A DNA stretch of 64,000 nt from a virus, in the IMG/VR virus record IMGVR_UViG_3300025407_000799, positions 1 to 64,000 of that record; one strand, written 5' to 3'. Positions 1 to 64,000 of this stretch are shown one piece after another. A program made the position numbers and the translations under genes. The notes beneath the pieces are model-generated. The model saw nothing but the letters and a program-made list of their open reading frames with translations, searched no databases and was not told the DNA's origin. How positions within the stretch are numbered: position 1 is the stretch's first letter; every line of letters starts with the position of its first letter.

Positions 1-2
1 AT

Positions 3-518
3 GTACCTATTACACAATGGAATCCACTGACACTTCAAGGTGCTGGTCTGTTTCATATTGCTATGGGTGCGGTATTAGGTATTAGCGCATTTGGTCGTAC
101 ACAAGAAAAATTAGCAGGTACAGCAGCCAATCCAACTTCTACAAGCCAAACAATTACTAACAATCAAAATATGTCAGGCAATGTAGCTGGCGGTTTTGGT
201 AGTGGTGGTAATATGGGTGGTGGATTTGGCGGATCAACAGGAGGATTTGGCGGTGGAAACAACTCATCATTTGGCGGGGCTCCAGCATTTGGCGCACCTG
301 CGTCAGGAGGATTCGGAGCATCATCCGGTGGCTTTGGTTCATCAACTCCATCTACAGGCGGCTTTGGAAGCACACCTCCAGCAACAACACCCACAGGGTC
401 AGCAGGAGGTTTTGGATCGGGTTTTAACAGCGGGTCAGGAGCAACACCCGCAACTACGCCAGCGTTAACATCATCTGGTAAAAAAGTTGTTCCATCATTT
501 GACCAACCAGCACTATAA
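3..518 (+). CDS. 5'-truncated 3TM holin-like protein (GTA-holin-like) with Gly/Phe-rich low-complexity C-terminal tail
   Basis: Frame is open from the window edge. WNPLTLQGAGLFHIAMGAVLGISAFGRTQEK resembles the 3TM holin family signature and is followed by many GGFG units. Confidence 0.6.
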   Translation, partial: VPITQWNPLTLQGAGLFHIAMGAVLGISAFGRTQEKLAGTAANPTSTSQTITNNQNMSGNVAGGFGSGGNMGGGFGGSTGGFGGGNNSSFGGAPAFGAPASGGFGASSGGFGSSTPSTGGFGSTPPATTPTGSAGGFGSGFNSGSGATPATTPALTSSGKKVVPSFDQPAL

Positions 519-527
519 GGAAATAAA

Positions 528-710
528 ATGAAAAAATTATTAGCACTTTTAATTGTAGCAGTTTTTGCTAGTTCAGCAATGGCTACAGAAAAAGCCAAAG
601 CACCTGCCAAAGCACCTGCAAAGAAAGAAGTTAAACATCACAAGAAAGCAGAAGGTACTGAAATAGCTGGTACTAAACCAGATACAGTAGCACCTAAAAA
701 GAAGAAATAA
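528..710 (+). CDS. Small exported Lys/Ala-rich protein with signal peptide
   Basis: MKK + hydrophobic core + AMA cleavage-like site; AAGGA RBS upstream; KAPAKAPAKK tail. Confidence 0.75.
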   Translation: MKKLLALLIVAVFASSAMATEKAKAPAKAPAKKEVKHHKKAEGTEIAGTKPDTVAPKKKK

Positions 711-715
711 TTATT

Positions 716-1297
716 ATGGCAAATACTCGTAAACTACACTACAAGGACATTAACTCAGATGCTGCCGCTTATGTGGGCGAACTGGGCAGTATTTTCTTTG
801 ATCCTACAACTACTACCTTACGTATAGGTGATGGAGTAACAGAGGGTGGTAAACCTTTAGTTGATTTAAAGAGTGCTAGTATGTTTGGTACTGATCATGG
901 TCATGACAACGCCTACATAACGTCAAGTAATCATTATACCGGTGATCTTGCTTATAACTGGACTTTTCAATGGCAGAGTAATAGTAAAGGCGAAATTATT
1001 TGCTACAATCCACAGAGCTTTAATCCAAGTGGTGTGACCACAGCATGGACGGTGACATCGTATGTAAACGGTGTAGCCACTGTAAGCAGAAGTACTAAAA
1101 CTTGGGATAATGGACACAGCTACGGTACCGACTTGACTGCGGCATTAACTAACAGTGGCGACTATGCTCAAATGGTATTTGTAGATCTATCCACTCATGC
1201 GGCTTTTGAAGTTACTTGGACAGCAGAGTCCAGTACAGCGGGCGGAATCAGTGTACGAGTACTTTACGGTGATTTTACAGTTCAAGCTAACGGTTAA
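716..1297 (+). CDS. Virion/tail-associated protein with Mtd_N-like N-terminal domain
   Basis: YVGELGSIFFDPTTTTLRIGDGVTEGG resembles the Mtd/hyaluronidase N-terminal motif; beta-rich C-terminus. Confidence 0.55.
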   Translation: MANTRKLHYKDINSDAAAYVGELGSIFFDPTTTTLRIGDGVTEGGKPLVDLKSASMFGTDHGHDNAYITSSNHYTGDLAYNWTFQWQSNSKGEIICYNPQSFNPSGVTTAWTVTSYVNGVATVSRSTKTWDNGHSYGTDLTAALTNSGDYAQMVFVDLSTHAAFEVTWTAESSTAGGISVRVLYGDFTVQANG

Positions 1298-1312
1298 CGA
1301 CAAGCCAAACTC

Positions 1313-1341
1313 TTGACAGGCTTCGGCTAATGTAGTATAAT
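1313..1341 (+). promoter_or_regulatory. Sigma70-type promoter for dnaJ-def-clpA
   Basis: TTGACA (1313-1318), 17-nt spacer, TATAAT (1336-1341). Confidence 0.85.
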
Positions 1342-1366
1342 TACTATATTAACGGAGCCTGTTTTT
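1316..1366 (+). terminator. Long hairpin plus T-tract overlapping the dnaJ promoter
   Basis: ACAGGCTTCG/CGGAGCCTGT and TAATGTAGTA/TACTATATTA stems (one G-U each), TAAT loop, followed by TTTT. Confidence 0.6.
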
Positions 1367-1372
1367 ACGACT

Positions 1373-2236
1373 ATGACTGATTATTACCAAACATTAGGTG
1401 TTAGCGAAGGTGCTAGCCCAGAAGAAATTAAACGAGCATACCGAAGCTTGGCTAATAAACATCATCCAGACAAGGGTGGGGATCAAGCCAAATTCAAAGA
1501 TATCAGTGTTGCTTATGAAAATCTAAGTGATCCGCAAAAGAAAGCTGAATATGATCAACAACGTATGTACGGCGGCGGACAACAGTTCCATTTTAATACA
1601 GGCCCTGGAGGTTTTGATCCATTTGGTCATATGTTTGGTCAAGGGTTTGGACAAGGTAGTCCATTTGGTGACATTTTTGGTCACATGCGTCAACAAGCTA
1701 GACGTAATAGAGATTTAAACATACAATGTCAAGTAAGTTTTATCGATAGTTATACCGGTAAGCAGTTAGAAGCAAATTACAGACTACCAAGTGGACGTAA
1801 TCAAAATGTTGTTATTAACGTGCCGGCTGGTATACAAAACGGAGATACTATCCGTTATAACGGTCTAGGCGACGATAGTGTTCCTAATGCTCCACGTGGA
1901 AATTTAAATGTTACTATTATTGTAAATCCAGATCCAAACTACGAAAGACGTGGAGATGATGTGTTTACAAAAGTTGATATTACACCTATCGAAGCTATGA
2001 TTGGAACTAAGAAAACTGTTAAGACATTAGGTGGTCAAAGTTTAACTCTTGAAATTAGAGCAGGAGTTGAAACAGGAGTAGAGTATGCTAGTCACGGAAA
2101 TGGATTTCCGAATGTAAATAATGGGCAGAAGGGACGATTTGTTAGTGTAGTAAACATTAAAACTCCTGCTGTAACGGATCCACTTTTAGTAGCTGAACTA
2201 GGTAAACTCAATAATGCAATTAGTCAAAAGTACTGA
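1373..2236 (+). CDS. dnaJ: DnaJ-family co-chaperone, class B (CbpA-like, no zinc finger)
   Basis: J domain with HPD (KHHPDKGG), G/F-rich linker, DnaJ C-terminal domain; no CxxCxGxG repeats. Confidence 0.92.
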   Translation: MTDYYQTLGVSEGASPEEIKRAYRSLANKHHPDKGGDQAKFKDISVAYENLSDPQKKAEYDQQRMYGGGQQFHFNTGPGGFDPFGHMFGQGFGQGSPFGDIFGHMRQQARRNRDLNIQCQVSFIDSYTGKQLEANYRLPSGRNQNVVINVPAGIQNGDTIRYNGLGDDSVPNAPRGNLNVTIIVNPDPNYERRGDDVFTKVDITPIEAMIGTKKTVKTLGGQSLTLEIRAGVETGVEYASHGNGFPNVNNGQKGRFVSVVNIKTPAVTDPLLVAELGKLNNAISQKY

Positions 2237-2726
2237 TCAAATATTAAAAACTTGTGCCCAACCTTGGATTTTCGAAACCGATAAAGATTTTGAAGATGCT
2301 CGACAGCTAGAAATAGACATGGTTCAGCTTATGATTGAAAGTAACGGCATTGGCTTGGCTGCTAATCAAGTTGGACTACTTAAAAGAGTATTTGCAATTC
2401 TTCTTAAGGATCAAGTTCCGTTCTGCATGTTCAATCCGCAAATTGTTTCAAACACACCAGATTTTGTAAACGGGGAAGAAGGTTGTTTGAGCTTTCCTGA
2501 TTTATTTTTACCAGTAAAAAGATACAATTTGATTACCGCCGAATACTTTGACAGGGCGGGAAAAAAGTGTATAATAGATTTAAATGGAATAGATTCTAGA
2601 TGTTTCCAACATGAATTGGATCATTTAAATGGAGTCTGTTTTGTTGAAAAAGTTAGCCCGTTAAAGTTAGCAATGGCAAAAAAGAAACTATTAAAAAGAG
2701 GAAAAAGTAATGGTCGAACCAAGTGA
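2214..2726 (+). CDS. def: Peptide deformylase
   Basis: All three PDF motifs: GIGLAANQ, EGCLS, HELDH. Confidence 0.95.
   Translation: MQLVKSTDQILKTCAQPWIFETDKDFEDARQLEIDMVQLMIESNGIGLAANQVGLLKRVFAILLKDQVPFCMFNPQIVSNTPDFVNGEEGCLSFPDLFLPVKRYNLITAEYFDRAGKKCIIDLNGIDSRCFQHELDHLNGVCFVEKVSPLKLAMAKKKLLKRGKSNGRTK
2548..2575 (+). promoter_or_regulatory. Sigma70-type promoter inside def, upstream of clpA
   Basis: TTGACA (2548-2553), 16-nt spacer, TATAAT (2570-2575). Confidence 0.65.
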
Positions 2727-5001
2727 TAACCTACAAGCAGTTTTTGAAAGGGCAATCGAAACCGCTAAAAAATTGCATCACGAATATTTAACAATCGAGC
2801 ACTTGATGTTTGCTATGTTAGCCGACGAAAGTTTTTCTGCCGCCTTGACAGGCTTTGGAAGTAATACAGACGCTCTTAAACAAGATTTAACCGATTATTT
2901 GCAGAACAAATGCAGTGAGTTTACAATACCTGATGTAGTTGTTAAACCTAAAAAAACACAATCAGTCGAACGTGTTCTTAACCGTGCGTTCACACAAGTC
3001 CTATTCAATGGACGTCAACAAATAGAACCAACAGATGTTTTCTTGAGCATGTTTGGAGAAAAACGTAGTTGGGCGTTTTATTACATTAATAAAAACGGTA
3101 TCGATAAAGATAAGTTTAATGATTATATCAATAATAATATTGAAATCGAAGAAGAAGGACCTGCCGATGGTCAAAGTGACAAGGCGCTCAAGGCATTCAC
3201 TACTAACTTAAATGACGAAGTTACTAAGAAGAAAATTGATCCAGTTATTGGACGTATTGACGAATTAGAAAACATTGCACTAGCATTAGGTCGTCGTAGT
3301 AAAAACAACGTAATCCTTGTAGGAGATCCAGGTGTCGGTAAGACAGCCATAGCAGAAGGTCTAGCCTACAATATTGTTAATGGTGCTATTCCTGATTTCC
3401 TAAAAGAATATAAGGTATACAGTTTAGATATTAGTGCTATGCTTGCTGGCAGTAAATATCGTGGTGACTTTGAAGAACGTTTTAAACTAGTTATCAAAGC
3501 TCTACAAAAGAAAGGCAAGACTGTTTTGTTCATTGACGAGGCACATATGATCTCTGGCGCAGGATCTGCTAGCAACTCAGCTAACGACCTAGCTAACATG
3601 ATGAAACCTGCTCTAAGCAAAGGCAACATTAAAGTTGTGGCCAGTACTACATGGGAAGAATATCGTAAACACTTTGAAAAGGATCGTGCGTTGATGCGTC
3701 GATTCCAACGCATTACTGTTGACGAGCCAACTATGGAAGTTACTAAGCAAATTCTTAAAGGTATTAAGAAATATTACGAAACATTCCACAATGTTAAAAT
3801 CCGTGATGATGCTATTGATGCTGCTATTAAGTTGTCAATTAAGTATCAAACAGATAAGAAATTGCCGGATAAAGCAATTGATTTGATCGACGTTGCTTGC
3901 AGTCGTTTTAACTTGAAACTTGCAGATGAAAGAATCATCGGCGAGCGTGAAGTACAATACGAACTTGCTAAGATGATTCAAATGCCAGAAGAAAAGATTA
4001 TGGAAACTGAATCTAGCAACCTTGCTACTCTACAGGATAACTTACAAGCAGAAGTTTTTGGACAAGATCTTGCAGTTACAGAAGTTGTGGACAAGATCAT
4101 GGTTGCTCAAGCAGGTCTTAAATCTGAGAATAAGCCTATTGGATCGTTTGTATTCATGGGGCCAACTGGTTGCGGTAAGACTGAAACAGCTAAGTCACTG
4201 GCCAAGCACTTGGGTGTTAAGTTGCTACGTTTTGATATGAGTGAATATCAAGAGAAGCATAGTATCAGTAAGTTGATTGGTAGCCCTCCAGGTTACGTTG
4301 GCTTTGAAGAAAACGCAGGTTTGTTGATTACACAGATTCAAGAGAATCCAAATGCTGTATTATTGTTTGACGAAGTTGAAAAATCGCATCCAGATGTAAC
4401 AACTGTCTTGTTGCAAATGATGGACAATGGTTTTATTACTGGTTCAAATGGTAAACGTGCAGATTGTCGTAACTTAATTCTTATTCTTACTACAAATGCT
4501 GGTGCTCAAGATGCTGAAAAGAACACTATTGGCTTTGGCACACAAGAAAAAGAATACAGTGATAAAGATTTGAAGAAGTTCTTTACTCCAGAGTTCCGTA
4601 ATCGTTTAGATGGCATTATGACGTTTAACAAGCTGAACAAAGAATCTATGGTTAAAGTTGTTAATAAATTTATCGATGAACTCAAAGCACAAGTTAAAGA
4701 CAAAGGTGTTAAGATTAAAATCAATAAAGAAGCAACTGAATGGTTAATTACCAAAGGATTTGATCCTAAAATGGGTGCTCGACCATTACAGCGTGTTATC
4801 GATAAAGAAATCAAACGCAATCTTGCTAAGATGATGTTGTTCGGTGCATTGAAGAATGGCGGTGGCGCAAGTATTACATTAGAGGGTGATCAACTAGTAA
4901 TAGTAGCAACTCCTAAAGAAGTTAAAATTCCGCTGTTGGCAATAGATCCACCAAATACTGGCATTGAAATTGTAGAAGAAAATGCTGTACAAGACAACTA
5001 G
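2710..5001 (+). CDS. clpA: ATP-dependent Clp protease ATP-binding subunit ClpA
   Basis: Clp N-domain; two AAA modules (GDPGVGKT/FIDEAH; GPTGCGKT/LFDEVEK); IGF ClpP-docking loop; no ClpB middle coiled coil. Confidence 0.92.
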   Translation: MVEPSDNLQAVFERAIETAKKLHHEYLTIEHLMFAMLADESFSAALTGFGSNTDALKQDLTDYLQNKCSEFTIPDVVVKPKKTQSVERVLNRAFTQVLFNGRQQIEPTDVFLSMFGEKRSWAFYYINKNGIDKDKFNDYINNNIEIEEEGPADGQSDKALKAFTTNLNDEVTKKKIDPVIGRIDELENIALALGRRSKNNVILVGDPGVGKTAIAEGLAYNIVNGAIPDFLKEYKVYSLDISAMLAGSKYRGDFEERFKLVIKALQKKGKTVLFIDEAHMISGAGSASNSANDLANMMKPALSKGNIKVVASTTWEEYRKHFEKDRALMRRFQRITVDEPTMEVTKQILKGIKKYYETFHNVKIRDDAIDAAIKLSIKYQTDKKLPDKAIDLIDVACSRFNLKLADERIIGEREVQYELAKMIQMPEEKIMETESSNLATLQDNLQAEVFGQDLAVTEVVDKIMVAQAGLKSENKPIGSFVFMGPTGCGKTETAKSLAKHLGVKLLRFDMSEYQEKHSISKLIGSPPGYVGFEENAGLLITQIQENPNAVLLFDEVEKSHPDVTTVLLQMMDNGFITGSNGKRADCRNLILILTTNAGAQDAEKNTIGFGTQEKEYSDKDLKKFFTPEFRNRLDGIMTFNKLNKESMVKVVNKFIDELKAQVKDKGVKIKINKEATEWLITKGFDPKMGARPLQRVIDKEIKRNLAKMMLFGALKNGGGASITLEGDQLVIVATPKEVKIPLLAIDPPNTGIEIVEENAVQDN

Positions 5002-5611
5002 ACGTCTCTTTAAAGGCATATACCAGTACAAAATAGTGCTGGTATGTGCCGGTTCGCATTGGTTTCGCTCAGGTAATATAAGCGAAGCGTTTGCAGAATT
5101 ACAAAAAATAGATCTACAGTCAAATCAAAAAAATATACCGTATCGCAATACGTTTATTAAAACACGAGAAGATTTAGACTATGCTTTTAGTCTAGCAACT
5201 GTGTTAAATCAAATGAAAGATTTTGAATTACGTGTTGAGTCTCCATGGATTTCAATCTATACCAATGCTAAAAAAGATATAACTAAACTCTCTAAGCTAG
5301 ATGAAACTAAAGTAAAGTATATTTCTGAGCCAGCTAACACAAATCTTAGTGCAGATACTATAATCATGCCTAAAATGAACTTTGATTATCGTATTACACT
5401 GGGCAAAACTAACCAGCCTAACCCAGCATTTATAGACTGGGCAAACTCTAGTAAAAAATGCAAACTAACTAAAAGCTGTATTAGAGATCTAGGAAAACCT
5501 CGTAGTTGGGGTGGGACACATTTCTACATTACAGGCGATAACAATCTTCTATTAGCTAAAATGCACTTAGGTGGTTCCATAGCAAAGATAGAGCGTATAG
5601 TTAAAAACTAA
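4982..5611 (+). CDS. Hypothetical phage protein
   Basis: 209-aa ORF overlapping the clpA stop. Confidence 0.75.
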   Translation: MLYKTTRRLFKGIYQYKIVLVCAGSHWFRSGNISEAFAELQKIDLQSNQKNIPYRNTFIKTREDLDYAFSLATVLNQMKDFELRVESPWISIYTNAKKDITKLSKLDETKVKYISEPANTNLSADTIIMPKMNFDYRITLGKTNQPNPAFIDWANSSKKCKLTKSCIRDLGKPRSWGGTHFYITGDNNLLLAKMHLGGSIAKIERIVKN

Positions 5612-5625
5612 AGCCTGTCAAAAGC

Positions 5626-5633
5626 GATAAATA
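5626..5633 (+). promoter_or_regulatory. T4-like late promoter
   Basis: GATAAATA in the intergenic gap (T4 late consensus TATAAATA). Confidence 0.65.
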
Positions 5634-5679
5634 CTCTAACCGCAGAGTTATCTGCTGATATTACGTTACGGGCTTAAAA

Positions 5680-6051
5680 ATGCGCATACAAGACTTATTA
5701 GAAGGGCATCATTTTAAAGATAGCGATTTTGTTGTCAATAAAGGTGAAAAACGCGAGATCAATTTCGATCTAGCTGAAGATCTGATGCATTTCATGCACA
5801 ACGATGACGATGTGTACCGCCGTCATTTGTATCCAAGCCTATCATTTTGTATTGATAGAGCTAAATCCAAACAACCTACAAAGAAAAGTATATTCGGGCC
5901 AGCTGTTGAAAGCAGTTACAAATTATACGTTAAAAAATTTCCTATACGCGAACTACCAGACGAATTAGACAAAGAATTATGTAATGAAATCTGTGAAAAA
6001 CTTCACGAGGAATTTAAAGAACATTTAAGCGACGGCAAGTACAAGGACTAA
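5680..6051 (+). CDS. Putative capsid-internal protein (CTS-like N-terminus MRIQDLLE)
   Basis: First gene after the late promoter; N-terminus ends in LLE like T4 internal-protein propeptides. Confidence 0.7.
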   Translation: MRIQDLLEGHHFKDSDFVVNKGEKREINFDLAEDLMHFMHNDDDVYRRHLYPSLSFCIDRAKSKQPTKKSIFGPAVESSYKLYVKKFPIRELPDELDKELCNEICEKLHEEFKEHLSDGKYKD

Positions 6052-6053
6052 CA

Positions 6054-7913
6054 ATGCTATTAAGAGAATTATTCGTTAGCCTTCATAATAAAAAAATCAT
6101 TAACGAAGGCGGTAATATTTGGCCTGACACAGATCATTTCGATCAAGCCATTGCTGCCAATTTAGCTCACGAAACTGACAAGTACCTAAACAGTCTTAGT
6201 CTTAAAGTATATCTTATCGGAAGTGCTGCAACTCCAACACCTGGAAAAATGAGCGGTGATTTAGATGTTATGACTGATATGAGTCATCTTATGAATCATT
6301 TTAAAATTAAAGATCCTAAGACAGCACGTATTGAGTTAGAAAAATACTTACAAGGTCAAGGTTTAATGACTAAACGTACAGGTGTTACTGTACATATTCG
6401 TTTACCATATGAAGATAAATTCTATCAAGTAGATATTAAAGCCGTTGTAAACGCAGAGAAAGTACATAAATTTCATGTACACAATATTCCAGCAGGAAGT
6501 CCTTACAAAGGTGTACACAAACAAATGATGATGAATGCGCTAGCAAGTAGTCAAGGAATGTTGTGGTCGCCAGATGAAGCGTTATATGCTAGAGATGCTG
6601 AAGGTAAGAAATCAAATATGATTAGTGATGACTTAGATGTTATTGCTAAAAAATTGTTAGGACCGCATGCCAAGGAATCAGATTTAGGCAGTGTTGAAAG
6701 TATTTTAAATGCTATTCCAGATCCAGCACGTAAGAAGGAAATATTTGACAAAGCAAGTAGTGGTGCAAGTTGGCAAGCTGTTACTCCAACTACAATAAAC
6801 GAAGCCGCTGCTCCAACTGTTGGCCGTAAATATCAACATATCGAAGATTTAGTATTCACGAATGGTAGTACAGGCGGATTGCATGCCGTTGAACGACTAC
6901 GTCATATGACCAGTAAGGGTGGCAGCATAGAATTAAAATGGGATGGTAGTCCAGTTATCTATTGGGGTCGTGATGAACACGGTAAGTTCCATATGTTTCC
7001 AAAAAATGCATGGGACTATATGAAGCGTGGTACTACTCATACTAAGAGTGGTGTAACTACCATGATGAACGACCCAGATGATGTTGCTATGTTTATTTTA
7101 GGAACTGGAACCTTACAGCCTGGGCAAGAAGAACAGCGCAAAGCATTTGCAAGAGGATTGTCAGACCTTTGGCCATACTTTGAACAGATTAGTCCTAAGA
7201 CAGGGTATATCGAAGGTGGGATATTGTTTAGTCCATTAAAGCCGGCGGTGTTAAATCCTAGCACACACGAATACGACTTTACTCCTAACATAACAAGTTT
7301 CCATATTCCTGCAACTAGCGAATTAGGTAAAAAAATTGCTAAGGCAAAAATAATGGTTGCTGCCACTGGATACTATACTCATATCGGAGCAGATGAAACA
7401 CGTTATCCTAATGCTGAAAAATTATCAACATCAGATATAATTGTGCAAGGTACAACTTATGTAGAAAATGCTCCTCAAGTAGATTCTACTGGTTTAGATC
7501 ACGCAGAAGATTATATTAAACAGAATAAATCAGCTATCGATAGTTTCTTAGCAGGACAACCTGGACTAAGTAAACCTGGAGATGTATTATATACATTCTT
7601 TAATCAAAATTTACGAGTTGCAGGTGTCAAACAACATTTTGCACAATGGGCTCAATCTAAATTAAGTAACGCACAAGCACAAAAAGTTTTAAGCCATCCT
7701 GGACTCGATGCTGTGTTGACCGCTGTTGAATTATTAACACATGAAAAAATGAAAGTAATTTCAGCACTAAGTAGTGGAACACACGGTGGAATCCGACAAA
7801 CAAAGCCCGAAGGTTATGTACAAGCTCACCCTGGTGGTAAGTTTAAAAACGACATACCCGGACAGTTTGTTAAAACAATCGACCAAGCCAACTGGGCTCC
7901 AAGGAAAGACTAA
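6054..7913 (+). CDS. Two-domain protein: Pol-beta-type nucleotidyltransferase + KxDG ligase-like domain; probable virion cargo
   Basis: LIGS...SGDLDV...YQVDI (GS/DxD/D). Second domain has ELKWDGSP, YIEGG, PEGYV, FVKT. Domains are separated by TINE/A; N-terminus MLLRELF...IINE. Confidence 0.7.
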   Translation: MLLRELFVSLHNKKIINEGGNIWPDTDHFDQAIAANLAHETDKYLNSLSLKVYLIGSAATPTPGKMSGDLDVMTDMSHLMNHFKIKDPKTARIELEKYLQGQGLMTKRTGVTVHIRLPYEDKFYQVDIKAVVNAEKVHKFHVHNIPAGSPYKGVHKQMMMNALASSQGMLWSPDEALYARDAEGKKSNMISDDLDVIAKKLLGPHAKESDLGSVESILNAIPDPARKKEIFDKASSGASWQAVTPTTINEAAAPTVGRKYQHIEDLVFTNGSTGGLHAVERLRHMTSKGGSIELKWDGSPVIYWGRDEHGKFHMFPKNAWDYMKRGTTHTKSGVTTMMNDPDDVAMFILGTGTLQPGQEEQRKAFARGLSDLWPYFEQISPKTGYIEGGILFSPLKPAVLNPSTHEYDFTPNITSFHIPATSELGKKIAKAKIMVAATGYYTHIGADETRYPNAEKLSTSDIIVQGTTYVENAPQVDSTGLDHAEDYIKQNKSAIDSFLAGQPGLSKPGDVLYTFFNQNLRVAGVKQHFAQWAQSKLSNAQAQKVLSHPGLDAVLTAVELLTHEKMKVISALSSGTHGGIRQTKPEGYVQAHPGGKFKNDIPGQFVKTIDQANWAPRKD

Positions 7914-9094
7914 TGCGTTTAAGACAACTTTTTGAAAACTTAGATCGCACCGGCGAAGGAAAAGCTGCTGTAGTTGGTTGGGGTCGCGGCATGGGTCATA
8001 AAGGACACATGTTCTTAGCTGACGCTGTTATTACACAAGCTGAAGAAACTGGCGCTGATCCTTATTTTGTTGTTAGTCGTACTATAGGTAAAGACGATCC
8101 AATTACTCCAGAAGAAAAATTGCACATCTATAAAAAAGTATTTCCTAAACATGGACATATTTTTCATACCGCTACAGAAGAAATGCCAGATTTAACTCGT
8201 GTACTAACACAGTTAAACAAACATGGTTATACAGATGTTACGGTAGTTGTTGGTGCAGATCAAAAAAATGCTTTAAGTTATGTAACACAGTATAACGGTA
8301 AACCAGATAAAGCAGGTAATGTACCATTTAATTTTAATAGTTTAAATGTTATTAGTCGTCAAGAGACTAATAGTAAGTATTCCCAAGAAGAAGGACCACG
8401 TGCTACACCAATGCGCGATATACTTAAAGATCCTAATGCCAGTGACGATGAAAAATTCCAAGCATGGCGTGACGCTATGAGTCCAGAACTAAGCGATGAT
8501 GAAGTTCGCGACATGATGACAAAAGCTGGACAACGCATGGCAGATCCTACCTTTGGTAAAAAGCCTAAAGTAGCAAAGAAAGAAAAGGCTGTAGCGGAAA
8601 ACGTTACTTCGATTAAATATGCTAATAAGGTAATTAGAGAAATGAGAGCACAAGAATTTGTCCGTCGTCAATTAAATGAAAAAGCAACTATAACAGCAGC
8701 TACACCAGATGCACCGTATGCCGGTCAAGGTGATAGCGATGATTTAGCAGATGAACACTTGGCTGGTTTAAACCATGCTGTTAGTTTTCCATCTATCAGT
8801 ATGAACAAATCAAATGGTAGTTCTTATCTACAATATAGATTTGGTCTAGCAATGGCTGGAGCACACCCTAATGCAAACGACCATATGCCTGTGCCTATGT
8901 CTACCGGAGGAGCATTTAGCGGAGATCCATTAATTGCACCGTTCAGCGATCAGGATTTAGAAATTGTTAAAGCTGCAGGCAAACATATTGGTGCCGGTAA
9001 AATGACTAAATTGGCAGATAGAAGTAATGAAATGCCAAATACTAATAAAGTTAGTCCTATAGCTAAACCTAAAAAGAACAAATACGGAATATAA
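7913..9094 (+). CDS. HxGH nucleotidyltransferase (cytidylyltransferase-like) fused to a second CTS-bearing module starting at 8642
   Basis: WGRGMGHKGH, VVVGAD, RATPMR (SxTxxR-like); N-terminus MRLRQLFE; internal MRAQEF at 8642. Confidence 0.8.
   Translation: MRLRQLFENLDRTGEGKAAVVGWGRGMGHKGHMFLADAVITQAEETGADPYFVVSRTIGKDDPITPEEKLHIYKKVFPKHGHIFHTATEEMPDLTRVLTQLNKHGYTDVTVVVGADQKNALSYVTQYNGKPDKAGNVPFNFNSLNVISRQETNSKYSQEEGPRATPMRDILKDPNASDDEKFQAWRDAMSPELSDDEVRDMMTKAGQRMADPTFGKKPKVAKKEKAVAENVTSIKYANKVIREMRAQEFVRRQLNEKATITAATPDAPYAGQGDSDDLADEHLAGLNHAVSFPSISMNKSNGSSYLQYRFGLAMAGAHPNANDHMPVPMSTGGAFSGDPLIAPFSDQDLEIVKAAGKHIGAGKMTKLADRSNEMPNTNKVSPIAKPKKNKYGI
8614..8630 (+). promoter_or_regulatory. Internal late-promoter-like TAAATA and AAGG RBS ahead of in-frame ATG 8642
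   Basis: TAAATA at 8614-8619, AAGG at 8627-8630, ATG at 8642 encoding MRAQEF. Confidence 0.45.
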
Positions 9095-9473
9095 AATGCG
9101 AGCCAAAGAGTTTATTACCGAACATACAGGAAAGCATCATGATAATCACATGGTAGCAGCTCAAGGTACTCGTAAGGTTCGCGATCCTGGAGGTTACTAT
9201 CCTAGTTACCATCAAATGCGCATGGGTATAGTAGTTGGTACTATGGACGGTAAAGGTAATATACCAAAAAATGTTCCGCATGAAAGTTGGATGGGTCCAT
9301 ATTGGACGCAACATCCTTGGACTGAAATAGAACATAAGATGTTCCAAGATGCTAAAAAAGTCATCCCAACAGAAGATCATGAAGTAATACCTTGGAAGAA
9401 AAGTGAAGAGCCAAGTGATACACACAAAGTTAGCCCAATAGCTAAATCTAAAAAGAACAAATACGGAATCTAA
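9047..9473 (+). repeat. Imperfect 48-nt direct repeat (9047-9094 and 9426-9473) encoding KVSPIAK[P/S]KKNKYGI-stop
   Basis: 44/48 nt identical by manual alignment. Confidence 0.9.
9096..9473 (+). CDS. Putative capsid-internal protein, paralog of the 8642-9094 module
   Basis: MRAKEFITE resembles the T4 CTS MKTYQEFIAE; shared basic C-terminal tail. Confidence 0.8.
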   Translation: MRAKEFITEHTGKHHDNHMVAAQGTRKVRDPGGYYPSYHQMRMGIVVGTMDGKGNIPKNVPHESWMGPYWTQHPWTEIEHKMFQDAKKVIPTEDHEVIPWKKSEEPSDTHKVSPIAKSKKNKYGI

Positions 9474-9474
9474 G

Positions 9475-9912
9475 ATGGACGAAAAATATCATTTAGCACT
9501 TAAAACAGCATTTGCTAGTGAATATGCCTTTGCATTAAAGGCGCAAAACTTTCATTGGAATACAGAAGGACCTTTATTCTATCAACAACATTTATTGTTT
9601 GAAAGAATTTATGATGAAGTTTACGGAAGCATTGATACGTTTGCTGAACAATTACGTGCTTTACAAGTTTATACTCCAGCAAGTTTAGCTAAATTTAGTA
9701 TGTTATCTAAAGTAGAAGACGAAAATGCTGTACCAGATTTTCACGGAATGTTAAGCGAGTTATTAGAAGATAGTGAACGTATGGCTAATATCTTTCGTAT
9801 TACATTTACTATGGCAGAAGAACACGGCGATCACGGACTAAGTAATTTTTTAGCAGATCGTCAAGATGCACATAAAAAACACAGCTGGATGTTAAGAGCG
9901 AGTTTAAAATAA
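9475..9912 (+). CDS. dps: Dps / ferritin-like DNA protection protein
   Basis: NFHWN..G..F...H..FE..Y....D..AE ferroxidase pattern; C-terminal HSWML. Confidence 0.9.
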   Translation: MDEKYHLALKTAFASEYAFALKAQNFHWNTEGPLFYQQHLLFERIYDEVYGSIDTFAEQLRALQVYTPASLAKFSMLSKVEDENAVPDFHGMLSELLEDSERMANIFRITFTMAEEHGDHGLSNFLADRQDAHKKHSWMLRASLK

Positions 9913-10148
9913 TGGATGAACTAGCACAACTTAAGAAGTTAGCAGGCATTAACGAGTTTAAAGGCCTACAACCTTACGGCGGTAGCAATATCAGTATAAC
10001 TGGTACAGAGAAAGCAAAGATTATGCGTGAACAAAATATACAGCCTGGAACTGAAGAATGGTTCAAGTTGTGGTTTAGTTTACCTAAATTTATGAATGGC
10101 GAACGTGCTGTAGGTACAGGATACAGAGGAATTAAAAATGAAAATTAA
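9912..10148 (+). CDS. Small conserved phage protein with ELAQLKKLAG motif
   Basis: Coupled TAATG start; MDELAQLKKLAGINE; IQPGTEEWFKLWF. Confidence 0.75.
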   Translation: MDELAQLKKLAGINEFKGLQPYGGSNISITGTEKAKIMREQNIQPGTEEWFKLWFSLPKFMNGERAVGTGYRGIKNEN

Positions 10149-10971
10149 TGAATTAGAAGAAAGTTACAGACGTAACAGCCTAACAAATTATTACGATAGC
10201 GATGGCAATGATTTGCGTGGCGGTGCTAGCGATGAAGCTAATTTATGGTACAAATACGATCCGCAAGACGGCAGACTTAAACAACGAATGATTGCCGGGC
10301 ACGAAGAACGTGCTGCACGTAACGCAGGATTCAGAGATGGGCAAGAGGCTGCATTAAGAGTACACGGCATTGTTAGGAGCAAATATCATCACGGTAAGTG
10401 GATACAAAATCAAGGCGGCAAGTGGATTGAAGTACATCCGTTTGGTAACTCAGAAATTGAGAATGAAGGTATAGCTAGTGCGGCTATGGCAAAATTGCCT
10501 GGTTTTCTAAATACCATAGGAAAAGATTCACAATCGATTGCTAAAATACAAGATCAAATCACTCAGCGCATAGTACGTGCAGGTGAAGGACATCCTGCTG
10601 TGGCTCATTTGAATGATGCACATAGTTGGCTAAGCCAGATGTATAAGAATCCTACCGAAGAACAAGCCAAGGCATTTTACCAAGCTGTTCAAAAAGCCAA
10701 TGGTGCTGGTATTAGAGAATCGGCTACAGCAGGTGCTACCAGTGCCGCTAACATCGGAACCGTAGATGCTCCGCATTTAAGTCCAGGAAAAGCCCGTGGA
10801 AAGAAAAGCTATATTGGTAGTCCAGGGCGTAGTGGCACAAAAGCACCCCCACAGCCTAAGGTTGTACAACCTAAAAACAAGAACGGAACAGCCAAAAACG
10901 GTTTAGATATTAAAGGTACCAGCTTATTTGGTGGTCCTAAGAACGAAGCACAAGTCATCAAAAGACGCTAA
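10138..10971 (+). CDS. Putative capsid-internal modular protein
   Basis: MKINELEE/S, IENE/G, IRE/S; basic C-terminal module. Confidence 0.7.
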   Translation: MKINELEESYRRNSLTNYYDSDGNDLRGGASDEANLWYKYDPQDGRLKQRMIAGHEERAARNAGFRDGQEAALRVHGIVRSKYHHGKWIQNQGGKWIEVHPFGNSEIENEGIASAAMAKLPGFLNTIGKDSQSIAKIQDQITQRIVRAGEGHPAVAHLNDAHSWLSQMYKNPTEEQAKAFYQAVQKANGAGIRESATAGATSAANIGTVDAPHLSPGKARGKKSYIGSPGRSGTKAPPQPKVVQPKNKNGTAKNGLDIKGTSLFGGPKNEAQVIKRR

Positions 10972-10974
10972 ATA
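10968..10974 (+). promoter_or_regulatory. T4-like late promoter
   Basis: CTAAATA about 25 nt upstream of ATG 10999; GGAG RBS in between. Confidence 0.55.
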
Positions 10975-10998
10975 TATAAAGATAAACGGAGTATACTC

Positions 10999-12492
10999 AT
11001 GCCACCAGAATTAGATAACATGGAACCAGAAATGAACATGGACAACCAAGAAGGGGAAGTAATTGGAACGCACGGCGACACAGATCGCGAAGGTGCAATG
11101 GCCAAAGCTGACCTACACAAACTAGCCACTTATGCTACAAAACTAGGCGAACAGATCCAAGACGAAGATCAATTAGAAGCATGGGTACAAGCTAAGATTA
11201 CCAAAGCAGCTGATTATATCGCTAGTGTGTATCATTATCTAGAATACGAAATGAAGTTTACAGAGTATGCTCATCATTTAGATAATAGCGATACCTTAAG
11301 CGAAAGTCAAAAACGTGCTCTTAAAAACAAGTTAATGGAAGCTAAGGCTAAAGTTAAAGAACTTAAGAAAACTCAAGCTGAAAAGATTAAGTCTAAAGAA
11401 GAAAAAATTGACGAAAGTTTGATGGACCCATGCGGACACTGCGGTGGTTCAGGACATGTTGAACGTCAAATTCCTGGACATGTAAAAGCTAAAGTAGAAA
11501 AACATAAAAAACTACATAACTTTATTGATAAAAAAATTAAAGATGCTAATAAAAACGGAATCCCAGATGACGAAGAAGTTGACGAAGATTTTGATGCATT
11601 AAAGAAAACAGGCGATAAGACTAAAACAGCTGCAGGCGGTATAGTTACTAAGACTGACAAAGGTATCAAACACGAGCGTCCTTCATCAAGTTATGATGAT
11701 GGCGGTGATGAGTTAGATTCAATTGCTAAATCAGGCAAGGGCACAAAGAGTCATGCTAAAGCTAAAGACTCTGCTACTAAGAAAGCTGAAAAGTCAAACG
11801 ACATCAAACTACCTAAGCACACAGGCAATACATGGGGCATGAAAGGTGGCGAAAAGTTTGGTAAGAAGATGGAAGAAGGCAAAGAAAAGAAAGCCGACAA
11901 AGACTACGACGGTGACGGTAAAGTAGAATCTGGTAAAGATGAATACTTAGGTAGCCGCATTGCTGCTGCTAAGAAGGCTGGCAAATTAAAAGAAGCCGTC
12001 AAGATGTGCAAAGAATGCGATATGCCTGTAACAGAATGCAGTTGCAAGTCAGTTAAAGAAAGTGCCAAGCCAAGCGCAGGTTTAAGCAAGGCTAAAAAGT
12101 CTGCTACAGTTAAAAAGGCCAAAGCAGGCGGCGACATTGGTAAACCAGGTAAAGGTTTTGACAAACTAGCTAAAAAAGCCGGTGGTGGCGAGAAAGGTGA
12201 GAAAATTGCCGCGGCCGCTATGTGGAAGAACATCAAAGAAACTACTGCTTACATTGCTGAAAAAGCAAAAGCTGCTAAACCAGATTTCTTAGACATGGAC
12301 AAAGACGGTGACAAGAAAGAGCCAATGAAGAAAGCTGTTGCTGACAAGAAGAAAGAGGCTGTTAAAGAGTCTACAGATTTTAGTCGCTTACAAGAGCTAA
12401 CAGGTCGCTTGAATCGTGCAGAAAAGCCAGCACTAGTTGAAAACCGTGAGGTAGATCAAATCCGTGCATTAACAAAACGTTTATTGGGATAA
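10999..12492 (+). CDS. Lys/Glu-rich modular head/core-like protein with EF-hand-like and Cys-rich minimodules
   Basis: LEAWVQAKITKAADY domain; DYDGDGKVESGKDE, DMDKDGDKKE, DANKNGIPDD loops; CGHCGGSG and CKEC...CSC; many [ILVM]xE sites. Confidence 0.75.
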   Translation: MPPELDNMEPEMNMDNQEGEVIGTHGDTDREGAMAKADLHKLATYATKLGEQIQDEDQLEAWVQAKITKAADYIASVYHYLEYEMKFTEYAHHLDNSDTLSESQKRALKNKLMEAKAKVKELKKTQAEKIKSKEEKIDESLMDPCGHCGGSGHVERQIPGHVKAKVEKHKKLHNFIDKKIKDANKNGIPDDEEVDEDFDALKKTGDKTKTAAGGIVTKTDKGIKHERPSSSYDDGGDELDSIAKSGKGTKSHAKAKDSATKKAEKSNDIKLPKHTGNTWGMKGGEKFGKKMEEGKEKKADKDYDGDGKVESGKDEYLGSRIAAAKKAGKLKEAVKMCKECDMPVTECSCKSVKESAKPSAGLSKAKKSATVKKAKAGGDIGKPGKGFDKLAKKAGGGEKGEKIAAAAMWKNIKETTAYIAEKAKAAKPDFLDMDKDGDKKEPMKKAVADKKKEAVKESTDFSRLQELTGRLNRAEKPALVENREVDQIRALTKRLLG

Positions 12493-12496
12493 TCCA

Positions 12497-13336
12497 ATGG
12501 ACATGAAGCGCATTCTACAGGCGATGGATGGAGTGTCTACAAAGCCTGTAGAAGGCGCAAATGACATGAAAAAGTTCCTTCAGGTTGTAACTGAAGGGGC
12601 TAATCCTCATAAAGTTAGCTTGCCTGTTCAAATGGCCATGCAACACTATCAGAAGCCTAAAGAAGAACCTACTAGACCTGTAGGACGCGAACTTACTATT
12701 AGCAAATATTTTCATAAAGTAGAAGAAGAGCTTGCTGAACAAAAAACTGAAAAGCAACAATTAATAAAACAATACAGTCAAACTATTGCTGACCGTGTTT
12801 TAATGAAAGAATCTGCATCAAAAAAACTTGCAGAACATGAAATCCCCGGACATAGTATGGGATTCACAGGCGGTGTCGGTCCTGGTATGCAAGATTATGT
12901 AGTCGATGAAGCTCCATTAGATTTTGATAAAGAAAATCCAGCATCCAGTACTATATACGGACATAAGAGTAATCCTGGATCTATTGAATATAGAATTATG
13001 CGAGCTCGCGCACAACTAAAAGATTTAGCAGAACGAGCACAAAGTAACGAATTAATTGTATGGGAAGGCATTTCACGTCAATTCCCTGAACTGGCCATGA
13101 ATATCGAAGAAATACGTCATGGTATTGAAGAACTAGCTAAGATCCGTAAAGGCGGTGGACGTAGAGTCCACAATATACCTAAGGAAATTGGAGAAGCTGT
13201 ACTAGCTCCTATCAAACCAGCTACACCAAAAGCAATTAAACCAAAAAAGAAAACTAGTGTTTGTCGAACAGGACAAGTACAAACAGGAATGCAAACCAAA
13301 GATGGGAAGCTAGTTCCCAAGTGTTCAATTAAATAA
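12497..13336 (+). CDS. Putative capsid-internal modular protein
   Basis: MDMKRILQAMD...DMKKFLQVVTE; several xxE/[GSA] sites; C-terminal C...LVPKC module. Confidence 0.7.
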   Translation: MDMKRILQAMDGVSTKPVEGANDMKKFLQVVTEGANPHKVSLPVQMAMQHYQKPKEEPTRPVGRELTISKYFHKVEEELAEQKTEKQQLIKQYSQTIADRVLMKESASKKLAEHEIPGHSMGFTGGVGPGMQDYVVDEAPLDFDKENPASSTIYGHKSNPGSIEYRIMRARAQLKDLAERAQSNELIVWEGISRQFPELAMNIEEIRHGIEELAKIRKGGGRRVHNIPKEIGEAVLAPIKPATPKAIKPKKKTSVCRTGQVQTGMQTKDGKLVPKCSIK

Positions 13337-13339
13337 ATA
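13330..13339 (+). promoter_or_regulatory. T4-like late promoter
   Basis: TAAATAAATA upstream of the AGGGA RBS and ATG 13360. Confidence 0.55.
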
Positions 13340-13359
13340 TAAAATCGTTAGGGAATAAT

Positions 13360-15783
13360 ATGAACTTAAGAGATTTGATGACAAAATTAGATACTATTGC
13401 AGAAGCAGATGATGCTAGAGCACAGTATGACAAATTTAAAGCCGATGACGCTCGTGCAGGAGCTATTACACAAGTTAAAACAATGCTAAAGCCAAATGGT
13501 GGCGGAAACTTTATCGATCCTAAGGACGGTATTGTTAAATGGCAAGAACAAATGCAAGGCGATTCAGGTGGGCCTGGTAGCGTCAGAGAGTTTCCATTCG
13601 ACTGGTATAAGAAAGGTCAAGAATCAAAGTTTTTTGATATTTTAAAAACTGCTGGATTAGAACTAGTTCCAGTTGATAGAAAAAATTTGTTTGGTACAAG
13701 TCAAGTAGTAGGTATTAAAGGCGGGCCACAAGCATTAGCTAATTTAGATAAACCTCAAACTCCTACAGCACCAACAGGTCCAACTGCAGGACAGCAAAAA
13801 GGTCCACAAGACGATATTGCAAAATTAGATGCGTTAACTGCTCAATTAGAAGCTAGTTTGAAAGGTCAAGGTCCTGCTCCAGATACAACAACAACACCAA
13901 CTACTACAACTACTACTAATCCACCAGTTAAGAAAGACGAACCACAAAGTACTGGTAAGAAAGTTGCTACAGGGTTGGGAATTGGTGCTGGTGCATTGGC
14001 TGGACAACAGCTAGCTAAAAAAGCTGGTATGGGTGGATTTGGTCAAGCAGGTGCTGCAGGCATCGGCGGTGCTATCGGTGGGTTAGTTCCACAGGCTTTT
14101 ATGAAAGAAGGCATTGAATTTAACTCAAGCATGGCTCAATCTTTAACTGAAAGTTTTGGTTATGAGTTTGAAAATGAACAATTAGACGAATACAGTATGC
14201 AACAGTTTGGCCAGGATGCTGGCGACTTTGGTCGTGGTGCATGGAACGGTGCAACATTAGGCACAGGCGATAACATTGTTGCCGGTGTTAAAAGTGCATT
14301 TGGTCCAGGCACATACAAAGATGAATTACAAAAACAAATGGCTTCTAGTCAAGAAGCTGAAAAACGTAGTCCTTGGTTATACGGTGCTGGTAATGTCGCT
14401 GGTAGTATTGCAGCTCCAATTCCTGGAGGTGCTGTTGCAGGTGGATTGATTAAAGGTATAAGTACAGGTGCTAAATTAGCTCGTGCTGGAACATCGTTAG
14501 GTGTTAATTTGGCTGCACAAAAAGGTGTAGATACACTTAAGAACAAAGCTGATATCAACACACTAGCACAAGGTGGCGATCAAAAATTAGCACAATTACA
14601 ACAAGTTATTAAAACTATACCAGATGGTAAATTTGGCCCTAACACACAAAAAGCTCTAGCAGCTTGGCAAGCAGAACAAGGGTTACCTGCAACAGGTAAA
14701 CCAGATCCTGCAACTTACGCTAAAGCTGGTATTGCAGAATCTAAAGCAACAACTGTTGCAGAAGATATCAAAGCATTACAAAACAAACTAGCAATGATCG
14801 AAAGCGGTCAATGGCGTTTAGAAGAAGATGCAGACTATCGTGTATGGTTAACAGAAGATAATACTGTTATCGATGATTACGGTAATCAAATTGTAGACGA
14901 AAATGTTCTGGATGCAATTGAATGGGATCAACAACGTTTAGACGAATTAAATTTAGGTGGAATAGGCAAGGCATTAGGCCGCGGTTGGGATAAAGTAGCT
15001 AACGTTGGCAGAAACTTTGCAGGTGGACTTGCTGGCAAAGATGCTACAGGCAATTTGATTAAAGATACTGAAAAGAGTTTTGCTAACAGAATGGCTACTG
15101 AACCTATGAAAAACGGTAAACTTCGTAGTCCTGGTCAAATTGCACGTGATTCAACAAACGCTCGCGGTACAGCCAATATGGCTAATAAAGCCGCTAACTG
15201 GGTTGGTCAAAATCCAGGTAAGACTGCTTTAGGTGCTGCAGCACTTGGAGCAGGAGGAATTGCAGCCGCAAATGCGTTAGGCGGAGGCAGTGCTAGTGAA
15301 ACAGGAACAACTACCGGGGGAGGTAGTGGCGGTGGCGGTGGAGGAGCTAATTCAGATCCAAATATGCCACAAGCACCAGCGGGAGATACTCCAGGAACTA
15401 CTCCAGCTGCTGGAAATTTAACTCCAGACCAACAAGCATTGATTAAGCAAATAGAAGAATTGATGTCACACGATTGGGCTGATGATAAAGATTGGATCAA
15501 AGCAACTGGACACGCTCGTGTTGTATTGGATAAAGCTACTAAAGCAAATCCTCTACAAACAGCGATGGATGCTAAGAACGATGCGGGCGCAACTACTCAA
15601 ACAGCAAGTACACCGGCATCTACTCCAGCTACCGGTCAAAGTGCTGCACCAACAGGTGCAACTACTCCAGATCCAACATTGAAAGTTTACAAAGATGGCG
15701 GTGGTGCAGGAGCTGCATCTAACCCAGCTGTTAAAGAATCGGAAGATGAATTGGCACGTTGGTTAAGAATCGCTCGCGGTTAA
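13360..15783 (+). CDS. Large Gly/Ala-rich virion protein with peptidoglycan-binding domain and glycine-zipper segments (candidate ejection protein)
   Basis: LQQ...PDGKFGPNTQKALAAWQAEQGLPATGKPDPAT (PG_binding_1-like); GxxxGxxxG hydrophobic stretches; MNLRDLM...IAE N-terminus; C-terminal ELARWLRIARG. Confidence 0.7.
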   Translation: MNLRDLMTKLDTIAEADDARAQYDKFKADDARAGAITQVKTMLKPNGGGNFIDPKDGIVKWQEQMQGDSGGPGSVREFPFDWYKKGQESKFFDILKTAGLELVPVDRKNLFGTSQVVGIKGGPQALANLDKPQTPTAPTGPTAGQQKGPQDDIAKLDALTAQLEASLKGQGPAPDTTTTPTTTTTTNPPVKKDEPQSTGKKVATGLGIGAGALAGQQLAKKAGMGGFGQAGAAGIGGAIGGLVPQAFMKEGIEFNSSMAQSLTESFGYEFENEQLDEYSMQQFGQDAGDFGRGAWNGATLGTGDNIVAGVKSAFGPGTYKDELQKQMASSQEAEKRSPWLYGAGNVAGSIAAPIPGGAVAGGLIKGISTGAKLARAGTSLGVNLAAQKGVDTLKNKADINTLAQGGDQKLAQLQQVIKTIPDGKFGPNTQKALAAWQAEQGLPATGKPDPATYAKAGIAESKATTVAEDIKALQNKLAMIESGQWRLEEDADYRVWLTEDNTVIDDYGNQIVDENVLDAIEWDQQRLDELNLGGIGKALGRGWDKVANVGRNFAGGLAGKDATGNLIKDTEKSFANRMATEPMKNGKLRSPGQIARDSTNARGTANMANKAANWVGQNPGKTALGAAALGAGGIAAANALGGGSASETGTTTGGGSGGGGGGANSDPNMPQAPAGDTPGTTPAAGNLTPDQQALIKQIEELMSHDWADDKDWIKATGHARVVLDKATKANPLQTAMDAKNDAGATTQTASTPASTPATGQSAAPTGATTPDPTLKVYKDGGGAGAASNPAVKESEDELARWLRIARG

Positions 15784-15789
15784 TCAAAT

Positions 15790-15815
15790 AAATGGCAGAT
15801 TAATTTCTGCCATTT
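15790..15815 (+). terminator. Hairpin ending the late cargo block
   Basis: AAATGGCAGA-TTAATT-TCTGCCATTT, perfect 10-bp stem right after the stop at 15783. Confidence 0.7.
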
Positions 15816-15828
15816 CCACCTCTAAAGG

Positions 15829-15857
15829 TTGAGTTTTTAAGATAATTAGTTTATAAT
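15829..15857 (+). promoter_or_regulatory. Sigma70-type promoter for the replication block
   Basis: TTGAGT, 17-nt spacer, TATAAT; AGGAGA RBS before ATG 15879. Confidence 0.75.
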
Positions 15858-15878
15858 AGGCAATATAGGAGATAATTT

Positions 15879-16136
15879 ATGTCAGGACGCTCGTACGGTG
15901 CAGAAGAAAAGGCAAAACTAGAAAGATTGATTAGCGAAGGTAGTACAGTATTACGTGAAGTCGAAGATTTAACAGAAGGCTTAAAAGAAACAGTTAAGGC
16001 AGTAGCAGAAGAATTGCAGATCAAACCATCAGTTATTAATAAGGCAATTAAAATCGCACATAAAGGTGATTGGCAAGCCCATAATGCTGATTGGGAAGAA
16101 ATTGAAGCAATTTTGGATATTACAAAACGTATCTAA
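15879..16136 (+). CDS. Small dsDNA-binding protein (T4 DsbA/GapR-like)
   Basis: 85-aa helical protein, LKETVKAVAEELQIKPSVINKAIK pattern, directly upstream of the polymerase. Confidence 0.6.
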   Translation: MSGRSYGAEEKAKLERLISEGSTVLREVEDLTEGLKETVKAVAEELQIKPSVINKAIKIAHKGDWQAHNADWEEIEAILDITKRI

Positions 16137-16150
16137 TAAGTAGTATAATA

Positions 16151-16210
16151 GAAAGGTTAGCTGGCCATAAACAGCATGAAGGTATTTGTCAGCCTAAATT
16201 GACAATGGAG
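16151..16210 (+). promoter_or_regulatory. Structured 5' leader of the DNA polymerase gene (two tandem hairpin/pseudoknot units)
   Basis: GCTG-GCCATAAA-CAGC and TTGTCA-GCCTAAAT-TGACAA, each preceded by GAA(A)GGT; second stem abuts the GGAG RBS. Confidence 0.55.
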
Positions 16211-16218
16211 AGTAAACT

Positions 16219-18888
16219 ATGTCTTATGTAGACGCATGGTTTGACCGCGAGAACGATATCGTTCGAGTAGTTGAACGCAACAAGAAAGGTGAAAGGGAAT
16301 TTAGAGATATTCCTGTACGCCATACATTTTATGTAAAAGACCCACGCGGCAAATTTACTTCAATTTACGGGGATACACTAACACGTATTATCTGTAAAAA
16401 CACAAAAGAACTACGTAAAGAACAGGCCATTAACAATGGCAAGGAAATGTTTGAATCAGACATTAATCCTATCTTTGTAACACTAAGCGAACACTATTTA
16501 AATCAGGATGCTCCTAAACTAAATGTAGCATTTTTCGATATTGAGGTAGACTTCGATCCAGAGCGTGGCTACGCTAGTCCAGATGATGCCTTCATGCCAA
16601 TTACTGCCATTGCCGTTTACTTGCAATGGATGGAAACTATGGTGTGTTTGGCTATTCCTCCCAAGAAATTAAAAATGGAGGATGCCAAAGAAATGGTCAA
16701 AGACTTTCCTAACACATATTTGTTTGATAACGAAGCAGATTTGTTGGACATGTTCTTGGATCTTATAAAAGATGCTGATGTTATTAGTGGTTGGAACAGT
16801 GAAGGGTTTGACGTACCTTATACAACAAATAGAGTTACAAAAGTGCTCAGCAAAGAAGATACTAGACGTTTCTGCTTGTTTGATCAATTTCCTAAACGTA
16901 GAGAATATGAAAAGTTTGGCCGTGATAGCGTAACCTATGACTACATTGGTCGCGTTCATTTAGACTATCTCGAACTGTACCGTAAGTATACGTATGAAGA
17001 ACGTCACAGTTATCGACTGGACGCTATTGCTGAATATGAATTAGGCAAGCGTAAAACACAATACGAAGGTACACTAGATCAATTATACAACAACGACTTT
17101 AAGACGTTTGTCGAATACAACATTAATGACTGTAAACTACTTGACGATTTGGACAAGAAATTAAAGTTCATGGATCTTGCCAATACACTGGCACATGAAA
17201 ATACAGTATTGTTACAAACAACAATGGGTGCTGTGGCTGTTACTGAACAGGCTATTATTAACGAAGCACATCGCAGAGGTTTCCAAGTTCCTAATAGAAC
17301 TAAGATGAGTGAGCGTGAAGAAAACACAGCAGCCGCAGGTGCTTATGTTGCTTATCCTAAAGAAGGCATTCACGATTGGATTGGCTCACTGGATATTAAC
17401 AGTCTGTATCCAAGTGCAATTCGTGCGCTCAACATGGGTCCGGAAACTATTATTGGTCAATTGCGTCAAACAATGACTGACGAGTATATTGAGGCACAAA
17501 TGGCAAAAGGTAAATCGTTTGCAGCTGCTTGGGAAGGTGTATTTGGTAGTTTAGAATACACAGCCGTTATGAACCAAGAGATTGGTACAGATATTACCAT
17601 CGACTGGGAAAATGGAGAAAGCGATGTATTAAGTGCTGCAGAAGTTTATAGACTAATATTTGAAAGCAATCAGCCTTGGGTTATTAGTGCTAATGGTACT
17701 ATCTTTACTTACGAGAAAGAAGGTATCATTCCTGGCTTGCTAAAACGCTGGTATGCAGAACGTAAAGAAATGCAGGCCAAATTAAAAGATGCTATAAAGG
17801 CAGGAAATAAAGTTGAAGAAGAATACTGGGATAAAAGACAGTTGGTTAAAAAGATTAACCTCAATAGTTTGTATGGCGCTATTCTTAATAGTGGTTGTAG
17901 GTTCTTTGATAAGCGTATTGGTCAGTCCACTACTCTTACTGGCAGGCAGATCGTAAAACACATGGCCGGTAAGGTCAATGAAATTATTGCCGGAGAATAT
18001 GACTACAGAGGTAAAGCTGTTATCTACGGTGACACTGACAGTTGTTATTTTAGTGCTTATAAGACACTACAAAAAGATATCGATACCGGTAAGATTCCTT
18101 GGACTAAAGAAACAGTTGTTGCTTTATATGACCAGATTGGTGAAGAAGTTAATACAACATTCCCTCAGTTTATGCTAGACACATTCCATGTACCTAAGTC
18201 ACGTGGAGAAGTTATTAAAGCAGGTAGAGAAATTGTTGGATCTAAAAGTTTGTTTATTACTAAGAAACGTTATGCTGTTCTTTATTATGATAAAGAAGGC
18301 AAGCGTACAGACATAGATGGCAAGCCTGGAAAGATCAAGGCCATGGGTTTAGATTTGAAGCGTAGTGATACTCCAGAATTTATTCAAGACTTTTTAAGTG
18401 ATGTTCTTGAAAAAGTTTTAACTGGTGCTAAAGAACAAGAAGTGCTGGATCAAATCAGCGAATTTAGAATTAAATTCAAAGCTCGTCCAGGTTGGGAGAA
18501 GGGTAGTCCAAAACGTGCCAATAAGATTACTGAATACCAAGGCAAAGAAGCAAAAGCTGGGAAGGCTAATATGCCTGGACATGTTCGTGCAAGTATTAAT
18601 TGGAATACATTAAAGCGTATGTACAATGACAAATATTCTATGGGTATTACAGACGGTGCCAAAGTTATCGTGTGTAAACTTAAACCTAATCCGTTAGGTT
18701 ACACATCAGTTGCATATCCAGTGGATGAACTGAGGTTACCACAGTGGTTCAAAGATTTACCATTTGATCACACTGAGATGGAACAGACCATCATTGACAA
18801 TAAGTTAGAAAACTTAATCGGTGTACTTAACTGGGACATTACATCAACAGAAGAAAAGAACACATTTAATAGTTTATTCGAGTTTTAA
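16219..18888 (+). CDS. Family B DNA polymerase (T4 gp43-like)
   Basis: Exonuclease motifs FDIE, GWNSEGFD, YNIND; polymerase motifs DINSLYPS, KINLNSLYG, YGDTDS, KKRY. Confidence 0.97.
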   Translation: MSYVDAWFDRENDIVRVVERNKKGEREFRDIPVRHTFYVKDPRGKFTSIYGDTLTRIICKNTKELRKEQAINNGKEMFESDINPIFVTLSEHYLNQDAPKLNVAFFDIEVDFDPERGYASPDDAFMPITAIAVYLQWMETMVCLAIPPKKLKMEDAKEMVKDFPNTYLFDNEADLLDMFLDLIKDADVISGWNSEGFDVPYTTNRVTKVLSKEDTRRFCLFDQFPKRREYEKFGRDSVTYDYIGRVHLDYLELYRKYTYEERHSYRLDAIAEYELGKRKTQYEGTLDQLYNNDFKTFVEYNINDCKLLDDLDKKLKFMDLANTLAHENTVLLQTTMGAVAVTEQAIINEAHRRGFQVPNRTKMSEREENTAAAGAYVAYPKEGIHDWIGSLDINSLYPSAIRALNMGPETIIGQLRQTMTDEYIEAQMAKGKSFAAAWEGVFGSLEYTAVMNQEIGTDITIDWENGESDVLSAAEVYRLIFESNQPWVISANGTIFTYEKEGIIPGLLKRWYAERKEMQAKLKDAIKAGNKVEEEYWDKRQLVKKINLNSLYGAILNSGCRFFDKRIGQSTTLTGRQIVKHMAGKVNEIIAGEYDYRGKAVIYGDTDSCYFSAYKTLQKDIDTGKIPWTKETVVALYDQIGEEVNTTFPQFMLDTFHVPKSRGEVIKAGREIVGSKSLFITKKRYAVLYYDKEGKRTDIDGKPGKIKAMGLDLKRSDTPEFIQDFLSDVLEKVLTGAKEQEVLDQISEFRIKFKARPGWEKGSPKRANKITEYQGKEAKAGKANMPGHVRASINWNTLKRMYNDKYSMGITDGAKVIVCKLKPNPLGYTSVAYPVDELRLPQWFKDLPFDHTEMEQTIIDNKLENLIGVLNWDITSTEEKNTFNSLFEF

Positions 18889-18889
18889 T

Positions 18890-19681
18890 ATGAAAATTAT
18901 AATTGCAGGTTACGGATTTGTTGGAAAGGCGGTTGTAGAATCGTTAAAAAATATAATAGTATATATTGTTGATCCAAAATATAATACAAGTCAAATATCA
19001 CAAAATGAAGATGCAGATGGTATTATTATTTGCGTAGGAACTCCCAGTACTGATATTGGAGATTGCGATGTCAGTCAAATTTATCAAGTAATGGATCAAG
19101 TTCCCGAGACTATGCCAGTGTTAATTAAATCAACTATCCGTCCAGATTACCTAAATAGACTATTGGTAAATTATCCCAAACATAGCATTTGCTATAGTCC
19201 AGAATTTTTACGTGCGGCAACTGCTAACGAAGATTTTGCCAACCAAACATATATGGTGTTAGGCGGGTTTGATCCAAATTGGATGTGGGAGAATTTATTT
19301 AAACAATCTCTTAAAAACCTAAATACAATTGAACATTGTACACTAACAGAAGCCGCTATGGTAAAATATGCCACTAATTGTTTCCTAAGTGTCAAAGTAG
19401 CGTTCTTTAATCAGATTTACGATATGTGCCAAGCTAATGGTGCAGACTATAACAAGATTGTCGAACTATTAAAATTGGATGAGCGTATGGGTACAAGTCA
19501 TATGCAAGTTCCAGGGCCAGATGGAAGTCGTGGATTTGGGGGTGCTTGCTTCCCTAAAGATACATCAGCATTTATGTATTATGCCGATTCATTACAAATG
19601 TCGCACACACTTGTGGAATCGGCAATAAAATATAATAAACGAGTTAGAAAAACATTGACATTGTCACAAAAACCTATATAA
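18890..19681 (+). CDS. ugd: UDP-glucose 6-dehydrogenase-like protein (short phage type)
   Basis: Start re-called at ATG 18890; GYGFVG Rossmann motif, CVGTP, IKST, SPEFLR, KYATN, GFGGACFPKD. Confidence 0.9.
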   Translation: MKIIIAGYGFVGKAVVESLKNIIVYIVDPKYNTSQISQNEDADGIIICVGTPSTDIGDCDVSQIYQVMDQVPETMPVLIKSTIRPDYLNRLLVNYPKHSICYSPEFLRAATANEDFANQTYMVLGGFDPNWMWENLFKQSLKNLNTIEHCTLTEAAMVKYATNCFLSVKVAFFNQIYDMCQANGADYNKIVELLKLDERMGTSHMQVPGPDGSRGFGGACFPKDTSAFMYYADSLQMSHTLVESAIKYNKRVRKTLTLSQKPI

Positions 19682-19682
19682 T
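19655..19682 (+). promoter_or_regulatory. Sigma70-type promoter at the end of ugd
   Basis: TTGACA, 16-nt spacer, TATAAT; a TGACATTGTCA palindrome overlaps the -35. Confidence 0.7.
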
Positions 19683-19702
19683 AACAAAACATGGAGATCC
19701 TT

Positions 19703-20434
19703 ATGAAAGACTTTTTACAAGACCTAGTAGCACATACGCACAGTTTGGGCTTTTTACCTTTGGTCAAGGTAAGTGCAACTGACACAGAAACAAATATCGA
19801 GTCAATGGCTGAAGATCGTAGCGTTATCCTTAATGCTAAGACCAAGGAGCCCGTTGAAAACCTAGAAGGCACTTTTGGTATGCCTAACTTAAACAAGTTA
19901 GACATTCATTTGAAGTGCCCAGAGTACAAAGAAAACTTTACTATCGATGTTGTTACACAAAATCGTAACGGTGAAGATATTCCAACAGGCTTGCACTTTA
20001 AGAATGGTGCCGGTGACTTCGAAAACGACTATCGTTTTATGAATAGCGATATCATTAATGAAAAAATGAAATCAGTTAAATTCAAAGGTGCTAAGTGGGA
20101 TATTGAATTTGCGCCAACAATGGCTAGTATTCAAAAATTAAAATTCCAAGCAGCTGCTCACACTGAAGAGCAAACATTCCAGGTTAGTGTTGACAATAAC
20201 AATTTAGTTTTTAAATTCGGCGATGCAACTACACATGCAGGTTCCTTTGTATTCCAAAGAGGTGTTACTGGAAAATTACGTCAAACATGGAGTTGGCCTG
20301 TTAGTCAAGTTCAAAGCATTTTGAACTTAAATGGTGACAAGACTGTTCGCATCGCAGATGCAGGAGCACTACAAATTACCGTAGATAGCGGACTTGCAGA
20401 ATACGAATACATTTTACCAGCACAGAGCAAATAA
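19703..20434 (+). CDS. Probable DNA polymerase sliding clamp (gp45-like)
   Basis: About 243 aa, alternating beta/alpha pattern, ends AEYEYILPAQ like clamp proteins; near polB; GGAG RBS before ATG 19703. Confidence 0.6.
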   Translation: MKDFLQDLVAHTHSLGFLPLVKVSATDTETNIESMAEDRSVILNAKTKEPVENLEGTFGMPNLNKLDIHLKCPEYKENFTIDVVTQNRNGEDIPTGLHFKNGAGDFENDYRFMNSDIINEKMKSVKFKGAKWDIEFAPTMASIQKLKFQAAAHTEEQTFQVSVDNNNLVFKFGDATTHAGSFVFQRGVTGKLRQTWSWPVSQVQSILNLNGDKTVRIADAGALQITVDSGLAEYEYILPAQSK

Positions 20435-20435
20435 C

Positions 20436-20789
20436 ATGACTCAAGAACAAATTTTAGTAGCATGTGTATTATGGGCGGTGTGTATGGCCATTAGTTACAC
20501 ACACAGCGGTTGGCGCAATATGCGTGACTGTTATATGATGTGGTTTACCAAAGAATATTGGACTGGATACAATACTGTAGAATTTGTTAGCTGGTTAGCT
20601 AAAGCAATCATTATTATTCCTGGATTAATCTTTGGAATTCAAATATGGGAATTGTATTACCTAACACTCTTAACAAGTGTCACACTTATATGGGCTAGCC
20701 GTAAAAAAGCCTTGCCAACCCTAGTAGGTTTCAATACAATGTGGGCTTGGCTAAGTTTAATGGTTCTAGCACAGCATTGGATCAAATGA
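20436..20789 (+). CDS. Small multi-pass membrane protein
   Basis: Three to four hydrophobic segments; start re-called at ATG 20436. Confidence 0.7.
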   Translation: MTQEQILVACVLWAVCMAISYTHSGWRNMRDCYMMWFTKEYWTGYNTVEFVSWLAKAIIIIPGLIFGIQIWELYYLTLLTSVTLIWASRKKALPTLVGFNTMWAWLSLMVLAQHWIK

Positions 20790-21043
20790 TTAAAAATTTA
20801 CTTAAACGCTTTTTCTGTCCTTATAAAGGCCCTGTTGGAGAACAATTAGGACTTATCGAAGGCATGAGTGCAGATCAGTATACTTGTCCAGAATTAAAAA
20901 ATAGGATTGTTTCCAGGTATAAAGTAATTTGTTTTCCACCTGAAACTCCACTAAGTAATCCAACAAACTACGATCCCTTAAATCCGCCTGCGGGATGGAG
21001 ATGGGATCCGTATTACGAGATATGGCATAAAACTAATGAATAA
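20786..21043 (+). CDS. Hypothetical protein
   Basis: ATGA coupling; Pro/Trp-rich C-terminus (YDPLNPPAGWRWDPYYEIW). Confidence 0.65.
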   Translation: MIKNLLKRFFCPYKGPVGEQLGLIEGMSADQYTCPELKNRIVSRYKVICFPPETPLSNPTNYDPLNPPAGWRWDPYYEIWHKTNE

Positions 21044-22739
21044 GAATTTAACAGCGACACAAAACGATTATGCATATTTCCTGCCGGCAACGTCGGGATT
21101 TTATAGCACCTATATAGGTAAACAGCGTCATAGCAATTACGTAGATCCGGCACGTATTCCTGCCAGCTTCGGTCCGTTAGGCATTGAAGCTATGAACTAC
21201 TTGAATCCTAACGCATCGTTCTATTTTGATCATTGTTTGTATTCAGCTGGACATGCTAATTTAGATTTGGCAAAGTCTGATCCTAGTGAAGACATGTTTC
21301 GTAACAGAGACCGTACAACTAGTTGGGTATTAGGGGACTCGGGTGGTTTCCAAATTGGTAAGGGTGTATGGGCAGGTGAATGGAATGATCCAAATGGTCC
21401 AGTAGTTGCACAACGTATGGCTGAAGCAGTTGCTAAAGGCATCGAGTTGGTTCCACAACTACATCCAACTGGACATCCTAAAACTGATAAGAACGGTAAT
21501 CCAAAGTATACTAAAATTGATCATGCTAAACTATATCAGGATCAGTTAGATGCGGCACAAAAGAAACGTGAACAAGTTCTTGCGTGGATGGATGCACTTA
21601 TGGATTATGGCATGGTACTTGATATCCCAGCATGGGTTGGACGTAGTCCAGTTGGTGCTAAGAACAGTGGTGTTGCCGATTATCCACAAGCTGTTGCAGC
21701 CACAAAATACAATAACGAGTATTTTATTAAGCATCGTACAGGTGCTTGTAAATTCTTAAATGTATTGCAAGGCGAAAATCATAAGCAAGCAGAAGATTGG
21801 TATCAGCAGATGAAAGACTTCTGTGATCCTAAAAAGTACGACAAGCCATTTAACGGCTGGGCAATGGGCGGACAAAACATGTGCGACGTAGACTTAGTCT
21901 TACGCAGAATTGTAGCATTAAAGTTTGACGGCTTGCTAGAAGAAGGTCATCAAGACTGGATGCACTTTTTGGGTACAAGTAAACTGGAATGGGCATTACT
22001 ACTAACAGATATTCAACGTGCTGTTCGTAAATATCACAATCCTAAGTTCACAATTAGTTTTGATTGTGCTAGTCCATTCCTTGCTACCGCTAATGGACAG
22101 ATTTATGTACAAACAGAAATCAAAGATCGTGAAAAATGGTTGTATAGAATGTTGCCTAGTTTAGATAATAAAAAATATGCTAGCGATACAAGATTGTTTA
22201 AAGATGTTGTTGTACAAGATGGATGGTTTAAAAACTTTGAATCTAGTCCATTGATGGATGGTGTTAAGGTTAATGAGATTTGCATCTACGGCCCAGGCGA
22301 TTTGAATAAGATTGGTAAGGAAGGCAAAACATCATGGGATAGTTTCACCTATGCTATTATGATGGGGCATAATGTTTGGTTGCATTTGAATAGTGTACAA
22401 GAAGCTAATCGTCAGTATGACGCTGGTTTATGTCCGGCTATGTTAGTACAGGAAAAATTCAACAGAATTTTCTTTAGGGATGTAGTAGATGATATTTTTA
22501 GTGCTCCAGATCGTGCTACAGCTATTGATATTATCGACAAAAATGATAAATTTTGGCAGGCTATTCCTGGAACACGCGGCGCAATTGGTAAGAAAACTGT
22601 CAATGCTAGTGGTATGTTTTCCGAATTATTTGTAACAGTAGAGCCAGATGTTGTACAATTGGAAGATGAAGCAGATTTTGACGAATCTGCAGTTGATAAA
22701 CTCGATGCTTTAGAGGCCAGTGTACATGACATTACCTGA
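21036..22739 (+). CDS. TGT-fold 7-deazaguanine transglycosylase (DpdA-like)
   Basis: GDSGGFQ, MVLDIP, LNVLQG, GWAMGG, HFLG, SFDCASP follow the TGT motif order; no CxCxxC zinc site; clustered with folE/queD/queE. Confidence 0.82.
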   Translation: MNKNLTATQNDYAYFLPATSGFYSTYIGKQRHSNYVDPARIPASFGPLGIEAMNYLNPNASFYFDHCLYSAGHANLDLAKSDPSEDMFRNRDRTTSWVLGDSGGFQIGKGVWAGEWNDPNGPVVAQRMAEAVAKGIELVPQLHPTGHPKTDKNGNPKYTKIDHAKLYQDQLDAAQKKREQVLAWMDALMDYGMVLDIPAWVGRSPVGAKNSGVADYPQAVAATKYNNEYFIKHRTGACKFLNVLQGENHKQAEDWYQQMKDFCDPKKYDKPFNGWAMGGQNMCDVDLVLRRIVALKFDGLLEEGHQDWMHFLGTSKLEWALLLTDIQRAVRKYHNPKFTISFDCASPFLATANGQIYVQTEIKDREKWLYRMLPSLDNKKYASDTRLFKDVVVQDGWFKNFESSPLMDGVKVNEICIYGPGDLNKIGKEGKTSWDSFTYAIMMGHNVWLHLNSVQEANRQYDAGLCPAMLVQEKFNRIFFRDVVDDIFSAPDRATAIDIIDKNDKFWQAIPGTRGAIGKKTVNASGMFSELFVTVEPDVVQLEDEADFDESAVDKLDALEASVHDIT

Positions 22740-22986
22740 TGAACGATTTAGAAGTATACAACGTACAGAAGAATTCTTAACAGATTTGATGAATCCTCAA
22801 AAAACTCCACGTATTCCAAAAGAACTACGTGAGAGAGCACGGTGGTGTTTGCGTCATTATCCTAGTTATCATAATTTAAAAGAATTAGAACGTGCGGCTC
22901 CTAATGTTGTTCAAGAACGTATGGAAGATGTTCATCGTATGATCAAGTATTGGGAAGAAGGAAAGAAGTTTACAAATGAAGACTAG
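22726..22986 (+). CDS. Conserved small phage protein
   Basis: MTLPDER...TPRIPK..R.RA..CLRHYP pattern. Confidence 0.75.
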   Translation: MTLPDERFRSIQRTEEFLTDLMNPQKTPRIPKELRERARWCLRHYPSYHNLKELERAAPNVVQERMEDVHRMIKYWEEGKKFTNED

Positions 22987-23857
22987 TCTAATTGTCGGGA
23001 TGGGTATTGGTAATCTATACGCCAAAGTGTTAGACGATCTTGGGCATGGGGTTATTACAGTAGATAGTGATCCTGCTAAAGGTGCTAGTTTTACATCCGT
23101 AGAGGATGCTATTAAAGAATGTCGTATGTTTGATACTGTACATATCTGCACACCTAATTTTACACACGCTAAATTAGCTAGACAAGTAGCCCCACATGCT
23201 AATATTGTGTTTATTGAAAAGCCAGGTGTTAGTACCAGTGCTGCATGGAGCAATATTGTATTAGACAATCCTAACACACGCTTCATGATGGTTAAAAACA
23301 ACATGTGGCGTAGTAACATTGCCGATTTACAAGCATTAGCCAACAAGGCTAAAATTGTAAACATACGATGGATTAGAAAAAACTGTGTTCCACACCCAGG
23401 CAGTTGGTTTACCACACGTGAGTTGGCATTTGGTGGAGTTAGCAGAGACCTAATGCCACACCTGTTGAGTTTGTACATAGCATTGAATCCCAATTGGCGC
23501 ACTGAGTCAGTTAACGGCAAGGGCGCACAAATGATGTGGACGTTAAAAGATATCGAAAGTACCGAATACGGAGTAGTCAACTCCAACGGCACATACGATG
23601 TAGATGATAAATGTCATATTGATTTTGGTAGCAAGTGGGGTTGTCAGGCAGATTGGCGTAATATGATTGCTGATAATAGTTCTATACAATTTATTATGCA
23701 GGATAACAGTGTAGAAGTATTTGATCTCGGGTGGTGTCCTGAAGATGCATACAAAAATATGATACAGGATGCTGTTAATAATTTAAACAACATGGATTTT
23801 TGGTCTGAGCAACTAGCACAAGACTTGTTTATCCATCAACAAATAGAAACATTATGA
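22976..23857 (+). CDS. Gfo/Idh/MocA-family NAD-dependent oxidoreductase
   Basis: VGMGIG, ICTPNFTH, FIEKP, GGVSRDLMPH. Confidence 0.88.
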   Translation: MKTSLIVGMGIGNLYAKVLDDLGHGVITVDSDPAKGASFTSVEDAIKECRMFDTVHICTPNFTHAKLARQVAPHANIVFIEKPGVSTSAAWSNIVLDNPNTRFMMVKNNMWRSNIADLQALANKAKIVNIRWIRKNCVPHPGSWFTTRELAFGGVSRDLMPHLLSLYIALNPNWRTESVNGKGAQMMWTLKDIESTEYGVVNSNGTYDVDDKCHIDFGSKWGCQADWRNMIADNSSIQFIMQDNSVEVFDLGWCPEDAYKNMIQDAVNNLNNMDFWSEQLAQDLFIHQQIETL

Positions 23858-24759
23858 AAGTAAAATGTTTACAAACTAGGGGCCAAGGTTATTTTGAAGA
23901 AGTAGACTATGAAATTCCTGCATGGGATCAAAATAATATCTACGTTCGTGCTGTAATGACTGGTGTGTGTCGAAGTGATATAGACATGATGTTGGGCGAC
24001 TTTGGCCCATTGCCATTACACATGCAAGGACACGAAGGTATTGGACAAGTTATGTCAGTTGGTGCTAGTTGTACCGATGTTAAAACTGGAGATTATGTTG
24101 CCACACGTGGTGAACCCGCTTATGCTGATCAGTATACTGTACGTAAAGGTGAATATGTAAAAATTCCCGAAGCGCATCCTCGTTATATTTTAGAACCAGT
24201 GGCTTGTGGTATTAACCTTATTGAGCAAGCTACCGAGTATCTACAGGATCGTCAAGGCACACATGAAAATAACCGTATGCTTATTATTGGTAGTGGATTC
24301 CTTGCTTGGGTTGCTTATCATACAATGCGTCTGAATGGTTACATTTTCCACGTAGATGTACTAGGTCACAACAATCGAGAACTTTGGGGCGATAAACTGT
24401 TATCAAGTACTATCGAAAACTACGATGTTGTAATTGATCTTACTGGAAACTACGAACTAGGTACACAAATTAACCTAAATAACAATGCGGTGATTGTGGA
24501 CGGTGTTGGTAAAGCTGTGTCAAAACAAGAAGCACAGGCACAGCTTTGGAAAGCTGTTACAACTATCAAGCCCAGTCCTCGTAATCCAAAGTTTATCGAT
24601 TGTATGCACATGGCCAAGTATTGGATTGAAAAAGGTTATCTAGAGGTTGATTCTTTTTGGACTAGAAGTTATAATCGTACTACTGAATGGCAACAAGCGT
24701 TTGCGGACGGCGTTAATCGTCCGAGTGGTTACAGCAGAGGTTATATTAAATGGGACTAA
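23854..24759 (+). CDS. Zn-dependent medium-chain dehydrogenase (sugar/polyol-type)
   Basis: GVCRSD, GHEGIG, LEPVAC, IIGSGFL; lacks the structural-Zn cysteine loop. Confidence 0.85.
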   Translation: MKVKCLQTRGQGYFEEVDYEIPAWDQNNIYVRAVMTGVCRSDIDMMLGDFGPLPLHMQGHEGIGQVMSVGASCTDVKTGDYVATRGEPAYADQYTVRKGEYVKIPEAHPRYILEPVACGINLIEQATEYLQDRQGTHENNRMLIIGSGFLAWVAYHTMRLNGYIFHVDVLGHNNRELWGDKLLSSTIENYDVVIDLTGNYELGTQINLNNNAVIVDGVGKAVSKQEAQAQLWKAVTTIKPSPRNPKFIDCMHMAKYWIEKGYLEVDSFWTRSYNRTTEWQQAFADGVNRPSGYSRGYIKWD

Positions 24760-25268
24760 ACACTGAAGAACGGCAAGATGTCGTTTACTTTACAGGCTAC
24801 GAGGTTGAACATACTATTTGTCATGGCATGTTTACTTTGTTTGTTGTAGGTACACCTCCTATCGAAGAAATTCTTACAAAAGCTGAAGAAAGCAAAGTAA
24901 AACATATCTATTTTGGTACTAGTCAAAGTTTTAATCCTAAAGGAATTACATTCCAAGAATACCGAGCATGGGATGATGTTATTATTCCTTGTTTAAAGAA
25001 AGATTACTGGGTGACTCTAGACTTTGATGTCAGTCATTCCGAAGGAGTACTTGAATCTTGCTATTGTGAATATCCAAGATTCGTACCAATGATTAGCTGT
25101 AAGATCCCTTACATTAATCAATTTAATTATAATGCCACACTTAAACTGGATGATCGCACCTGGGGTGCTACCAATCCTGGTGTGTGGACTCATCAACTGC
25201 ACGATCTAATGAGTAAAGACAAATACACTTATTGGGATCAATATACACAAGACGAAAGTTTAAAATGA
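24750..25268 (+). CDS. Hypothetical protein in the modification cluster
   Basis: FTGYEVEHT...TLFVVG...HIYFG...KLDD...TNPGVW; coupled to neighbours. Confidence 0.75.
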   Translation: MGLNTEERQDVVYFTGYEVEHTICHGMFTLFVVGTPPIEEILTKAEESKVKHIYFGTSQSFNPKGITFQEYRAWDDVIIPCLKKDYWVTLDFDVSHSEGVLESCYCEYPRFVPMISCKIPYINQFNYNATLKLDDRTWGATNPGVWTHQLHDLMSKDKYTYWDQYTQDESLK

Positions 25269-25780
25269 AAACAGATTGGGCAAAATTAACACCTTATACA
25301 TTCCCATTAAAAGGAATGACACAGCCTAAAGAAATTTGTGCTGTAATGAAACAACTTAGTATTGACAAGTATGTTTACGAGCTTCGTAATAATCATACTA
25401 TCAAGTATGGAATGAGTGCAGATAATGAAAAATTTCACGGTGCCAGGATTTATCGACAAGTGGGACATTTAGCAAGTTGGGGAACAGCTAAAATAGTTGG
25501 TAATAATGGTAAACCTTTTTTGGATATTGATGCCGAGTTTAAAAATAGATATGGCGCAAATATCGATCATAAAGACATAATTGTCACTGTATGGGGATTT
25601 GATAATTACCCTTGGCGTACCATTAACTTTAGAAAAGAACTTATTGAAGCAGAAAGCTATTTAATAAGTCAATACGAAATGGTTCATCAAGAGAAGCCTG
25701 TGGGTAATTTGTTTGATGAATCATACTGGAGCAATAAAGCCGCACCACTTAAATCAGTATGGGATAATATATTCGAATGA
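25265..25780 (+). CDS. Possible GIY-YIG-superfamily nuclease
   Basis: YVY....IKYGMS...R...EAESYLI....P.GN spacing typical of GIY-YIG; start re-called at ATG 25265. Confidence 0.5.
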   Translation: MKTDWAKLTPYTFPLKGMTQPKEICAVMKQLSIDKYVYELRNNHTIKYGMSADNEKFHGARIYRQVGHLASWGTAKIVGNNGKPFLDIDAEFKNRYGANIDHKDIIVTVWGFDNYPWRTINFRKELIEAESYLISQYEMVHQEKPVGNLFDESYWSNKAAPLKSVWDNIFE

Positions 25781-26172
25781 ACAATACACTAAAACAAGAT
25801 TGGCGTCCAAACAAAATGATCTGGGTCACCTTCCAAAAAGAAGGCATCCACTGTTATCCAGCGGCCGCAACTGATCCGAACCTAGCAACAGGAGATGAAT
25901 ATGATGTATCGTTTTTGGCTACTCCTCATCGTCATATATTCCATTTTCGCGTTTGGCTTTCAGTTACCCACAACGACCGTGATGTCGAATTCATCCAGTT
26001 CAAACGCTGGTTGGAAAATTTATACAAAGATAGTATACTAAAACTAGATTATAAAAGTTGCGAGATGATGTCAGATGATTTATATGACGTCATTTCACAA
26101 AAGTATCCAGGCCGTGAGGTTTGGATTGAGGTCTCCGAAGATGGAGAAAATGGTTCATTTATTAAATATTAA
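25777..26172 (+). CDS. queD: QueD-like (6-carboxytetrahydropterin synthase, T-fold)
   Basis: GIHCY...PHRHIFH zinc-His motifs, SCE, terminal VSED; context with folE/queE. Confidence 0.7.
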   Translation: MNNTLKQDWRPNKMIWVTFQKEGIHCYPAAATDPNLATGDEYDVSFLATPHRHIFHFRVWLSVTHNDRDVEFIQFKRWLENLYKDSILKLDYKSCEMMSDDLYDVISQKYPGREVWIEVSEDGENGSFIKY

Positions 26173-26183
26173 GGAAAGCTATA

Positions 26184-26444
26184 ATGGCTAAGAATTACAA
26201 GGACATCAACTATTTCGAAACTCGTCCTGATATCGTTAAATTGTTTGACGATCTAGAGGCATTTCACGATTGGTGCCGTACAGAACTTTGTGAGTTTAAC
26301 GAAGCTCACCTCTACAACAGAGAAAGTTGGCAGTGGCGTAACTTTGATAAGACACGCCGTCCCAAGAAGCCTTTTACAGGCGAACGCAAGCCTTATCTAG
26401 GCAAGAATCCACGTCCTTACAACAATGAACGTATTTCTAATTGA
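26184..26444 (+). CDS. Hypothetical protein
   Basis: AAGGA RBS; LFDDLEAFHDWCR; basic tail. Confidence 0.75.
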   Translation: MAKNYKDINYFETRPDIVKLFDDLEAFHDWCRTELCEFNEAHLYNRESWQWRNFDKTRRPKKPFTGERKPYLGKNPRPYNNERISN

Positions 26445-27513
26445 TCTAGAAGCTGTTGAGACTAGGTACACGGGTCAATGGAAGACTCATGTGCCTAATC
26501 TCTTACGAAAGGCAGGACACAATGTTCAAATTATATCGGGCCCTAGCGATATTCCTAGCGCCACTACTCCTGGTGCATTTCTCAATTTTGGGGGCACTAA
26601 TATTTATAAGGCAAGCCAAGTTGAACAGCTTGGAAGACTTTTTTGTGCAGGAGCCGTCCAGGCTGGCGATCATTTTATCTTTACTGATGCCTGGCATCCT
26701 GGTGTCATAAATTTAAAGTACATGAGTGAACTGTTGGGCATACCAGTAGTCATACATGGGCTATGGCATGCTGGTAGTTATGATCCTCAAGACTTTCTTG
26801 GTCGATTAATCGGTAATGCTAAATGGGTCAGACGTGCCGAACAAAGTTTCTTCCACGCATTTGATCACAATTACTTTGCTACTGAATTTCACGAACGTAT
26901 ATTCTTTGATAATTTGTTACACAACGGTATGCCTAATGAAAATCCTTGGTACGAAGACGATTGGAATGAACGAGTTGGCAAAATGGTTCGTACCGGGTGG
27001 CCAATGGAATATATGGACGATGTATTAACCATGTATAAGAACATGCCCAAGCGTGATCTTATTTTGTTTCCGCATCGTATTGCTCCAGAAAAACAAGTTG
27101 AAATATTTAGAGACTTAGCTACACACTTACCGCAGTATGAATTTGTAGTATGCCAGGATCAACAGCTAACAAAAAATGAATATCATAACTTGTTAGGCGA
27201 AGCAAAGATGGTGTTTAGTGCTAACTTACAAGAAACTTTAGGCATTAGTTGCTATGAAGGTGCTGTAGTTGATGCTATTCCCATGGTCCCAGATAGACTT
27301 AGTTATACTGAAATGTATTACGATATATTCAAGTATGACAGCAAATGGACTGAATCTTTTGATGCTTATACAGTATATCGTCCAGATTTATGTCGTAAAA
27401 TAATAGAACATATGGATAATTATTCTACTAGAATACCTTCCATACGCAAACAAGCAAAGGACTTACATGACAACTTCTTCAGTGCAACCAGTCTCCTACG
27501 AATGGTCAAATGA
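26425..27513 (+). CDS. GT-B fold glycosyltransferase
   Basis: FTDAWHP, WHAGSYD, FPHRIAPEKQ, LQETLGISCYEG (Ex7E-like). Confidence 0.8.
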   Translation: MNVFLIDLEAVETRYTGQWKTHVPNLLRKAGHNVQIISGPSDIPSATTPGAFLNFGGTNIYKASQVEQLGRLFCAGAVQAGDHFIFTDAWHPGVINLKYMSELLGIPVVIHGLWHAGSYDPQDFLGRLIGNAKWVRRAEQSFFHAFDHNYFATEFHERIFFDNLLHNGMPNENPWYEDDWNERVGKMVRTGWPMEYMDDVLTMYKNMPKRDLILFPHRIAPEKQVEIFRDLATHLPQYEFVVCQDQQLTKNEYHNLLGEAKMVFSANLQETLGISCYEGAVVDAIPMVPDRLSYTEMYYDIFKYDSKWTESFDAYTVYRPDLCRKIIEHMDNYSTRIPSIRKQAKDLHDNFFSATSLLRMVK

Positions 27514-27916
27514 TAGTACAAGTGCTGGGTTTATAGCCCAGGATATTATAAGCATCGATACTAGAACTATGGCTAATATCAGTGCTGCTGCCGGAGGAAC
27601 AGGCAATGTTACTATTAGTAACACGACTGGAACTAATTACTATTATACTGGCGCAGGTCTTAATAGTAGCGGTACAATATCTATCGGTGCGATTGGTTCT
27701 GGCGCAACTGTTACGCTTAATGGTGCCGGTACTGGATACGACTGGTCGCAATCATTTCCAGTAGATTTTGTCAACGCATTTCCTGACTGGGATAAAGTAG
27801 AAAAAATGTGTGAAGAATATCCCGGATTAAAAATAGCATTTGAAAAATTTAAGACAACTTACAAACTAGTAGTAGACCACTATGACACTCCAGAAGATAA
27901 AAGACCTAAGCCTTAA
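27467..27916 (+). CDS. Hypothetical protein, Thr/Gly-rich N-terminus
   Basis: ORF track; C-terminal MCEEYPGLKIAFEKF helix. Confidence 0.65.
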   Translation: MTTSSVQPVSYEWSNDSTSAGFIAQDIISIDTRTMANISAAAGGTGNVTISNTTGTNYYYTGAGLNSSGTISIGAIGSGATVTLNGAGTGYDWSQSFPVDFVNAFPDWDKVEKMCEEYPGLKIAFEKFKTTYKLVVDHYDTPEDKRPKP

Positions 27917-28376
27917 TTGGCTCGAACGCCATGACCGTAAACGTATTATTATGGATCGTACAGAAAACGAACCATACTTGGAACGCTACTATGTCTTGTT
28001 TAAAGAACGTGTGACATTTCCTTATAATGTTTTCTTACACAAGTTCTTAAAATCAGATCCAGATGATGTACATGACCATCCTTGGAATTACTTTACCATT
28101 ATTCTTGCCGGCGGCTACTACGAGTGGATTGCTCAGTTTAACGAAGACGGTACAAAGAGCTGTGAAGTAAGAGTATGGCGTGGCCCTGGTAGTTTCCGTT
28201 TTGGTAACACACATACCTTTCACCGTATCGAATTAAAAGAAGGCGTTACTCCATGGACATTGTTCTTTGTGGGTAAACGTCAACGCGAGTGGGGATTTAT
28301 TGTAGAAAATAAATGGATCCACTTTGAAAAATATTTAAGTGATAGAAAGAATGGCATACTTCCCAACACCAATTAA
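27882..28376 (+). CDS. Cupin (RmlC-like) protein
   Basis: HDHPW....ILAGGYYE and FHRIEL cupin metal motifs. Confidence 0.8.
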   Translation: MTLQKIKDLSLNWLERHDRKRIIMDRTENEPYLERYYVLFKERVTFPYNVFLHKFLKSDPDDVHDHPWNYFTIILAGGYYEWIAQFNEDGTKSCEVRVWRGPGSFRFGNTHTFHRIELKEGVTPWTLFFVGKRQREWGFIVENKWIHFEKYLSDRKNGILPNTN

Positions 28377-28749
28377 CGTATCAACAGCTAATCATGCTGT
28401 TCCTGTTCTAACTAATACTACCGTACCATATGGTGGGTATTTAACATCAACAGGAACTAACACCACTTGGACTACTGGTACTAGTGTTGCCAATCCTTAT
28501 GACACGGTAATGGTTATCAACCAAGGTGACCCTCCTCAATTAGACGTTAAAGGTCGAATGGTTATTAATGGACGCGATTTAGAAGAACGGTTGAATACAA
28601 TAGAAAAAGTCTTGAATATTCCAGAAAGAGATGTTATACTAGAACATAAACACCCAAAGCTCAAAGAGTTGTACGATGCGTACATAAACGCTTTGGGCAA
28701 ATATAGAACATTCGAAGCAATTAAAGGAGAAGACGATGGAACTACATGA
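28351..28749 (+). CDS. Hypothetical protein
   Basis: Thr-rich N-terminus; LEERLNTIEKVLNIPERD..LE.KHPKLK. Confidence 0.7.
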   Translation: MAYFPTPINVSTANHAVPVLTNTTVPYGGYLTSTGTNTTWTTGTSVANPYDTVMVINQGDPPQLDVKGRMVINGRDLEERLNTIEKVLNIPERDVILEHKHPKLKELYDAYINALGKYRTFEAIKGEDDGTT

Positions 28750-28966
28750 ATCAGTTAAAGACACCTACAAAGAAATAGTTATCAAAGAACACGACGGCTT
28801 TCGTCTTGTGTTGAAAAAACACGAAGTATTAAGCCCTAAGGGATTATTTGCTCTTGACTTAGAACAACAACATTTAAAAGATGGCGAGATTGTTGATAGC
28901 AATACTTATAATTACTTTATGACTCGAGAAGAGTTAGCCACATTGGCATCGGCTCTAACAGCATGA
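28736..28966 (+). CDS. Hypothetical protein
   Basis: AAGGAG RBS; coupled ORF. Confidence 0.7.
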   Translation: MELHESVKDTYKEIVIKEHDGFRLVLKKHEVLSPKGLFALDLEQQHLKDGEIVDSNTYNYFMTREELATLASALTA

Positions 28967-29454
28967 AGAAAGTTTACTATACCTGGCAACAAGTCGAAGG
29001 AGCATGTTTAGACATTGCTCGCCAAATGTCAGCACACAATTGGAAGCCTGACTATATTGTGGGTATAACACGTGGTGGACTTGTGCCGGCTAATTTACTA
29101 AGTCAGTATACTGGCATTAAAATGTCAAGTTTAGATGTTAGTCTACGAGACGGTGGCGATTGTGTTAGTAACTGTAGTATGAGTGAAGACGCATACGAAG
29201 GTAAACGGATTCTTGTTGTTGATGATATCAATGATCAAGGATCTACAGTCGCTTGGATTAAAAAAGATTGGCAGTCAAGTTGCTTGCCTGGCGAAACGCA
29301 ATGGCAACATGTATGGGGCGACAATGTTCGCTTTGCAGTATTAACACACAATCTCGGTAGTGAATTTAAAGATCCAGATTACTATGTTTGGACTGTAGAT
29401 AAGAGAGAAGAAGATTGTTGGTTGGTTTATCCTTGGGAGGATTTTTGGTTATGA
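28963..29454 (+). CDS. Type I purine phosphoribosyltransferase (Gpt-like)
   Basis: VGITRGG, LVVDDINDQGST PRPP loop, WLVYPWE C-terminus. Confidence 0.88.
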   Translation: MKKVYYTWQQVEGACLDIARQMSAHNWKPDYIVGITRGGLVPANLLSQYTGIKMSSLDVSLRDGGDCVSNCSMSEDAYEGKRILVVDDINDQGSTVAWIKKDWQSSCLPGETQWQHVWGDNVRFAVLTHNLGSEFKDPDYYVWTVDKREEDCWLVYPWEDFWL

Positions 29455-29651
29455 CATCAGCATTAGTTAAATTAATTTTAGGTATCGTATTTATTGTATT
29501 TGTTATCATTGTCGGCCCGCTAGTAGGTATATGGAGTTTAAACACATTGTTTCCAGTTCTGCACATTGCTTATACATGGGAAACTTGGTTAGCGTTTGGA
29601 GTATTGTTTGGTAGTGCCACTGGATTAAGTTTTGGATCTCGTAAAAAATGA
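29451..29651 (+). CDS. Small membrane protein
   Basis: Two hydrophobic segments; ATGA coupling at 29451. Confidence 0.65.
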   Translation: MTSALVKLILGIVFIVFVIIVGPLVGIWSLNTLFPVLHIAYTWETWLAFGVLFGSATGLSFGSRKK

Positions 29652-29827
29652 TTACAATAGATGAATTACGCAAAAAAATTGAATCAGTAGATTACGATAT
29701 AATGCAATTACAAAAAAACGGTGGTGGCAATCGGGCAATATCTGCATTACAAACTTACAAAGAATATTTGCAAGACGAGTTAAGGATGATGGAACATGCA
29801 GAGCGATCTAGAAAAAGCATTATCTGA
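29648..29827 (+). CDS. 59-aa hypothetical protein missing from the ORF track
   Basis: ATG 29648 to TGA 29827 (MITIDELRKKIE...), fills the gap and overlaps both neighbours. Confidence 0.65.
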   Translation: MITIDELRKKIESVDYDIMQLQKNGGGNRAISALQTYKEYLQDELRMMEHAERSRKSII

Positions 29828-30176
29828 CAAAACAGCTCCATGGACTGAAATCGAATATAGAACAAAAACTTTTTGGGTGTTTAAAGATGCATATCCAGTT
29901 ACCGAAGGGCATTTGTTATTTGTGCCTACCTACAAAAAATCTGAAAACTTATATGACTGTTTCAAAGCCGCATATAAATTTGGATATGACGGAGTTGAAT
30001 CAGAGAAATGGCAAGGATTTAATGTCGGACAAAATGTTGGGCAGGCTGCTGGTCAAACAGTAATGTATCCTCATATTCATATGATCCCAAGACGTACAGG
30101 AGATATGGAAGATCCCCGTGGCGGGGTTCGTCATGTTATTCCAGAAAAAGGAAACTATAAACTTGGAAACAGTTAA
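29796..30176 (+). CDS. HIT-family nucleotide hydrolase
   Basis: DAYPVTEGHLLFVP, FNVGQN.G.AAGQTVMYPHIHMIPR. Confidence 0.9.
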   Translation: MQSDLEKALSDKTAPWTEIEYRTKTFWVFKDAYPVTEGHLLFVPTYKKSENLYDCFKAAYKFGYDGVESEKWQGFNVGQNVGQAAGQTVMYPHIHMIPRRTGDMEDPRGGVRHVIPEKGNYKLGNS

Positions 30177-30375
30177 TGTTGTTTGGGAAATTGTAATACC
30201 GTGGCACAACCAGAATAATAAATGGTGGAATGAAGCATGTGCTGATGTAGTAGAAGTATTTGGCGTGCCGGGTGAACGTTTTACAAGTCACCCGCATGAA
30301 GATTGTATGCTGTTTCGATTCAAATCAAAAAAGGATTATCAATTATGCAAGATTCTACTTTCAGACAGAATTTAG
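30118..30375 (+). CDS. Hypothetical protein (start uncertain)
   Basis: WWNEACADVVEVFGVPG.RF motif. Confidence 0.6.
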   Translation: MAGFVMLFQKKETINLETVNVVWEIVIPWHNQNNKWWNEACADVVEVFGVPGERFTSHPHEDCMLFRFKSKKDYQLCKILLSDRI

Positions 30376-30548
30376 ACTTTTATAGTGTATTAGTACTAGG
30401 AATAGTGCTAGTGGTGGTTGCTGTTTACTACAATTATACACATCCCCATATAGTTGTAAAATACGATTGTAGTATAGCAGAAATTAGTCCAGATTATCCT
30501 ATTGCTGTTAAAGAAGGATGTCGCAAACTTCGAGCAAATAAAACTTGA
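30345..30548 (+). CDS. Small single-pass membrane protein
   Basis: TM helix followed by YDC..AEISPD.P..VKE.CR. Confidence 0.6.
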   Translation: MQDSTFRQNLDFYSVLVLGIVLVVVAVYYNYTHPHIVVKYDCSIAEISPDYPIAVKEGCRKLRANKT

Positions 30549-30573
30549 AAAAACCTAAATAAACCTATATAAT
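30545..30573 (+). promoter_or_regulatory. Sigma70-type promoter for folE (also contains CTAAATA)
   Basis: TTGAAA, 17-nt spacer, TATAAT; AGGAG RBS. Confidence 0.75.
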
Positions 30574-30591
30574 ATACACATAGGAGTAATA

Positions 30592-31320
30592 ATGACTGAA
30601 TCCAACACATATAATATTGACGAAGAAGAAGGCAGACCGTTACATATAGCCATTCGTGAACAAATGAAATCTCAAGGCCAACGATTTTGGGCTGGCGATA
30701 ATATCAGCGATTACGTCGATGAAGAACAAAAAGAAGTTTTAATCGAAGAAGCTACAGTAGCTTTTGAAAAAGTATTGGACACTCTATTAATTGATAGAGA
30801 AACAGATCCAAATTCGAAAGGTACTGCAAAGCGACTAGCTAAAATGTACTTTAATGAAATAATGAGTGGACGATATGAACCAGCACCAGACGCAACAGCA
30901 TTTCCAAATGATTCGGAGGACCGCTACGAAGGTATGTTGGTTGTCCGTAGTGAGCTTCGCAGTATGTGTAGCCATCATCACCAACCCGTTACTGGCGTTG
31001 CTTATATTGGCATTATTGCTGCTCAAAAACTTATTGGCTTATCTAAGTACACAAGAATCGCACAGTGGTGTGCCAGACGAGGTACTCTCCAGGAGGAACT
31101 TTGTAATGATATTGCTAGGGAAATCCAAAAAGCCACAGAAGCTAGAGACATAGGTGTGTATGTACAGGCTACACACGGATGCTGTGAGAATCGCGGTATT
31201 ATGGCAAAAAGTAGTTTAACACAAACTACAGTATTAAAAGGTGCGTTCAAAGACGACCACGGTACAAAGAAAGAGTTTTTTGATAATATTAAGATGCAAC
31301 AGGAGTATGCTTCAAAATGA
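30592..31320 (+). CDS. folE: GTP cyclohydrolase I
   Basis: T..RLAKMY, SMCSHHHQP, IGLSKYTRI, LQEEL, HGCCENRG. Confidence 0.95.
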   Translation: MTESNTYNIDEEEGRPLHIAIREQMKSQGQRFWAGDNISDYVDEEQKEVLIEEATVAFEKVLDTLLIDRETDPNSKGTAKRLAKMYFNEIMSGRYEPAPDATAFPNDSEDRYEGMLVVRSELRSMCSHHHQPVTGVAYIGIIAAQKLIGLSKYTRIAQWCARRGTLQEELCNDIAREIQKATEARDIGVYVQATHGCCENRGIMAKSSLTQTTVLKGAFKDDHGTKKEFFDNIKMQQEYASK

Positions 31321-31664
31321 TGTACCAAACGCCAGCTGAAGGCATTATGCAAACTAATGACTGGGGTAAGAGTAAAGTCTACCGAGTTGCCTGCGAGTGC
31401 GGTGCTTCGGAGCATGATCATCATATTTGGGTAGAAGCCGACGACCACGGTGAAGTCGGTGTCACCGTTTATACAACTGTACGAAGCAATTGGTGGAGTA
31501 AAACTCGCTGGCATGCTATTTGGACATTGTTAACTAAAGGTTACGTCGACACAGAGTCTACTCTGGTTATGCGTAAACAGCAAGCATTTAATTATGCTCA
31601 TACGCTGTTGAGTGCTGTTGAAGATGTAGAACAATTCAAAGAGGAACGAGATGCAGAACGCTAA
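31317..31664 (+). CDS. Hypothetical protein
   Basis: Coupled ORF with CEC....H motif. Confidence 0.7.
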   Translation: MMYQTPAEGIMQTNDWGKSKVYRVACECGASEHDHHIWVEADDHGEVGVTVYTTVRSNWWSKTRWHAIWTLLTKGYVDTESTLVMRKQQAFNYAHTLLSAVEDVEQFKEERDAER

Positions 31665-31881
31665 ACAAATAACTGATGAACTAATTTACCGTATGAAAAC
31701 TACAGACCTAAATAAGTTTGAGATCAAACGTGAAGTAGGCGACAATTGGTTGCCTGACGGAACTATTCCGTTCGATATTAGTGCCACTAAAGGTATTGCT
31801 ATTTTTACAGTATGGGCAGAAAGTGTTCAAGATGCAGAAGATCAAGTATCGCATTTTTTAGAAAAAGACAACAATGAGTAA
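31651..31881 (+). CDS. Hypothetical protein
   Basis: GAGG RBS; coupled ORF. Confidence 0.7.
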   Translation: MQNAKQITDELIYRMKTTDLNKFEIKREVGDNWLPDGTIPFDISATKGIAIFTVWAESVQDAEDQVSHFLEKDNNE

Positions 31882-32533
31882 AATAGACGAGCTATCATTT
31901 GATAGTAAATCTTTCTTTTTACCAAGCCATTCGATTAAAATTCATCGTTCACAGTTTGATAAAACTCTTTCTGCAAAGATATCAGAAATTATTTTACTAG
32001 AAGAATTTAATATACTTATAGGTACAAAAAAACCTGATCATGAAAAAGATGCAAGTTGGCTAACTGGGAGGCTTGGCGAGTATAATTTATTTGATTTCGA
32101 TTATCCAGAAATACAAGAATTTAAATCTTTTGTACGAGATCAATTTATCGATTATTCCAATAAAGTAGGACATACTATACCTAACAAAACATATATCCAA
32201 TGTTGGGCTAACATACTACGGAATAATGGAAGAAAAATAACAGCACATCACCATTGTACGGCTCATTCCGATGCGCCTCAAGAATATGCATACGTATCAG
32301 GAAATGTGTGTATACAAACTAACCACACTATGACTTATTATAAAAATCCTTTTAATGATTCAAAAGTAGGAATTTATAATATAGTAGGAGAATTAATATT
32401 GTTTCCATCTCATATTATACATTGGACTGATAATAACAACGACCCTGAACCTAGAATAAGCATAGCATTTGACATTATAACAGACAAAGTGTATAATATG
32501 ATAGATAATAAAAATTTTAGAGAATTAACATGA
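31874..32533 (+). CDS. Putative 2OG-Fe(II) oxygenase
   Basis: WANI.......HHH....YVSGNVCI...GELILFPSHIIH.......RISIAFDI DSBH pattern. Confidence 0.75.
   Translation: MSKIDELSFDSKSFFLPSHSIKIHRSQFDKTLSAKISEIILLEEFNILIGTKKPDHEKDASWLTGRLGEYNLFDFDYPEIQEFKSFVRDQFIDYSNKVGHTIPNKTYIQCWANILRNNGRKITAHHHCTAHSDAPQEYAYVSGNVCIQTNHTMTYYKNPFNDSKVGIYNIVGELILFPSHIIHWTDNNNDPEPRISIAFDIITDKVYNMIDNKNFRELT
32469..32497 (+). promoter_or_regulatory. Consensus sigma70 promoter for queE, inside the oxygenase 3' end
   Basis: TTGACA, 17-nt spacer, TATAAT. Confidence 0.8.
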
Positions 32534-33378
32534 GCAAAATTAAGATAGCGGAACTTTTCTACTCTATACAGGGAGAGGGTAGATATATGGGGGTGCCCAG
32601 CGTGTTCCTTAGAACTTTCGGCTGTAATTTCCGCTGTGCAGGATTTGGTATGCCTAGAGGCGAATCAAGTACAGAAGCAGAAGACATTGCTACCGTAGTA
32701 CATCATTATAACAAATACGAAGAATTACCTTTAGTAAGCACCGGATGCGATAGCTATGCTAGCTGGCATCCTAGTTTTAAAGAACTTAGTCCAATGCTTA
32801 CTAGCGATGCTATAGTAGACCGCATTATGGAGATTCTGCCACACAATGAATGGCTAGACGAGCATCTAGTTATTACGGGCGGTGAGCCATTACTAGGTTG
32901 GCAACGTGCTTATCCAGACTTGCTAGAACACGACAAGATGAAAGGCTTGAAAGAGATTACATTTGAAACAAATGGTACTCAAAAACTAACTCCTGAATTT
33001 AAACATTATCTAGGAGAATGGACTGCTGAGTCTTGGGATAGAGAAGTTACATTTAGTGTAAGTGCTAAGTTGCCATGTAGCGGTGAAAAGTGGGAAGAAG
33101 CAATCCTACCAGAAGTAGTGTGCGAGTACGAACAAGTTGGCACAGCATATCTTAAATTTGTAATTGCTACCGAAGAGGATAGAGATTACGCATTAAAGGC
33201 CGCAAGTGAATATCGTGCGGCTGGGTTTAAAGGACACGTTTACTTTATGCCAGTAGGCGGTGTTGAAAGTGTTTATAATTTAAATGCTAAGTCAGTGGCA
33301 TTGATGGCAATGCAACAAGGTTTACGTTACAGTGATCGGTTACAAGTGCCATTATTTAAAAATGAGTGGGGAACCTAA
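32530..33378 (+). CDS. queE: 7-carboxy-7-deazaguanine synthase (radical SAM)
   Basis: ELFYSIQGEG...G.PSVFLR..GCNFRC...GCDS, VITGGEP, FETNGT, RLQV. Confidence 0.9.
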   Translation: MSKIKIAELFYSIQGEGRYMGVPSVFLRTFGCNFRCAGFGMPRGESSTEAEDIATVVHHYNKYEELPLVSTGCDSYASWHPSFKELSPMLTSDAIVDRIMEILPHNEWLDEHLVITGGEPLLGWQRAYPDLLEHDKMKGLKEITFETNGTQKLTPEFKHYLGEWTAESWDREVTFSVSAKLPCSGEKWEEAILPEVVCEYEQVGTAYLKFVIATEEDRDYALKAASEYRAAGFKGHVYFMPVGGVESVYNLNAKSVALMAMQQGLRYSDRLQVPLFKNEWGT

Positions 33379-33379
33379 A

Positions 33380-33523
33380 ATGTTTTTTATGTCTTGTTTT
33401 ATAATTGGTTGGATAGTATTAATATTATTATTATTGCGTTGGGTAAAAAATGTACCGACAGCATGTACTGGAAATTGTAATCAAGGACGTAACTGTACAT
33501 GTAGAGAGAAAAAAGATGATTAA
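33380..33523 (+). CDS. Small membrane protein with Cys-rich tail
   Basis: TM helix followed by CTGNCNQGRNCTC. Confidence 0.55.
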   Translation: MFFMSCFIIGWIVLILLLLRWVKNVPTACTGNCNQGRNCTCREKKDD

Positions 33524-33953
33524 AAACTTATTTAGAAAATGGTTAGGTATTGACCAATTACAAGCCGAAAAAGAAGCACTTCAAATTGTTAGAGATAAAG
33601 CAGTTGCCGAAACTTATTTGGCTCAGCAACGAGAAGAACAAGCAAAAATGGATCCAAAAACTCGTGCAACCGCTAGAGGAGAGCCCTGGGTAGCTGTATT
33701 GGATACTCATGTTAATAAAGATAATGTTAGAAATGGCTTCTTTGAACTTGACTGGAATGATGAATTTATAGTACAATTAAAACAAGCTGGATACGGCTTT
33801 GAAGGCGATCCAGATGAAGAAATCGTAGACCGTTGGTTCAGAGATTTAGCCGGCAATATGCTTGCAGAAGCAGGTATTGCAGAACCAGAACGTGTCGGTG
33901 CTGGATTTATTAATGTAAGTAAAATAGGTGGCGGAAAAGCTGAAGTTAAATGA
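33516..33953 (+). CDS. Conserved phage protein
   Basis: GEPWVAVL...NGFFELDWNDEF...IVDRWF; start re-called at ATG 33516. Confidence 0.75.
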   Translation: MIKNLFRKWLGIDQLQAEKEALQIVRDKAVAETYLAQQREEQAKMDPKTRATARGEPWVAVLDTHVNKDNVRNGFFELDWNDEFIVQLKQAGYGFEGDPDEEIVDRWFRDLAGNMLAEAGIAEPERVGAGFINVSKIGGGKAEVK

Positions 33954-34969
33954 CGTATATTTTAGTTGATACTGCAAATACATTCTTTCGTGCTAGGCAC
34001 GTTGTTCAAGGGTCAGCCGATATTAAGCTCGGCATGGCATTTCACATTACACTTAACAGTATCAAGAAAGCATGGAATGACTTCGGTGGTACTCATGTAG
34101 TATTCTGCCTCGAGGGTCGAAGCTGGCGTAAGGACTATTATAAACCTTACAAAGCTAATCGACAAGAAACTCGTGCAGCTATGACACAAAAAGAACAAGA
34201 TGAAGATAAATTGTTCTGGGAAGCATTTGACGAATTTAAAAATTTCATTGTAGAGAAAACTAACTGTACTGTAATGCGTCATGAAAACTTAGAAGCAGAT
34301 GATTTGATTGCAGGTTGGATACAAGCACATCCGCATAGCAAACACGTTATTATTTCGACAGATGGAGATTTTGCACAATTAGTAAGTCCTACTGTTAGTC
34401 AGTATAACGGTGTAGGTGATTTACATATTACACACGAAGGAATCTTTGATGCCAAAGGTAAACCCGTTAAAGACAAAAAGACAGGCGAGCCAAAACCAGC
34501 ACAAGACCCGGAGTGGATGTTATTCGAGAAATGTATGCGTGGTGATACCAGTGATAATGTCTTCTCGGCGTATCCAGGTGTGCGTACTAAAGGTTCTAAA
34601 AACAAAGTTGGTCTTACTGAAGCGTTCGAAGATCGTAAAGCCAAAGGATTTGCGTGGAACAATCTCATGCTTCAGAGATGGGTTGACCACAATGGCGAAG
34701 AACACCGTGTACTAGAAGATTATCAACGTAATGTACAGTTATGTGACTTGACTGCACAGCCTGACGATATTAAAGAAAAGATTAAAGATACTATCAATAC
34801 TAATGCTAGACCTAAAGAGGTTACGCAAGTTGGTATCCGTATGCTCAAGTTTTGTAATGCTTGGGATATGAAAAAGATCGCTGATAACATTCAGCAATAT
34901 GCAGAACCATTCCAAGCAAAGTATCCTGAAAAAGATCTTACTTGGCGCACACTAACCCAGGAGAATTAA
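33950..34969 (+). CDS. rnh: T4-type RNase H / 5'-3' flap exonuclease
   Basis: LVDTAN, SWRK.Y...YKANR, EADDLI, STDGDF.QL, GDTSDNV. Confidence 0.92.
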   Translation: MTYILVDTANTFFRARHVVQGSADIKLGMAFHITLNSIKKAWNDFGGTHVVFCLEGRSWRKDYYKPYKANRQETRAAMTQKEQDEDKLFWEAFDEFKNFIVEKTNCTVMRHENLEADDLIAGWIQAHPHSKHVIISTDGDFAQLVSPTVSQYNGVGDLHITHEGIFDAKGKPVKDKKTGEPKPAQDPEWMLFEKCMRGDTSDNVFSAYPGVRTKGSKNKVGLTEAFEDRKAKGFAWNNLMLQRWVDHNGEEHRVLEDYQRNVQLCDLTAQPDDIKEKIKDTINTNARPKEVTQVGIRMLKFCNAWDMKKIADNIQQYAEPFQAKYPEKDLTWRTLTQEN

Positions 34970-34970
34970 A

Positions 34971-35162
34971 ATGGCAAAACTAGCAAAACTAGCAAAAGTA
35001 AATGAATCGATCACTATCAATCGTTATGATAACGGCTATATGGTTGAAGTTGGAGGACGTGATGAAGAAGGCGAATGGAAAACCGCTAAGATTCTTTGTA
35101 ACTCTGAACAAGATATGCTCGATGTAGTTCAAGAGTGGACTACAATGGATTTGGACAACTAA
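34971..35162 (+). CDS. Hypothetical protein
   Basis: AGGAG RBS; 63 aa. Confidence 0.7.
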   Translation: MAKLAKLAKVNESITINRYDNGYMVEVGGRDEEGEWKTAKILCNSEQDMLDVVQEWTTMDLDN

Positions 35163-35172
35163 GGAGATATCT

Positions 35173-35676
35173 ATGGCTCAGTGGACTGTCAGTACATATT
35201 ATAAAAAATCTTGTCAAGAAGTTGAAACCTACAACCAACGTAACGGTGATGGTAAAGTTACTGTAGTGAATGGATTTCGCTATGGTGAGTGGACTGTAGA
35301 AACTACAGACGAGAATCCTCCAGAATTTGAGTTTGTAGAAGTGCCCGATGGTGATGGTCGTAAAGACAGCATCAATATGTTAGATTGTGAAATCAACAAT
35401 ATCGAAAGTGTTGAACTTGTTGAAATGTTTGACGGCGGTTGTTGGTATGATGTAGATGTTACAGGACTTGATGAAGAAGCTCAAGCAGAAATTGAAGATT
35501 TCCTTGAAGAAAATAGCCCTTACGAATTGGAAGAACGTGAAGACGATCCGTGGATGCAAGGCGACACTGAGTGGTGGATTTGGGGGCCAATTGAAATTAA
35601 AAACGAAAATGGCGACACTGTGCGTATTATCTGTGCAGATGCCGATGGCAATGTTATTGACTTTGTCGAGGAATAA
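35173..35676 (+). CDS. Highly acidic hypothetical protein
   Basis: AAGGAG RBS; Asp/Glu-rich throughout. Confidence 0.75.
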   Translation: MAQWTVSTYYKKSCQEVETYNQRNGDGKVTVVNGFRYGEWTVETTDENPPEFEFVEVPDGDGRKDSINMLDCEINNIESVELVEMFDGGCWYDVDVTGLDEEAQAEIEDFLEENSPYELEEREDDPWMQGDTEWWIWGPIEIKNENGDTVRIICADADGNVIDFVEE

Positions 35677-35679
35677 ATA
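35673..35679 (+). promoter_or_regulatory. T4-like late promoter followed by a stem-loop leader
   Basis: ATAAATA; TATTAC/GTAATA and CGGGT/GCCCG stems over 35684-35716, before AAGGAG. Confidence 0.5.
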
Positions 35680-35730
35680 CGTATATTACTCGGGTGCCGT
35701 CAGGGCCCGTGTAATACTAAGGAGAAAAAT

Positions 35731-36210
35731 ATGACAGAAATACACGCCAAGCCTATTGTGGATGGTAAGTTTTGGATCGTAGAGCAAGATGGCGCTAAGA
35801 TTGCAACACTACATAAAAAAGAAAATAACAAGTTTGTACTATCAAGTACTAACGGTGAACTAATGTTTAATAAGAAACAAGATCTTACAAAACAGTTCGG
35901 AGAAGGGTTTTTCTTATCAAGTACTAAAGTTAAAGTTACACAAGCAGATCCTAATGAATGCCACGGATTTCCTACTAGTGTAAACCCATACAATGCTATG
36001 TATGATGTACAACGTAAATTACCGTTGTTTACAAAGAGTAATGCTAGTAAGAGTTTGTACTGTGCAGGTTACTACACTATTAAATTTAATAAAGGTTGGG
36101 TTAAAAGTTTTTGCCCTAAAGCAATTACCATAGAACGTAACCCGTTTAAAGGTCCTTTTAAAACAGAATTTGAAATGAAACAGGTATTGAGCAATGTCAA
36201 ATCAGATTAA
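35731..36210 (+). CDS. Conserved phage protein
   Basis: AAGGAG RBS; LPLFTKS..SKSLYCAGYY...SFCPK...GPFKT. Confidence 0.8.
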   Translation: MTEIHAKPIVDGKFWIVEQDGAKIATLHKKENNKFVLSSTNGELMFNKKQDLTKQFGEGFFLSSTKVKVTQADPNECHGFPTSVNPYNAMYDVQRKLPLFTKSNASKSLYCAGYYTIKFNKGWVKSFCPKAITIERNPFKGPFKTEFEMKQVLSNVKSD

Positions 36211-36439
36211 TTTAACCCCTATTACACAATTTGCACAATCGTTACGTGCTGCAGAATTAAGCCAAAGTAAAGAAGTTAAATTAACTATTCAACAGGCTAG
36301 ATTGTTAAATTTAGCCCTTACTGAATTGTTAGACAAGGTTTCTCAAGATTATGAAACCTTGTTTAACTCACTTAAAAATAATCCATCTACAGAAGTTATT
36401 ACTGTTAGTATGGACGGTGGAGGTTTTAGTAACAAATAA
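36194..36439 (+). CDS. Hypothetical protein
   Basis: Coupled ORF ending MDGGGF. Confidence 0.7.
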   Translation: MSNQINLTPITQFAQSLRAAELSQSKEVKLTIQQARLLNLALTELLDKVSQDYETLFNSLKNNPSTEVITVSMDGGGFSNK

Positions 36440-36441
36440 GA

Positions 36442-36448
36442 CTAAATA
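36442..36448 (+). promoter_or_regulatory. T4-like late promoter
   Basis: CTAAATA in a short intergenic gap. Confidence 0.5.
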
Positions 36449-36476
36449 TATGCGTACATAATTGGATACGCATATC

Positions 36477-36761
36477 ATGAGTCGACCTAAGCCAAAAGTA
36501 TTATTAGAACATACTAATAAAAGAACTTATAAATCTGAACAGATTTTAGAAGCCGAAGCCATCTGGGCTGTATTTTACAAAAACGAGCCTTTTAATCTAA
36601 AGTCGTTTAATAGTCTTACCAGCTATCCTGGACCAAAATACAAAAAAGTTTCTTTCTCAAATCCTGGCCATGCACATAATTTGGCAAAGAAATTGAATCT
36701 TACATTTGGAACTGAAGATTTCCAAGTTGTCATGTTAACTCAAGGTACTATTGTAAAATGA
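36477..36761 (+). CDS. Conserved basic phage protein
   Basis: MSRPKPKVLL...GPKYKKVSFSNPGHA.NLAKKLN. Confidence 0.75.
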   Translation: MSRPKPKVLLEHTNKRTYKSEQILEAEAIWAVFYKNEPFNLKSFNSLTSYPGPKYKKVSFSNPGHAHNLAKKLNLTFGTEDFQVVMLTQGTIVK

Positions 36762-37165
36762 TATCGAGAGATGCTTTGACTAAAATATTCTTACAACAAT
36801 GGGGTAAGAGTATGGACGAAGCAAACACCAAACTATTTTCTCGTAAATGGTGGCAAAGTACTCGTGCTGGAAAGCAAAACAATTTCAGACTGAGTGATGA
36901 AGGTTATGAATTTTTGGTAAAAGAATTGGACCTTAAAGAATACGAAATTCCATTTACCGAACCAATTGAACTTAGTCCTCAAACATTAATCTTTTTGGAA
37001 AGATATATCGATTGTCCGTACTATCTTACTCCAATGTCAATTACTGTCTTTTCAGAACGCAAGGGTTTTGAACTAATGTTGTTTTCAGACGACATCAGAA
37101 AATTTGGCATTATTAAAGCTATGAATGAGCGAGAAAAAGAACTCGCTAATGAAAAAAACAGTTGA
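36758..37165 (+). CDS. Hypothetical protein
   Basis: Coupled ORF; FRLSDEGY...CPYY. Confidence 0.75.
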   Translation: MISRDALTKIFLQQWGKSMDEANTKLFSRKWWQSTRAGKQNNFRLSDEGYEFLVKELDLKEYEIPFTEPIELSPQTLIFLERYIDCPYYLTPMSITVFSERKGFELMLFSDDIRKFGIIKAMNEREKELANEKNS

Positions 37166-37190
37166 CATACCTTTGGGTTTCCTATACAAT
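37162..37190 (+). promoter_or_regulatory. Sigma70-type promoter
   Basis: TTGACA, 17-nt spacer, TACAAT. Confidence 0.8.
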
Positions 37191-37244
37191 ACATACATCA
37201 ACAGCGTTACTTCGTAACAATTTTAACTTAGTATAGGAACTAAA

Positions 37245-38333
37245 ATGCCAGAAATCAGTAGCCGTACAGTGGGCCCAAGCGGTGCTAAAAAGTCTTTGCG
37301 TAAGGCTTTTCAAAATAAACGTCCAATTTTCCTTTGGGGTCCTCCAGGAATTGGAAAATCGGATATTATCAAACAACTTGGTGTTGAGACTGATTCTCAC
37401 GTAATCGATGTTCGTTTGAGCCTTTGGGAACCTACTGACATTAAAGGTATTCCATACTTTGATTCCAACGATAATACAATGCGTTGGGCACCTCCATCGG
37501 AATTGCCAAGTGCAGAAATGGCAAAAGAACACAAGAACATTATCTTGTTCTTGGATGAAATGAACTCTGCCGCTCCTAGCGTACAAGCGGCGGCTTATCA
37601 ATTGATTTTGAATCGTCGTGTTGGTACATATCACTTGCCAGATAATGTTGTACTAGTTGCGGCAGGTAATCGTGAAACTGACAAGGGTGTTACATTCCGT
37701 ATGCCTGCTCCATTGGCTAACCGTTTTGTTCACTTGGAAATGACTGTTAACTGGGATGACTACTTTGAGTGGGCTGTTGAAAACAAAATCCATAAAGACG
37801 TAGTTGGCTTCTTGAGCTTTTCTAAAAAGAGCTTGTACGACTTTGATCCAAAGTCTAGCTCACGTGCGTTTGCTACTCCACGTTCTTGGAGCTTTGTAAG
37901 CGAATTGCTAACAGATGACGATGTCGATGTAGATACACTTACAGACTTGGTATCAGGTTCTGTAGGCGAAGGTCTTGCAATCAGCTTTATGGCTCACCGT
38001 AAAGTTGCAGGTAAAATGCCTAACCCAACTGATATTTTGTCAGGTAAAGTTAAAAAGATGGATTCCAAAGAAATCTCAGCTATGTATTCTTTAACTGTGT
38101 CATTGTGCTACGAGTTGAAAGATGCTTGCGAGAAAAATGCTAAAAACTGGAATGATATGACTAATAACTTTTTCGAATTTATGATGAATAACTTTGAAAC
38201 TGAATTGGTTATTATGGGTACAAAATTGGCGTTGAGTACTTACAAGTTGCCGTTGGATCCGGACGAAATCAAATGCTTTGACGATTTCCATGCCAAATAC
38301 GGCAAGTATATTAGCCAAGCTACTGAAAAGTAA
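37245..38333 (+). CDS. MoxR/dynein-related AAA+ ATPase
   Basis: GPPGIGKS, LFLDEMN, AAGNR, PLANRF, TPRSW. Confidence 0.9.
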   Translation: MPEISSRTVGPSGAKKSLRKAFQNKRPIFLWGPPGIGKSDIIKQLGVETDSHVIDVRLSLWEPTDIKGIPYFDSNDNTMRWAPPSELPSAEMAKEHKNIILFLDEMNSAAPSVQAAAYQLILNRRVGTYHLPDNVVLVAAGNRETDKGVTFRMPAPLANRFVHLEMTVNWDDYFEWAVENKIHKDVVGFLSFSKKSLYDFDPKSSSRAFATPRSWSFVSELLTDDDVDVDTLTDLVSGSVGEGLAISFMAHRKVAGKMPNPTDILSGKVKKMDSKEISAMYSLTVSLCYELKDACEKNAKNWNDMTNNFFEFMMNNFETELVIMGTKLALSTYKLPLDPDEIKCFDDFHAKYGKYISQATEK

Positions 38334-38349
38334 TTCGGTATAGTCTTAT

Positions 38350-38378
38350 TTGACAGGACCTTAGGGTCCTGTTATAAT
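38350..38378 (+). promoter_or_regulatory. Consensus sigma70 promoter with palindromic spacer
   Basis: TTGACA, 17-nt spacer, TATAAT; ACAGGACC-TTAG-GGTCCTGT at 38353-38372. Confidence 0.85.
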
Positions 38379-38402
38379 ATATACATATAGTAAAGGAGTA
38401 TC

Positions 38403-39587
38403 ATGTCACATACAGATCCAATTATCGACAAAATTATCGTAGCCCGTGTGGGTCTATTACTTCGCCATCCATTCTTTGGTAATCTTGCAACACGTTTGAA
38501 AATTGAAGAAGGCTCCGAGTGGATGGGTACTGCCGCTACAGACGGACGTACTATCTATTTTAATCGTGAATTTTTTGAACCACTTTCGGTCAAACAAGTT
38601 GAGTTCGTTATTGCTCACGAAATTCTACACAATGTATTTGATCACATGGGTCGACGCGAAGGTCGTAATCCACGTATCTTTAACATTGCCGCTGACTATT
38701 GTGTTAACGGACAATTAGTTCGTGACCGTATCGGCGAGCACAATATTGAAGGTATTAAAATCTTCCATGATTCAAAATACTACGGCATGGGTGCTGAAGA
38801 AGTTTACGATAAAATCTTCGACGAAATGGACGAGGAAGAATTGAATGCCCTTGGACAATTATTGGATGACCACATCGACTGGGGCGAGAATGGTAAAGAT
38901 GGTCAACCAAAGTATTCTAAAGAAGAATTAAAACAGATTCGTGACGAAGTTCGTGAAGCTACTATGCAAGCCGCACAAGCCGCAGGTGCTGGCAACACTC
39001 CTGCTAGTGTACAACGCATGATCAAAGAACTTACAGAGCCTAAGATGAATTGGCGTGAAATACTACGTCAACAAATCCAAAGCACTATTAAGAATGACTA
39101 TTCATTTATGCGTCCCAACCGCAAGGGCTGGCACATGAGTGCTGTATTGCCTGGAACACAATTTCAAGAAACAATTGATATTTGTGTAAGTATTGACATG
39201 TCAGGTTCTATTGGTGACGAACAAGCTAAAGATTTCTTAAGTGAAATCAAAGGCATTATGGAAGAATATAAAGACTTTAAAATTAAAGTATGGTGCTTTG
39301 ATACTAAAGTCTACAACGAAGCCGACTTTGATGGTTATAATATCGATGAGTTTGATAACTACGAGCCAATGGGCGGTGGCGGAACTGAGTTTGATGCCAA
39401 CTGGGAATACATGAAGGAACACGATATTCAACCTAAAAAGTTTATTATGTTTACTGATGGTTATCCTTGGGGTAGTTGGGGTGATGAAGATTATTGTGAT
39501 ACAATTTTTATCATCCACGGTAATAACACTATTGTTCCACCGTTTGGAGAATATGCCTATTACGAAGCTGTTAAAGAGGCAGCGTAA
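38403..39587 (+). CDS. Metallopeptidase-like (HExxH) + VWA domain protein (DUF2201-like), partner of the AAA ATPase
   Basis: TAATDG, AHEILH, NIAADY; MIDAS motifs DMSGS, GGGTEF, FTDG. Confidence 0.88.
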   Translation: MSHTDPIIDKIIVARVGLLLRHPFFGNLATRLKIEEGSEWMGTAATDGRTIYFNREFFEPLSVKQVEFVIAHEILHNVFDHMGRREGRNPRIFNIAADYCVNGQLVRDRIGEHNIEGIKIFHDSKYYGMGAEEVYDKIFDEMDEEELNALGQLLDDHIDWGENGKDGQPKYSKEELKQIRDEVREATMQAAQAAGAGNTPASVQRMIKELTEPKMNWREILRQQIQSTIKNDYSFMRPNRKGWHMSAVLPGTQFQETIDICVSIDMSGSIGDEQAKDFLSEIKGIMEEYKDFKIKVWCFDTKVYNEADFDGYNIDEFDNYEPMGGGGTEFDANWEYMKEHDIQPKKFIMFTDGYPWGSWGDEDYCDTIFIIHGNNTIVPPFGEYAYYEAVKEAA

Positions 39588-39874
39588 TGGCATTAAAAAA
39601 TGGCAAACCTAATCCTTTAGATTATTTCAATTTACGGAGGGTTGAGTTTGCCTGCCCTCATTTTAAATACACTTCAATAGACAGGTATAATCCAACTTTA
39701 GTCAAATCTATCGACTCATGGATACGTAAGAATCTAAATAATAGGTACTATGTGGGTCAAGGCATAACACTAGATAATACCAATACGATTGTGTATAATA
39801 CACGTATTGGTTTTGAAAGTGAAAAAGAACTCAGTTTTTTCACAATTGCCTGCCCGCATCTTCAAACTAGATAA
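39587..39874 (+). CDS. Hypothetical protein
   Basis: Coupled ORF; W...NL..RYY...IGFE...ELSFF. Confidence 0.75.
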   Translation: MALKNGKPNPLDYFNLRRVEFACPHFKYTSIDRYNPTLVKSIDSWIRKNLNNRYYVGQGITLDNTNTIVYNTRIGFESEKELSFFTIACPHLQTR

Positions 39875-39908
39875 TTAAAATAGTACTTTACCATAAAGGA
39901 GATAATAC

Positions 39909-40187
39909 ATGTCTGACGTACAATCTACACCAGAAGCGCAACAAGGCGCTACCGAACTTACTATCAATGATTTAAATGCACTTAAAGTAATCATCGATAT
40001 TGCTAGCTCACGCGGAGCATTTAAACCAAATGAAATGGTAGCTGTTGGCCAAACTTATACTAAGTTGACAACATTTTTAGATGCAGTTGCAGCTCAACAA
40101 GCAGCTCAGCAACCAGCACCAGCCCCAGCGGCACCACAACAACCAGCAACAGCAGGTACAGTCGCTAGTGCATTAGCAGGAGCATAA
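39909..40187 (+). CDS. Conserved phage protein
   Basis: AAGGAG RBS; LTINDL...IIDIASSRGAFK..E...VG..Y.KL..FL. Confidence 0.8.
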   Translation: MSDVQSTPEAQQGATELTINDLNALKVIIDIASSRGAFKPNEMVAVGQTYTKLTTFLDAVAAQQAAQQPAPAPAAPQQPATAGTVASALAGA

Positions 40188-40188
40188 T

Positions 40189-40794
40189 ATGGCCGAAATT
40201 AAACACGTCGGCCGTGTTAAAGCTACTAACAAAAAATGTTTAGTAGCTTATCGCACATTGCCCGGCGATGCATACCATTGCCTAATTGTTCCAACAGAGA
40301 ACATGCCCGATATCTATCATGATGCAATTATTAACTTGGTAGAAAGTTCAGCTGGACAGGAATCCTACGAACTTGCTCAAGCAATGGATCGTACACAATT
40401 CCCGGACGGTTCACGTATGTTGCCATGGTTACATGCAAATAATCGATTGATTAAAGCACCAACAGGCGCTATTGAAATGACACCTACTCTACAGACTAGT
40501 ATTTTGTTGAGTGAGTTGAATCAAATTATTGCCGAACAACGCGGTGTGCCAATCGACGAACTTGCTCTTACAGAAAGTACGAATGATAAACCAGTTGAAA
40601 AGAAACCAGAGCTGGCAATTGAACAAGCTCCTGAAAAAGTTTCAGCAACTGTCAAAACCGCACTCGTACCAGATGAACCAGAAGCCAAAGCAAAATACTA
40701 TCGTAGTCAAGCAGATAAGTTAGCAAAAGAAGCTGCTAATTTTAGACGCCTAGCAGAGGAATTGGTTCCTACCAAGAAAAAAGCCACTAAATGA
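40189..40794 (+). CDS. Hypothetical protein
   Basis: AGGAG RBS; 201 aa with coiled C-terminus. Confidence 0.8.
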   Translation: MAEIKHVGRVKATNKKCLVAYRTLPGDAYHCLIVPTENMPDIYHDAIINLVESSAGQESYELAQAMDRTQFPDGSRMLPWLHANNRLIKAPTGAIEMTPTLQTSILLSELNQIIAEQRGVPIDELALTESTNDKPVEKKPELAIEQAPEKVSATVKTALVPDEPEAKAKYYRSQADKLAKEAANFRRLAEELVPTKKKATK

Positions 40795-41111
40795 CACCAA
40801 CGGGAAGAGTTCTTCCCAAGGATGTCATAGAGCATTGGCCAGAAGTATTCGGTGAAGTACAACTGAATGTGATACCTCTCAGGTATTTGCATACGGTATT
40901 GGTCAATTTTAAAAATGGCAAAATTTGGGAAATAAAAATAACAGCACAAACTAAACGTGATGGTTGGAGTGCCTTTGAAAAGAATCTCTCAGATATTTGT
41001 AAAAATTATGAAGATTCTATTGATAATGTAGACTTTAAATTAGATACAAAATTAGTTAAAAAAGACATCGAACGTAGTACGCAAAAGTTTTTAAAGAAAA
41101 AAAAGCTATAA
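40791..41111 (+). CDS. Hypothetical protein
   Basis: ATGA coupling. Confidence 0.75.
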   Translation: MTPTGRVLPKDVIEHWPEVFGEVQLNVIPLRYLHTVLVNFKNGKIWEIKITAQTKRDGWSAFEKNLSDICKNYEDSIDNVDFKLDTKLVKKDIERSTQKFLKKKKL

Positions 41112-41115
41112 ATAT

Positions 41116-41799
41116 ATGAATGTTAGACTGCTTAGTTTCAGCCAGCCAACCGAAGAATTTGCAAGCATGGGAATTGATGACGCCCAAGAGCTCATTGCCT
41201 ATTGCGCCCGTGTATCCAATCCCTCCAATCAGCTCAACACTTCCACGTCGGAAAAACTCATACAATACCTCGTCAAACACAAGCACTGGAGCCCACTTGA
41301 AATGGTCTCAGCTTGCATTGAAATCACAACCACTAGAGATATTGCCCGACAAATCCTTAGACACAGAAGTTTCAGCTTCCAAGAGTTCAGTCAGCGATAT
41401 GCTGACCCTACTCGAGACTTGTCGTTTGTACGTAGAGATGCTAGAAAGCAAGACACAAAAAATAGACAAAACAGTATAGAACTAGATGTTCATAATAACG
41501 ACGAAGATCGTTTTTTAGCCTATCAATGGGAACGTATGCAAGAGTTAGTTATTAAACAAAGCCGCGATGCATATGAATGGGCTATTAGCAAAGGCATTGC
41601 CAAAGAACAAGCTCGTGCTGTATTACCCGAAGGGTTGATTGAAAGCCGGTTGTATATGAACGGTACACTACGCAGTTGGATTCATTTTATCGATTTACGT
41701 AGTGCAAATGGTACACAAAAAGAACATCAAGAAGTTGCTATTGCATGTGCCAAAGTCATTAGCGAAATATTTCCAATGTTTAATTCTATTAAAGAATAA
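41116..41799 (+). CDS. thyX: Flavin-dependent thymidylate synthase
   Basis: ThyX motif RHRSFSFQEFSQRY; HWSPLE; AKEQARAVLP; TQKEH. Confidence 0.95.
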   Translation: MNVRLLSFSQPTEEFASMGIDDAQELIAYCARVSNPSNQLNTSTSEKLIQYLVKHKHWSPLEMVSACIEITTTRDIARQILRHRSFSFQEFSQRYADPTRDLSFVRRDARKQDTKNRQNSIELDVHNNDEDRFLAYQWERMQELVIKQSRDAYEWAISKGIAKEQARAVLPEGLIESRLYMNGTLRSWIHFIDLRSANGTQKEHQEVAIACAKVISEIFPMFNSIKE

Positions 41800-43168
41800 C
41801 ACACTCAACTAATTTAACTCCCGCATCGGAATTACTTTCTAATGCCATAGCAAATACATCTGGGTCAGGTTGAGCTACAGCTTTACCCCATCCAGAACCG
41901 TAAGGTTTAACTCTAGAGCCTTTGGTAATTGCACCGTAAATCTTAACAGGAACACGACCTTTTAACGCAACATAAGTTCCGCCTTCGAGATCGTCATTCA
42001 TCTTAATACCAGGATTGCCACTAACTACTCCGATTGCCTTATCGTCTTTTCCGCAAGAAGTAATTTCTTTTTCTCCGCCTACTGTTACTACAGTACCAAC
42101 TTCATATTCATTATCAGCAAGATATTTTTCTGCTAAGTCAGCACTTTGAATACTAGTATTTGAAGCATGAATAGCACGGAATCTAGCACTAGTAGATCCA
42201 ATGTCTGTAAGATCGGCAGCACCTGGATAAACTATATTGCCTAACAGTTGTAGAGTAATAATTTTTGCAGCACCAGATGTAGTTCTAAATACAATAGGAA
42301 TACCATCAATGTTACTTGTGATAACAGGAGTTGTTTGTGGTTGACCAGTACCAAATGTATACTGTGGATTTGTAATAGATAAACTAGTGCCTAAATTAAT
42401 TCCAGAATCTGAGAAAGTTACAAGATTTGAAAATGTACTAGGAATATCACCGCGTACATAATTGCTAGAACTTATTTCGCCTAATGCATCAGAATTTGTT
42501 GCTGTTCCCCAGAATTTATAACCAGTACTACTCCATACACCGTTAGTTTGTGTTGTAGAATTTAATGTAATACCTTGTTTAACATCTGTAAAACCAGAAG
42601 TTACACTAGTGATAGTGTTTAATGTAAAGTTTGCATTGCTAACTGTGAAAATTACGTTAGATCCATCGATGACAGATTCAATTACATTATGAGAAGTATT
42701 TGAACCTTGCTCCTGTAAACTCTTAATAGAAAACTGTGTTGTTCCACTGTTGGTACTAGTAGTGAATGGTCCAATCGGTGTAAAAGAATTTACAGGATCT
42801 CCGTTATAAACATTCAATTGTTTATTAGTAGTATCAAACCAAAAATCACCAATACTCAATCCACTAGGTGGTTGATTAAATGGTGTAGATTCTGCACTAC
42901 CTGCTGTACGGAATCTGCTACCATCATAAAATCTTAATTTATTTTTAGTAGTATCAAACCAAATTTGACCAGCTAATGGGTTAGTTGGTTGAGTTCCATT
43001 TGCAAAATTTTCTAGCAAATAGATAAAATTTTCATTTTGTGCTTGGCCGTAACCTGCGTAGTTCTTACCGATTAAAGTAATATCAAGTGAATTATCAATG
43101 GTGCCCGGAGCTACAGTTAGCCCGTTTCCGATTGGTTTTCCATTGTAATGATTTATTGTGTATGACAT
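41789..43168 (-). CDS. Tail fibre/spike with shared N-terminal module and C-terminal intramolecular-chaperone-like domain
   Basis: DITLIGKNYAGYG...LLENFA...GQIWFD; C-terminal ADLAEKY...IGVVS..P...VALKGRVPVK. Confidence 0.8.
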   Translation of the reverse strand: MSYTINHYNGKPIGNGLTVAPGTIDNSLDITLIGKNYAGYGQAQNENFIYLLENFANGTQPTNPLAGQIWFDTTKNKLRFYDGSRFRTAGSAESTPFNQPPSGLSIGDFWFDTTNKQLNVYNGDPVNSFTPIGPFTTSTNSGTTQFSIKSLQEQGSNTSHNVIESVIDGSNVIFTVSNANFTLNTITSVTSGFTDVKQGITLNSTTQTNGVWSSTGYKFWGTATNSDALGEISSSNYVRGDIPSTFSNLVTFSDSGINLGTSLSITNPQYTFGTGQPQTTPVITSNIDGIPIVFRTTSGAAKIITLQLLGNIVYPGAADLTDIGSTSARFRAIHASNTSIQSADLAEKYLADNEYEVGTVVTVGGEKEITSCGKDDKAIGVVSGNPGIKMNDDLEGGTYVALKGRVPVKIYGAITKGSRVKPYGSGWGKAVAQPDPDVFAMALESNSDAGVKLVECVIL

Positions 43169-43189
43169 TCTGATCTTTCCTTATTCTAG

Positions 43190-43197
43190 TATTTATT
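43190..43197 (-). promoter_or_regulatory. T4-like late promoter
   Basis: AATAAATA on the minus strand upstream of AAGGA and ATG 43168. Confidence 0.55.
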
Positions 43198-43858
43198 TAG
43201 GCTGTGATTCTACCCAAGTGCTGAATGCTGCTAACTGATCTGCATCGTAGCCGTATAACTCTGGATATAAACTAAGCCATACTGACGAAAGCTCAGGTAC
43301 AAGAGCTTTAAATCTGATAGTTGCTCTACCCGTTTTTTCAAGTTTAAATGTTGTAGGAGCACCATTTGTTGTTTTAGTCTTATAAGCATCAGTTGCAGCA
43401 CCATTGATACTCATAGGAAAATCTAATTTTTGTAAATTTTTAATTTCAATTTGTGTAATATCGTTCCAAACTTTTCCGTCTTGATCGACAACACTTGGTA
43501 CTAATGTTACAGTATTATCAACACCTACTATAGCATTTTTCTTATTATCTAAGTAAGTGTTAGGGCCAAACTCTACCATCATTTTTCTAACTTTTAGTGT
43601 ATTATCTGGCATCCAAAAAGATAAATGACTAGGATTTAAAATACTTTCAGCTATTGCATCGTGCATTTCTTTAGTCATAGTTCCAATATAGTGATTTTCA
43701 ATACTTCTATCATTATGAACAATATCTGCAAATGGTGCTAGTGCTCCGTACAATCCTATGATTAGTCGTGTTACTGTTGAAAAACTTACTGAATAAGTTT
43801 TATCTGCTGTCCATCCTGTTGATACTGTTGTTAATCCTGCATCAGGTGCCGTTGTCAT
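43193..43858 (-). CDS. Hypothetical protein (possible tail-fibre accessory)
   Basis: 221-aa ORF coupled to the U32-like gene within the fibre block. Confidence 0.7.
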   Translation of the reverse strand: MTTAPDAGLTTVSTGWTADKTYSVSFSTVTRLIIGLYGALAPFADIVHNDRSIENHYIGTMTKEMHDAIAESILNPSHLSFWMPDNTLKVRKMMVEFGPNTYLDNKKNAIVGVDNTVTLVPSVVDQDGKVWNDITQIEIKNLQKLDFPMSINGAATDAYKTKTTNGAPTTFKLEKTGRATIRFKALVPELSSVWLSLYPELYGYDADQLAAFSTWVESQPK

Positions 43859-44850
43859 ACTATGTTCCTTGTTAATTTATTGTATACGTTATCGCAATGA
43901 TTACACTCTGTTCCGCATACTGTTTTACAATTATTAGTTAGTTGATTAAAACCCTGCTCTGTAATTTCATTTATCAATATATTTGCAAGACCAAAATTAC
44001 CAGTAGTACTTAATAAATCTCCAAACTGAATATTTCCACTACCTTTTTGATATGCATCGATAACTTTATACCAACGCATTATTGGAAATCCTCTACCTGC
44101 AATTTTAATAGTATCTACCATGTCTCCAAATTTGTCTAAATCATTGGGAAATGTAAAAGCTGTTTTTAACCATTCGGATGGTTTATCATTAAAATATTTT
44201 ACACATCCAAGTGTATTATGTACCTTAGTAGTTATGTCACGTTTATCTTGAAATTTAACTTGGCTAATAATAAGGTCGTCCCATTGTTTCCATTTGCAAT
44301 CTACAATACAACCTTCGTTAACTAACATAGTAATTTTAATATTATGCTGTTTAGCATAGTCACTCATTTTTTTAAGTGTATCTAAATCTCGATTCAAACT
44401 ACGGTCAACTATTATACTAGTAACTTGTAAAACTTCATGCATAAAAATAAAATCTTTAAGTGTACGCACTAGATTGTTTACACTATTTTTTAAAATTAAA
44501 TCTGGCTTGTGTTGGCGAAAATCATTAATGATACCAGCTCTTAGCAAATATGTATTATTAAGAGTTACAATGTCAGCATCGATATCTTTTACATGAGCAA
44601 TTAAATCTGGAACTTGTTCGTAAAACTCATTACTATAAACGCTTGGGTTCACTAAGTAGTGTAGTTTAATTCCGTATTTTTCTCTGATAGCATATAGCTC
44701 GGTGAACATTTCTTTATTACCAAATATAGTTCTTGCACTACCAAATTTATTGTCGCTGAAATATACATCAGTAATTGATGTTATATCCAGGTCAGGAAGT
44801 GCATCGAGCATACCTGGAGTGTAAGGAACGCTAAATTTACGGATTATAGA
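43855..44850 (-). CDS. Peptidase U32-family (Fe-S/TIM-barrel) protein
   Basis: VDRSLNRD, LVNEGCIVDC, LGC, IKIAGR, C-terminal CKTVC...C..C; start re-called at MSIIRKF. Confidence 0.72.
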   Translation of the reverse strand, partial: SIIRKFSVPYTPGMLDALPDLDITSITDVYFSDNKFGSARTIFGNKEMFTELYAIREKYGIKLHYLVNPSVYSNEFYEQVPDLIAHVKDIDADIVTLNNTYLLRAGIINDFRQHKPDLILKNSVNNLVRTLKDFIFMHEVLQVTSIIVDRSLNRDLDTLKKMSDYAKQHNIKITMLVNEGCIVDCKWKQWDDLIISQVKFQDKRDITTKVHNTLGCVKYFNDKPSEWLKTAFTFPNDLDKFGDMVDTIKIAGRGFPIMRWYKVIDAYQKGSGNIQFGDLLSTTGNFGLANILINEITEQGFNQLTNNCKTVCGTECNHCDNVYNKLTRNIV

Positions 44851-47800
44851 CATTGTTTGTTCTGCTTCCAATTCCAATCCAGCCAGCTGTAATACTAGTT
44901 CCGTGATACCAGTGATCTCCAGATATAGTTAGATAAATGGTAAAAAATCCATAATAATAACTATTTCTATCGTAAGAAGAAGGAGTTACTGATACACTCC
45001 ATTGTGCTGGAGATAATCCGTAATAGCTAATACGTGCATCATATATATTTGATAAGCTAGCCATGACATTTAAATCATAATTGCCTTTCCAGCGAAGATT
45101 ATTTGAATCATTACTTAAACCAAGATAGCTACCAAGGTCTACAGTAAATGTAACCGTACCAGTAGTACCGTATTCGCTCAATGTTGCATTAGTTATAGTA
45201 GTACCCCACCCTGATCCAAATCCGCTAGTTGTACTTGAACTTGAACTAGAATATGCTGTATACAAATCTATAGATCCAACAATAGTTTGTACTATATTTT
45301 GTAATTGTGCCTGCGGGCTAGCAATTTGACGAGGTATCGAAGGAGTATTTGATAAATCATTATAATCTCCAGTAGCAGCAACTCTAGCAAGAGTATTACC
45401 AAAATTTACATCAGTAAGAATCTTTGCCCATGGACTCCAAGTAGTACCTGTATCTCTGCGACTACGTATAAAGTTGTCTGAATGAGCACCAGTTGAACCA
45501 CTCCAGCCAACTAATAGTTCTCCGCCACCACCACCGCCTAAGGTAATTAAATTACCGTATGTAGTCGGATAGCCTGGATTATTATAAACTCCACGTAGTG
45601 TTAATTCGTTACGAGGTTCGTAGGTTGAATTATCTTCTGGCCCAATGACTCCCGAAGTATTGAGAACATTGGCTGAACCAGCATTACCAGATACGTTACC
45701 TGTAACATTACCTGTAACATCACCAATTACAGCTCCGCGATGTGTTCCGTAACTATCACCTTGTAATGTGCCACTAAATGTTGTAGCTGTTAATGTACCA
45801 TTTTGTACATTAAATGACAATCCTGTATTGTAAATTGATTCATTTTGTCCTGGAAATGCAGTGCCAACTTCACTTGCACCTAATAGATAGTAAGTGCCAA
45901 CGCCGGCTGTTTGATTTAAAAACAAGTGTGCTGCATTTACAGAATTAGAAGCTGTATCTGCATTGCCAAATAAATTACCAGTTACATTGCCTGTAACATT
46001 GCCAGTATGCAAACCAGTAGTATTACCTGTTACGTTACCTGTAACATTTCCAGTTAAATTGCCTGTAACATTACCAACTACGTTTCCTTGGAAATGATCT
46101 GTAGCTGTATGCACAGCGCCTGTAACATTACCAGCAACATTGCCAGTTACATTACCAGTTACATTTCCTGTTACATTACCTACAATATTTGCAGAAGTAT
46201 AACCTATTTGATTCGTAGAAGAATTAAAAACTTGTGTATTGTTAGAACCGTACAGACTACCAGTTACATTTCCTGTAACATTGCCAGTATGCAAACCAGT
46301 AGTATTACCAGTTACATTACCAGCAACATTGCCAGTTACATTACCAGTTACATTACCAACTACATTTCCTTGGAAATGATCAGTAGCTGTATGTACAGCA
46401 CCAGTTACATTACCAGCAACATTGCCAGTTACATTACCAGTTACATTACCAACTACATTTCCTTGGAAATGATCAGTAGCAATATGAACGCTACCTGTAA
46501 TATTACCAGCAACATTGCCAGTTACACTACCAGTTAACGGTCCAGTAAATGATCCAAAAATTGGAGCTCCATTAAATCCAAAAGTTCCTGCATTATAATT
46601 AAACCACAATATGTTGTTTGATGAATAAAGATCTCCATTTAAAGATCCAAAAGTTGGACCGTAATGAATTCCAGTAGTTTCTCCGCTAATATTAATGTTC
46701 CAAGTGACTGTATTATTATCGTTAAAAACAAAGTTTGTAGGTTTATCTGGGATATTTGCCCAGTGTACTAACAAAGCTAAATCAGCTGTTACAGCTGAGG
46801 TAGCTGAGTTAGCATGATCTGCATTAGTAGCCGTAGTCGCATTACCGTAAAAGTTAGGAGCGGTTACGGCATTAGCTGAAATATTCGCACTTGAAATATT
46901 GTTAACATTAATGTTTCCAGATCCATCTCTAACAACAATAGTATTGATTGTTGGTAATCCTGGAGCTCCAACACTTGCTTGTCTATAATATCCACTTACA
47001 TTTAATAAATTTGATTGAGCTGCTGTACCGGTAAATGTGTTTGCATATACTGTTCCAAATTGTAATGAATTGCTTCCTAAATTTGAACTACTCAATCCTG
47101 TTGGTAAAATATTTCCGCCAATAATTTGTATAGCCCCGGCATTATTTTGTAAGGTTAGTGTATTACTATCGGGAGCATAAACTGTAGGACCATATTGACT
47201 ATTTGATAAAGTCAAAACTGGTAATGTTGTACCAATAACAATACCTTCATCTGGGAATTTAGTCAGTGTAGGAAATACTGTATCTACTAAAGGTGCATAA
47301 AAACTTGGAAGATTATTTCCAAGTTTATTAGCATTTGTAATAGTACCGTGATATTCATAAGAATTGTTTATTGTTACACCTGAATAGATTATAGGAAATC
47401 CAGGTATTGCAGGACTAGGAGTAAAATCAGCATCTGCGTTTACAATGAATAAAGTTGTACCGTTAACTACAGCTCGTTGTACAGCATGAGCATGGCTTGG
47501 TATAGCATTATCTGTTATTGCAACACTTTGCATTTGTGTTGCCGCGAATCCAGTAACACTTTGTGGGCCAACCATTGTATAGTTAGATCCATTATAAACA
47601 TTTAACTGATTGTTAGTGGTATCATACCACATATCACCCAGTGTTGCACTTACTGGTTGTGTACTACTAACATTGTTAATTGCTATGGTTTTCCATAACT
47701 TGTTTGTTTCGTCAAAATAAACATTTAATTTTAAATTTGTAGGAGTAGAGTCAAACCACACTTGCCCTAAAATAGGTCTTGGAGGAGGATTTTGATAAGC

Positions 47801-47956
47801 AAAATGTTCAAGTAACCATACTAAGTCATCATTCAATGCCTGACCGTAGCCAGAATGATTCTTACCAACTAGAGTAATATCTAGTGAGTTATCGACTGTC
47901 CCGTCAACAACCGTAGCAAGCGGTTGTTTATTATATCGGGTTATTGAATATGCCAT
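44837..47956 (-). CDS. Long tail fibre with GNVT-repeat shaft and knob-like domain
   Basis: Shared fibre N-terminus; dozens of GNV[TAV] units; GYPTTYG...GELLVGW...FIRSRRD...WSPWAKI knob-like segment. Confidence 0.85.
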   Translation of the reverse strand: MAYSITRYNKQPLATVVDGTVDNSLDITLVGKNHSGYGQALNDDLVWLLEHFAYQNPPPRPILGQVWFDSTPTNLKLNVYFDETNKLWKTIAINNVSSTQPVSATLGDMWYDTTNNQLNVYNGSNYTMVGPQSVTGFAATQMQSVAITDNAIPSHAHAVQRAVVNGTTLFIVNADADFTPSPAIPGFPIIYSGVTINNSYEYHGTITNANKLGNNLPSFYAPLVDTVFPTLTKFPDEGIVIGTTLPVLTLSNSQYGPTVYAPDSNTLTLQNNAGAIQIIGGNILPTGLSSSNLGSNSLQFGTVYANTFTGTAAQSNLLNVSGYYRQASVGAPGLPTINTIVVRDGSGNINVNNISSANISANAVTAPNFYGNATTATNADHANSATSAVTADLALLVHWANIPDKPTNFVFNDNNTVTWNINISGETTGIHYGPTFGSLNGDLYSSNNILWFNYNAGTFGFNGAPIFGSFTGPLTGSVTGNVAGNITGSVHIATDHFQGNVVGNVTGNVTGNVAGNVTGAVHTATDHFQGNVVGNVTGNVTGNVAGNVTGNTTGLHTGNVTGNVTGSLYGSNNTQVFNSSTNQIGYTSANIVGNVTGNVTGNVTGNVAGNVTGAVHTATDHFQGNVVGNVTGNLTGNVTGNVTGNTTGLHTGNVTGNVTGNLFGNADTASNSVNAAHLFLNQTAGVGTYYLLGASEVGTAFPGQNESIYNTGLSFNVQNGTLTATTFSGTLQGDSYGTHRGAVIGDVTGNVTGNVSGNAGSANVLNTSGVIGPEDNSTYEPRNELTLRGVYNNPGYPTTYGNLITLGGGGGGELLVGWSGSTGAHSDNFIRSRRDTGTTWSPWAKILTDVNFGNTLARVAATGDYNDLSNTPSIPRQIASPQAQLQNIVQTIVGSIDLYTAYSSSSSSTTSGFGSGWGTTITNATLSEYGTTGTVTFTVDLGSYLGLSNDSNNLRWKGNYDLNVMASLSNIYDARISYYGLSPAQWSVSVTPSSYDRNSYYYGFFTIYLTISGDHWYHGTSITAGWIGIGSRTNNVYNP
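45975..46545 (-). repeat. 12-nt coding tandem repeats (GNVT) with higher-order duplications
   Basis: Repeated ttaccagttaca / ttaccagcaaca; H[IT]ATDHFQGNVVGNVTG x3; NTTGLHTGNVTGNVTG x2. Confidence 0.9.
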
Positions 47957-47992
47957 CTTTATCGCTCCGTATATCTTTTATTTGTTTTCATC

Positions 47993-49144
47993 TTACCAAC
48001 TAGTACTACTTAATGGTGATCTCTTCCATAAATTTTCAGCAATACAAACATAAATCCAATTTGAATCCCATACTATTTGTCCTGGATGGCCTGTACTAGT
48101 CGATGTTGGAGGAACCGTAGTGTCACTAAGTCCGCCGTATGTAACTGTATTTCTTATTCTAAATGTACCATTAACGTCTAAAGTTGCTGTTGGTAAGTTT
48201 GTATAAATTCCAGTAAACTGTTGTTGAGCGTCGATAAAAAATGCAGACTGATTAGAAGAACTTGTGTTTCTTAAATTTATATCAAAATTTTGATTGTCTG
48301 TTGTTGATTTAATTTGGAATGTTACTGGTCCTGAATACTCAGGTTGAACGCTAATTTCTATATTGCCGCTTGGGCCTAGTACTAGTTGCTTGTTAGCTTT
48401 AATATACAAACCGCCTAAGCCACTAGAATCAGTATCAATAATACTATTTCCTGTTGTTTGTACAAAAGAAGAGGATGTATAATTATTAACTCCGTCAGTT
48501 AAAGACTCTGCCGTATTTGCAGGAACATCAAACATAATACCTGGATACGAACTTACATTAAATCCTGGAACTAGACTGGTTGGATATGTATTTTCTAAAC
48601 CTTGATTAGATTGTGGGACAAATGAATCTTTAGAAAATACACCAAGTAATTGAGAATTAACTCGTAGTTCTACTACTACATGATTCAAACTATTAACATC
48701 TAAAACATCTAAAACATTAAAACCAGAAGCTTTTTGATTAGCTGTATAAATGGGTCCTGCAAGTATTGGTCCTGAATTCGAACCATCGCTAAAGAATAAT
48801 TGCTGATTTGTACTATCAACCCAAAAGTCACCTGCTGACAAACTACTAGGAGGTGTTGTGCTTACTGTTGTACCTCCAGCAACATTAAACGATTGTGAAT
48901 CGCTGTCATATACTTTTAATTTTTTTGTAGATGTGTCAAACCATAACTGACCCATTAATGGATTATTAGGTTGTGTAGTATTTGCAAAATTTTCTAATAG
49001 ATGAACAAAATTATCATTTAAAGATAAACCGTATGCAGTGGCATTTTTACCTATTAAGGTTAAATCTGTTGTTAGCTGATCAACGGTTCCATCTAGAACC
49101 GATGTTAATTGTGTTCCATCAGTTTTAATTATTGGGTATGCCAT
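47993..49144 (-). CDS. Tail fibre protein with shared N-terminal module
   Basis: DLTLIGKN..AYG..LNDNF..LLENFA...GQLWFD; C-terminal G.PGQIVWDSNWIYVC....WKR. Confidence 0.8.
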   Translation of the reverse strand: MAYPIIKTDGTQLTSVLDGTVDQLTTDLTLIGKNATAYGLSLNDNFVHLLENFANTTQPNNPLMGQLWFDTSTKKLKVYDSDSQSFNVAGGTTVSTTPPSSLSAGDFWVDSTNQQLFFSDGSNSGPILAGPIYTANQKASGFNVLDVLDVNSLNHVVVELRVNSQLLGVFSKDSFVPQSNQGLENTYPTSLVPGFNVSSYPGIMFDVPANTAESLTDGVNNYTSSSFVQTTGNSIIDTDSSGLGGLYIKANKQLVLGPSGNIEISVQPEYSGPVTFQIKSTTDNQNFDINLRNTSSSNQSAFFIDAQQQFTGIYTNLPTATLDVNGTFRIRNTVTYGGLSDTTVPPTSTSTGHPGQIVWDSNWIYVCIAENLWKRSPLSSTSW

Positions 49145-51306
49145 TATATGTTAGCTCCGGTATAGATGATGTAGTTAATAGCAAGATATGGATTCATCAC
49201 ATTCACTGCTTGTCCTGTAACTGTTGCTCCAGTAGAAGAATCAACAACCGGTCCAGCAGATGGTAAACCTCGTGTTAGGCCGGTTGTACTGGCCAAACCA
49301 TGTCCAATTACTGTTGGATTGCCATCCGGTGTACTTGTAGTATCACCAACTGCATAGTATTGAATACCTTTAGGACTATTTAAGTTATGAGTATGCTGTG
49401 GAAGCTGACTTGTCGATAGTGCAACACTTGAACGTCCTGGGCCAGTTAAACTGTCTGATCCTGCTCCAAGGTTATCTGCGGTAGTTTCACTAACTCTGTT
49501 TGCCGCACTGCCTACTGTATAGACGCTAGATGATCCACCGCTTGCTGGAACTTTGATATTATTATTCATATTATCAAGTCCAAGTGGGAAACGTCCTCTT
49601 AAATCAGGTAACTTAAATGTACCAGCACCTAATAATCCTGCACTAGATCCGTTACTGTAGGTATATCCAATTAATTTATACAAATCTGTATAGATACTTT
49701 GCAATACTTCACTACCATCACATAATAAGAAACCGGCCGGAACAGCTGAAGCAGGGCCTGCAAATGGTAATATACAACCAATTGGAACCAATGGAACATG
49801 TTTAAAAAATGTTTGTTTGGTCATTTGAGCAAGTGACTGTGTTCCTTGCTTATATACTAATAATGTGTCTGGAAAAGATGAATTAAGAGTACTAGAATCA
49901 CTTGATACTTGTTGATTTGTAATAAAATTTGTACTGATTACAGTATTAAAAGTAGCTGTACCGTCTAGACTTGCTCCATTAAATGAAACAGAATTACTTG
50001 TAACATCGCCTGTTAATTTAAAAATAGTAGGATTAGCTAGTTGTGTCGCACTACCGTCAACGGCACCAGTTACATATCCTGCAAATGTTCCACTAAAATT
50101 TCCTACAAAATTTTGAGCGTAGATATTTCTAAATTTTAATGTACTACTACCAATATCATATACTTGTGTGGCCGTTGGAAGTAGTGCTGATCCAGAAGTT
50201 GGAGTACCATTTGAATTCCAATTAATATATAATTGACCGCCAATATAAGTATCGTCGTTTAAATTACTTACACCTGTTACTGTCGACGATCCTGTAATTG
50301 TTTGATTGCCACCAATGTCAATATTTCCACTAACTTTTACATTACCTATTACATCTAACGCGGCAGATGCAGAAGGACTTGGATTGTTTATACCCACTTG
50401 TCCGTTAGCATTTACTTGAATAACTGTATTTGTAGTATTTGTAGAATCAGTTAAAACAAAAGATATGTTATTATTAGGGTTACTAGAAACTAACTGTGTC
50501 GATACACCAGTTGTTTTGATTTGAAAACTCAAATCACTACCAAGTTTTATACCATCGTTAACTTGAATATTTAAAGGACTGTTACTGGTACTAGCAACAT
50601 CTCCTCTTAAAAAATTTGTTGAAGCAATTACTTTATTATTAACAAGCAATCCGTTTGCCGATTGTGCTGTTCCCCATAGACCTGCACTAGCACCTAATGC
50701 AGGATCTGTACCGTCGCTGAATAAATTTACACCTTTCTTTATAGATGCAAAACCATTTAAACTTGTTTTAGGAATAAAACTATCTTGGCTTACTATTGCA
50801 ACTCTACTACCAGATGCATAAAATGTAACAACAAAATGAGGTTGATTACCAGTGTCAATAATTTCTTCTGCAACCGGACCTGTTGAAGATCCTGAACTAA
50901 ATTGCGGACCTACCAAAATCCAACTTGATCCAGAATATACATATAACTGACTAGTAGCGGTGTTAACCCAAATATCTCCGCTAACTGGACTTAAAATATC
51001 TGAACTACTACTGGCTTTTTTAATTGCACCTGCTGGATTCCATGTCCCGCCATCATATACTTTTAAAAGACTATTGGCATTATCATACCATAGTTGTCCT
51101 TGTACAGGATTTGAAGGAGGTGTTGGATTGGCAAAATTTTCTAATATATGTAAAAAATCTGTTGCAATTAGTTGACCATAACCGCTATTATAGTTTTTAC
51201 CTACAAATGTTATACTGGTACTGGTAGAATCAATTTTTTGATCTTCTACAGTAATAGGAGGCTTATTTGGATTGTTTAACTCAGTATATTGAATTTTATA
51301 AGACAT
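49144..51306 (-). CDS. Tail fibre with phage tail collar domain (gp12-like)
   Basis: Shared N-terminus; PIGCILPFAG...P.GFLLCDG...FKLPDLRGRFPLG; QLPQHTH; MNPYLAINYII. Confidence 0.88.
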   Translation of the reverse strand: MSYKIQYTELNNPNKPPITVEDQKIDSTSTSITFVGKNYNSGYGQLIATDFLHILENFANPTPPSNPVQGQLWYDNANSLLKVYDGGTWNPAGAIKKASSSSDILSPVSGDIWVNTATSQLYVYSGSSWILVGPQFSSGSSTGPVAEEIIDTGNQPHFVVTFYASGSRVAIVSQDSFIPKTSLNGFASIKKGVNLFSDGTDPALGASAGLWGTAQSANGLLVNNKVIASTNFLRGDVASTSNSPLNIQVNDGIKLGSDLSFQIKTTGVSTQLVSSNPNNNISFVLTDSTNTTNTVIQVNANGQVGINNPSPSASAALDVIGNVKVSGNIDIGGNQTITGSSTVTGVSNLNDDTYIGGQLYINWNSNGTPTSGSALLPTATQVYDIGSSTLKFRNIYAQNFVGNFSGTFAGYVTGAVDGSATQLANPTIFKLTGDVTSNSVSFNGASLDGTATFNTVISTNFITNQQVSSDSSTLNSSFPDTLLVYKQGTQSLAQMTKQTFFKHVPLVPIGCILPFAGPASAVPAGFLLCDGSEVLQSIYTDLYKLIGYTYSNGSSAGLLGAGTFKLPDLRGRFPLGLDNMNNNIKVPASGGSSSVYTVGSAANRVSETTADNLGAGSDSLTGPGRSSVALSTSQLPQHTHNLNSPKGIQYYAVGDTTSTPDGNPTVIGHGLASTTGLTRGLPSAGPVVDSSTGATVTGQAVNVMNPYLAINYIIYTGANI

Positions 51307-51309
51307 CGA

Positions 51310-51918
51310 TTATACTCCTACTAGGCCAGTTAGACTTTGAATACGTACTGTATAATCAATTTGAATCAAACGATTTAAACTTTTTAGTACCGGATGGAAT
51401 ACAACGTGAGTTAATAACAAACTTTGTCCAGTACTACTATAACTTTGTAAACCTAATTCATCGAATACATAAGTGTTAACACCGTCGCTGTTTGTATCAT
51501 AAGCAGCTTGACCGCTAGGCTCTCCGTAATCTAATAAACAAGTACAAAAAATATCAGTATAATTTTGACCAGTTACGTGGCGTACTTCAGTAAAATTACG
51601 TGTTGGATCCACATTGGTACTTGAACTAGGATCAATTACCTTGCTATAAGTTTGATTATAAAGACTAGCATTAGTTCCACTGCTATTTGGAGTTAGATAT
51701 GTAATAATTCCTGTAGGGTCAATACTAGTTCCGCCGTTACCAAATGCAATATTATATACAAAGCCGTTTCCGCTGTTAGTCATAGCTTCAACAATAGCTA
51801 TACTCATATTTTCATAATGAATAGCATTACGTTTGTTGATGTAAATTTCGTTAGAAATTGGGTCATAAATTTTAATATGACCTTCTATATGAATCCCTGT
51901 TGCGTCTTTAGTCTGCAT
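51310..51918 (-). CDS. Conserved virion structural (baseplate-associated) protein
   Basis: GHIKIYD...NAIH...LDYGEP...FDELGL...HVVFHPVLKS.NR; position within the tail module. Confidence 0.65.
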   Translation of the reverse strand: MQTKDATGIHIEGHIKIYDPISNEIYINKRNAIHYENMSIAIVEAMTNSGNGFVYNIAFGNGGTSIDPTGIITYLTPNSSGTNASLYNQTYSKVIDPSSSTNVDPTRNFTEVRHVTGQNYTDIFCTCLLDYGEPSGQAAYDTNSDGVNTYVFDELGLQSYSSTGQSLLLTHVVFHPVLKSLNRLIQIDYTVRIQSLTGLVGV

Positions 51919-51938
51919 ATCTATCTCTCTTTATCTTA

Positions 51939-51946
51939 TATTTATC
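51939..51946 (-). promoter_or_regulatory. T4-like late promoter
   Basis: GATAAATA on the minus strand, 20 nt upstream of ATG 51918. Confidence 0.65.
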
Positions 51947-51977
51947 AACGGATATAATCTGGTAGTTTAATCCCGTT

Positions 51978-53720
51978 TTAGGCATTATTTCTTGTTTTTA
52001 TGGTAACAAAGTTGTAGTCTCGAGACGAAGCTTTGTTAGTAAAGACGTAAGTTCCTGTTCCAGCTACAAATGTTACCCAATCAGTTAAGGTTGGATTCAA
52101 ATTAGTTGTACCCAATAACACTGGATCAGATCCACTGCCCATTATGTAAGTGTATACATATCCGTTATCGTTATCGTTGATAATAATCATACCACTAAAA
52201 CTTGTAAAAGTAACAGTATCGTTTGTATTCAAAGTTATTACACCTGCGGCACTAGCATCGATATTAACATTATTGTTTGTAGGCGGTAAAGATAGCATAC
52301 CTCCTGATTTAAACGACCAGTTTGTTATGGCGCCATCTGCTGTAATGGCTACTTCAGTATTGTCATGCAAGTAAACTTCTGCGAAATTAGGAGATGAGGT
52401 ATTAGTAAAGATATCAATTATATTAGTATCAGAAGTCATCGCCCCGTTAGCTAATTTTAAAGATCCGTCAATTCCGCTCAAACTAGTTGTAAACAAGGTG
52501 CTAGTACCGTGTTTGATATTAACACTGCCGTTTGTTGTACCAATGTCCATATTTCTAGATACATTGTTTTCACTAGATCCTCCAGAGCTAGCTAACAACG
52601 ATACGGTTGCTGTACCAGGGGAAGCAAACGATGCATCTATAGAAAACACAGATAACCCAGCTGTGTTATTGAAATTCAAAACAGAATTATAAGATCCTGA
52701 AGTAGCAGAAGTTTGTATTGAGATTGATTCTTTAACTAATACATTTTCATCAATTTCAACTGTAGAATTTCCAGTGGAAGTTATTGTACTACCAGTAAAT
52801 ACAAAATTTCCAATAGAAGGAATACTAGGTGTATGCGATAGATCTCTATAGTCCCCACTAGTTGCAACTGTAGAAAGTGTTGGAGTTCCAGACAAATCAC
52901 TGTAACTACCGCTAGTTGCTACTGTTGCAAGAGACGGTTTGTTAGTTAAACTATTATAATTTCCATTGAATGCAGATGAGCTTAATTGATAAACACTTAG
53001 ATCTGGCTTACCAGTTAAATCTGCATAGGCTCCGCTGAACAATGATGGCTTACCAGTTAGATCTGAATATGCACCACTAAACAATGATGGCTTACCAGTT
53101 AGATCTGAATAAGCACCGCTGAATAATGATGGCTTATTAGATAAATCGTTGTAACTACCGCTAGTTGCCACTGTAGAAAGTGATGGTTTATTTGACAAAT
53201 CATTGTAACTACCACTAGTTGCTACTGAAGCAAGTGTTGGTTTATTTAAAATTCTAGAAATTCCAGAACTAGAATTCCAGTCACTATTAACTTGTGCGGC
53301 TGGAATTGTAGGTAAATTCAATAAATCGTTATAGCTGCCACTAGTAGCCACAGCAGCAAATACAGGTTTATTCAATAGACTTTGATAACTTCCAGTAGTT
53401 GCTACAGCACTAAGTACCGGTGCACCTGTAAGTTTAGAATAAGCTAAACTAGTAATCCAAATTGGATTACTATACTGACCCGATGCTACTAGTAAATTAT
53501 CTACGGTGATAGGCGATGCTGTCCAACTTAAAGATAATCCGTCAGTAGTTAACAAACCATTTTGAAAGTTTGTTTGCGGAGGTAATGTAAGTCCGGTTAA
53601 GGAAGTTACTTTTGTATACAAGTCTGTAAAATTATCATTTATTTTGACTGAGGCAACACGCAATGTGTCGCCGGTGCCGTCATTAACTGAATTTCCATAA
53701 TTTAAAATTTGTTGTGTCAT
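51978..53720 (-). CDS. Baseplate/fibre protein with T4 gp9/gp10-like N-terminus and ATSGSYNDL repeats
   Basis: NDGTGDTLR...KINDNF.DLY; repeated VATSGSYxDLxNKP. Confidence 0.8.
   Translation of the reverse strand: MTQQILNYGNSVNDGTGDTLRVASVKINDNFTDLYTKVTSLTGLTLPPQTNFQNGLLTTDGLSLSWTASPITVDNLLVASGQYSNPIWITSLAYSKLTGAPVLSAVATTGSYQSLLNKPVFAAVATSGSYNDLLNLPTIPAAQVNSDWNSSSGISRILNKPTLASVATSGSYNDLSNKPSLSTVATSGSYNDLSNKPSLFSGAYSDLTGKPSLFSGAYSDLTGKPSLFSGAYADLTGKPDLSVYQLSSSAFNGNYNSLTNKPSLATVATSGSYSDLSGTPTLSTVATSGDYRDLSHTPSIPSIGNFVFTGSTITSTGNSTVEIDENVLVKESISIQTSATSGSYNSVLNFNNTAGLSVFSIDASFASPGTATVSLLASSGGSSENNVSRNMDIGTTNGSVNIKHGTSTLFTTSLSGIDGSLKLANGAMTSDTNIIDIFTNTSSPNFAEVYLHDNTEVAITADGAITNWSFKSGGMLSLPPTNNNVNIDASAAGVITLNTNDTVTFTSFSGMIIINDNDNGYVYTYIMGSGSDPVLLGTTNLNPTLTDWVTFVAGTGTYVFTNKASSRDYNFVTIKTRNNA
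52835..53440 (-). repeat. Coding tandem repeats: ~19-aa VATSGSYNDLSNKP units and 14-aa PSLFSGAYSDLTGK x3
   Basis: Visible in both DNA (e.g. ggcttaccagttagatctgaat repeats) and protein. Confidence 0.88.
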
Positions 53721-53725
53721 TTTTT

Positions 53726-56700
53726 TTATCCTTTGTCTAATGTTACATTACCGCTGTCGAATGTTACTTTAGAACTATCTATAGTTAGTTTTCTGTTGTT
53801 GTTAAATCCAGTATACCATATACCCGGAGTGGCCTTAAGGAAAGATGCAATATTACTTACATCATTCAATATATTAACAGGATTAGCAGAATGGTCGCCG
53901 TCCCACGACTGGCCGCTCTTTCTAATTATCGTAATTTGAGTACCTTGTGTAACTACGTTTGCCAATGTTATTACTGATCCTGCTGTAGTTACATTAGAAA
54001 CAACAAATTCTTTAGCAAACTTTTCATCGCCGTCTTTAATTGTACCAACTGGATCTGTATCAGAGATAGGAATTGTTGGACTGTAAGGAGCTAAAGTAGG
54101 ATTGTAATGAACATAATCATATTTTTTCAATCTTCTTAAGTCATCCTGTCCGCCTACAAATACTTCAAATAATGAATTATAGTCTGTAAAAGTAGGATCT
54201 AATGTAAATCCAAGGTCTAGATTGAATGTTGTAGTTACTCCATCTGAAATAATTGGCCTCACATCGGTAATATCACTGTACGGGATAGTAGAATCTGTAC
54301 CAATATCTTGTACACTTGTTCCTACATTACTATAAGATCTAACACCAGTTCCTAAAGTTCCCCTACGTAACTGACTTAATATATTAAGATCTTTCTTAAA
54401 ATATTCGATACGTTCACCGGCAATTTCTATCACACCTGGTTTGTTAGTTGAAGGGTTTGGTGTTGTTAAAACTGTTCCATCTTTAACTACAATTTGTGTG
54501 TCATACCAATTTAGCTCTTGTGCCAATAGTGTATGTCGGTTGAGTGCCAGTCTCTTATAAACAGTTCTGTTCAACATGTCTTTAAACTGCATGTATGAAA
54601 TTCCAGGTTGTGGTACATTGTTGTTAAACAATAACACTGAAATCTTATCAGTTGGGGCAGGTGGAACTGTTAATTGCACACTTTGGTGATTTGATAGCAT
54701 CTGATAATCAATTAACGGAGTTAACAAACGTCCGTTTTGAATAATCCAAGCATATTCTTCGTCAGGTACAGTATGATTTAAATTGATAATTCCACGTGTT
54801 GCATCTTGATAACGATAATAATCAACAGATCCTGGTATCGAAGATACTAATGAAGAAATATTAACTGTAGTTCTTTCAAGATCTAATATATCATGATTAT
54901 AAGATGTTAATACTTGAATTTTATGACTGCTATCATAAGAATTATTTAATGTTAAATCTCCAGTTGTAGAATCATAAGAATACTCTGCATTGGTTCTAAT
55001 ACTAACAACTAATTGTTTTCCTATATTCTTATCACGTATTTTTTTACGCAACGTCACTGTAAGGCCAGTTAGGTCAACAACATATTCTTTATTCAAAGCT
55101 ATTAACTTTTTATCAATATACACCCTAACATCTGAATACTGAACAGCATTTAAAGTAAACTGGTCAGCTGAAATAGTATAAGCAAGCGTATCAGATGTTA
55201 TTGTAAAATAACTATTAGCAGGAGCTTCCAATACAGTATTGTCAACTATTACAATCATATTTGATTCTGCAGGTAAACCAACACCAACAGGATTATCTAA
55301 TTTAAATGTATTCTGAGGTATTGCATACAACGGTAATAACTCAGTTTGCGTAACTGCAACCGTTTGAATAGCACTTGCTACGATAATATAGTTTATTACA
55401 GATCCTGCTGCAGGAGTTACACTAAAACGCAAACCAATCATACCGCCTAACGAGTATGTATTGTCTGTTTTAAACAATATAGGATTTACTAATACACCAT
55501 TTAAATAAATTACAGATGAAACAGTATCCAGCCATTTAGCTCTGGTGATAAATTCTGATGTAATTCCATCACAAATAAAATAATCACCGTCTAAAATATT
55601 TTGACCATTAATACCAATAGTAAAAATACTAATAATTTTATTAGCTGCAGGTGGTTGAACAAAAACAATTCTGTTCTGATTAAATGAAACATTATAATCC
55701 ACACCCGCTACTTTAATTACATTATCAACTTTTACTACAATCGCACCTGGATTGTTTAATAATTGACTGTATGCAAATGTTAATAAGCTACCATCGCCAA
55801 CATAGTTGTCAATTTTAACTTTTGCTCCAGCATTGTATGTTTGATCGTATACTTTAATAGCCAATGTATCAACTACTTGTCCTGGCATTACTTCTTCTGG
55901 AGCAGGACTAGATGTTGGTGTTACTAATCCGTCACCATCAATGATAATATCATCTGCTAAAATACCAGTTGCTGTAGTATAAGCTAAATCGCCGCCAGTA
56001 ATCGATGTATCATAATCTTGATCAGCAGGTGCAACTGATCCATCACTAGATGCTTGACGAATAACAAATTCATCACCAACAGTCACTGGATAACTATCAG
56101 ATATTGTCACAACTGTATTTGCTGTAGAAGAATTAACCACTTGTCTAATTGTAGCAGTTGCTGTAGCGGTTTCAATACCTTGTTCAAATGTAATAGTTGG
56201 ATTATTTAAATATCCACTACCTGGATTTGCTAATACAACAGAGTCCACACCATAAACTAAAGTAATTGTTGCATTTTGACCAGTGCCTCCCATTAATGAT
56301 TGGCTGGCTTCATCAACTCCACCTTCATATATTGTTGAAGACAATATTTGTAATTCATCAATTGGTCCAATTTCTGTAAAGCTGGCTGTTCTTGTTACTT
56401 GTAAAATAACAGCACTCGAACCAGTAATAGTAGTCGAAGCGGTAGTTAATTTACGATTTAATGTCCAGAAACTGCCATTGCCAGTTCCATGACTAGACGG
56501 ATCAAGGCCTGTAATGTATGTTATATCAACGCTAGAAACTGTACCAACTACAAATGTTTGCGATAACACCGTGGTGTTTTCATAAGAAACAGAATGGTCA
56601 GTAACATCAGTAACTATATATTTTCCGTTAAATCCATTAGGAAATCCAGATACTTCTGTATACTGGCCTAATGCAAATGGTATACTAGCACGAGTTGCAA

Positions 56701-59700
56701 ATGTGATAGTTGCGATTGTTCCATCGCCACGGATTCCTGTGCTGATTAATGAATCAAATTGTGCAATTCCTGATCCGGTTAAAATCATTCCTGGATAAAT
56801 TTCGCCAGAAGTTATAGTTCCTACAACTAGTGTTGAATTAACTATAGAAGAATTGATCATTGTTACATTAGCAGGACCATACTGTGGAGTTGCTACTAGT
56901 ATGTCGCCAACAGTATAGCCAGTTCCGAGATTGTTTCCGTTATAAGATACATCAACAGCTTTCATTATTGGTGTTGCTGATGCTGTATAACTTGGAGCAT
57001 TGAGATCAGAATCGCTAAATGTTATTGCAGGCAACTGAGTATAACGACCCGGACTAGTAACAGTAACTGAAAATACCGGGAACGGTGTTTGCATTTTTGC
57101 CTTAGAATTTTTCTGATCCACTGTTCCAAATTTTGGATCGTCTAATCTTACAGGACTTGTTTTTCCAGTGATAACAATTTCTGCTCCAATTGCAGGAACA
57201 TAAGATAATAATACTACTGTACCGTCGTTATTTACTACCATATCGATTGTATCTTTTAGTAGTTTAGTAAACTGTATCGAATTGCCATTAACAATTGGAT
57301 AATAATTATTAATTTGTGCAGGATCCTTAAAGATTACAGAATTTAAAATTAAACTTACAGTACCAATTGTAGTTGAAGGTGCTTGCAACAAACTTGTAAA
57401 ACTTACAAAATTAAATGATGCATTGGTGACTTTATAAATGCCGTTGTAAGAATTTGGAATAAATCCTGTTACAATAATAGTAGTACCAGATTCAAATGGA
57501 ACATATTTTTGAGTGTCAAACGTTATTGTAACTGTGTGACCGTCACCACTAATATTGTTTGCATTTAAAGTAGTAGAAGAATCTGGTGTTCCTAATGTAA
57601 TTGTATTTGTATTAGTGTCAATATTTTCAACTACCGTATCGTATGCAAATACTGATACAGCATCTGAAGTAACAACATCTCCTAAATTAATTCCATCAAC
57701 GCTATTTAAAGTAAGTTTATTACTACCAGCATAGTTATATGTAAATGTTAATACGCCTGTTGGTGTACTATCAGGAGCTTTACTCAAAGTTAATGTTTTA
57801 TTAGTATAATCAACATACGTCACTGTTTGTCCGCTAGTAAAACCTGTTCCAACAACAGCCATTCCTATTAAAATTCCAGTAGCGTCGGAAACAGTAAGTG
57901 TAGTATAGTAACTTCCTACTGGGTTGTACGTAGTTGTAGGTCCTGCAGCTGTTTTTGTAACTACTGATGTTACAACTACGGTAGTAGCTAAAATATTATA
58001 CTCAAATTTAATTTGATTAGAGTTCAGTGCAGATATGGTTGTTCTATCTTCAGTACTTGCAGCATGATATACGTTTATTTCAGTACCAGGATTCAATTGA
58101 TAAGGTAGTGTAAAAGATCTAAGTTGATCTGCAGTAGCTGTAACAAAATAGTCAGTATAATTACTATCAAAATTATCCCAAGTATCAGTTCCAAATGGGT
58201 TTGAATCCCAACCGTGAATACTATTAAATCCTAAACCATTAACTTGTACGCCACCATAATCAGTTCCAGTTAATAACTGTGTAAGATCTTTTCCTAGTTG
58301 GCCACTTGTTGGATTATAGTAATATTGAATGCGGTCAACAGCATTTAATAAAGATTGATTTATCTTATATGTAACAACTATAATACTCTGATTAGACGGA
58401 GGTGTTAAAAAAGTAATAACTCCAGTGTAATGTGTATAGCCGTTATATTTTGCTTTAATAACAGAAAGTTTATAATTTTCTCTAAGTGCAGGTATGCCAT
58501 TGATAGTAACTGTATTTTGACCAATACGTGTATCAGGAGCCCAAGTCAACGCCCATTGCAATCTGCTACCAGAACCAGTGAACGTTTGTGTTTTTTGTAA
58601 TACTGTATTATAATACGTATAGTCAGTTCTATCAAATTTTATTCCAATTAACGAACCACGAACTACACCTTTACCAATAACAGCAATTACCCTGGCTGAT
58701 ATTCCTATTGGGCCAAGTCCTCCTGAAATAGTAACTGTTGGGGTAGACAAGTATCCTGTTCCAGGATTAGTTAATACTATTCTACTTACAGCACCATTAA
58801 CTATAAATGCCTGAGCTGTTGCACCAGAACCACTTTCGCTAGTTATAATAACTTGTGGAGGAGTTATATAATTAGAACCTCCGCTGATAATAACAAGATC
58901 TGTAACAACAAATCCTAAATTATCATTCCAGAATTTCCAAGGATAAGTTTGTATAACAGAGTTATTAGAAGATACACCAGTTCCGTCAAATATAGTATCA
59001 ACTGGTACAACTTTGTTATTTGAATAAACAGGTTGTAAATCAAAATCAGTAATGGCACTTTGTCCAACTTCTAAACCTGTGTAGTTGCTAATATATTCTC
59101 TTAATTTTGTTCTGTATGGTTTAACTTCTGAAACATAATCTTCAAAGTTAGCAATATTATCAACAGGGTAGTTTACTGGTTGATCTAACTTACCTACATT
59201 ATGTGTTGCACGAACAAAACTAGTTTTAAATGCCCAATCAATATATACTTGTTCACTATGTGCATAGTGTATTGCAGCAATGAACAAGTCTAAATAGTTT
59301 TGTTTTAAATTACCAATAAAGATATTTTCTTTAATTGTATTAAGAATAATTCTTAATTCTGTACTAGCAACAACATCAAAACTTCCGCCATCAAATATGT
59401 CGCTGTCATAACCAATATTAGTAGATTCAAAGTTGTAAAGTTTAGTACTTAATTGTATTGTACCATTCTGTATACCTACTATGTTATAACTTTGAGTCCA
59501 ATCAACACTGGTCGAATTTGCATATTTTTCTAGTAACAACCAACCGCCTGCATTTACTGTACGAACTTTTACTAGTTCGCCTATTTTAGATTGAAGAGTG
59601 TTTAACTCTACAAATGTATCCACAGCATGATCTGGAGCACTATACTGACTATACCCAGTTGCATACCAATCAACATAATTCCAATAATTTCTCACATCAT

Positions 59701-62700
59701 ATGCTTGTGTAAGTATACGTGACCATATCTTAGATGTAGTATCGTATGCATAGATACTCCAATTATTGTTGGCAACACTATCGCTTTTTACTAACACACA
59801 ATAAGTTCTTACTGTTAATGTTGTATTACTAATATCGTAGCCAAAGCCTCCGCTGACTACTGACACATTAGTAATTTGTCCTAGGCTATTAATTGTTGTT
59901 TTAAGTACAGCATTTTTTCCCGGACTATCGATAGTTACTGTAGGTGCAATTAAATAACCGCTACCTGCAAAAGTAATATCTATACTTGTAATTGTACCGT
60001 TAGTAATTACAGGATTTAAAATTGCTTTTCTAAATGATGTAATATTCAAATATGGTAACTCTGCATCAGTGTCAAGAGTATTATCATATAGACCTGATAT
60101 CACTGTTGGAGGAGTATCGTAGCTTTCTAAAGCACTAATATTATAGTTTTCACTAATTTGATTTAAAATCAATGTTCTGTTTGTACGTTCTACAAACTCT
60201 TTAAGAGCTTCAATACGATTTACAAACATACTTTGACGTGGACGATTCTCTACACCATATCGTAGTTTAGGAGGCTGAGTCAAATCTGGAACACCACGTC
60301 CTGCCGAATCAACACCGCATAAACTATCAAACCATTTTTGTTCTAATGTCAACGGTAAATCCACAATAGGATCGTTACTAATTAATTTCCATTGACTATG
60401 AATATTCTGATCTGTTTTATTTGTTAACCAATACTCTACCGCTAGTACTACATCTTTATCTTTCAAATACTGACGAGTATTAGTTAAACTAAATGAATCC
60501 GGACCTAACAAAGACAAGTAAGAATAACTTTGTCCGCGAGGGTTAGCAATTAAACTGGCAACATCCAATGCTGTAATATTACGTCCCGGTACATGCGGAA
60601 CTACTGATTTATTTTTAACCCAGAAATAATAAGTCTTAACAAATGCTTTAGTAAGATTATTATATTGCTGTCTTACGCTGTATACATTATTGCCATATAA
60701 ACTTGTACCGCTTATACCTAAAGCAAGTCCAGCAGGAGTATCTGCTTGTGCATCCCACTGAGCTGGCAATAATTTTGATTCAACCCATTCGTAAATATCT
60801 ATACTTGCACCTGGGGCTAGTTTGTTCCAACTATTATTTCTATAATTTACATCATCAAAATAAGATTCAACAAACTTGGCGGTACTTAAATTCCACCATA
60901 ACTGACCAATTTGATTCTTTGACCAGTAACTTGAGTTATCTGCATTAACATTAACAGATCCTGGATTATCAGAATACACCGCAGGATCATAGAAAGATTT
61001 ATATTTTATTTCTTCATCTGCAACGCCTGCAATTTTTCCTTGCAATGGATCAATAGTATCTAAGTAAGATACAAGTGTTCCAAGATTTTTATTATATAAG
61101 AATGCTTTCTTAACTCGGCTAACAATTGGAATCAAACTAGATGTCTTATCAAGAGTCCAGCTGTATTTGTCAGACGGTTTAACGTAACTATAAACTTGTC
61201 CAGATTGAATATGTGTCTGGTCAGTTGCATAAGGTGCACCGACTACTACCGTATTATCGCCTGCAGAGAATCCAATTCCATATCCATCAGAACTTGTGTC
61301 TGCACTTTGCAAACTTTCACTAAACACCCACTTGTCTCCATACATATCATATATGTCAACTCGTCCACTACCTATTTGTGTTTGGACAAATAGTGTAGAA
61401 TTTTTATCATAGGTGCTAGGTGTAGTTGCCTGAGAAGTTGTATCGCTAAGATATGGATTATCTTGATTATTTTCTAATGTTTTAGCATAAGAATCAAACG
61501 TTGTTGTTATAGAAGCATTGCCACTTTGACTATAAACAGCAATAGTTTTGCCTCCATTCATAAACGCAACCTTGTTTCCAAAGTGTCCTTGAATTTCTGA
61601 ATAATGATCTACTAGTGTTTGATATGGAGTTGGGCCATATTCAGCTCCGTTAAATTTATAAACATTAACAGTTCCATTTTGTGTACCATCTCCAACAACA
61701 ATATATACTCCGTCATCTGAAACACTTAAACTTGTTCCAAAAGAAACATCAGTACCTGAAATTGGCTGTAAAGTAATTCCATTTTTAAAGATTTGTACAA
61801 TACCATTTCCGTTGCCATCTTCTGTACTAATAGCAATGATTGAATTATCAGCACTTACTTGAATATTTCTTCCAAAATTATCCCCAACAGTAGTACCTGC
61901 AAGGAAAGAGTTATATCCCCAATCTATAGTTTTAAACGTTATTGTACCATCTGGGGTTCCAGTAGGAGGTGCGCTTAAAATTAATGTAGTTGTACTTAAT
62001 ATTTGTAAAACATATTGTCCACTGATAAATCCTGTACCAGTAACTAGCATACCTGGGCTTACATTATATAAAGGAATTGGATTAGTAGATGATACAACTA
62101 ATGTAACTCCCGAACTTCCTACAGGATTATATGTTGCAGATACAGATTTTTGTACACCATAAGATAATTTATAAACTCTTCCGACATTATTTGTTAATCC
62201 ATCGTATGAGCTTCCGCCTAATGCTCCAACATATAAAGAATCTTGTCCAAAAACTAAAGTTGCACCAAAGTTTTCATTATCAACAGGATCTTCACTTATG
62301 ATTGTATCGACAATAGAGTAAAAATTATCATTATTCTTTTTATATAAAGTAACAATACCTTGACCCACTGTTGTCGAATCATAGGCTTTTATTTGTTCAA
62401 TAGCAACACCAGTTCCGTTAAAGACAAAACCAGTTCCAGTAATTGGCGCATCTGCAATAAATGCTGTTCCAATTGCATTTGAACTAGCACCTGCTAACAA
62501 GAAATTGCTAGTGCCTTGGAATATAATAACGTATGTTGATCCAGATTGTAGATCAGTTGCTAAAACTTTTCCGCTTTGACGAGCAACAAACGTATCACCT
62601 ACATTGTAAGTTACACCAGTAGTGTTTGCAATGTAGTTCCAATCTGTTGTTCCTAGAACACTAATTTCATAAGTATTACCAATTGAAAAATATCCTGATT

Positions 62701-64000
62701 CAATTAATTGACCGTATCTGTTAATTTCTGAAGGAATGTAAGAAATTTGTTGCCAAGATGGTTGTCCGTTAACTGTAAAATTAGAAATTGCTCCATTCTG
62801 GTCAACCGACGATACTGTTAATATAAAGTCATTGACCACATTGACTCCTCCTAACTGACTACCAAGGACTGTAATCGTATCTCCAATAGAATATCGTGTA
62901 CCTCCAAGGGCGCCTGAATTAGGAGCAATCCTATATCCGTAAGGAGGAGTTATGATACGTAATGTTGCACCTGCTCCTGATATAACTGATCCACTAACAC
63001 CTGGCGTAGTTTTTGCTAGTAAGATTCCGTTGTTTAGTGTAGAAGGAGAACCAGAAATAGTTATAGCAGCATTTAATTTTATACTAGAAGTTGTTGTAAC
63101 ACCATCTGTTGGTATAGTGATTGTTAAATCGTCGTCTGGAGATATTCCACCTAACTGAGTTCCTGAAATTTTTATTTTGTTACCTGGAGCGTAGCCAATA
63201 CCGCCATATTTTATAACTACATTATAGTATCCTGCAGTTGGCACTGTGGCATCTCCAATTACTCTTGTAGCTGTTGGAACAACAACCACGTCAAAGATTG
63301 CACCTGAACCTAAACTTGTAGTAGTTGCACTGAAATCAGTAACAATATATTCATGTTGAATAGCGGTAAGAGTTCTGTATAAAGAATCTCCAAGTTTTAC
63401 AATACTGTTTGAACCGTAGTCAAGTGAAGAATTGTATTCTCCTTTGTAGCTAGACGAAACTGATCCAGCTGATTTTGATCCTACAGCAAGCCAAGTACCA
63501 TCTGGGCTAAAGGCTATGGCACTAACCGGAGTATTATCTGATATAGAAGATACTGTTGGAGCTGATATTAATTGTTTTTCAGCCCATGATAAGTTTGACT
63601 GAGCACGATAATATGTAACAACATTACCTCGGTTATCGCCTACAGCTAACATGTCTCCTTTTTTGTTTACAGACACACGTAAACCAAAATTTGTTTCATC
63701 GCTTGGAAAACTATTGTTAACTAAAAATTCGCTGTACACTGGATTATATTTCCAAGTACCCCAAGATTTACTGCCAGCATCATCTGTCCAAACAATTTCT
63801 CCAGGTAGTAAATCTTTTTTTATAACACTATCGAGATTATTAATAGATGTAGTTCGTTGACTAATCATAGCAAACACTACCATTCTATCTTGTTCAACAA
63901 AAGGATTTATCCAACCGTTAACAGTTTTAGATATTACAAAAGAATTTAGATTAACACTTTCAACTTTATAAAAACCGCTAAATTGCGAAACTTGGCTTAT
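53726..64000 (-). CDS. Very large baseplate wedge/structural protein, 5'-truncated by the window edge (>3,400 aa)
   Basis: No stop in frame from 63883 to 64000; beta-propeller-like FG repeats, GSGY..P.V repeats, VKPYRTKLR, LRRGTLGT, terminal TFDS. Confidence 0.8.
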   Translation of the reverse strand: MSQVSQFSGFYKVESVNLNSFVISKTVNGWINPFVEQDRMVVFAMISQRTTSINNLDSVIKKDLLPGEIVWTDDAGSKSWGTWKYNPVYSEFLVNNSFPSDETNFGLRVSVNKKGDMLAVGDNRGNVVTYYRAQSNLSWAEKQLISAPTVSSISDNTPVSAIAFSPDGTWLAVGSKSAGSVSSSYKGEYNSSLDYGSNSIVKLGDSLYRTLTAIQHEYIVTDFSATTTSLGSGAIFDVVVVPTATRVIGDATVPTAGYYNVVIKYGGIGYAPGNKIKISGTQLGGISPDDDLTITIPTDGVTTTSSIKLNAAITISGSPSTLNNGILLAKTTPGVSGSVISGAGATLRIITPPYGYRIAPNSGALGGTRYSIGDTITVLGSQLGGVNVVNDFILTVSSVDQNGAISNFTVNGQPSWQQISYIPSEINRYGQLIESGYFSIGNTYEISVLGTTDWNYIANTTGVTYNVGDTFVARQSGKVLATDLQSGSTYVIIFQGTSNFLLAGASSNAIGTAFIADAPITGTGFVFNGTGVAIEQIKAYDSTTVGQGIVTLYKKNNDNFYSIVDTIISEDPVDNENFGATLVFGQDSLYVGALGGSSYDGLTNNVGRVYKLSYGVQKSVSATYNPVGSSGVTLVVSSTNPIPLYNVSPGMLVTGTGFISGQYVLQILSTTTLILSAPPTGTPDGTITFKTIDWGYNSFLAGTTVGDNFGRNIQVSADNSIIAISTEDGNGNGIVQIFKNGITLQPISGTDVSFGTSLSVSDDGVYIVVGDGTQNGTVNVYKFNGAEYGPTPYQTLVDHYSEIQGHFGNKVAFMNGGKTIAVYSQSGNASITTTFDSYAKTLENNQDNPYLSDTTSQATTPSTYDKNSTLFVQTQIGSGRVDIYDMYGDKWVFSESLQSADTSSDGYGIGFSAGDNTVVVGAPYATDQTHIQSGQVYSYVKPSDKYSWTLDKTSSLIPIVSRVKKAFLYNKNLGTLVSYLDTIDPLQGKIAGVADEEIKYKSFYDPAVYSDNPGSVNVNADNSSYWSKNQIGQLWWNLSTAKFVESYFDDVNYRNNSWNKLAPGASIDIYEWVESKLLPAQWDAQADTPAGLALGISGTSLYGNNVYSVRQQYNNLTKAFVKTYYFWVKNKSVVPHVPGRNITALDVASLIANPRGQSYSYLSLLGPDSFSLTNTRQYLKDKDVVLAVEYWLTNKTDQNIHSQWKLISNDPIVDLPLTLEQKWFDSLCGVDSAGRGVPDLTQPPKLRYGVENRPRQSMFVNRIEALKEFVERTNRTLILNQISENYNISALESYDTPPTVISGLYDNTLDTDAELPYLNITSFRKAILNPVITNGTITSIDITFAGSGYLIAPTVTIDSPGKNAVLKTTINSLGQITNVSVVSGGFGYDISNTTLTVRTYCVLVKSDSVANNNWSIYAYDTTSKIWSRILTQAYDVRNYWNYVDWYATGYSQYSAPDHAVDTFVELNTLQSKIGELVKVRTVNAGGWLLLEKYANSTSVDWTQSYNIVGIQNGTIQLSTKLYNFESTNIGYDSDIFDGGSFDVVASTELRIILNTIKENIFIGNLKQNYLDLFIAAIHYAHSEQVYIDWAFKTSFVRATHNVGKLDQPVNYPVDNIANFEDYVSEVKPYRTKLREYISNYTGLEVGQSAITDFDLQPVYSNNKVVPVDTIFDGTGVSSNNSVIQTYPWKFWNDNLGFVVTDLVIISGGSNYITPPQVIITSESGSGATAQAFIVNGAVSRIVLTNPGTGYLSTPTVTISGGLGPIGISARVIAVIGKGVVRGSLIGIKFDRTDYTYYNTVLQKTQTFTGSGSRLQWALTWAPDTRIGQNTVTINGIPALRENYKLSVIKAKYNGYTHYTGVITFLTPPSNQSIIVVTYKINQSLLNAVDRIQYYYNPTSGQLGKDLTQLLTGTDYGGVQVNGLGFNSIHGWDSNPFGTDTWDNFDSNYTDYFVTATADQLRSFTLPYQLNPGTEINVYHAASTEDRTTISALNSNQIKFEYNILATTVVVTSVVTKTAAGPTTTYNPVGSYYTTLTVSDATGILIGMAVVGTGFTSGQTVTYVDYTNKTLTLSKAPDSTPTGVLTFTYNYAGSNKLTLNSVDGINLGDVVTSDAVSVFAYDTVVENIDTNTNTITLGTPDSSTTLNANNISGDGHTVTITFDTQKYVPFESGTTIIVTGFIPNSYNGIYKVTNASFNFVSFTSLLQAPSTTIGTVSLILNSVIFKDPAQINNYYPIVNGNSIQFTKLLKDTIDMVVNNDGTVVLLSYVPAIGAEIVITGKTSPVRLDDPKFGTVDQKNSKAKMQTPFPVFSVTVTSPGRYTQLPAITFSDSDLNAPSYTASATPIMKAVDVSYNGNNLGTGYTVGDILVATPQYGPANVTMINSSIVNSTLVVGTITSGEIYPGMILTGSGIAQFDSLISTGIRGDGTIATITFATRASIPFALGQYTEVSGFPNGFNGKYIVTDVTDHSVSYENTTVLSQTFVVGTVSSVDITYITGLDPSSHGTGNGSFWTLNRKLTTASTTITGSSAVILQVTRTASFTEIGPIDELQILSSTIYEGGVDEASQSLMGGTGQNATITLVYGVDSVVLANPGSGYLNNPTITFEQGIETATATATIRQVVNSSTANTVVTISDSYPVTVGDEFVIRQASSDGSVAPADQDYDTSITGGDLAYTTATGILADDIIIDGDGLVTPTSSPAPEEVMPGQVVDTLAIKVYDQTYNAGAKVKIDNYVGDGSLLTFAYSQLLNNPGAIVVKVDNVIKVAGVDYNVSFNQNRIVFVQPPAANKIISIFTIGINGQNILDGDYFICDGITSEFITRAKWLDTVSSVIYLNGVLVNPILFKTDNTYSLGGMIGLRFSVTPAAGSVINYIIVASAIQTVAVTQTELLPLYAIPQNTFKLDNPVGVGLPAESNMIVIVDNTVLEAPANSYFTITSDTLAYTISADQFTLNAVQYSDVRVYIDKKLIALNKEYVVDLTGLTVTLRKKIRDKNIGKQLVVSIRTNAEYSYDSTTGDLTLNNSYDSSHKIQVLTSYNHDILDLERTTVNISSLVSSIPGSVDYYRYQDATRGIINLNHTVPDEEYAWIIQNGRLLTPLIDYQMLSNHQSVQLTVPPAPTDKISVLLFNNNVPQPGISYMQFKDMLNRTVYKRLALNRHTLLAQELNWYDTQIVVKDGTVLTTPNPSTNKPGVIEIAGERIEYFKKDLNILSQLRRGTLGTGVRSYSNVGTSVQDIGTDSTIPYSDITDVRPIISDGVTTTFNLDLGFTLDPTFTDYNSLFEVFVGGQDDLRRLKKYDYVHYNPTLAPYSPTIPISDTDPVGTIKDGDEKFAKEFVVSNVTTAGSVITLANVVTQGTQITIIRKSGQSWDGDHSANPVNILNDVSNIASFLKATPGIWYTGFNNNRKLTIDSSKVTFDSGNVTLDKG

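What the first reader, a model, noticed from the sequence alone, without database searches (positions are those of the whole stretch)
5680..15783. Late-expressed block of capsid-targeted, protease-processed 'cargo polyproteins'
Seen: most genes between a late promoter (5626) and a terminator (15790) start with similar peptides: MRIQDLLE, MLLRELF..IINE, MRLRQLFE, MRAQEF..LNE, MRAKEFITE, MKINELEE, MDMKRIL, MNLRDLM..IAE. Their modules are separated by [ILVM]-x-E followed mostly by G/S/A (TINE/A, IENE/G, IRE/S, IDE/S, MEE/G, LKE/A, VKE/S, VTE/G, VDE/A). Known: T4 internal proteins use the capsid-targeting sequence MKTYQEFIAE, are cut after [IL]xE by prohead protease gp21, and are injected with the DNA. 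Inference: about 10 kb encoding a programmable payload, where single ORFs are matured inside the head into several effectors, including enzymes.
Basis: partly seen in the sequence, partly recalled or inferred. Interest (0 to 1): 0.82.

Follow-up and report, generated by a model that had tools for sequence, protein, structure and literature searches.

The report
Capsid-targeted cargo operon in giant phage
An uncultured giant lake phage has a ten-gene late operon whose proteins share a short T4-like address tag and conserved cutting sites, so they are probably loaded into the capsid, trimmed there and delivered with the DNA, although no virion data prove it yet.

Summary
The window is the first 64 kb of a 97.8-kb fragment of an uncultured RaK2/PA5oct-like jumbo myovirus. 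Its head module is T4-type: gp20 portal, S77 gp21-like protease, gp23 capsid protein, plus a gp55-like late sigma factor.

Window 5680-15783 holds ten tightly packed + strand ORFs. They lie behind a GATAAATA late-promoter box that is kept in 42 of 42 distinct relatives.

- **Leaders:** the N-termini resemble each other far more than chance (p about 1e-4). The best match to one of them elsewhere in the genome is a prohead-core-position protein.
- **Portability:** leaders stay constant in relatives while the bodies behind them vary, are swapped, lost or fused.
- **Cutting motif:** [ILVM]xE[GSA] occurs 23 times against 9.5 expected. Its glutamates are conserved well above their surroundings (p=4e-6), as in the scaffold protein and unlike ClpA or the DNA polymerase.
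- **Cultured relative:** in PA5oct, 4 of 5 annotated leader-bearing proteins were detected in virions.

Best reading (about 0.6): T4-type capsid targeting with protease trimming, here applied to enzymes (nucleotidyltransferase, ligase-like DUF6267, cytidylyltransferase-like).

Release of several separate effectors from one ORF is plausible but unshown. No virion data exist for this phage. It is a new variant of a known mechanism.

The parts
5626..5633 (+). GATAAATA late-promoter box, 46 nt upstream of ORF1
   Evidence: ATAAATA lies near -53 in 42 of 42 distinct upstream regions of ORF1 orthologues. The same heptamer precedes tail, baseplate and head genes. It is depleted elsewhere: 8 in the window against 32.8 +/- 6.0 expected. 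A gp55-like sigma factor lies at genome 79373-80212.
5642..5655 (+). 5'-leader hairpin just downstream of the late promoter
   Evidence: RNAfold gives a hairpin of -4 kcal/mol or better in 38 of 41 distinct leaders of relatives. The stem sequences differ between them.
5680..6051 (+). ORF1, 123 aa. Leader MRIQDLLE followed by G. Body of unknown function.
   Evidence: LLE followed by G, N or S is kept in 45 of 45 orthologues, with flank identity 0.46. No Pfam, PHROG or NCBIfam hit.
6054..7913 (+). ORF2, 619 aa. Leader aa 1-18 (MLLRELF..INE, then G), pol-beta-type nucleotidyltransferase-like module aa 19-247, conserved INE-then-A at aa 248-250 (nt 6795-6803), and a ligase-like DUF6267 module with an invariant KWDG.
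   Evidence: DUF6267 hit 1.2e-15. Invariant K295-W296-D297-G298. Residues 19-247 match stand-alone viral proteins of 243-270 aa at TM 0.90-0.94. Leader site kept in 35 of 41 orthologues and INE-then-A in 33 of 41. In L006 the same leader is joined directly to DUF6267, with no nucleotidyltransferase module.
7913..9094 (+). ORF3, 393 aa. Leader MRLRQLFE, cytidylyltransferase-like module (about aa 9-240), junction IRE-then-M at nt 8633-8641, an internal second leader MRAQEF..LNE (nt 8642-8680), and a C-terminal module paralogous to ORF4.
   Evidence: phrog_3041 2e-21. CTP_transf_like clusters score 0.94. 226 phage records match, annotated cytidyltransferase. IRE-then-M is kept in 11 of 17 orthologues. 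The ORF4-like part is a separate gene in L131 and fused in others.
9096..9473 (+). ORF4, 125 aa. Leader MRAKEFITE followed by H, the closest to the T4 CTS. Basic body (pI 9.2).
   Evidence: Joint top BLOSUM score against the T4 CTS core among the 93 ORFs. ITE kept in 14 of 16 orthologues. L109 has a 176-aa ORF with the same leader and another body. pI.
9475..9912 (+). ORF5, 145 aa. Dps/ferritin-like. No leader. The most conserved gene of the block.
   Evidence: PF00210 4e-19. Dps models in NCBIfam. Mean identity 0.82.
9912..10148 (+). ORF6, 78 aa. Second leader class: MDELAQLKKLAGINE followed by F.
   Evidence: [IV]xE followed by F or Y at aa 13-15 is kept in 26 of 37 orthologues. PA5oct virion protein gp203 starts with a similar ..LRLAGVQAVKE followed by S.
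10138..10971 (+). ORF7, 277 aa. Leader MKINELEE followed by S, a hypervariable middle, IRE-then-S at aa 192-194 (nt 10711-10719), and a constant C-terminal module of about 85 aa.
   Evidence: Family lengths run from 94 to 342 aa. The 94-aa member in L131 is leader plus C-module only. IRE followed by S or T is kept in 25 of 26 orthologues against flank identity 0.48.
10999..12492 (+). ORF8, 497 aa. Highly charged. No M-x-x-R-E-L leader. Dense in motif sites, like the scaffold.
   Evidence: 7 [ILVM]xE[GSA] sites against 1.8 expected. LME-then-A kept in 32 of 32 orthologues, VKE-then-S in 30 of 32, IDE followed by G, S or N in 24 of 32.
12497..13336 (+). ORF9, 279 aa. 33-aa leader MDMKRILQAMDG..VVTE followed by G (nt 12497-12595), in front of bodies of very variable length.
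   Evidence: Family lengths run from 207 to 780 aa behind the same leader. VTE followed by G or A is kept in 29 of 29 orthologues of similar length. A subfamily has D at P1 instead.
13333..13339 (+). Second ATAAATA box, 20 nt upstream of ORF10
13360..15783 (+). ORF10, 807 aa. Leader MNLRDLMTKLDTIAE followed by A, a low-complexity variable N-region, LTE-then-S at aa 262-264 (nt 14143-14151), then a conserved module with a peptidoglycan-binding domain (aa 408-454).
   Evidence: PF01471 6.9e-11. IAE followed by A or G kept in 12 of 21 orthologues. LTE-then-S kept in 20 of 21 against flank identity 0.34. Family lengths 432-959 aa plus one 249-aa form without the leader.
15790..15815 (.). 10-bp palindromic hairpin that closes the block, followed by a sigma-70-like promoter at 15829-15857
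   Evidence: It is flagged as terminator-like on the - strand only. Sequence.

Best explanation
**What it is.** The block is a late, gp55-type-transcribed operon of prohead-core-targeted proteins. It belongs to an uncultured RaK2/PA5oct-like jumbo myovirus whose head is built the T4 way.

**How it works.** Six ORFs carry a short amphipathic leader, M-x-[IL]-[RKNQ]-[EDQ]-[LF]-[LFMI], that ends 8-18 residues in at an [ILVM]-x-E site. Two further ORFs carry other conserved leaders of 15 and 33 residues. By analogy with the T4 capsid targeting sequence, the leader docks the protein onto the scaffold core while the prohead assembles. The S77 gp21-like protease then cuts after the glutamate, and also at further conserved [ILVM]xE-then-[GSA] sites. 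The released bodies stay inside the head and leave with the DNA at infection.

**Cargo.** It includes a nucleotidyltransferase, a ligase-like DUF6267 domain, a cytidylyltransferase-like domain, small basic proteins and a protein with a peptidoglycan-binding domain.

**Shown:** the leaders, their portability, the conserved sites, the protease and head module, the late-promoter box, and virion detection of leader-bearing proteins in PA5oct.

**Inferred:** targeting, cleavage, retention in the head and ejection in this phage.
For: **1. Genome context.**
- T4-type head module in the same contig: Portal_T4 5.8e-104, Peptidase_S77 2.9e-25 (phrog_207 1.6e-57), Gp23 4.4e-98.
- Late sigma factor phrog_12791, 2.3e-74.
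- The capsid protein is 67-73% identical to those of PA5oct, Phosso and RaK2-like jumbo phages.
- One relative contig is 345,369 bp and 94% complete.

**2. Leaders are real.**
- Block N-termini score 6.18 against 1.94 +/- 0.87 for random sets, p about 1e-4.
- The best N-terminal pair genome-wide apart from a tail-fibre pair is ORF2 (MLLRELF) with the 80-aa protein MILRELF, which lies between portal and protease.
- The codons differ synonymously, so selection acts on the peptide.

**3. Leaders are portable.**
- The L006 protein is leader plus DUF6267, without the nucleotidyltransferase module.
- L109 has MRAKEFITE in front of an unrelated 176-aa body, and L116 has MRVKDIVSKFIAE followed by G in front of a new 675-aa body.
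- Bodies range from 94 to 342 aa in the ORF7 family and from 207 to 780 aa in the ORF9 family.
- L105 has a 984-aa fusion of ORF2 and ORF3.

**4. Fast evolution.** Block ORFs have median identity 39-81% to relatives, against 91% for the polymerase and 84.5% for ClpA.

**5. Sites.**
- [ILVM]xE[GSA] occurs 23 times against 9.5 expected. The scaffold has 14 against 2.5.
- P1 glutamates are conserved above their neighbourhood by +0.263 (n=23), against -0.031 for other glutamates (n=156), p=3.8e-6.
- For internal sites only: +0.234 (n=18) against -0.035 (n=139), p=2.4e-4.
- The same signature appears in the scaffold: +0.162 (n=14) against -0.053 (n=25), p=0.002.
- It is absent from ClpA, the 209-aa ORF, the 85-aa ORF and the polymerase: 0.007 (n=8) against 0.016 (n=114), p=0.74.
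- The capsid protein keeps ..LLE followed by G at aa 16-18 in all 30 orthologues, and PA5oct has ..LTE followed by G at the same place.

**6. Module borders.** ORF2 residues 19-247 equal a stand-alone viral fold at TM 0.90-0.94. This is bracketed by the two sites at residues 18 and 250.

**7. Late expression.** GATAAATA is kept in 42 of 42 relatives. The same box precedes structural genes.

**8. Cultured relative.**
- A leader-plus-site regex, derived post hoc from this window, was run on PA5oct bases 1-245,000 of 286,783. It hit 5 annotated CDS.
- Four of them carry the record's ESI-MS/MS virion note: gp150, gp152, gp203 and gp238. The fifth, gp20 of 52 aa, does not.
- The base rate is 93 of 461 CDS (abstract of PMC7318152, as listed).

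**9. Precedent.** The T4 CTS is 10-19 aa, is portable, and has been proposed as an evolutionary way to load varied proteins into capsids (passages of PMC9026906).
Against: - No virion proteome, N-terminomics or expression data exist for this phage or its close relatives. No RNA run was listed.
- Similarity to the T4 CTS itself is not significant for the block (Mann-Whitney p=0.26).
- The enzyme modules occur without such leaders in T4-like cyanophages. There they sit next to primase and MazG, a replication-type context.
- The cytidylyltransferase-like proteins of PA5oct (gp307) and Vibrio phage 2.275.O have no leader. gp307 carries no virion note.
- The syntenic ClpA-to-polymerase block of PA5oct is virion-associated (10 of 12 genes). 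However, its proteins are not homologous to these, have fibre- or adhesin-like N-termini and have few motif sites.
- ORF5 and ORF8 lack the leader.
- A subfamily of ORF9 has D at P1.
- About 7 of the 18 internal sites are poorly conserved.
- The PA5oct regex was post hoc, and two of its four positive hits are head-module proteins that would be in virions anyway.
- Orthologues are related to one another, so the conservation p-values are not fully independent.
Confidence: 0.62

Rival explanations
1. **Assembly proteins, not cargo.** The leader-bearing proteins, above all ORF8, ORF9 and ORF10, are extra prohead core or scaffold components needed for a very large capsid. They would be chopped up and expelled before DNA packaging. 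The variable regions would be disposable propeptides, as in phiKZ and SPN3US, and at most a C-terminal fragment would remain.
For: ORF8-10 have scaffold-like motif density: 7/1.8, 5/1.2 and 6/2.0, against 14/2.5 for the scaffold. They are charged or low-complexity sequences. SPN3US has propeptides longer than 100 residues with several cut motifs, and all cleavages identified there remove N-terminal propeptides. In ORF7 and ORF10 a conserved site separates a variable N-part from a conserved C-module.
Against: ORF2 and ORF3 are enzymes with few sites: 2 and 0 [ILVM]xE[GSA] sites. Their sites lie at the leader and at module borders. Bodies that vary and get swapped look like effectors rather than structural scaffolds. 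A gp22-like scaffold already exists in the head module.
Confidence: 0.2
2. **Cytoplasmic late enzymes.** The proteins act in the infected cell, for example on nucleic acid modification or repair before packaging. Under this reading the N-terminal similarity reflects paralogy, an amphipathic first helix or translation-start constraints, and the [ILVM]xE sites are ordinary helix features.
For: The homologous DUF6267 and cytidylyltransferase genes lie in replication-type regions of cyanophages without such leaders. PA5oct gp307 is not noted as a virion protein. There is no direct virion evidence. Many block genes lack a clear Shine-Dalgarno sequence and overlap, which suits a plain coupled operon.
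Against: The leader is shared with a head-module core-position protein. It is kept through synonymous codon changes. It is attached to unrelated bodies. The glutamate conservation is specific to the motif and is mirrored only in the scaffold. The late-promoter box is the one used by structural genes. Leader-bearing PA5oct proteins are in virions.
Confidence: 0.12
3. **Virion proteins outside the head.** The block encodes tail, fibre or surface proteins, like the syntenic block of PA5oct.
For: In PA5oct, 10 of the 12 genes between ClpA and the DNA polymerase carry the virion note, and they look like fibres or adhesins. ORF10 has a peptidoglycan-binding domain, as tail-associated lysins do.
Against: There is no homology to the PA5oct block. 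There are no fibre-type N-termini or repeats. The window's own fibre genes start MSYTINHYNG and MAYSITRYNK. Tail genes show no motif enrichment, 18 against 17. The enzyme folds are not tail parts.
Confidence: 0.06

Closest known systems
Phage T4 internal proteins IPI, IPII, IPIII and Alt, with their capsid targeting sequence, processed by the prohead protease gp21 (Mullaney and Black 1996; passages of the review PMC9026906 read)
   Same: A short N-terminal leader ends in [LI]-x-E. The same leader sits in front of unrelated bodies. The genome has an S77 protease, a T4-type portal, scaffold and capsid protein, and a late-promoter box. Most bodies are basic. The locus evolves fast. One leader, MRAKEFITE, is close to the T4 sequence quoted in the finding.
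   Different: The phage lineage differs: a RaK2/PA5oct-like jumbo phage, uncultured. The bodies are not homologous to the T4 internal proteins. They include two- and three-module enzymes of up to 807 aa with conserved internal sites. There are at least three leader classes. The block is a single operon of about 10 kb between ClpA and the DNA polymerase. Nothing has been verified experimentally.
Processed head and ejection proteins of the giant phages phiKZ and SPN3US (PMC5694885 and PMC10052503; passages read)
   Same: A giant phage with a gp21-homologous protease that cuts after glutamate in a short motif. Several motif sites can occur in one protein. N-termini are conserved among diverged paralogues. 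Many proteins are packaged with the DNA.
   Different: Those phages use long propeptides, often over 100 residues, and all identified cuts remove N-terminal propeptides. Here most leaders are T4-length, 8-18 aa. No sequence relationship to those proteins was seen. The phage group is different.
Polyvalent proteins injected with phage DNA (Iyer et al. 2017, as cited in passages of PMC7824862 read; their defining features are recalled)
   Same: Several enzymatic modules in one ORF, proposed to be delivered with the DNA and to act in conflicts with the host.
   Different: Polyvalent proteins are much larger single proteins, often with their own peptidase domains. Here the ORFs are 78-807 aa, have no peptidase domain, and would depend on the head protease and a leader.
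PA5oct virion proteins gp150, gp203 and gp238 (GenBank MK797984 notes; PMC7318152)
   Same: The phage group is related. Their N-termini are MKINDIITE followed by G, ..LRLAGVQAVKE followed by S, and MKIKDILVE followed by S, like the leaders here. All were detected in virions by ESI-MS/MS.
   Different: In the 245 kb scanned they are scattered single genes, not an operon of enzymes. The paper does not mention targeting sequences or propeptides (0 occurrences of 'propeptide', 'internal' and 'ejected').

Membership tests
T4-type CTS-bearing internal head proteins | Short N-terminal propeptide (10-19 aa in T4) that ends at an [LI]-x-E cleavage site | tested here: met
   At sequence level only. Leader lengths are 8 aa in ORF1, 18 in ORF2, 8 in ORF3, 9 in ORF4, 15 in ORF6, 8 in ORF7, 33 in ORF9 and 15 in ORF10. 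The sites are kept in 12/21 to 45/45 orthologues. ORF5 and ORF8 have none.
T4-type CTS-bearing internal head proteins | Genome encodes a gp21-family (S77) prohead protease with a T4-type portal, scaffold and major capsid protein | tested here: met
   PF03420 2.9e-25, PF07230 5.8e-104, PF07068 4.4e-98, and phrog_237 scaffold at a weak 0.0026. These lie at genome 90693-96607, outside the window.
T4-type CTS-bearing internal head proteins | The same leader is attached to unrelated protein bodies (portability) | tested here: met
   These show leader plus DUF6267 without the nucleotidyltransferase module, MRAKEFITE in front of another body, and new bodies of 483-675 aa behind leaders of the same type.
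T4-type CTS-bearing internal head proteins | Late, gp55-dependent transcription | tested here: met
   At motif level only. GATAAATA is kept in 42 of 42 relatives. The box is shared with structural genes and depleted elsewhere. A gp55-like sigma factor is present. There are no transcript data.
T4-type CTS-bearing internal head proteins | Sequence likeness of the leader to the T4 CTS | tested here: inconclusive
   ORF4 has the joint top score among 93 ORFs. The block as a whole does not differ from other genes (p=0.26).
T4-type CTS-bearing internal head proteins | Bodies homologous to T4 IPI, IPII, IPIII or Alt | tested here: not met
   No Pfam or PHROG family of internal head proteins was hit. 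The bodies of T4 internal proteins are themselves not conserved among T4 relatives.
T4-type CTS-bearing internal head proteins | Protein present in virions with the leader removed, and ejected with the DNA | not testable with these tools
   Needs virion mass spectrometry or N-terminomics. The only proxy is PA5oct, where 4 of 5 annotated leader-bearing proteins carry virion notes.
phiKZ/SPN3US-type processed ejection proteins | Long N-terminal propeptide (over 100 aa) with several cleavage motifs, removed to leave a C-terminal mature fragment | tested here: inconclusive
   ORF7 (site at residue 194) and ORF10 (site at residue 264) fit this layout.
Polyvalent proteins | A very large single protein with many effector domains, often with its own processing peptidase (recalled definition) | tested here: not met
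   The largest ORF is 807 aa. No ORF has more than two recognisable enzyme modules, and none has a peptidase domain.
Viral polyprotein (several functional products from one ORF) | Conserved cleavage sites at the borders of independently folding modules that also exist as separate genes | tested here: inconclusive
   In ORF2, residues 19-247 equal a stand-alone fold, bracketed by sites at 18 and 250. In ORF3 the C-module is a separate gene in L131, and IRE-then-M is kept in 11 of 17 orthologues. However, fusions of this nucleotidyltransferase with DUF6267 are common in phages: one cluster of 245 members. Such a fusion may work uncut.

The most novel reading that the evidence does not exclude
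This is a capsid-delivered polyprotein system. Enzymes of a cassette that is conserved in aquatic T4-like phages as ordinary cytoplasmic genes (nucleotidyltransferase, ligase-like DUF6267, cytidylyltransferase) were recruited as injected cargo in this jumbo lineage, simply by adding a portable leader and fusing modules through protease sites. The head protease would then release several separate enzymes per ORF. These would enter the cell with the DNA and act on nucleic acids or nucleotides before any phage gene is expressed, for example as counter-defence. The neighbouring phage DnaJ, peptide deformylase and ClpA might help to load or unfold this cargo.
Probability: 0.28. Interest if true: 0.8.

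Novelty: new variant of a known kind. Interest (0 to 1): 0.6.

Why it matters
Capsid targeting by a short leader, followed by gp21 cleavage, is a T4 classic. In the open literature I could search, it has not been described for RaK2/PA5oct-like jumbo phages or for enzyme cargo.

If true, three things follow:
- It would show how a phage turns ordinary enzymes into injected first-minute tools, by adding a tag of about 10 residues.
- It would give a simple sequence rule for predicting head-internal proteins in uncultured giant phages.
- It would offer a testable function for the widespread but unexplained DUF6267 and cytidylyltransferase pair of marine and freshwater T4-like phages.

It would also provide natural leaders for loading proteins into large capsids.

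Tried and rejected
**Searches that led nowhere.**
- Megablast of the block against cultured phages found no match.
- tblastn of ORF4, ORF9 and ORF10 found no match.
- tblastn of ORF2 gave only weak DUF6267 hits in 12 cyanophage records. ORF8 gave 7 weak hits.
- Scoring N-termini against the T4 CTS showed no significant difference for the block.
- Searches of solved structures with ORF2, ORF3 and profile A1 gave nothing usable.
- NCBIfam found nothing for ORF1-3.
- RNA runs: none was listed.

**A call that tells nothing.** (fold_alignment) used coordinates in relatives that I had guessed wrongly. I redid the hairpin question.

**PA5oct synteny.** I hoped the block between ClpA and the polymerase would be orthologous. 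It is virion-associated, but it consists of unrelated fibre-like proteins without leaders. It therefore supports only 'late virion genes sit at this position'.

**gp55.** Pfam found nothing for the gp55-like gene. PHROGs did.

**Limits.**
- Supplements of PMC7318152, which hold the PA5oct virion protein list, were closed. I relied on the ESI-MS/MS notes in the GenBank record.
- Only bases 1-245,000 of the 286,783 bases of PA5oct were scanned.
- Statements that something is 'not in print' rest on searches only.

**Readings rejected.**
- An RNA-level or translation-start signal as the cause of the N-terminal similarity, because the codons differ synonymously.
- A tail or fibre identity for the block.

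Full report
**What the DNA is.** The window is bases 1-64000 of a single 97,798-bp virus contig.
- The contig's last 12 kb carry a T4-type head module: Portal_T4 (5.8e-104), an 80-aa protein, a 289-aa acidic protein, a Peptidase_S77 gp21-like prohead protease (PF03420 2.9e-25; phrog_207 1.6e-57), a 364-aa scaffold-like protein and a Gp23 major capsid protein (4.4e-98).
- The capsid protein is 67-73% identical to those of the jumbo phages Phosso, Vibrio 2.275.O, PA5oct and the RaK2-like group.
- More than 590 IMG/VR contigs carry a DNA polymerase at least 88% identical. One relative contig is 345,369 bp and 94% complete.
- The window is therefore a fragment of an uncultured jumbo myovirus.
- A gp55-like late sigma factor is present at genome 79373-80212 (phrog_12791, 2.3e-74).

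**The observation.**
- Between 5680 and 15783 there are ten + strand ORFs. Their stops and starts abut or overlap.
- All the quoted N-terminal peptides are there, but MRAQEF.. is internal: residue 244 of ORF3.
- The N-termini of the ten ORFs are much more alike than random sets of ten of the contig's 93 ORFs: 6.18 against 1.94 +/- 0.87, p about 1e-4. The block ranks first among all 84 contiguous ten-ORF runs.
- Outside a tail-fibre pair, the best N-terminal match in the whole contig is ORF2 (MLLRELF) with the 80-aa protein MILRELF between portal and protease. That is the place where T4 keeps its small prohead-core proteins (the T4 gene order is recalled).
- Codons in these leaders differ synonymously, so the peptide is what is conserved.
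- Six ORFs (1, 2, 3, 4, 7, 10) share the M-x-[IL]-[RKNQ]-[EDQ]-[LF] class. ORF6 and ORF9 have other leaders that are conserved among orthologues. ORF5 (Dps-like) and ORF8 have none.

**The cleavage motif.**
- Plain [ILVM]xE is too common to mean much: 64 against 41.1 expected in the block, and 217 against 196.2 elsewhere.
- With a small residue after it the picture sharpens: 23 against 9.5 in the block, 14 against 2.5 in the scaffold-like protein, 46 against 34.5 in other genes and 18 against 17.0 in tail genes.
- I then aligned 16-45 non-identical orthologues per ORF from IMG/VR loci.
- Glutamates at [ILVM]xE[GSA] are conserved above their +/-12-residue neighbourhood by 0.263 on average (n=23). 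Other glutamates of the same proteins show -0.031 (n=156), p=3.8e-6.
- With the first 40 residues excluded the figures are 0.234 (n=18) against -0.035 (n=139), p=2.4e-4.
- Negative control (ClpA, the 209-aa ORF, the 85-aa ORF and the polymerase): 0.007 (n=8) against 0.016 (n=114), p=0.74. Power is low because these genes are highly conserved.
- Positive control: in the scaffold-like protein, the 14 site glutamates are kept in 89-100% of 55 orthologues, 0.162 against -0.053, p=0.002. The capsid protein keeps ..LLE followed by G at residues 16-18 in all 30 orthologues.
- About 7 of the 18 internal block sites are not conserved.
- The quoted IENE/G does not fit the motif.

**Portability.**
- The block is syntenic in relatives (ClpA, a 209-aa ORF, the block, an 85-aa DsbA-like ORF, the polymerase), but it diverges much faster than its flanks. 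Median identity is 39-81% for block ORFs, against 84.5% for ClpA and 91% for the polymerase.
- The leaders stay while the bodies change.
  - In L006 the MLLRELF leader is joined directly to the DUF6267 module. The 230-residue nucleotidyltransferase module is absent.
  - L109 has an extra 176-aa ORF with the MRAKEFITE leader and another body. L116 has a 675-aa protein behind MRVKDIVSKFIAE followed by G.
  - The ORF7 family runs from 94 to 342 aa. Its smallest member is leader plus the constant C-module.
  - The ORF9 family runs from 207 to 780 aa behind one 33-residue leader.
  - L105 has a 984-aa fusion of ORF2 and ORF3.
  - ORF4 is a separate gene in L131, and an ORF4-like module forms the C-terminal part of ORF3 homologues elsewhere. 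In this window both occur: ORF3 carries such a module, preceded by the internal second leader after IRE followed by M, and ORF4 follows as a separate gene.
- Across relatives, 233 of 1997 + strand ORFs of at least 60 aa carry a leader plus a site. They make 171 unique bodies in 11 single-linkage families, of which about six are extra to the window's set.
- This fits a portable tag. The repertoire is mostly stable, so 'programmable' is too strong.

**Expression signals.**
- GATAAATA lies at 5626-5633. ATAAATA occurs 15 times on both strands of the contig.
- Ten copies lie 18-51 nt upstream of a start codon on the same strand. Seven of these precede fibre, baseplate, hub or head genes. Two precede ORF1 and ORF10 of the block. 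One precedes a 159-aa ORF of unknown function at 35731.
- Of the other five, two lie only 1-4 nt from a start, two have no nearby gene downstream, and one lies at the contig end.
- In the window the heptamer is depleted: 8 against 32.8 +/- 6.0 expected.
- All 42 distinct upstream regions of ORF1 orthologues keep it near -53. A hairpin follows in 38 of 41 distinct leaders, with different stem sequences.
- PA5oct has the same box in front of its own virion genes.
- The block ends at a 10-bp hairpin, 15790-15815, which is a weak terminator on the + strand. A sigma-70-like promoter then starts the next unit.

**What the bodies are.**
- **ORF2:** residues 19-247 match stand-alone viral proteins of 243-270 aa at TM 0.90-0.94, with NTP_transf_2 and pol-beta-palm leads. 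From residue 261 there is a DUF6267 domain with an invariant KWDG, a ligase-type lysine motif by recall.
- **ORF3:** a CTP_transf_like fold.
- **ORF5:** Dps/ferritin-like.
- **ORF10:** a peptidoglycan-binding domain.
- **Charge:** six of the ten proteins have pI 8.4-9.7.
- **Same pair elsewhere:** DUF6267 and cytidyltransferase lie side by side in the T4-like cyanophages S-CAM9 and S-8S56 without such leaders, next to primase and MazG. In pelagiphage HTVC008M they lie two genes apart, and both start with leader-like peptides. The enzyme core in PA5oct gp307 and in Vibrio 2.275.O has no leader.

**Evidence from a cultured relative.**
- The PA5oct GenBank record marks the proteins found in virions by ESI-MS/MS. 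The paper's abstract gives 93 of 461 CDS (as listed).
- A regex for leader plus site, derived post hoc from this window, was run over bases 1-245,000 of 286,783. It hit six ORFs, five of them annotated.
- gp150 (the 73-aa protein between portal and protease), gp152 (the protease), gp203 and gp238 carry the virion note. gp20 (52 aa) does not.
- PA5oct also has the arrangement DnaJ, ClpA, a late box, twelve genes, then the polymerase. Ten of those twelve genes are virion-noted, but they are unrelated fibre- or adhesin-like proteins without leaders.
- The PA5oct paper does not mention propeptides or targeting.

**Interpretation.**
- The simplest account is T4's own. The CTS is a portable 10-19-residue propeptide that docks proteins to the prohead core and is cut off by gp21. 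It has already been proposed as a way for T4-like phages to load varied proteins.
- Everything that can be tested in sequence is met here. Virion presence, cleavage and ejection are untested.
- Whether the internal sites release several working proteins, or only break up disposable propeptides as in SPN3US, cannot be decided.
  - ORF2, ORF3 and ORF7 lean towards separate modules. ORF8-10 look partly scaffold-like.
  - Nucleotidyltransferase-DUF6267 fusions are common in other phages, with one cluster of 245 members. Such a fusion may function uncut.

**Novelty.**
- The mechanism is known. New here are its use on enzymes in a dedicated late operon, in a jumbo-phage group where it has not been described, and with module-border sites.
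- Searches found no paper describing this. DUF6267 occurs in no paper of the library.
- Iyer et al. 2021 already speculate that phage ClpA or ClpX could translocate unfolded proteins or aid virion assembly. They also cite injected 'polyvalent proteins'.

**Verdict.** A real and coherent feature. My confidence is 0.62 that it is a set of CTS-type, protease-trimmed head proteins, and about 0.3 that single ORFs yield several injected effectors.

Noticed in passing
window 5634-5679: A hairpin lies 8-10 nt after the late-promoter box in the leader of the block mRNA. It is predicted in 38 of 41 distinct relatives, with quite different stem sequences (GCAGA/TCTGC, ACCCAA/TTGGGT, ATGCCA/TGGCAT and others). 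This suggests a conserved 5'-terminal structure that stabilises the mRNA or regulates it.
   Followed up: partly
window 1373-5611: A proteostasis cluster sits directly upstream of the block: a DnaJ/CbpA-like protein (1373-2236), peptide deformylase (2214-2726, TIGR00079 1.2e-39), a full-length ClpA (2710-5001, TIGR02639 1.4e-263) and an unknown 209-aa ORF. DnaJ followed by ClpA also precedes a virion-gene block in PA5oct, as gp297-gp298.
   Followed up: partly
window 53726-64000 (- strand, runs on to genome 70108): A single ORF of 5460 aa lies in the tail/baseplate operon. PA5oct has a 3857-aa counterpart, gp128, that was detected in virions.
   Followed up: no
L141 1740-4803, L142 1319-4800, L150 38-5282: DUF6267 and 'cytidyltransferase' genes lie side by side in T4-like cyanophages, preceded by a 246-381-aa ORF. 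In pelagiphage HTVC008M they lie two genes apart. This may be a conserved functional cassette of unknown role. In HTVC008M both enzymes start with leader-like peptides.
   Followed up: partly
window 15879-16136: An 85-aa ORF between the block and the polymerase is a T4 DsbA-like late-transcription protein (PF11126, 8.1e-06). It is 93% conserved among relatives. Its PA5oct counterpart gp310 carries a virion mass-spectrometry note.
   Followed up: no
G001:C1 31762 (-) and 337314 (-): The 345-kb relative has further leader-bearing ORFs outside the block: a 408-aa protein starting MNFKDLMTRLQAIEE followed by N, and a 136-aa protein starting MKIKELLTE followed by S. The complete genome therefore probably holds more such proteins than this fragment shows.
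   Followed up: partly
window 10999-12492: ORF8 carries two cysteine clusters (C-x2-C near residue 145 and C-x2-C..C-x-C near residues 337-349) in an otherwise lysine- and glutamate-rich sequence. They may be small zinc-binding knuckles.
   Followed up: no
window 5680-13360 (gene starts): Most block genes lack a recognisable Shine-Dalgarno sequence and overlap or abut the previous stop codon. The head genes, in contrast, have AGGAG-type sites. This suggests translational coupling along the operon.
   Followed up: no

Follow-up and report, generated by a model that had tools for sequence, protein, structure and literature searches.

An uncultured giant lake phage of the T4 type (contig 97.8 kb) encodes, in two overlapping genes, three nucleotidyl-transfer domains in tandem. 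This raises the question of what such a trio does, and whether it acts from the virion or from the cytoplasm of the infected cell. The initial annotation of the window, which here means the whole stretch of 64,000 nucleotides analysed, proposed a virion-delivered counter-defence kit. The present analysis suggests that the trio represents late-expressed, capsid-packed and injected head-cargo enzymes for gap filling and sealing, a reading that has about an even chance of being correct.

ORF A (6054-7913, + strand) contains a PolX-like domain followed by a DUF6267 domain, and ORF B (7913-9094, + strand) an N-terminal HxGH domain followed by a small C-terminal module (Table 1). The motif sets of all three enzymes are present where they had been annotated, and the proposed translational coupling agrees with the TAATG overlap of the two genes. 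Throughout the block, genes are separated by gaps of 1-2 nt or overlap their neighbours. The trio had been delimited at position 8640, which corresponds to the last residue ahead of an internal leader copy in ORF B (IRE/MRAQEF; a slash marks a putative cleavage site). The C-terminal module of ORF B and the product of the next gene are paralogues (33% identity over 92 aa, E 1e-8), and the C-terminal tail of ORF B is kept in fused relatives. The same block also encodes Dps.

Table 1. Positions of the features of the locus, numbered from the first nucleotide of the window.
Feature	Position	Strand	Remarks
ATAAATA late-promoter-like box	5627..5633	+	Lies 47 nt ahead of the block's first gene
123-aa ORF	5680..6051	+	First gene of the late block; leader MRIQDLLE/G
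ORF A leader, residues 1-18	6054..6107	+	MLLRELF...IINE/GG
Minimal family-X DNA-polymerase-like domain (palm + thumb), residues 19-245	6108..6788	+	
Interdomain linker with [LI]-x-E site	6789..6803	+	TPTTINE/AAAP
DUF6267 ligase-like domain, residues 251-619	6804..7910	+	Motifs IIIa and IV separated by a helical insert
Stop/start overlap of ORF A and ORF B	7911..7915	+	TAATG, direct sequence reading
ORF B leader	7913..7936	+	MRLRQLFE/N
NMNAT-like HxGH (HIGH-superfamily) nucleotidyltransferase domain, residues 9-222	7937..8578	+	
Lys-rich linker and internal leader copy	8579..8680	+	IRE/MRAQEFVRRQLNE/K
Small C-terminal module of ORF B	8681..9091	+	Ends in SPIAKPKKNKYGI
125-aa paralogue of the ORF B C-terminal module	9096..9473	+	Leader MRAKEFITE/H

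The three domains have hundreds of metagenomic homologues. They are found alone, fused in several orders, or joined in A+B fusions of ~1000 aa that show NIAE/NINRTGEG at the joint. Clusters combining DUF6267 with CTP_transf_like are present in the ESM Atlas. The locus gave no blastn match among 50,697 phage records, and tblastn of ORF A returned one weak match, the DUF6267 gene of DSL-LC02. An NCBIfam search produced no match, and phmmer and hmmsearch comparisons of ORF A, ORF B and the two ORF A domain profiles (A1 and A2) with PDB sequences yielded nothing significant; the best hits of the A1 profile were Tailor TUTase (E 0.05) and CdnC/CdnD (E 0.28).

The model of ORF A has a mean pLDDT of 92.6 (AlphaFold). 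Its first domain displays the family-X motif hG[GS]-x(9-13)-D-x-[DE] together with a third catalytic Asp, which lies on a strand further along; the residues concerned, G56-S57, D69-L-D71 and D127, are invariant or nearly so across 22 diverse sequences. The palm and thumb subdomain fold of family X is present, and the PDB matches listed by Foldseek for the ORF A model are Pol lambda and Pol beta chains. The 8-kDa dRP-lyase and fingers (HhH) domains of full-size family X are absent, and the match starts in the palm. African swine fever virus (ASFV) Pol X, a minimal palm-and-thumb enzyme of 174 aa with ~12% identity to the ORF A domain, likewise lacks them, and the ORF A domain is therefore placed with the minimal members of the family. 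As modelled, residues 19-245 are a minimal family-X DNA polymerase and a putative gap filler. The domain alone gave no tblastn match at E <= 1 in the 50,697 phage records.

A Pol-beta-type nucleotidyltransferase had been annotated here, with CCA-adding enzymes and CD-NTases as the known examples. The fold and motifs uphold the Pol-beta assignment, and both of the narrower identities were rejected on the structural ranking, in which the matches to PolX are the stronger ones and extend to the thumb, while those to CD-NTases cover the shared palm only. By the same ranking, it is very improbable that the domain makes signalling nucleotides or decoys in the manner of a CD-NTase. Since the domain is PolX-like and resembles neither of these enzymes, a role in filling and sealing gaps in DNA is the more plausible interpretation.

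The second domain of ORF A has DUF6267 as its sole Pfam match, and a literature search on DUF6267 found no paper. In other loci, a Cu/Zn superoxide dismutase is fused to DUF6267. Motif I, K295-W-D297-G298 (KxDG, with the candidate adenylylated lysine), is invariant in 36 sequences of 25-64% identity. Motif IV (E586-G587-Y-V) and then motif V (K607, in F-V-K) are also invariant and follow in the canonical order. This bears out the ligase/capping-enzyme-like order KWDG, EG, EGYV, K noted initially, the KxDG, EG and K elements being invariant. The spacing from motif I to motifs IV/V is unusually long (~290 residues) because of a helical insert. An OB-fold or other known C-terminal clamp domain is absent from the ORF A model, and the modelled insert (~residues 479-573) may take the place of a clamp.

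The DUF6267 domain may have an adenylyltransferase fold: VIA-align matched it along its whole length, with 175-180 residues aligned, to NgrRnl (Rnl5, 5cot) and Trypanosoma brucei REL1 (TbREL1; Rnl2-type, 1xdn), and both enzymes have motifs I, IV and V in the DUF6267 order. RNA ligases were the only matches to this domain in a wide VIA-align search with the ORF A model. At the profile level, hhalign of DUF6267 against T4 Rnl2 gave a probability of 0.05. T4 repairs tRNA with Pnkp and Rnl1. This precedent and the nearest solved folds favour an injected RNA or tRNA repair kit directed against anticodon nucleases or other RNA-cleaving defences, in which the ligase would seal cleaved tRNA or mRNA and the Pol-beta-fold domain would rebuild 3′ ends. 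That the nearest ligase folds are those of RNA ligases, not DNA ligases, counts against DNA repair. The RNA kit is judged improbable.

Polymerase X and ligase are combined in two known viral systems. ASFV Pol X and the ASFV DNA ligase form a base-excision repair (BER) set, but that ligase is a classical ATP-dependent enzyme with an OB domain, whereas DUF6267 takes its place here and no AP endonuclease partner is seen. PgVPolX of Phaeocystis globosa virus, a PolX-ligase fusion, fills and seals BER intermediates and has the two domains in the same order as ORF A, PolX and then ligase in one polypeptide (PMC5537341). The ligase domain of PgVPolX is LigA-like and NAD+-dependent, however, and DUF6267 is an unrelated family; PgVPolX also has dRP/AP lyase activity, while the ORF A block is without a dRP-lyase domain. 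The block encodes no AP endonuclease, glycosylase or dRP-lyase domain, which counts against the repair reading.

Residues 11-220 of ORF B are modelled with pLDDT values of about 90-98 (AlphaFold) and have the HIGH-superfamily nucleotidyltransferase fold. H29-K-G-H32 follows a strand at 18-24 and lies within GWGRGMGHxGH, invariant in 30 sequences. The second motif, [ST]xxR of the ISxTxxR type, is R163-A-T165-P-M-R168 and is also invariant. Thus H29-K-G-H32, T165-x-x-R168 and the fold confirm the HxGH-family transferase that had been annotated. In Pfam and NCBIfam, nothing matched this domain at E 0.1 or better. With tblastn, 226 phage records proved to contain homologues, with E values from 8e-11 to 4e-8 (PHROG 3041/395). 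The nearest folds are NMN/NaMN adenylyltransferases, but NMNAT, FAD synthetase (10.3) and PPAT (9.8) are tied within 1 Z, which makes NMN one of several candidate substrates. Were NMN the substrate, the kit might be centred on NAD+, with the NMNAT-like enzyme restoring NAD+ depleted by host defences and the other two enzymes in secondary roles. The tie speaks against such a function, no Nampt/NadV or other NAD salvage partner was seen in the 97.8-kb contig, and the tight, recurrent fusion to ligase and PolX would be left unexplained; we consider an NAD+-centred function quite improbable.

The case for delivery by the virion begins with the leaders. The T4 head cargo proteins IPI, IPII, IPIII and Alt are loaded by an N-terminal capsid-targeting sequence that is trimmed by the gp21 prohead protease, and the system delivers small anti-restriction proteins and an ADP-ribosyltransferase. 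Cleavage by gp21 takes place after L/I-X-E (PMC9026906). The lake phage contig encodes a gp21-type protease (phrog_207, E 1.6e-57) and a scaffold protein enriched in [LI]-x-E (19 versus 8 expected). As in T4 head cargo, there is a short N-terminal leader with the core E-F-I-x-E and [LI]-x-E at its end, together with a late-promoter-like box and variable, modular cargo genes. T4 IPII and IPIII begin MKTYQEFIAE/A, and the ORF at 9096 begins MRAKEFITE/H. Compared with those of T4, the leaders lack one residue or belong to the MxLRE[FL][LF] type. The cargo would differ as well: in T4 it consists of small basic proteins or an ADP-ribosyltransferase, whereas in the lake phage it would comprise three nucleotidyl-transfer enzymes, some of them made as polyproteins that contain internal sites.

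A leader position-specific scoring matrix (PSSM) built from leaders of other phages was scored on 94 ORFs, and six ORFs of the 10-ORF block rank within the top 10 (P 4.6e-5). The ORF at 9096 has the highest score (15.2) and the most T4-like leader, that at 5680 ranks fourth, and no other internal Met-started 9-mer in the contig scores higher than the internal leader copy of ORF B (PSSM 8.9). Leaders of this kind recur among homologues. Relatives of the 123-aa ORF begin MRI[QRNK]ELLE[GNS], and those of ORF B begin MLLREFL, MNLRELL or MRLLQLIE. In ORF A homologues [LI]-x-E/GG is conserved, and leaderless homologues begin M-GGN. Standalone DUF6267 proteins have a leader ending in E at the position of the ORF A linker (MRAREFLLKE-AAP..GRKYQH). 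Many ORF B relatives, however, begin MLLREFLNRTGEGK and have no [LI]-x-E at the border between leader and domain, which makes cleavage at that border uncertain. A role of the leaders as ClpS/ClpA N-degrons was considered and rejected, because none of the N-terminal residues, native or predicted to arise by cleavage (G, A, N), would be destabilising.

The positions of the sites are consistent with proteolytic processing. ORF A has just three [LI]-x-E motifs, at residues 3, 16 (INE/GG) and 248 (INE/AAAP), and ORF B likewise has just three, at 6 (LFE/N), 241 and 254. Sites 3, 16 and 248 of ORF A and 6 of ORF B coincide with segments of pLDDT below 50 (ORF A 1-16 and 246-252, ORF B 1-8; AlphaFold), and model confidence is low or moderate over the linker and internal leader region of ORF B. 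The earlier suggestion of a putative cleavage site ahead of each domain therefore holds, with the sites at 16 and 248 of ORF A and 6 of ORF B. Inside the domains, [LI]-x-E is depleted ~5-fold across homologues (0.78 versus 3.9 expected in 96 homologues; 0.16 versus 1.07 in a set of 118), but a ClpA-like neighbour used as a control shows no depletion (11.9 versus 9.9). The whole-protein count for ORF A alone (3 versus 4.1 expected) is not significantly low, and thus weight attaches only to the placement of sites and to the statistics across homologues.

These observations bear on the possibility that the trio are cytoplasmic replication or repair enzymes made late or in the middle/late period, with DUF6267, for example, acting as the sealing ligase for phages without an enzyme of the gp30 type. 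On this view, the shared N-termini would be recombination-prone gene starts or translation signals and would have no part in targeting. The block does lie on the strand of the replication genes and adjoins the DNA polymerase gene. But such an origin of the N-termini does not account for the rarity of [LI]-x-E inside the domains, in contrast to the ClpA-like neighbour, or for sites kept exactly at disordered leaders and linkers. In addition, a head ORF located between portal and protease, where gp67 is expected, has the same type of leader (MILRELF, like ORF A).

The late-promoter-like box also argues against purely cytoplasmic enzymes. ATAAATA is avoided in the window (8 copies versus 32.8 +/- 6.0 expected), and copies in the contig are mostly found just upstream of structural genes. 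Synteny in 51 IMG/VR relatives was read within 8-kb flanks: in nearly all, the orthologous 123-aa ORF has a copy 52-53 nt upstream of it (40 and 62 nt in three of the 51), and GATAAATA is invariant in their alignment. RNAalifold gave no consensus structure for the 5′ leader, for which the alignment register was poor.

Cyanophages provide evidence at the protein level, on both sides. Their 'cytidyltransferase' (T4-GC190) is an HxGH homologue with about 27-32% identity to ORF B; it has DUF6267 encoded just upstream, as here, and a leader, MKKFSAFLNE/A, that resembles a capsid-targeting sequence. Unlike ORF A, the cyanophage DUF6267 has no leader, and cyanophages lack the PolX domain, given the absence of any tblastn match at E <= 1 in the phage records. 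Mass spectrometry of S-SM1 virions revealed T4-GC190 (25 peptide counts) along with the products of its block neighbours GC1453, GC1454 and GC1455 (PMC3037559 Table S8). Three of these four proteins have leaders of this kind (T4-GC190; GC1454, MNLNE; GC1455, MLSFKELQE/K), and GC1453 does not. The occurrence of leader-bearing syntenic proteins in virions weighs against a cytoplasmic location. On the other hand, the S-SM1 DUF6267 protein (T4-GC71), whose gene is leaderless, is not among the virion proteins (PMC3037559 Table S8). The S-CREM2 virion also holds a cytidylyltransferase, ORF154, but the authors caution that soluble proteins present in abundance may be carried along during virion purification (PMC10665884), and soluble enzymes in virion preparations may thus be contamination. 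On balance we regard a solely cytoplasmic role as unlikely.

A head-loading-type leader and a protease site before each enzyme suggest that the trio is probably packed in the capsid and injected with the DNA. The proposal of virion delivery is supported indirectly by the leaders, by the placed and depleted sites, by the late box and by the S-SM1 homologues in virions; the functions initially guessed for the kit are supported only in part. The enzymes would represent novel cargo carried by a delivery system that is already known.

The head-cargo pathway may be envisaged as follows. The block would be transcribed from the gp55-type late box (5627), and the short T4-type capsid-targeting leader on each product would direct it to the prohead core. 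There the gp21-type protease would cut after [LI]-x-E, removing leaders and splitting polyproteins at disordered linkers. Mature products would be a minimal PolX, a DUF6267 polynucleotide ligase, an NMNAT-like enzyme and a small basic-tailed module, and the enzymes would be embedded in the packaged DNA and injected along with it. Before phage gene expression, the polymerase could fill short gaps and the ligase seal nicks in the incoming genome, the damage having been picked up outside the host or caused by host nucleases. For the HxGH enzyme, a role in supplying or regenerating an adenylylated cofactor may be envisaged.

A more specific form of the head-cargo reading, which we offer as speculative and improbable, is a self-sufficient capsid-borne kit. 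PolX would fill, DUF6267 would be a new family of ligases with NAD+ or some other dinucleotide as the charging cofactor, and the NMNAT-like enzyme, to which it is always linked, would re-make the cofactor from the released mononucleotide and ATP. Sealing would then work even where defences had drained NAD+, and breaks and gaps gathered by virion DNA in sunlit water could be mended. Dps and the Cu/Zn superoxide dismutase, as companions of DUF6267, would fit a theme of oxidative damage.

If head-cargo delivery is correct, family-X polymerases join the phage repertoire, DUF6267 gains a function, and the recurrent 'cytidyltransferase' of cyanophage virion proteomes could be explained. If the leaders do target proteins to the capsid, they are possible packaging tags for cargo engineering in T4-type phages other than coliphages. 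A capsid-targeting system like that of T4 would then carry a polymerase, a ligase and a cofactor-type nucleotidyltransferase, and a large, abundant group of aquatic T4-type phages would bring along enzymes of their own for mending DNA (or RNA), which would enter the cell ahead of gene expression. This would provide a testable link between environmental virion decay, host nuclease and NAD-depleting defences, and phage success.

ORF A and ORF B overlap at the sequence TAATG. The motifs listed in the initial annotation are all present: G56-S57...D69-L-D71...D127 in the PolX-like domain, K295-W-D-G, E586-G-Y-V and K607 in the DUF6267 domain, and H29-K-G-H32 in ORF B, where GWGRGMGHxGH and RATxxR are invariant among HxGH domains. 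An AlphaFold2 model of ORF A, built with an 81-sequence alignment as input, has a mean pLDDT of 92.6, and values below 50 are confined to residues 1–16 and 246–252. The PolX and HxGH fold assignments are made with high confidence; that of DUF6267 as ligase-like, where the fold match is middling, is probable. Residues 244–393 of ORF B form a separate small module, a paralogue of the next gene (33% identity, E 1e-8). Both modules close with the basic tail SPIAK[PS]KKNKYGI, which is also found at the C-terminus of fused relatives of ∼1000 aa, and the tailed module could serve in DNA binding or as an ejection signal.

Features of the phage contig and of the S-SM1 locus (window positions unless stated)
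Feature	Position	Strand	Remarks
Peptide deformylase, ClpA-like ATPase, 209-aa ORF	2214-5611		directly upstream of cargo block
Late box ATAAATA	5627-5633	+
5′ leader hairpin	5634-5679		stem ∼5642-5655
Cargo block	5680-15783		10 ORFs; first gene 123 aa
ORF A	6054-7913	+	619 aa
ORF B	7913-9094	+	393 aa; finding takes in first 243 residues
C-terminal module of ORF B	8681-9091
Paralogous gene	9096-9473
Dps/ferritin-like gene	9475-9912		Pfam Ferritin E 4e-19, phrog_3636
807-aa ORF	13333-15783		own ATAAATA box at 13333
Peptide deformylase, ClpA-like ATPase, DNA polymerase, nucleotide-modification genes	up to ∼41.8 kb	+
Tail and baseplate genes		-
Giant late structural protein	53726-64000, contig to 70108	-	5460 aa; runs past window edge
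Head module, T4-ordered	far contig end		portal, small ORF (gp67 position), 289-aa ORF, gp21-type protease, scaffold-position ORF, major head protein
gp67-position ORF	contig 92443-92685 (L001, head-module end, 6444-6683)		80 aa; between portal and protease
Scaffold-position ORF	contig 94326-95420 (L001:8327-9418)
S-SM1 SSM1_189 (T4-GC71)	L058 (S-SM1 locus) 1296-2270		324 residues

In T4, internal proteins are loaded by an N-terminal capsid-targeting sequence (CTS) of ∼10 residues. The prohead protease gp21 cleaves after L/I-X-E (PMC9026906). T4 IPII and IPIII begin MKTYQEFIAE/A, the slash marking the cut point. In ORF A the [LI]-x-E motif is found only at residues 3, 16 and 248, and in ORF B only at 6, 241 and 254; the first four of these sites are in model-disordered segments, and ORF B sites 241 and 254 are in a lower-confidence helix. 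Leaders of the cargo block read MRIQDLLE/G, MLLRELF...IINE/GG, MRLRQLFE/N, MRAKEFITE/H, MKINELEE/S and MNLRDLMTKLDTIAE/A. When 94 ORFs were ranked by a PSSM built on 32 leaders from homologues of other phages, six of the top 10 came from this block (P 4.6e-5), and MRAQEF within ORF B is the best internal match of the contig. The gp67-position ORF begins MILRELF, as does ORF A in similar form, and has three [LI]xE sites. In standalone DUF6267 homologues, the protein's own leader ends at the internal linker site (MRAREFLLKE-AAP..GRKYQH versus TINE-AAAPTVGRKYQH), and homologues that have no leader start M-GGN or M-..GRxxQH. ORF B of many relatives starts MLLREFLNRTGEGK, with no [LI]-x-E at the leader border. 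In several relatives (loci L004–L055) the ORF B frame is open far upstream of the leader, within ORF A. The overlap, which supplies alternative starts (MYKRIL... and MVGYDKL..., for example), probably arose by chance. The 807-aa ORF, which has the MNLRDLMTKLDTIAE/A leader and a PG_binding_1 domain (E 6.9e-11), is likely a cell-wall enzyme carried in the virion; the 'lysozyme murein' protein of the S-SM1 virion proteome is a comparable case.

Within the folded domains the motif is depleted. The ORF A domains display 0.78 [LI]-x-E observed versus 3.9 expected (96 homologues, 50 of them with none) and the HxGH domain 0.16 versus 1.07 (118 homologues), counts that are non-independent because the homologues are related, a limit eased by the ClpA-like neighbour used as control (11.9 observed, 9.9 expected; 37 related loci). 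The scaffold-position protein has 19 sites where 8 are expected, the pattern of T4 gp22. The protease (gp21-type; phrog_207, E 1.6e-57) has five versus 1.8 expected, near both ends. The major head protein has the motif at residues 16 and 39 and nowhere else. These distributions are consistent with a T4-like cleavage specificity.

ATAAATA is rarer in the window than expected (8 copies versus 32.8 ± 6.0), and in the first 17 kb its + strand copies stand just before ORF 5680 and ORF 13360. Of the IMG/VR relatives, 51 include sequence upstream of ORF A, and each of these has exactly one copy within the preceding 1200 nt. The distance from this copy to the first codon of the orthologous 123-aa ORF is 52–53 nt in nearly all of them, and 40 and 62 nt in three; GATAAATA stays the same throughout, and its flanks vary. 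Right after the box comes a hairpin, GCAGA-GTTA-TCTGC. Relatives have a stem in the same place with other letters (ACAGA/TCTGT, CCAGTAG/CTATTGG, ATGCCA/TGGCAT, TACAG/CTGTA, the slash here separating the arms), which looks like compensatory change. RNAalifold gave no consensus for the leader, where the alignment register is poor. Judged by sequence, the stem-loop may be transcript-stabilising or regulatory.

The contig (97.8 kb, the window being its first 64 kb) is from an uncultured T4-type phage; metagenomic contigs with relatives of the target genes reach ∼346 kb. The ClpA-like ATPase is full-length with two AAA+ domains (phrog_4871, E 4e-250), and no ClpP was seen. The giant protein resembles in size a virion protein of S-SM1 and relatives (T4-GC969, ∼18.5 kb). 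The Dps/ferritin-like gene, within the late cargo block, has no leader and is not depleted in [LI]xE.

An exhaustive HMMER search gave 542 relatives, in which PolX and DUF6267 occur alone or fused in either order, with HxGH joined on either side; in some close relatives ORF A and ORF B are one protein of ∼1000 aa. ESM Atlas clusters include DUF6267-CTP_transf_like and DUF6267-Cu/Zn-SOD, and the latter, with the Dps-like gene, hints at an oxidative-damage theme. A tblastn search of 50,697 deposited phage genomes with the PolX domain gave nothing at E <= 1.

In T4-like cyanophages DUF6267 is directly upstream of a 'cytidyltransferase'. S-SM1 is a cultured relative in which the block is syntenic. 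In its purified virions the cytidyltransferase (T4-GC190) reached 25 peptide counts, exceeding the portal, and the block neighbours GC1453, GC1454 and GC1455 are also in virions (PMC3037559, Suppl. Table 8). Three of these four proteins have a leader (MKKFSAFLNE/A, MNLNE..., MLSFKELQE/K); GC1453 has none. T4-GC71, the S-SM1 DUF6267 protein, is not in the virion list (PMC3037559); it has no leader and zero [LI]xE, and its gene overlaps the start of the cytidyltransferase gene by 14 nt. The 591-aa 'cytidyltransferase-like' protein of S-PM2 also matches the DUF6267 fold. S-CREM2 virions hold a cytidylyltransferase as well, for which virion delivery and possible co-purification were both raised (PMC10665884). 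That the enzymes of the present phage are made late and stay in the cytoplasm is unlikely; packaging into the virion, supported indirectly, is fairly likely.

The delivery system, T4 CTS cargo, is known already, and work on cyanophages has recorded a 'cytidyltransferase' carried by virions. A literature search found no paper on DUF6267. Nor did it find the first domain identified as PolX, DUF6267 described as ligase-like, the polyprotein logic or the depletion of cleavage sites. As to function, a PolX-ligase fusion of Phaeocystis globosa virus repairs BER intermediates (PMC5537341); it serves as a precedent together with Pol X and the ligase of ASFV. The cargo block is without glycosylase, AP endonuclease or lyase. 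Of other roles for such enzymes, RNA or tRNA repair is improbable, an NAD+-centred counter-defence slightly more so, and signal or decoy synthesis very improbable. DNA fill-and-seal is favoured tentatively, at somewhat under even chances, and the overall reading, from late transcription to repair, stands at about even. The block would be transcribed late, and leaders would carry the proteins into the prohead core; the protease would cut the leaders off and split the domains. The enzymes would be ejected along with the DNA. The PolX and the ligase may then close gaps or nicks in the arriving genome by filling and sealing them, and the HxGH enzyme would provide an adenylylated cofactor.
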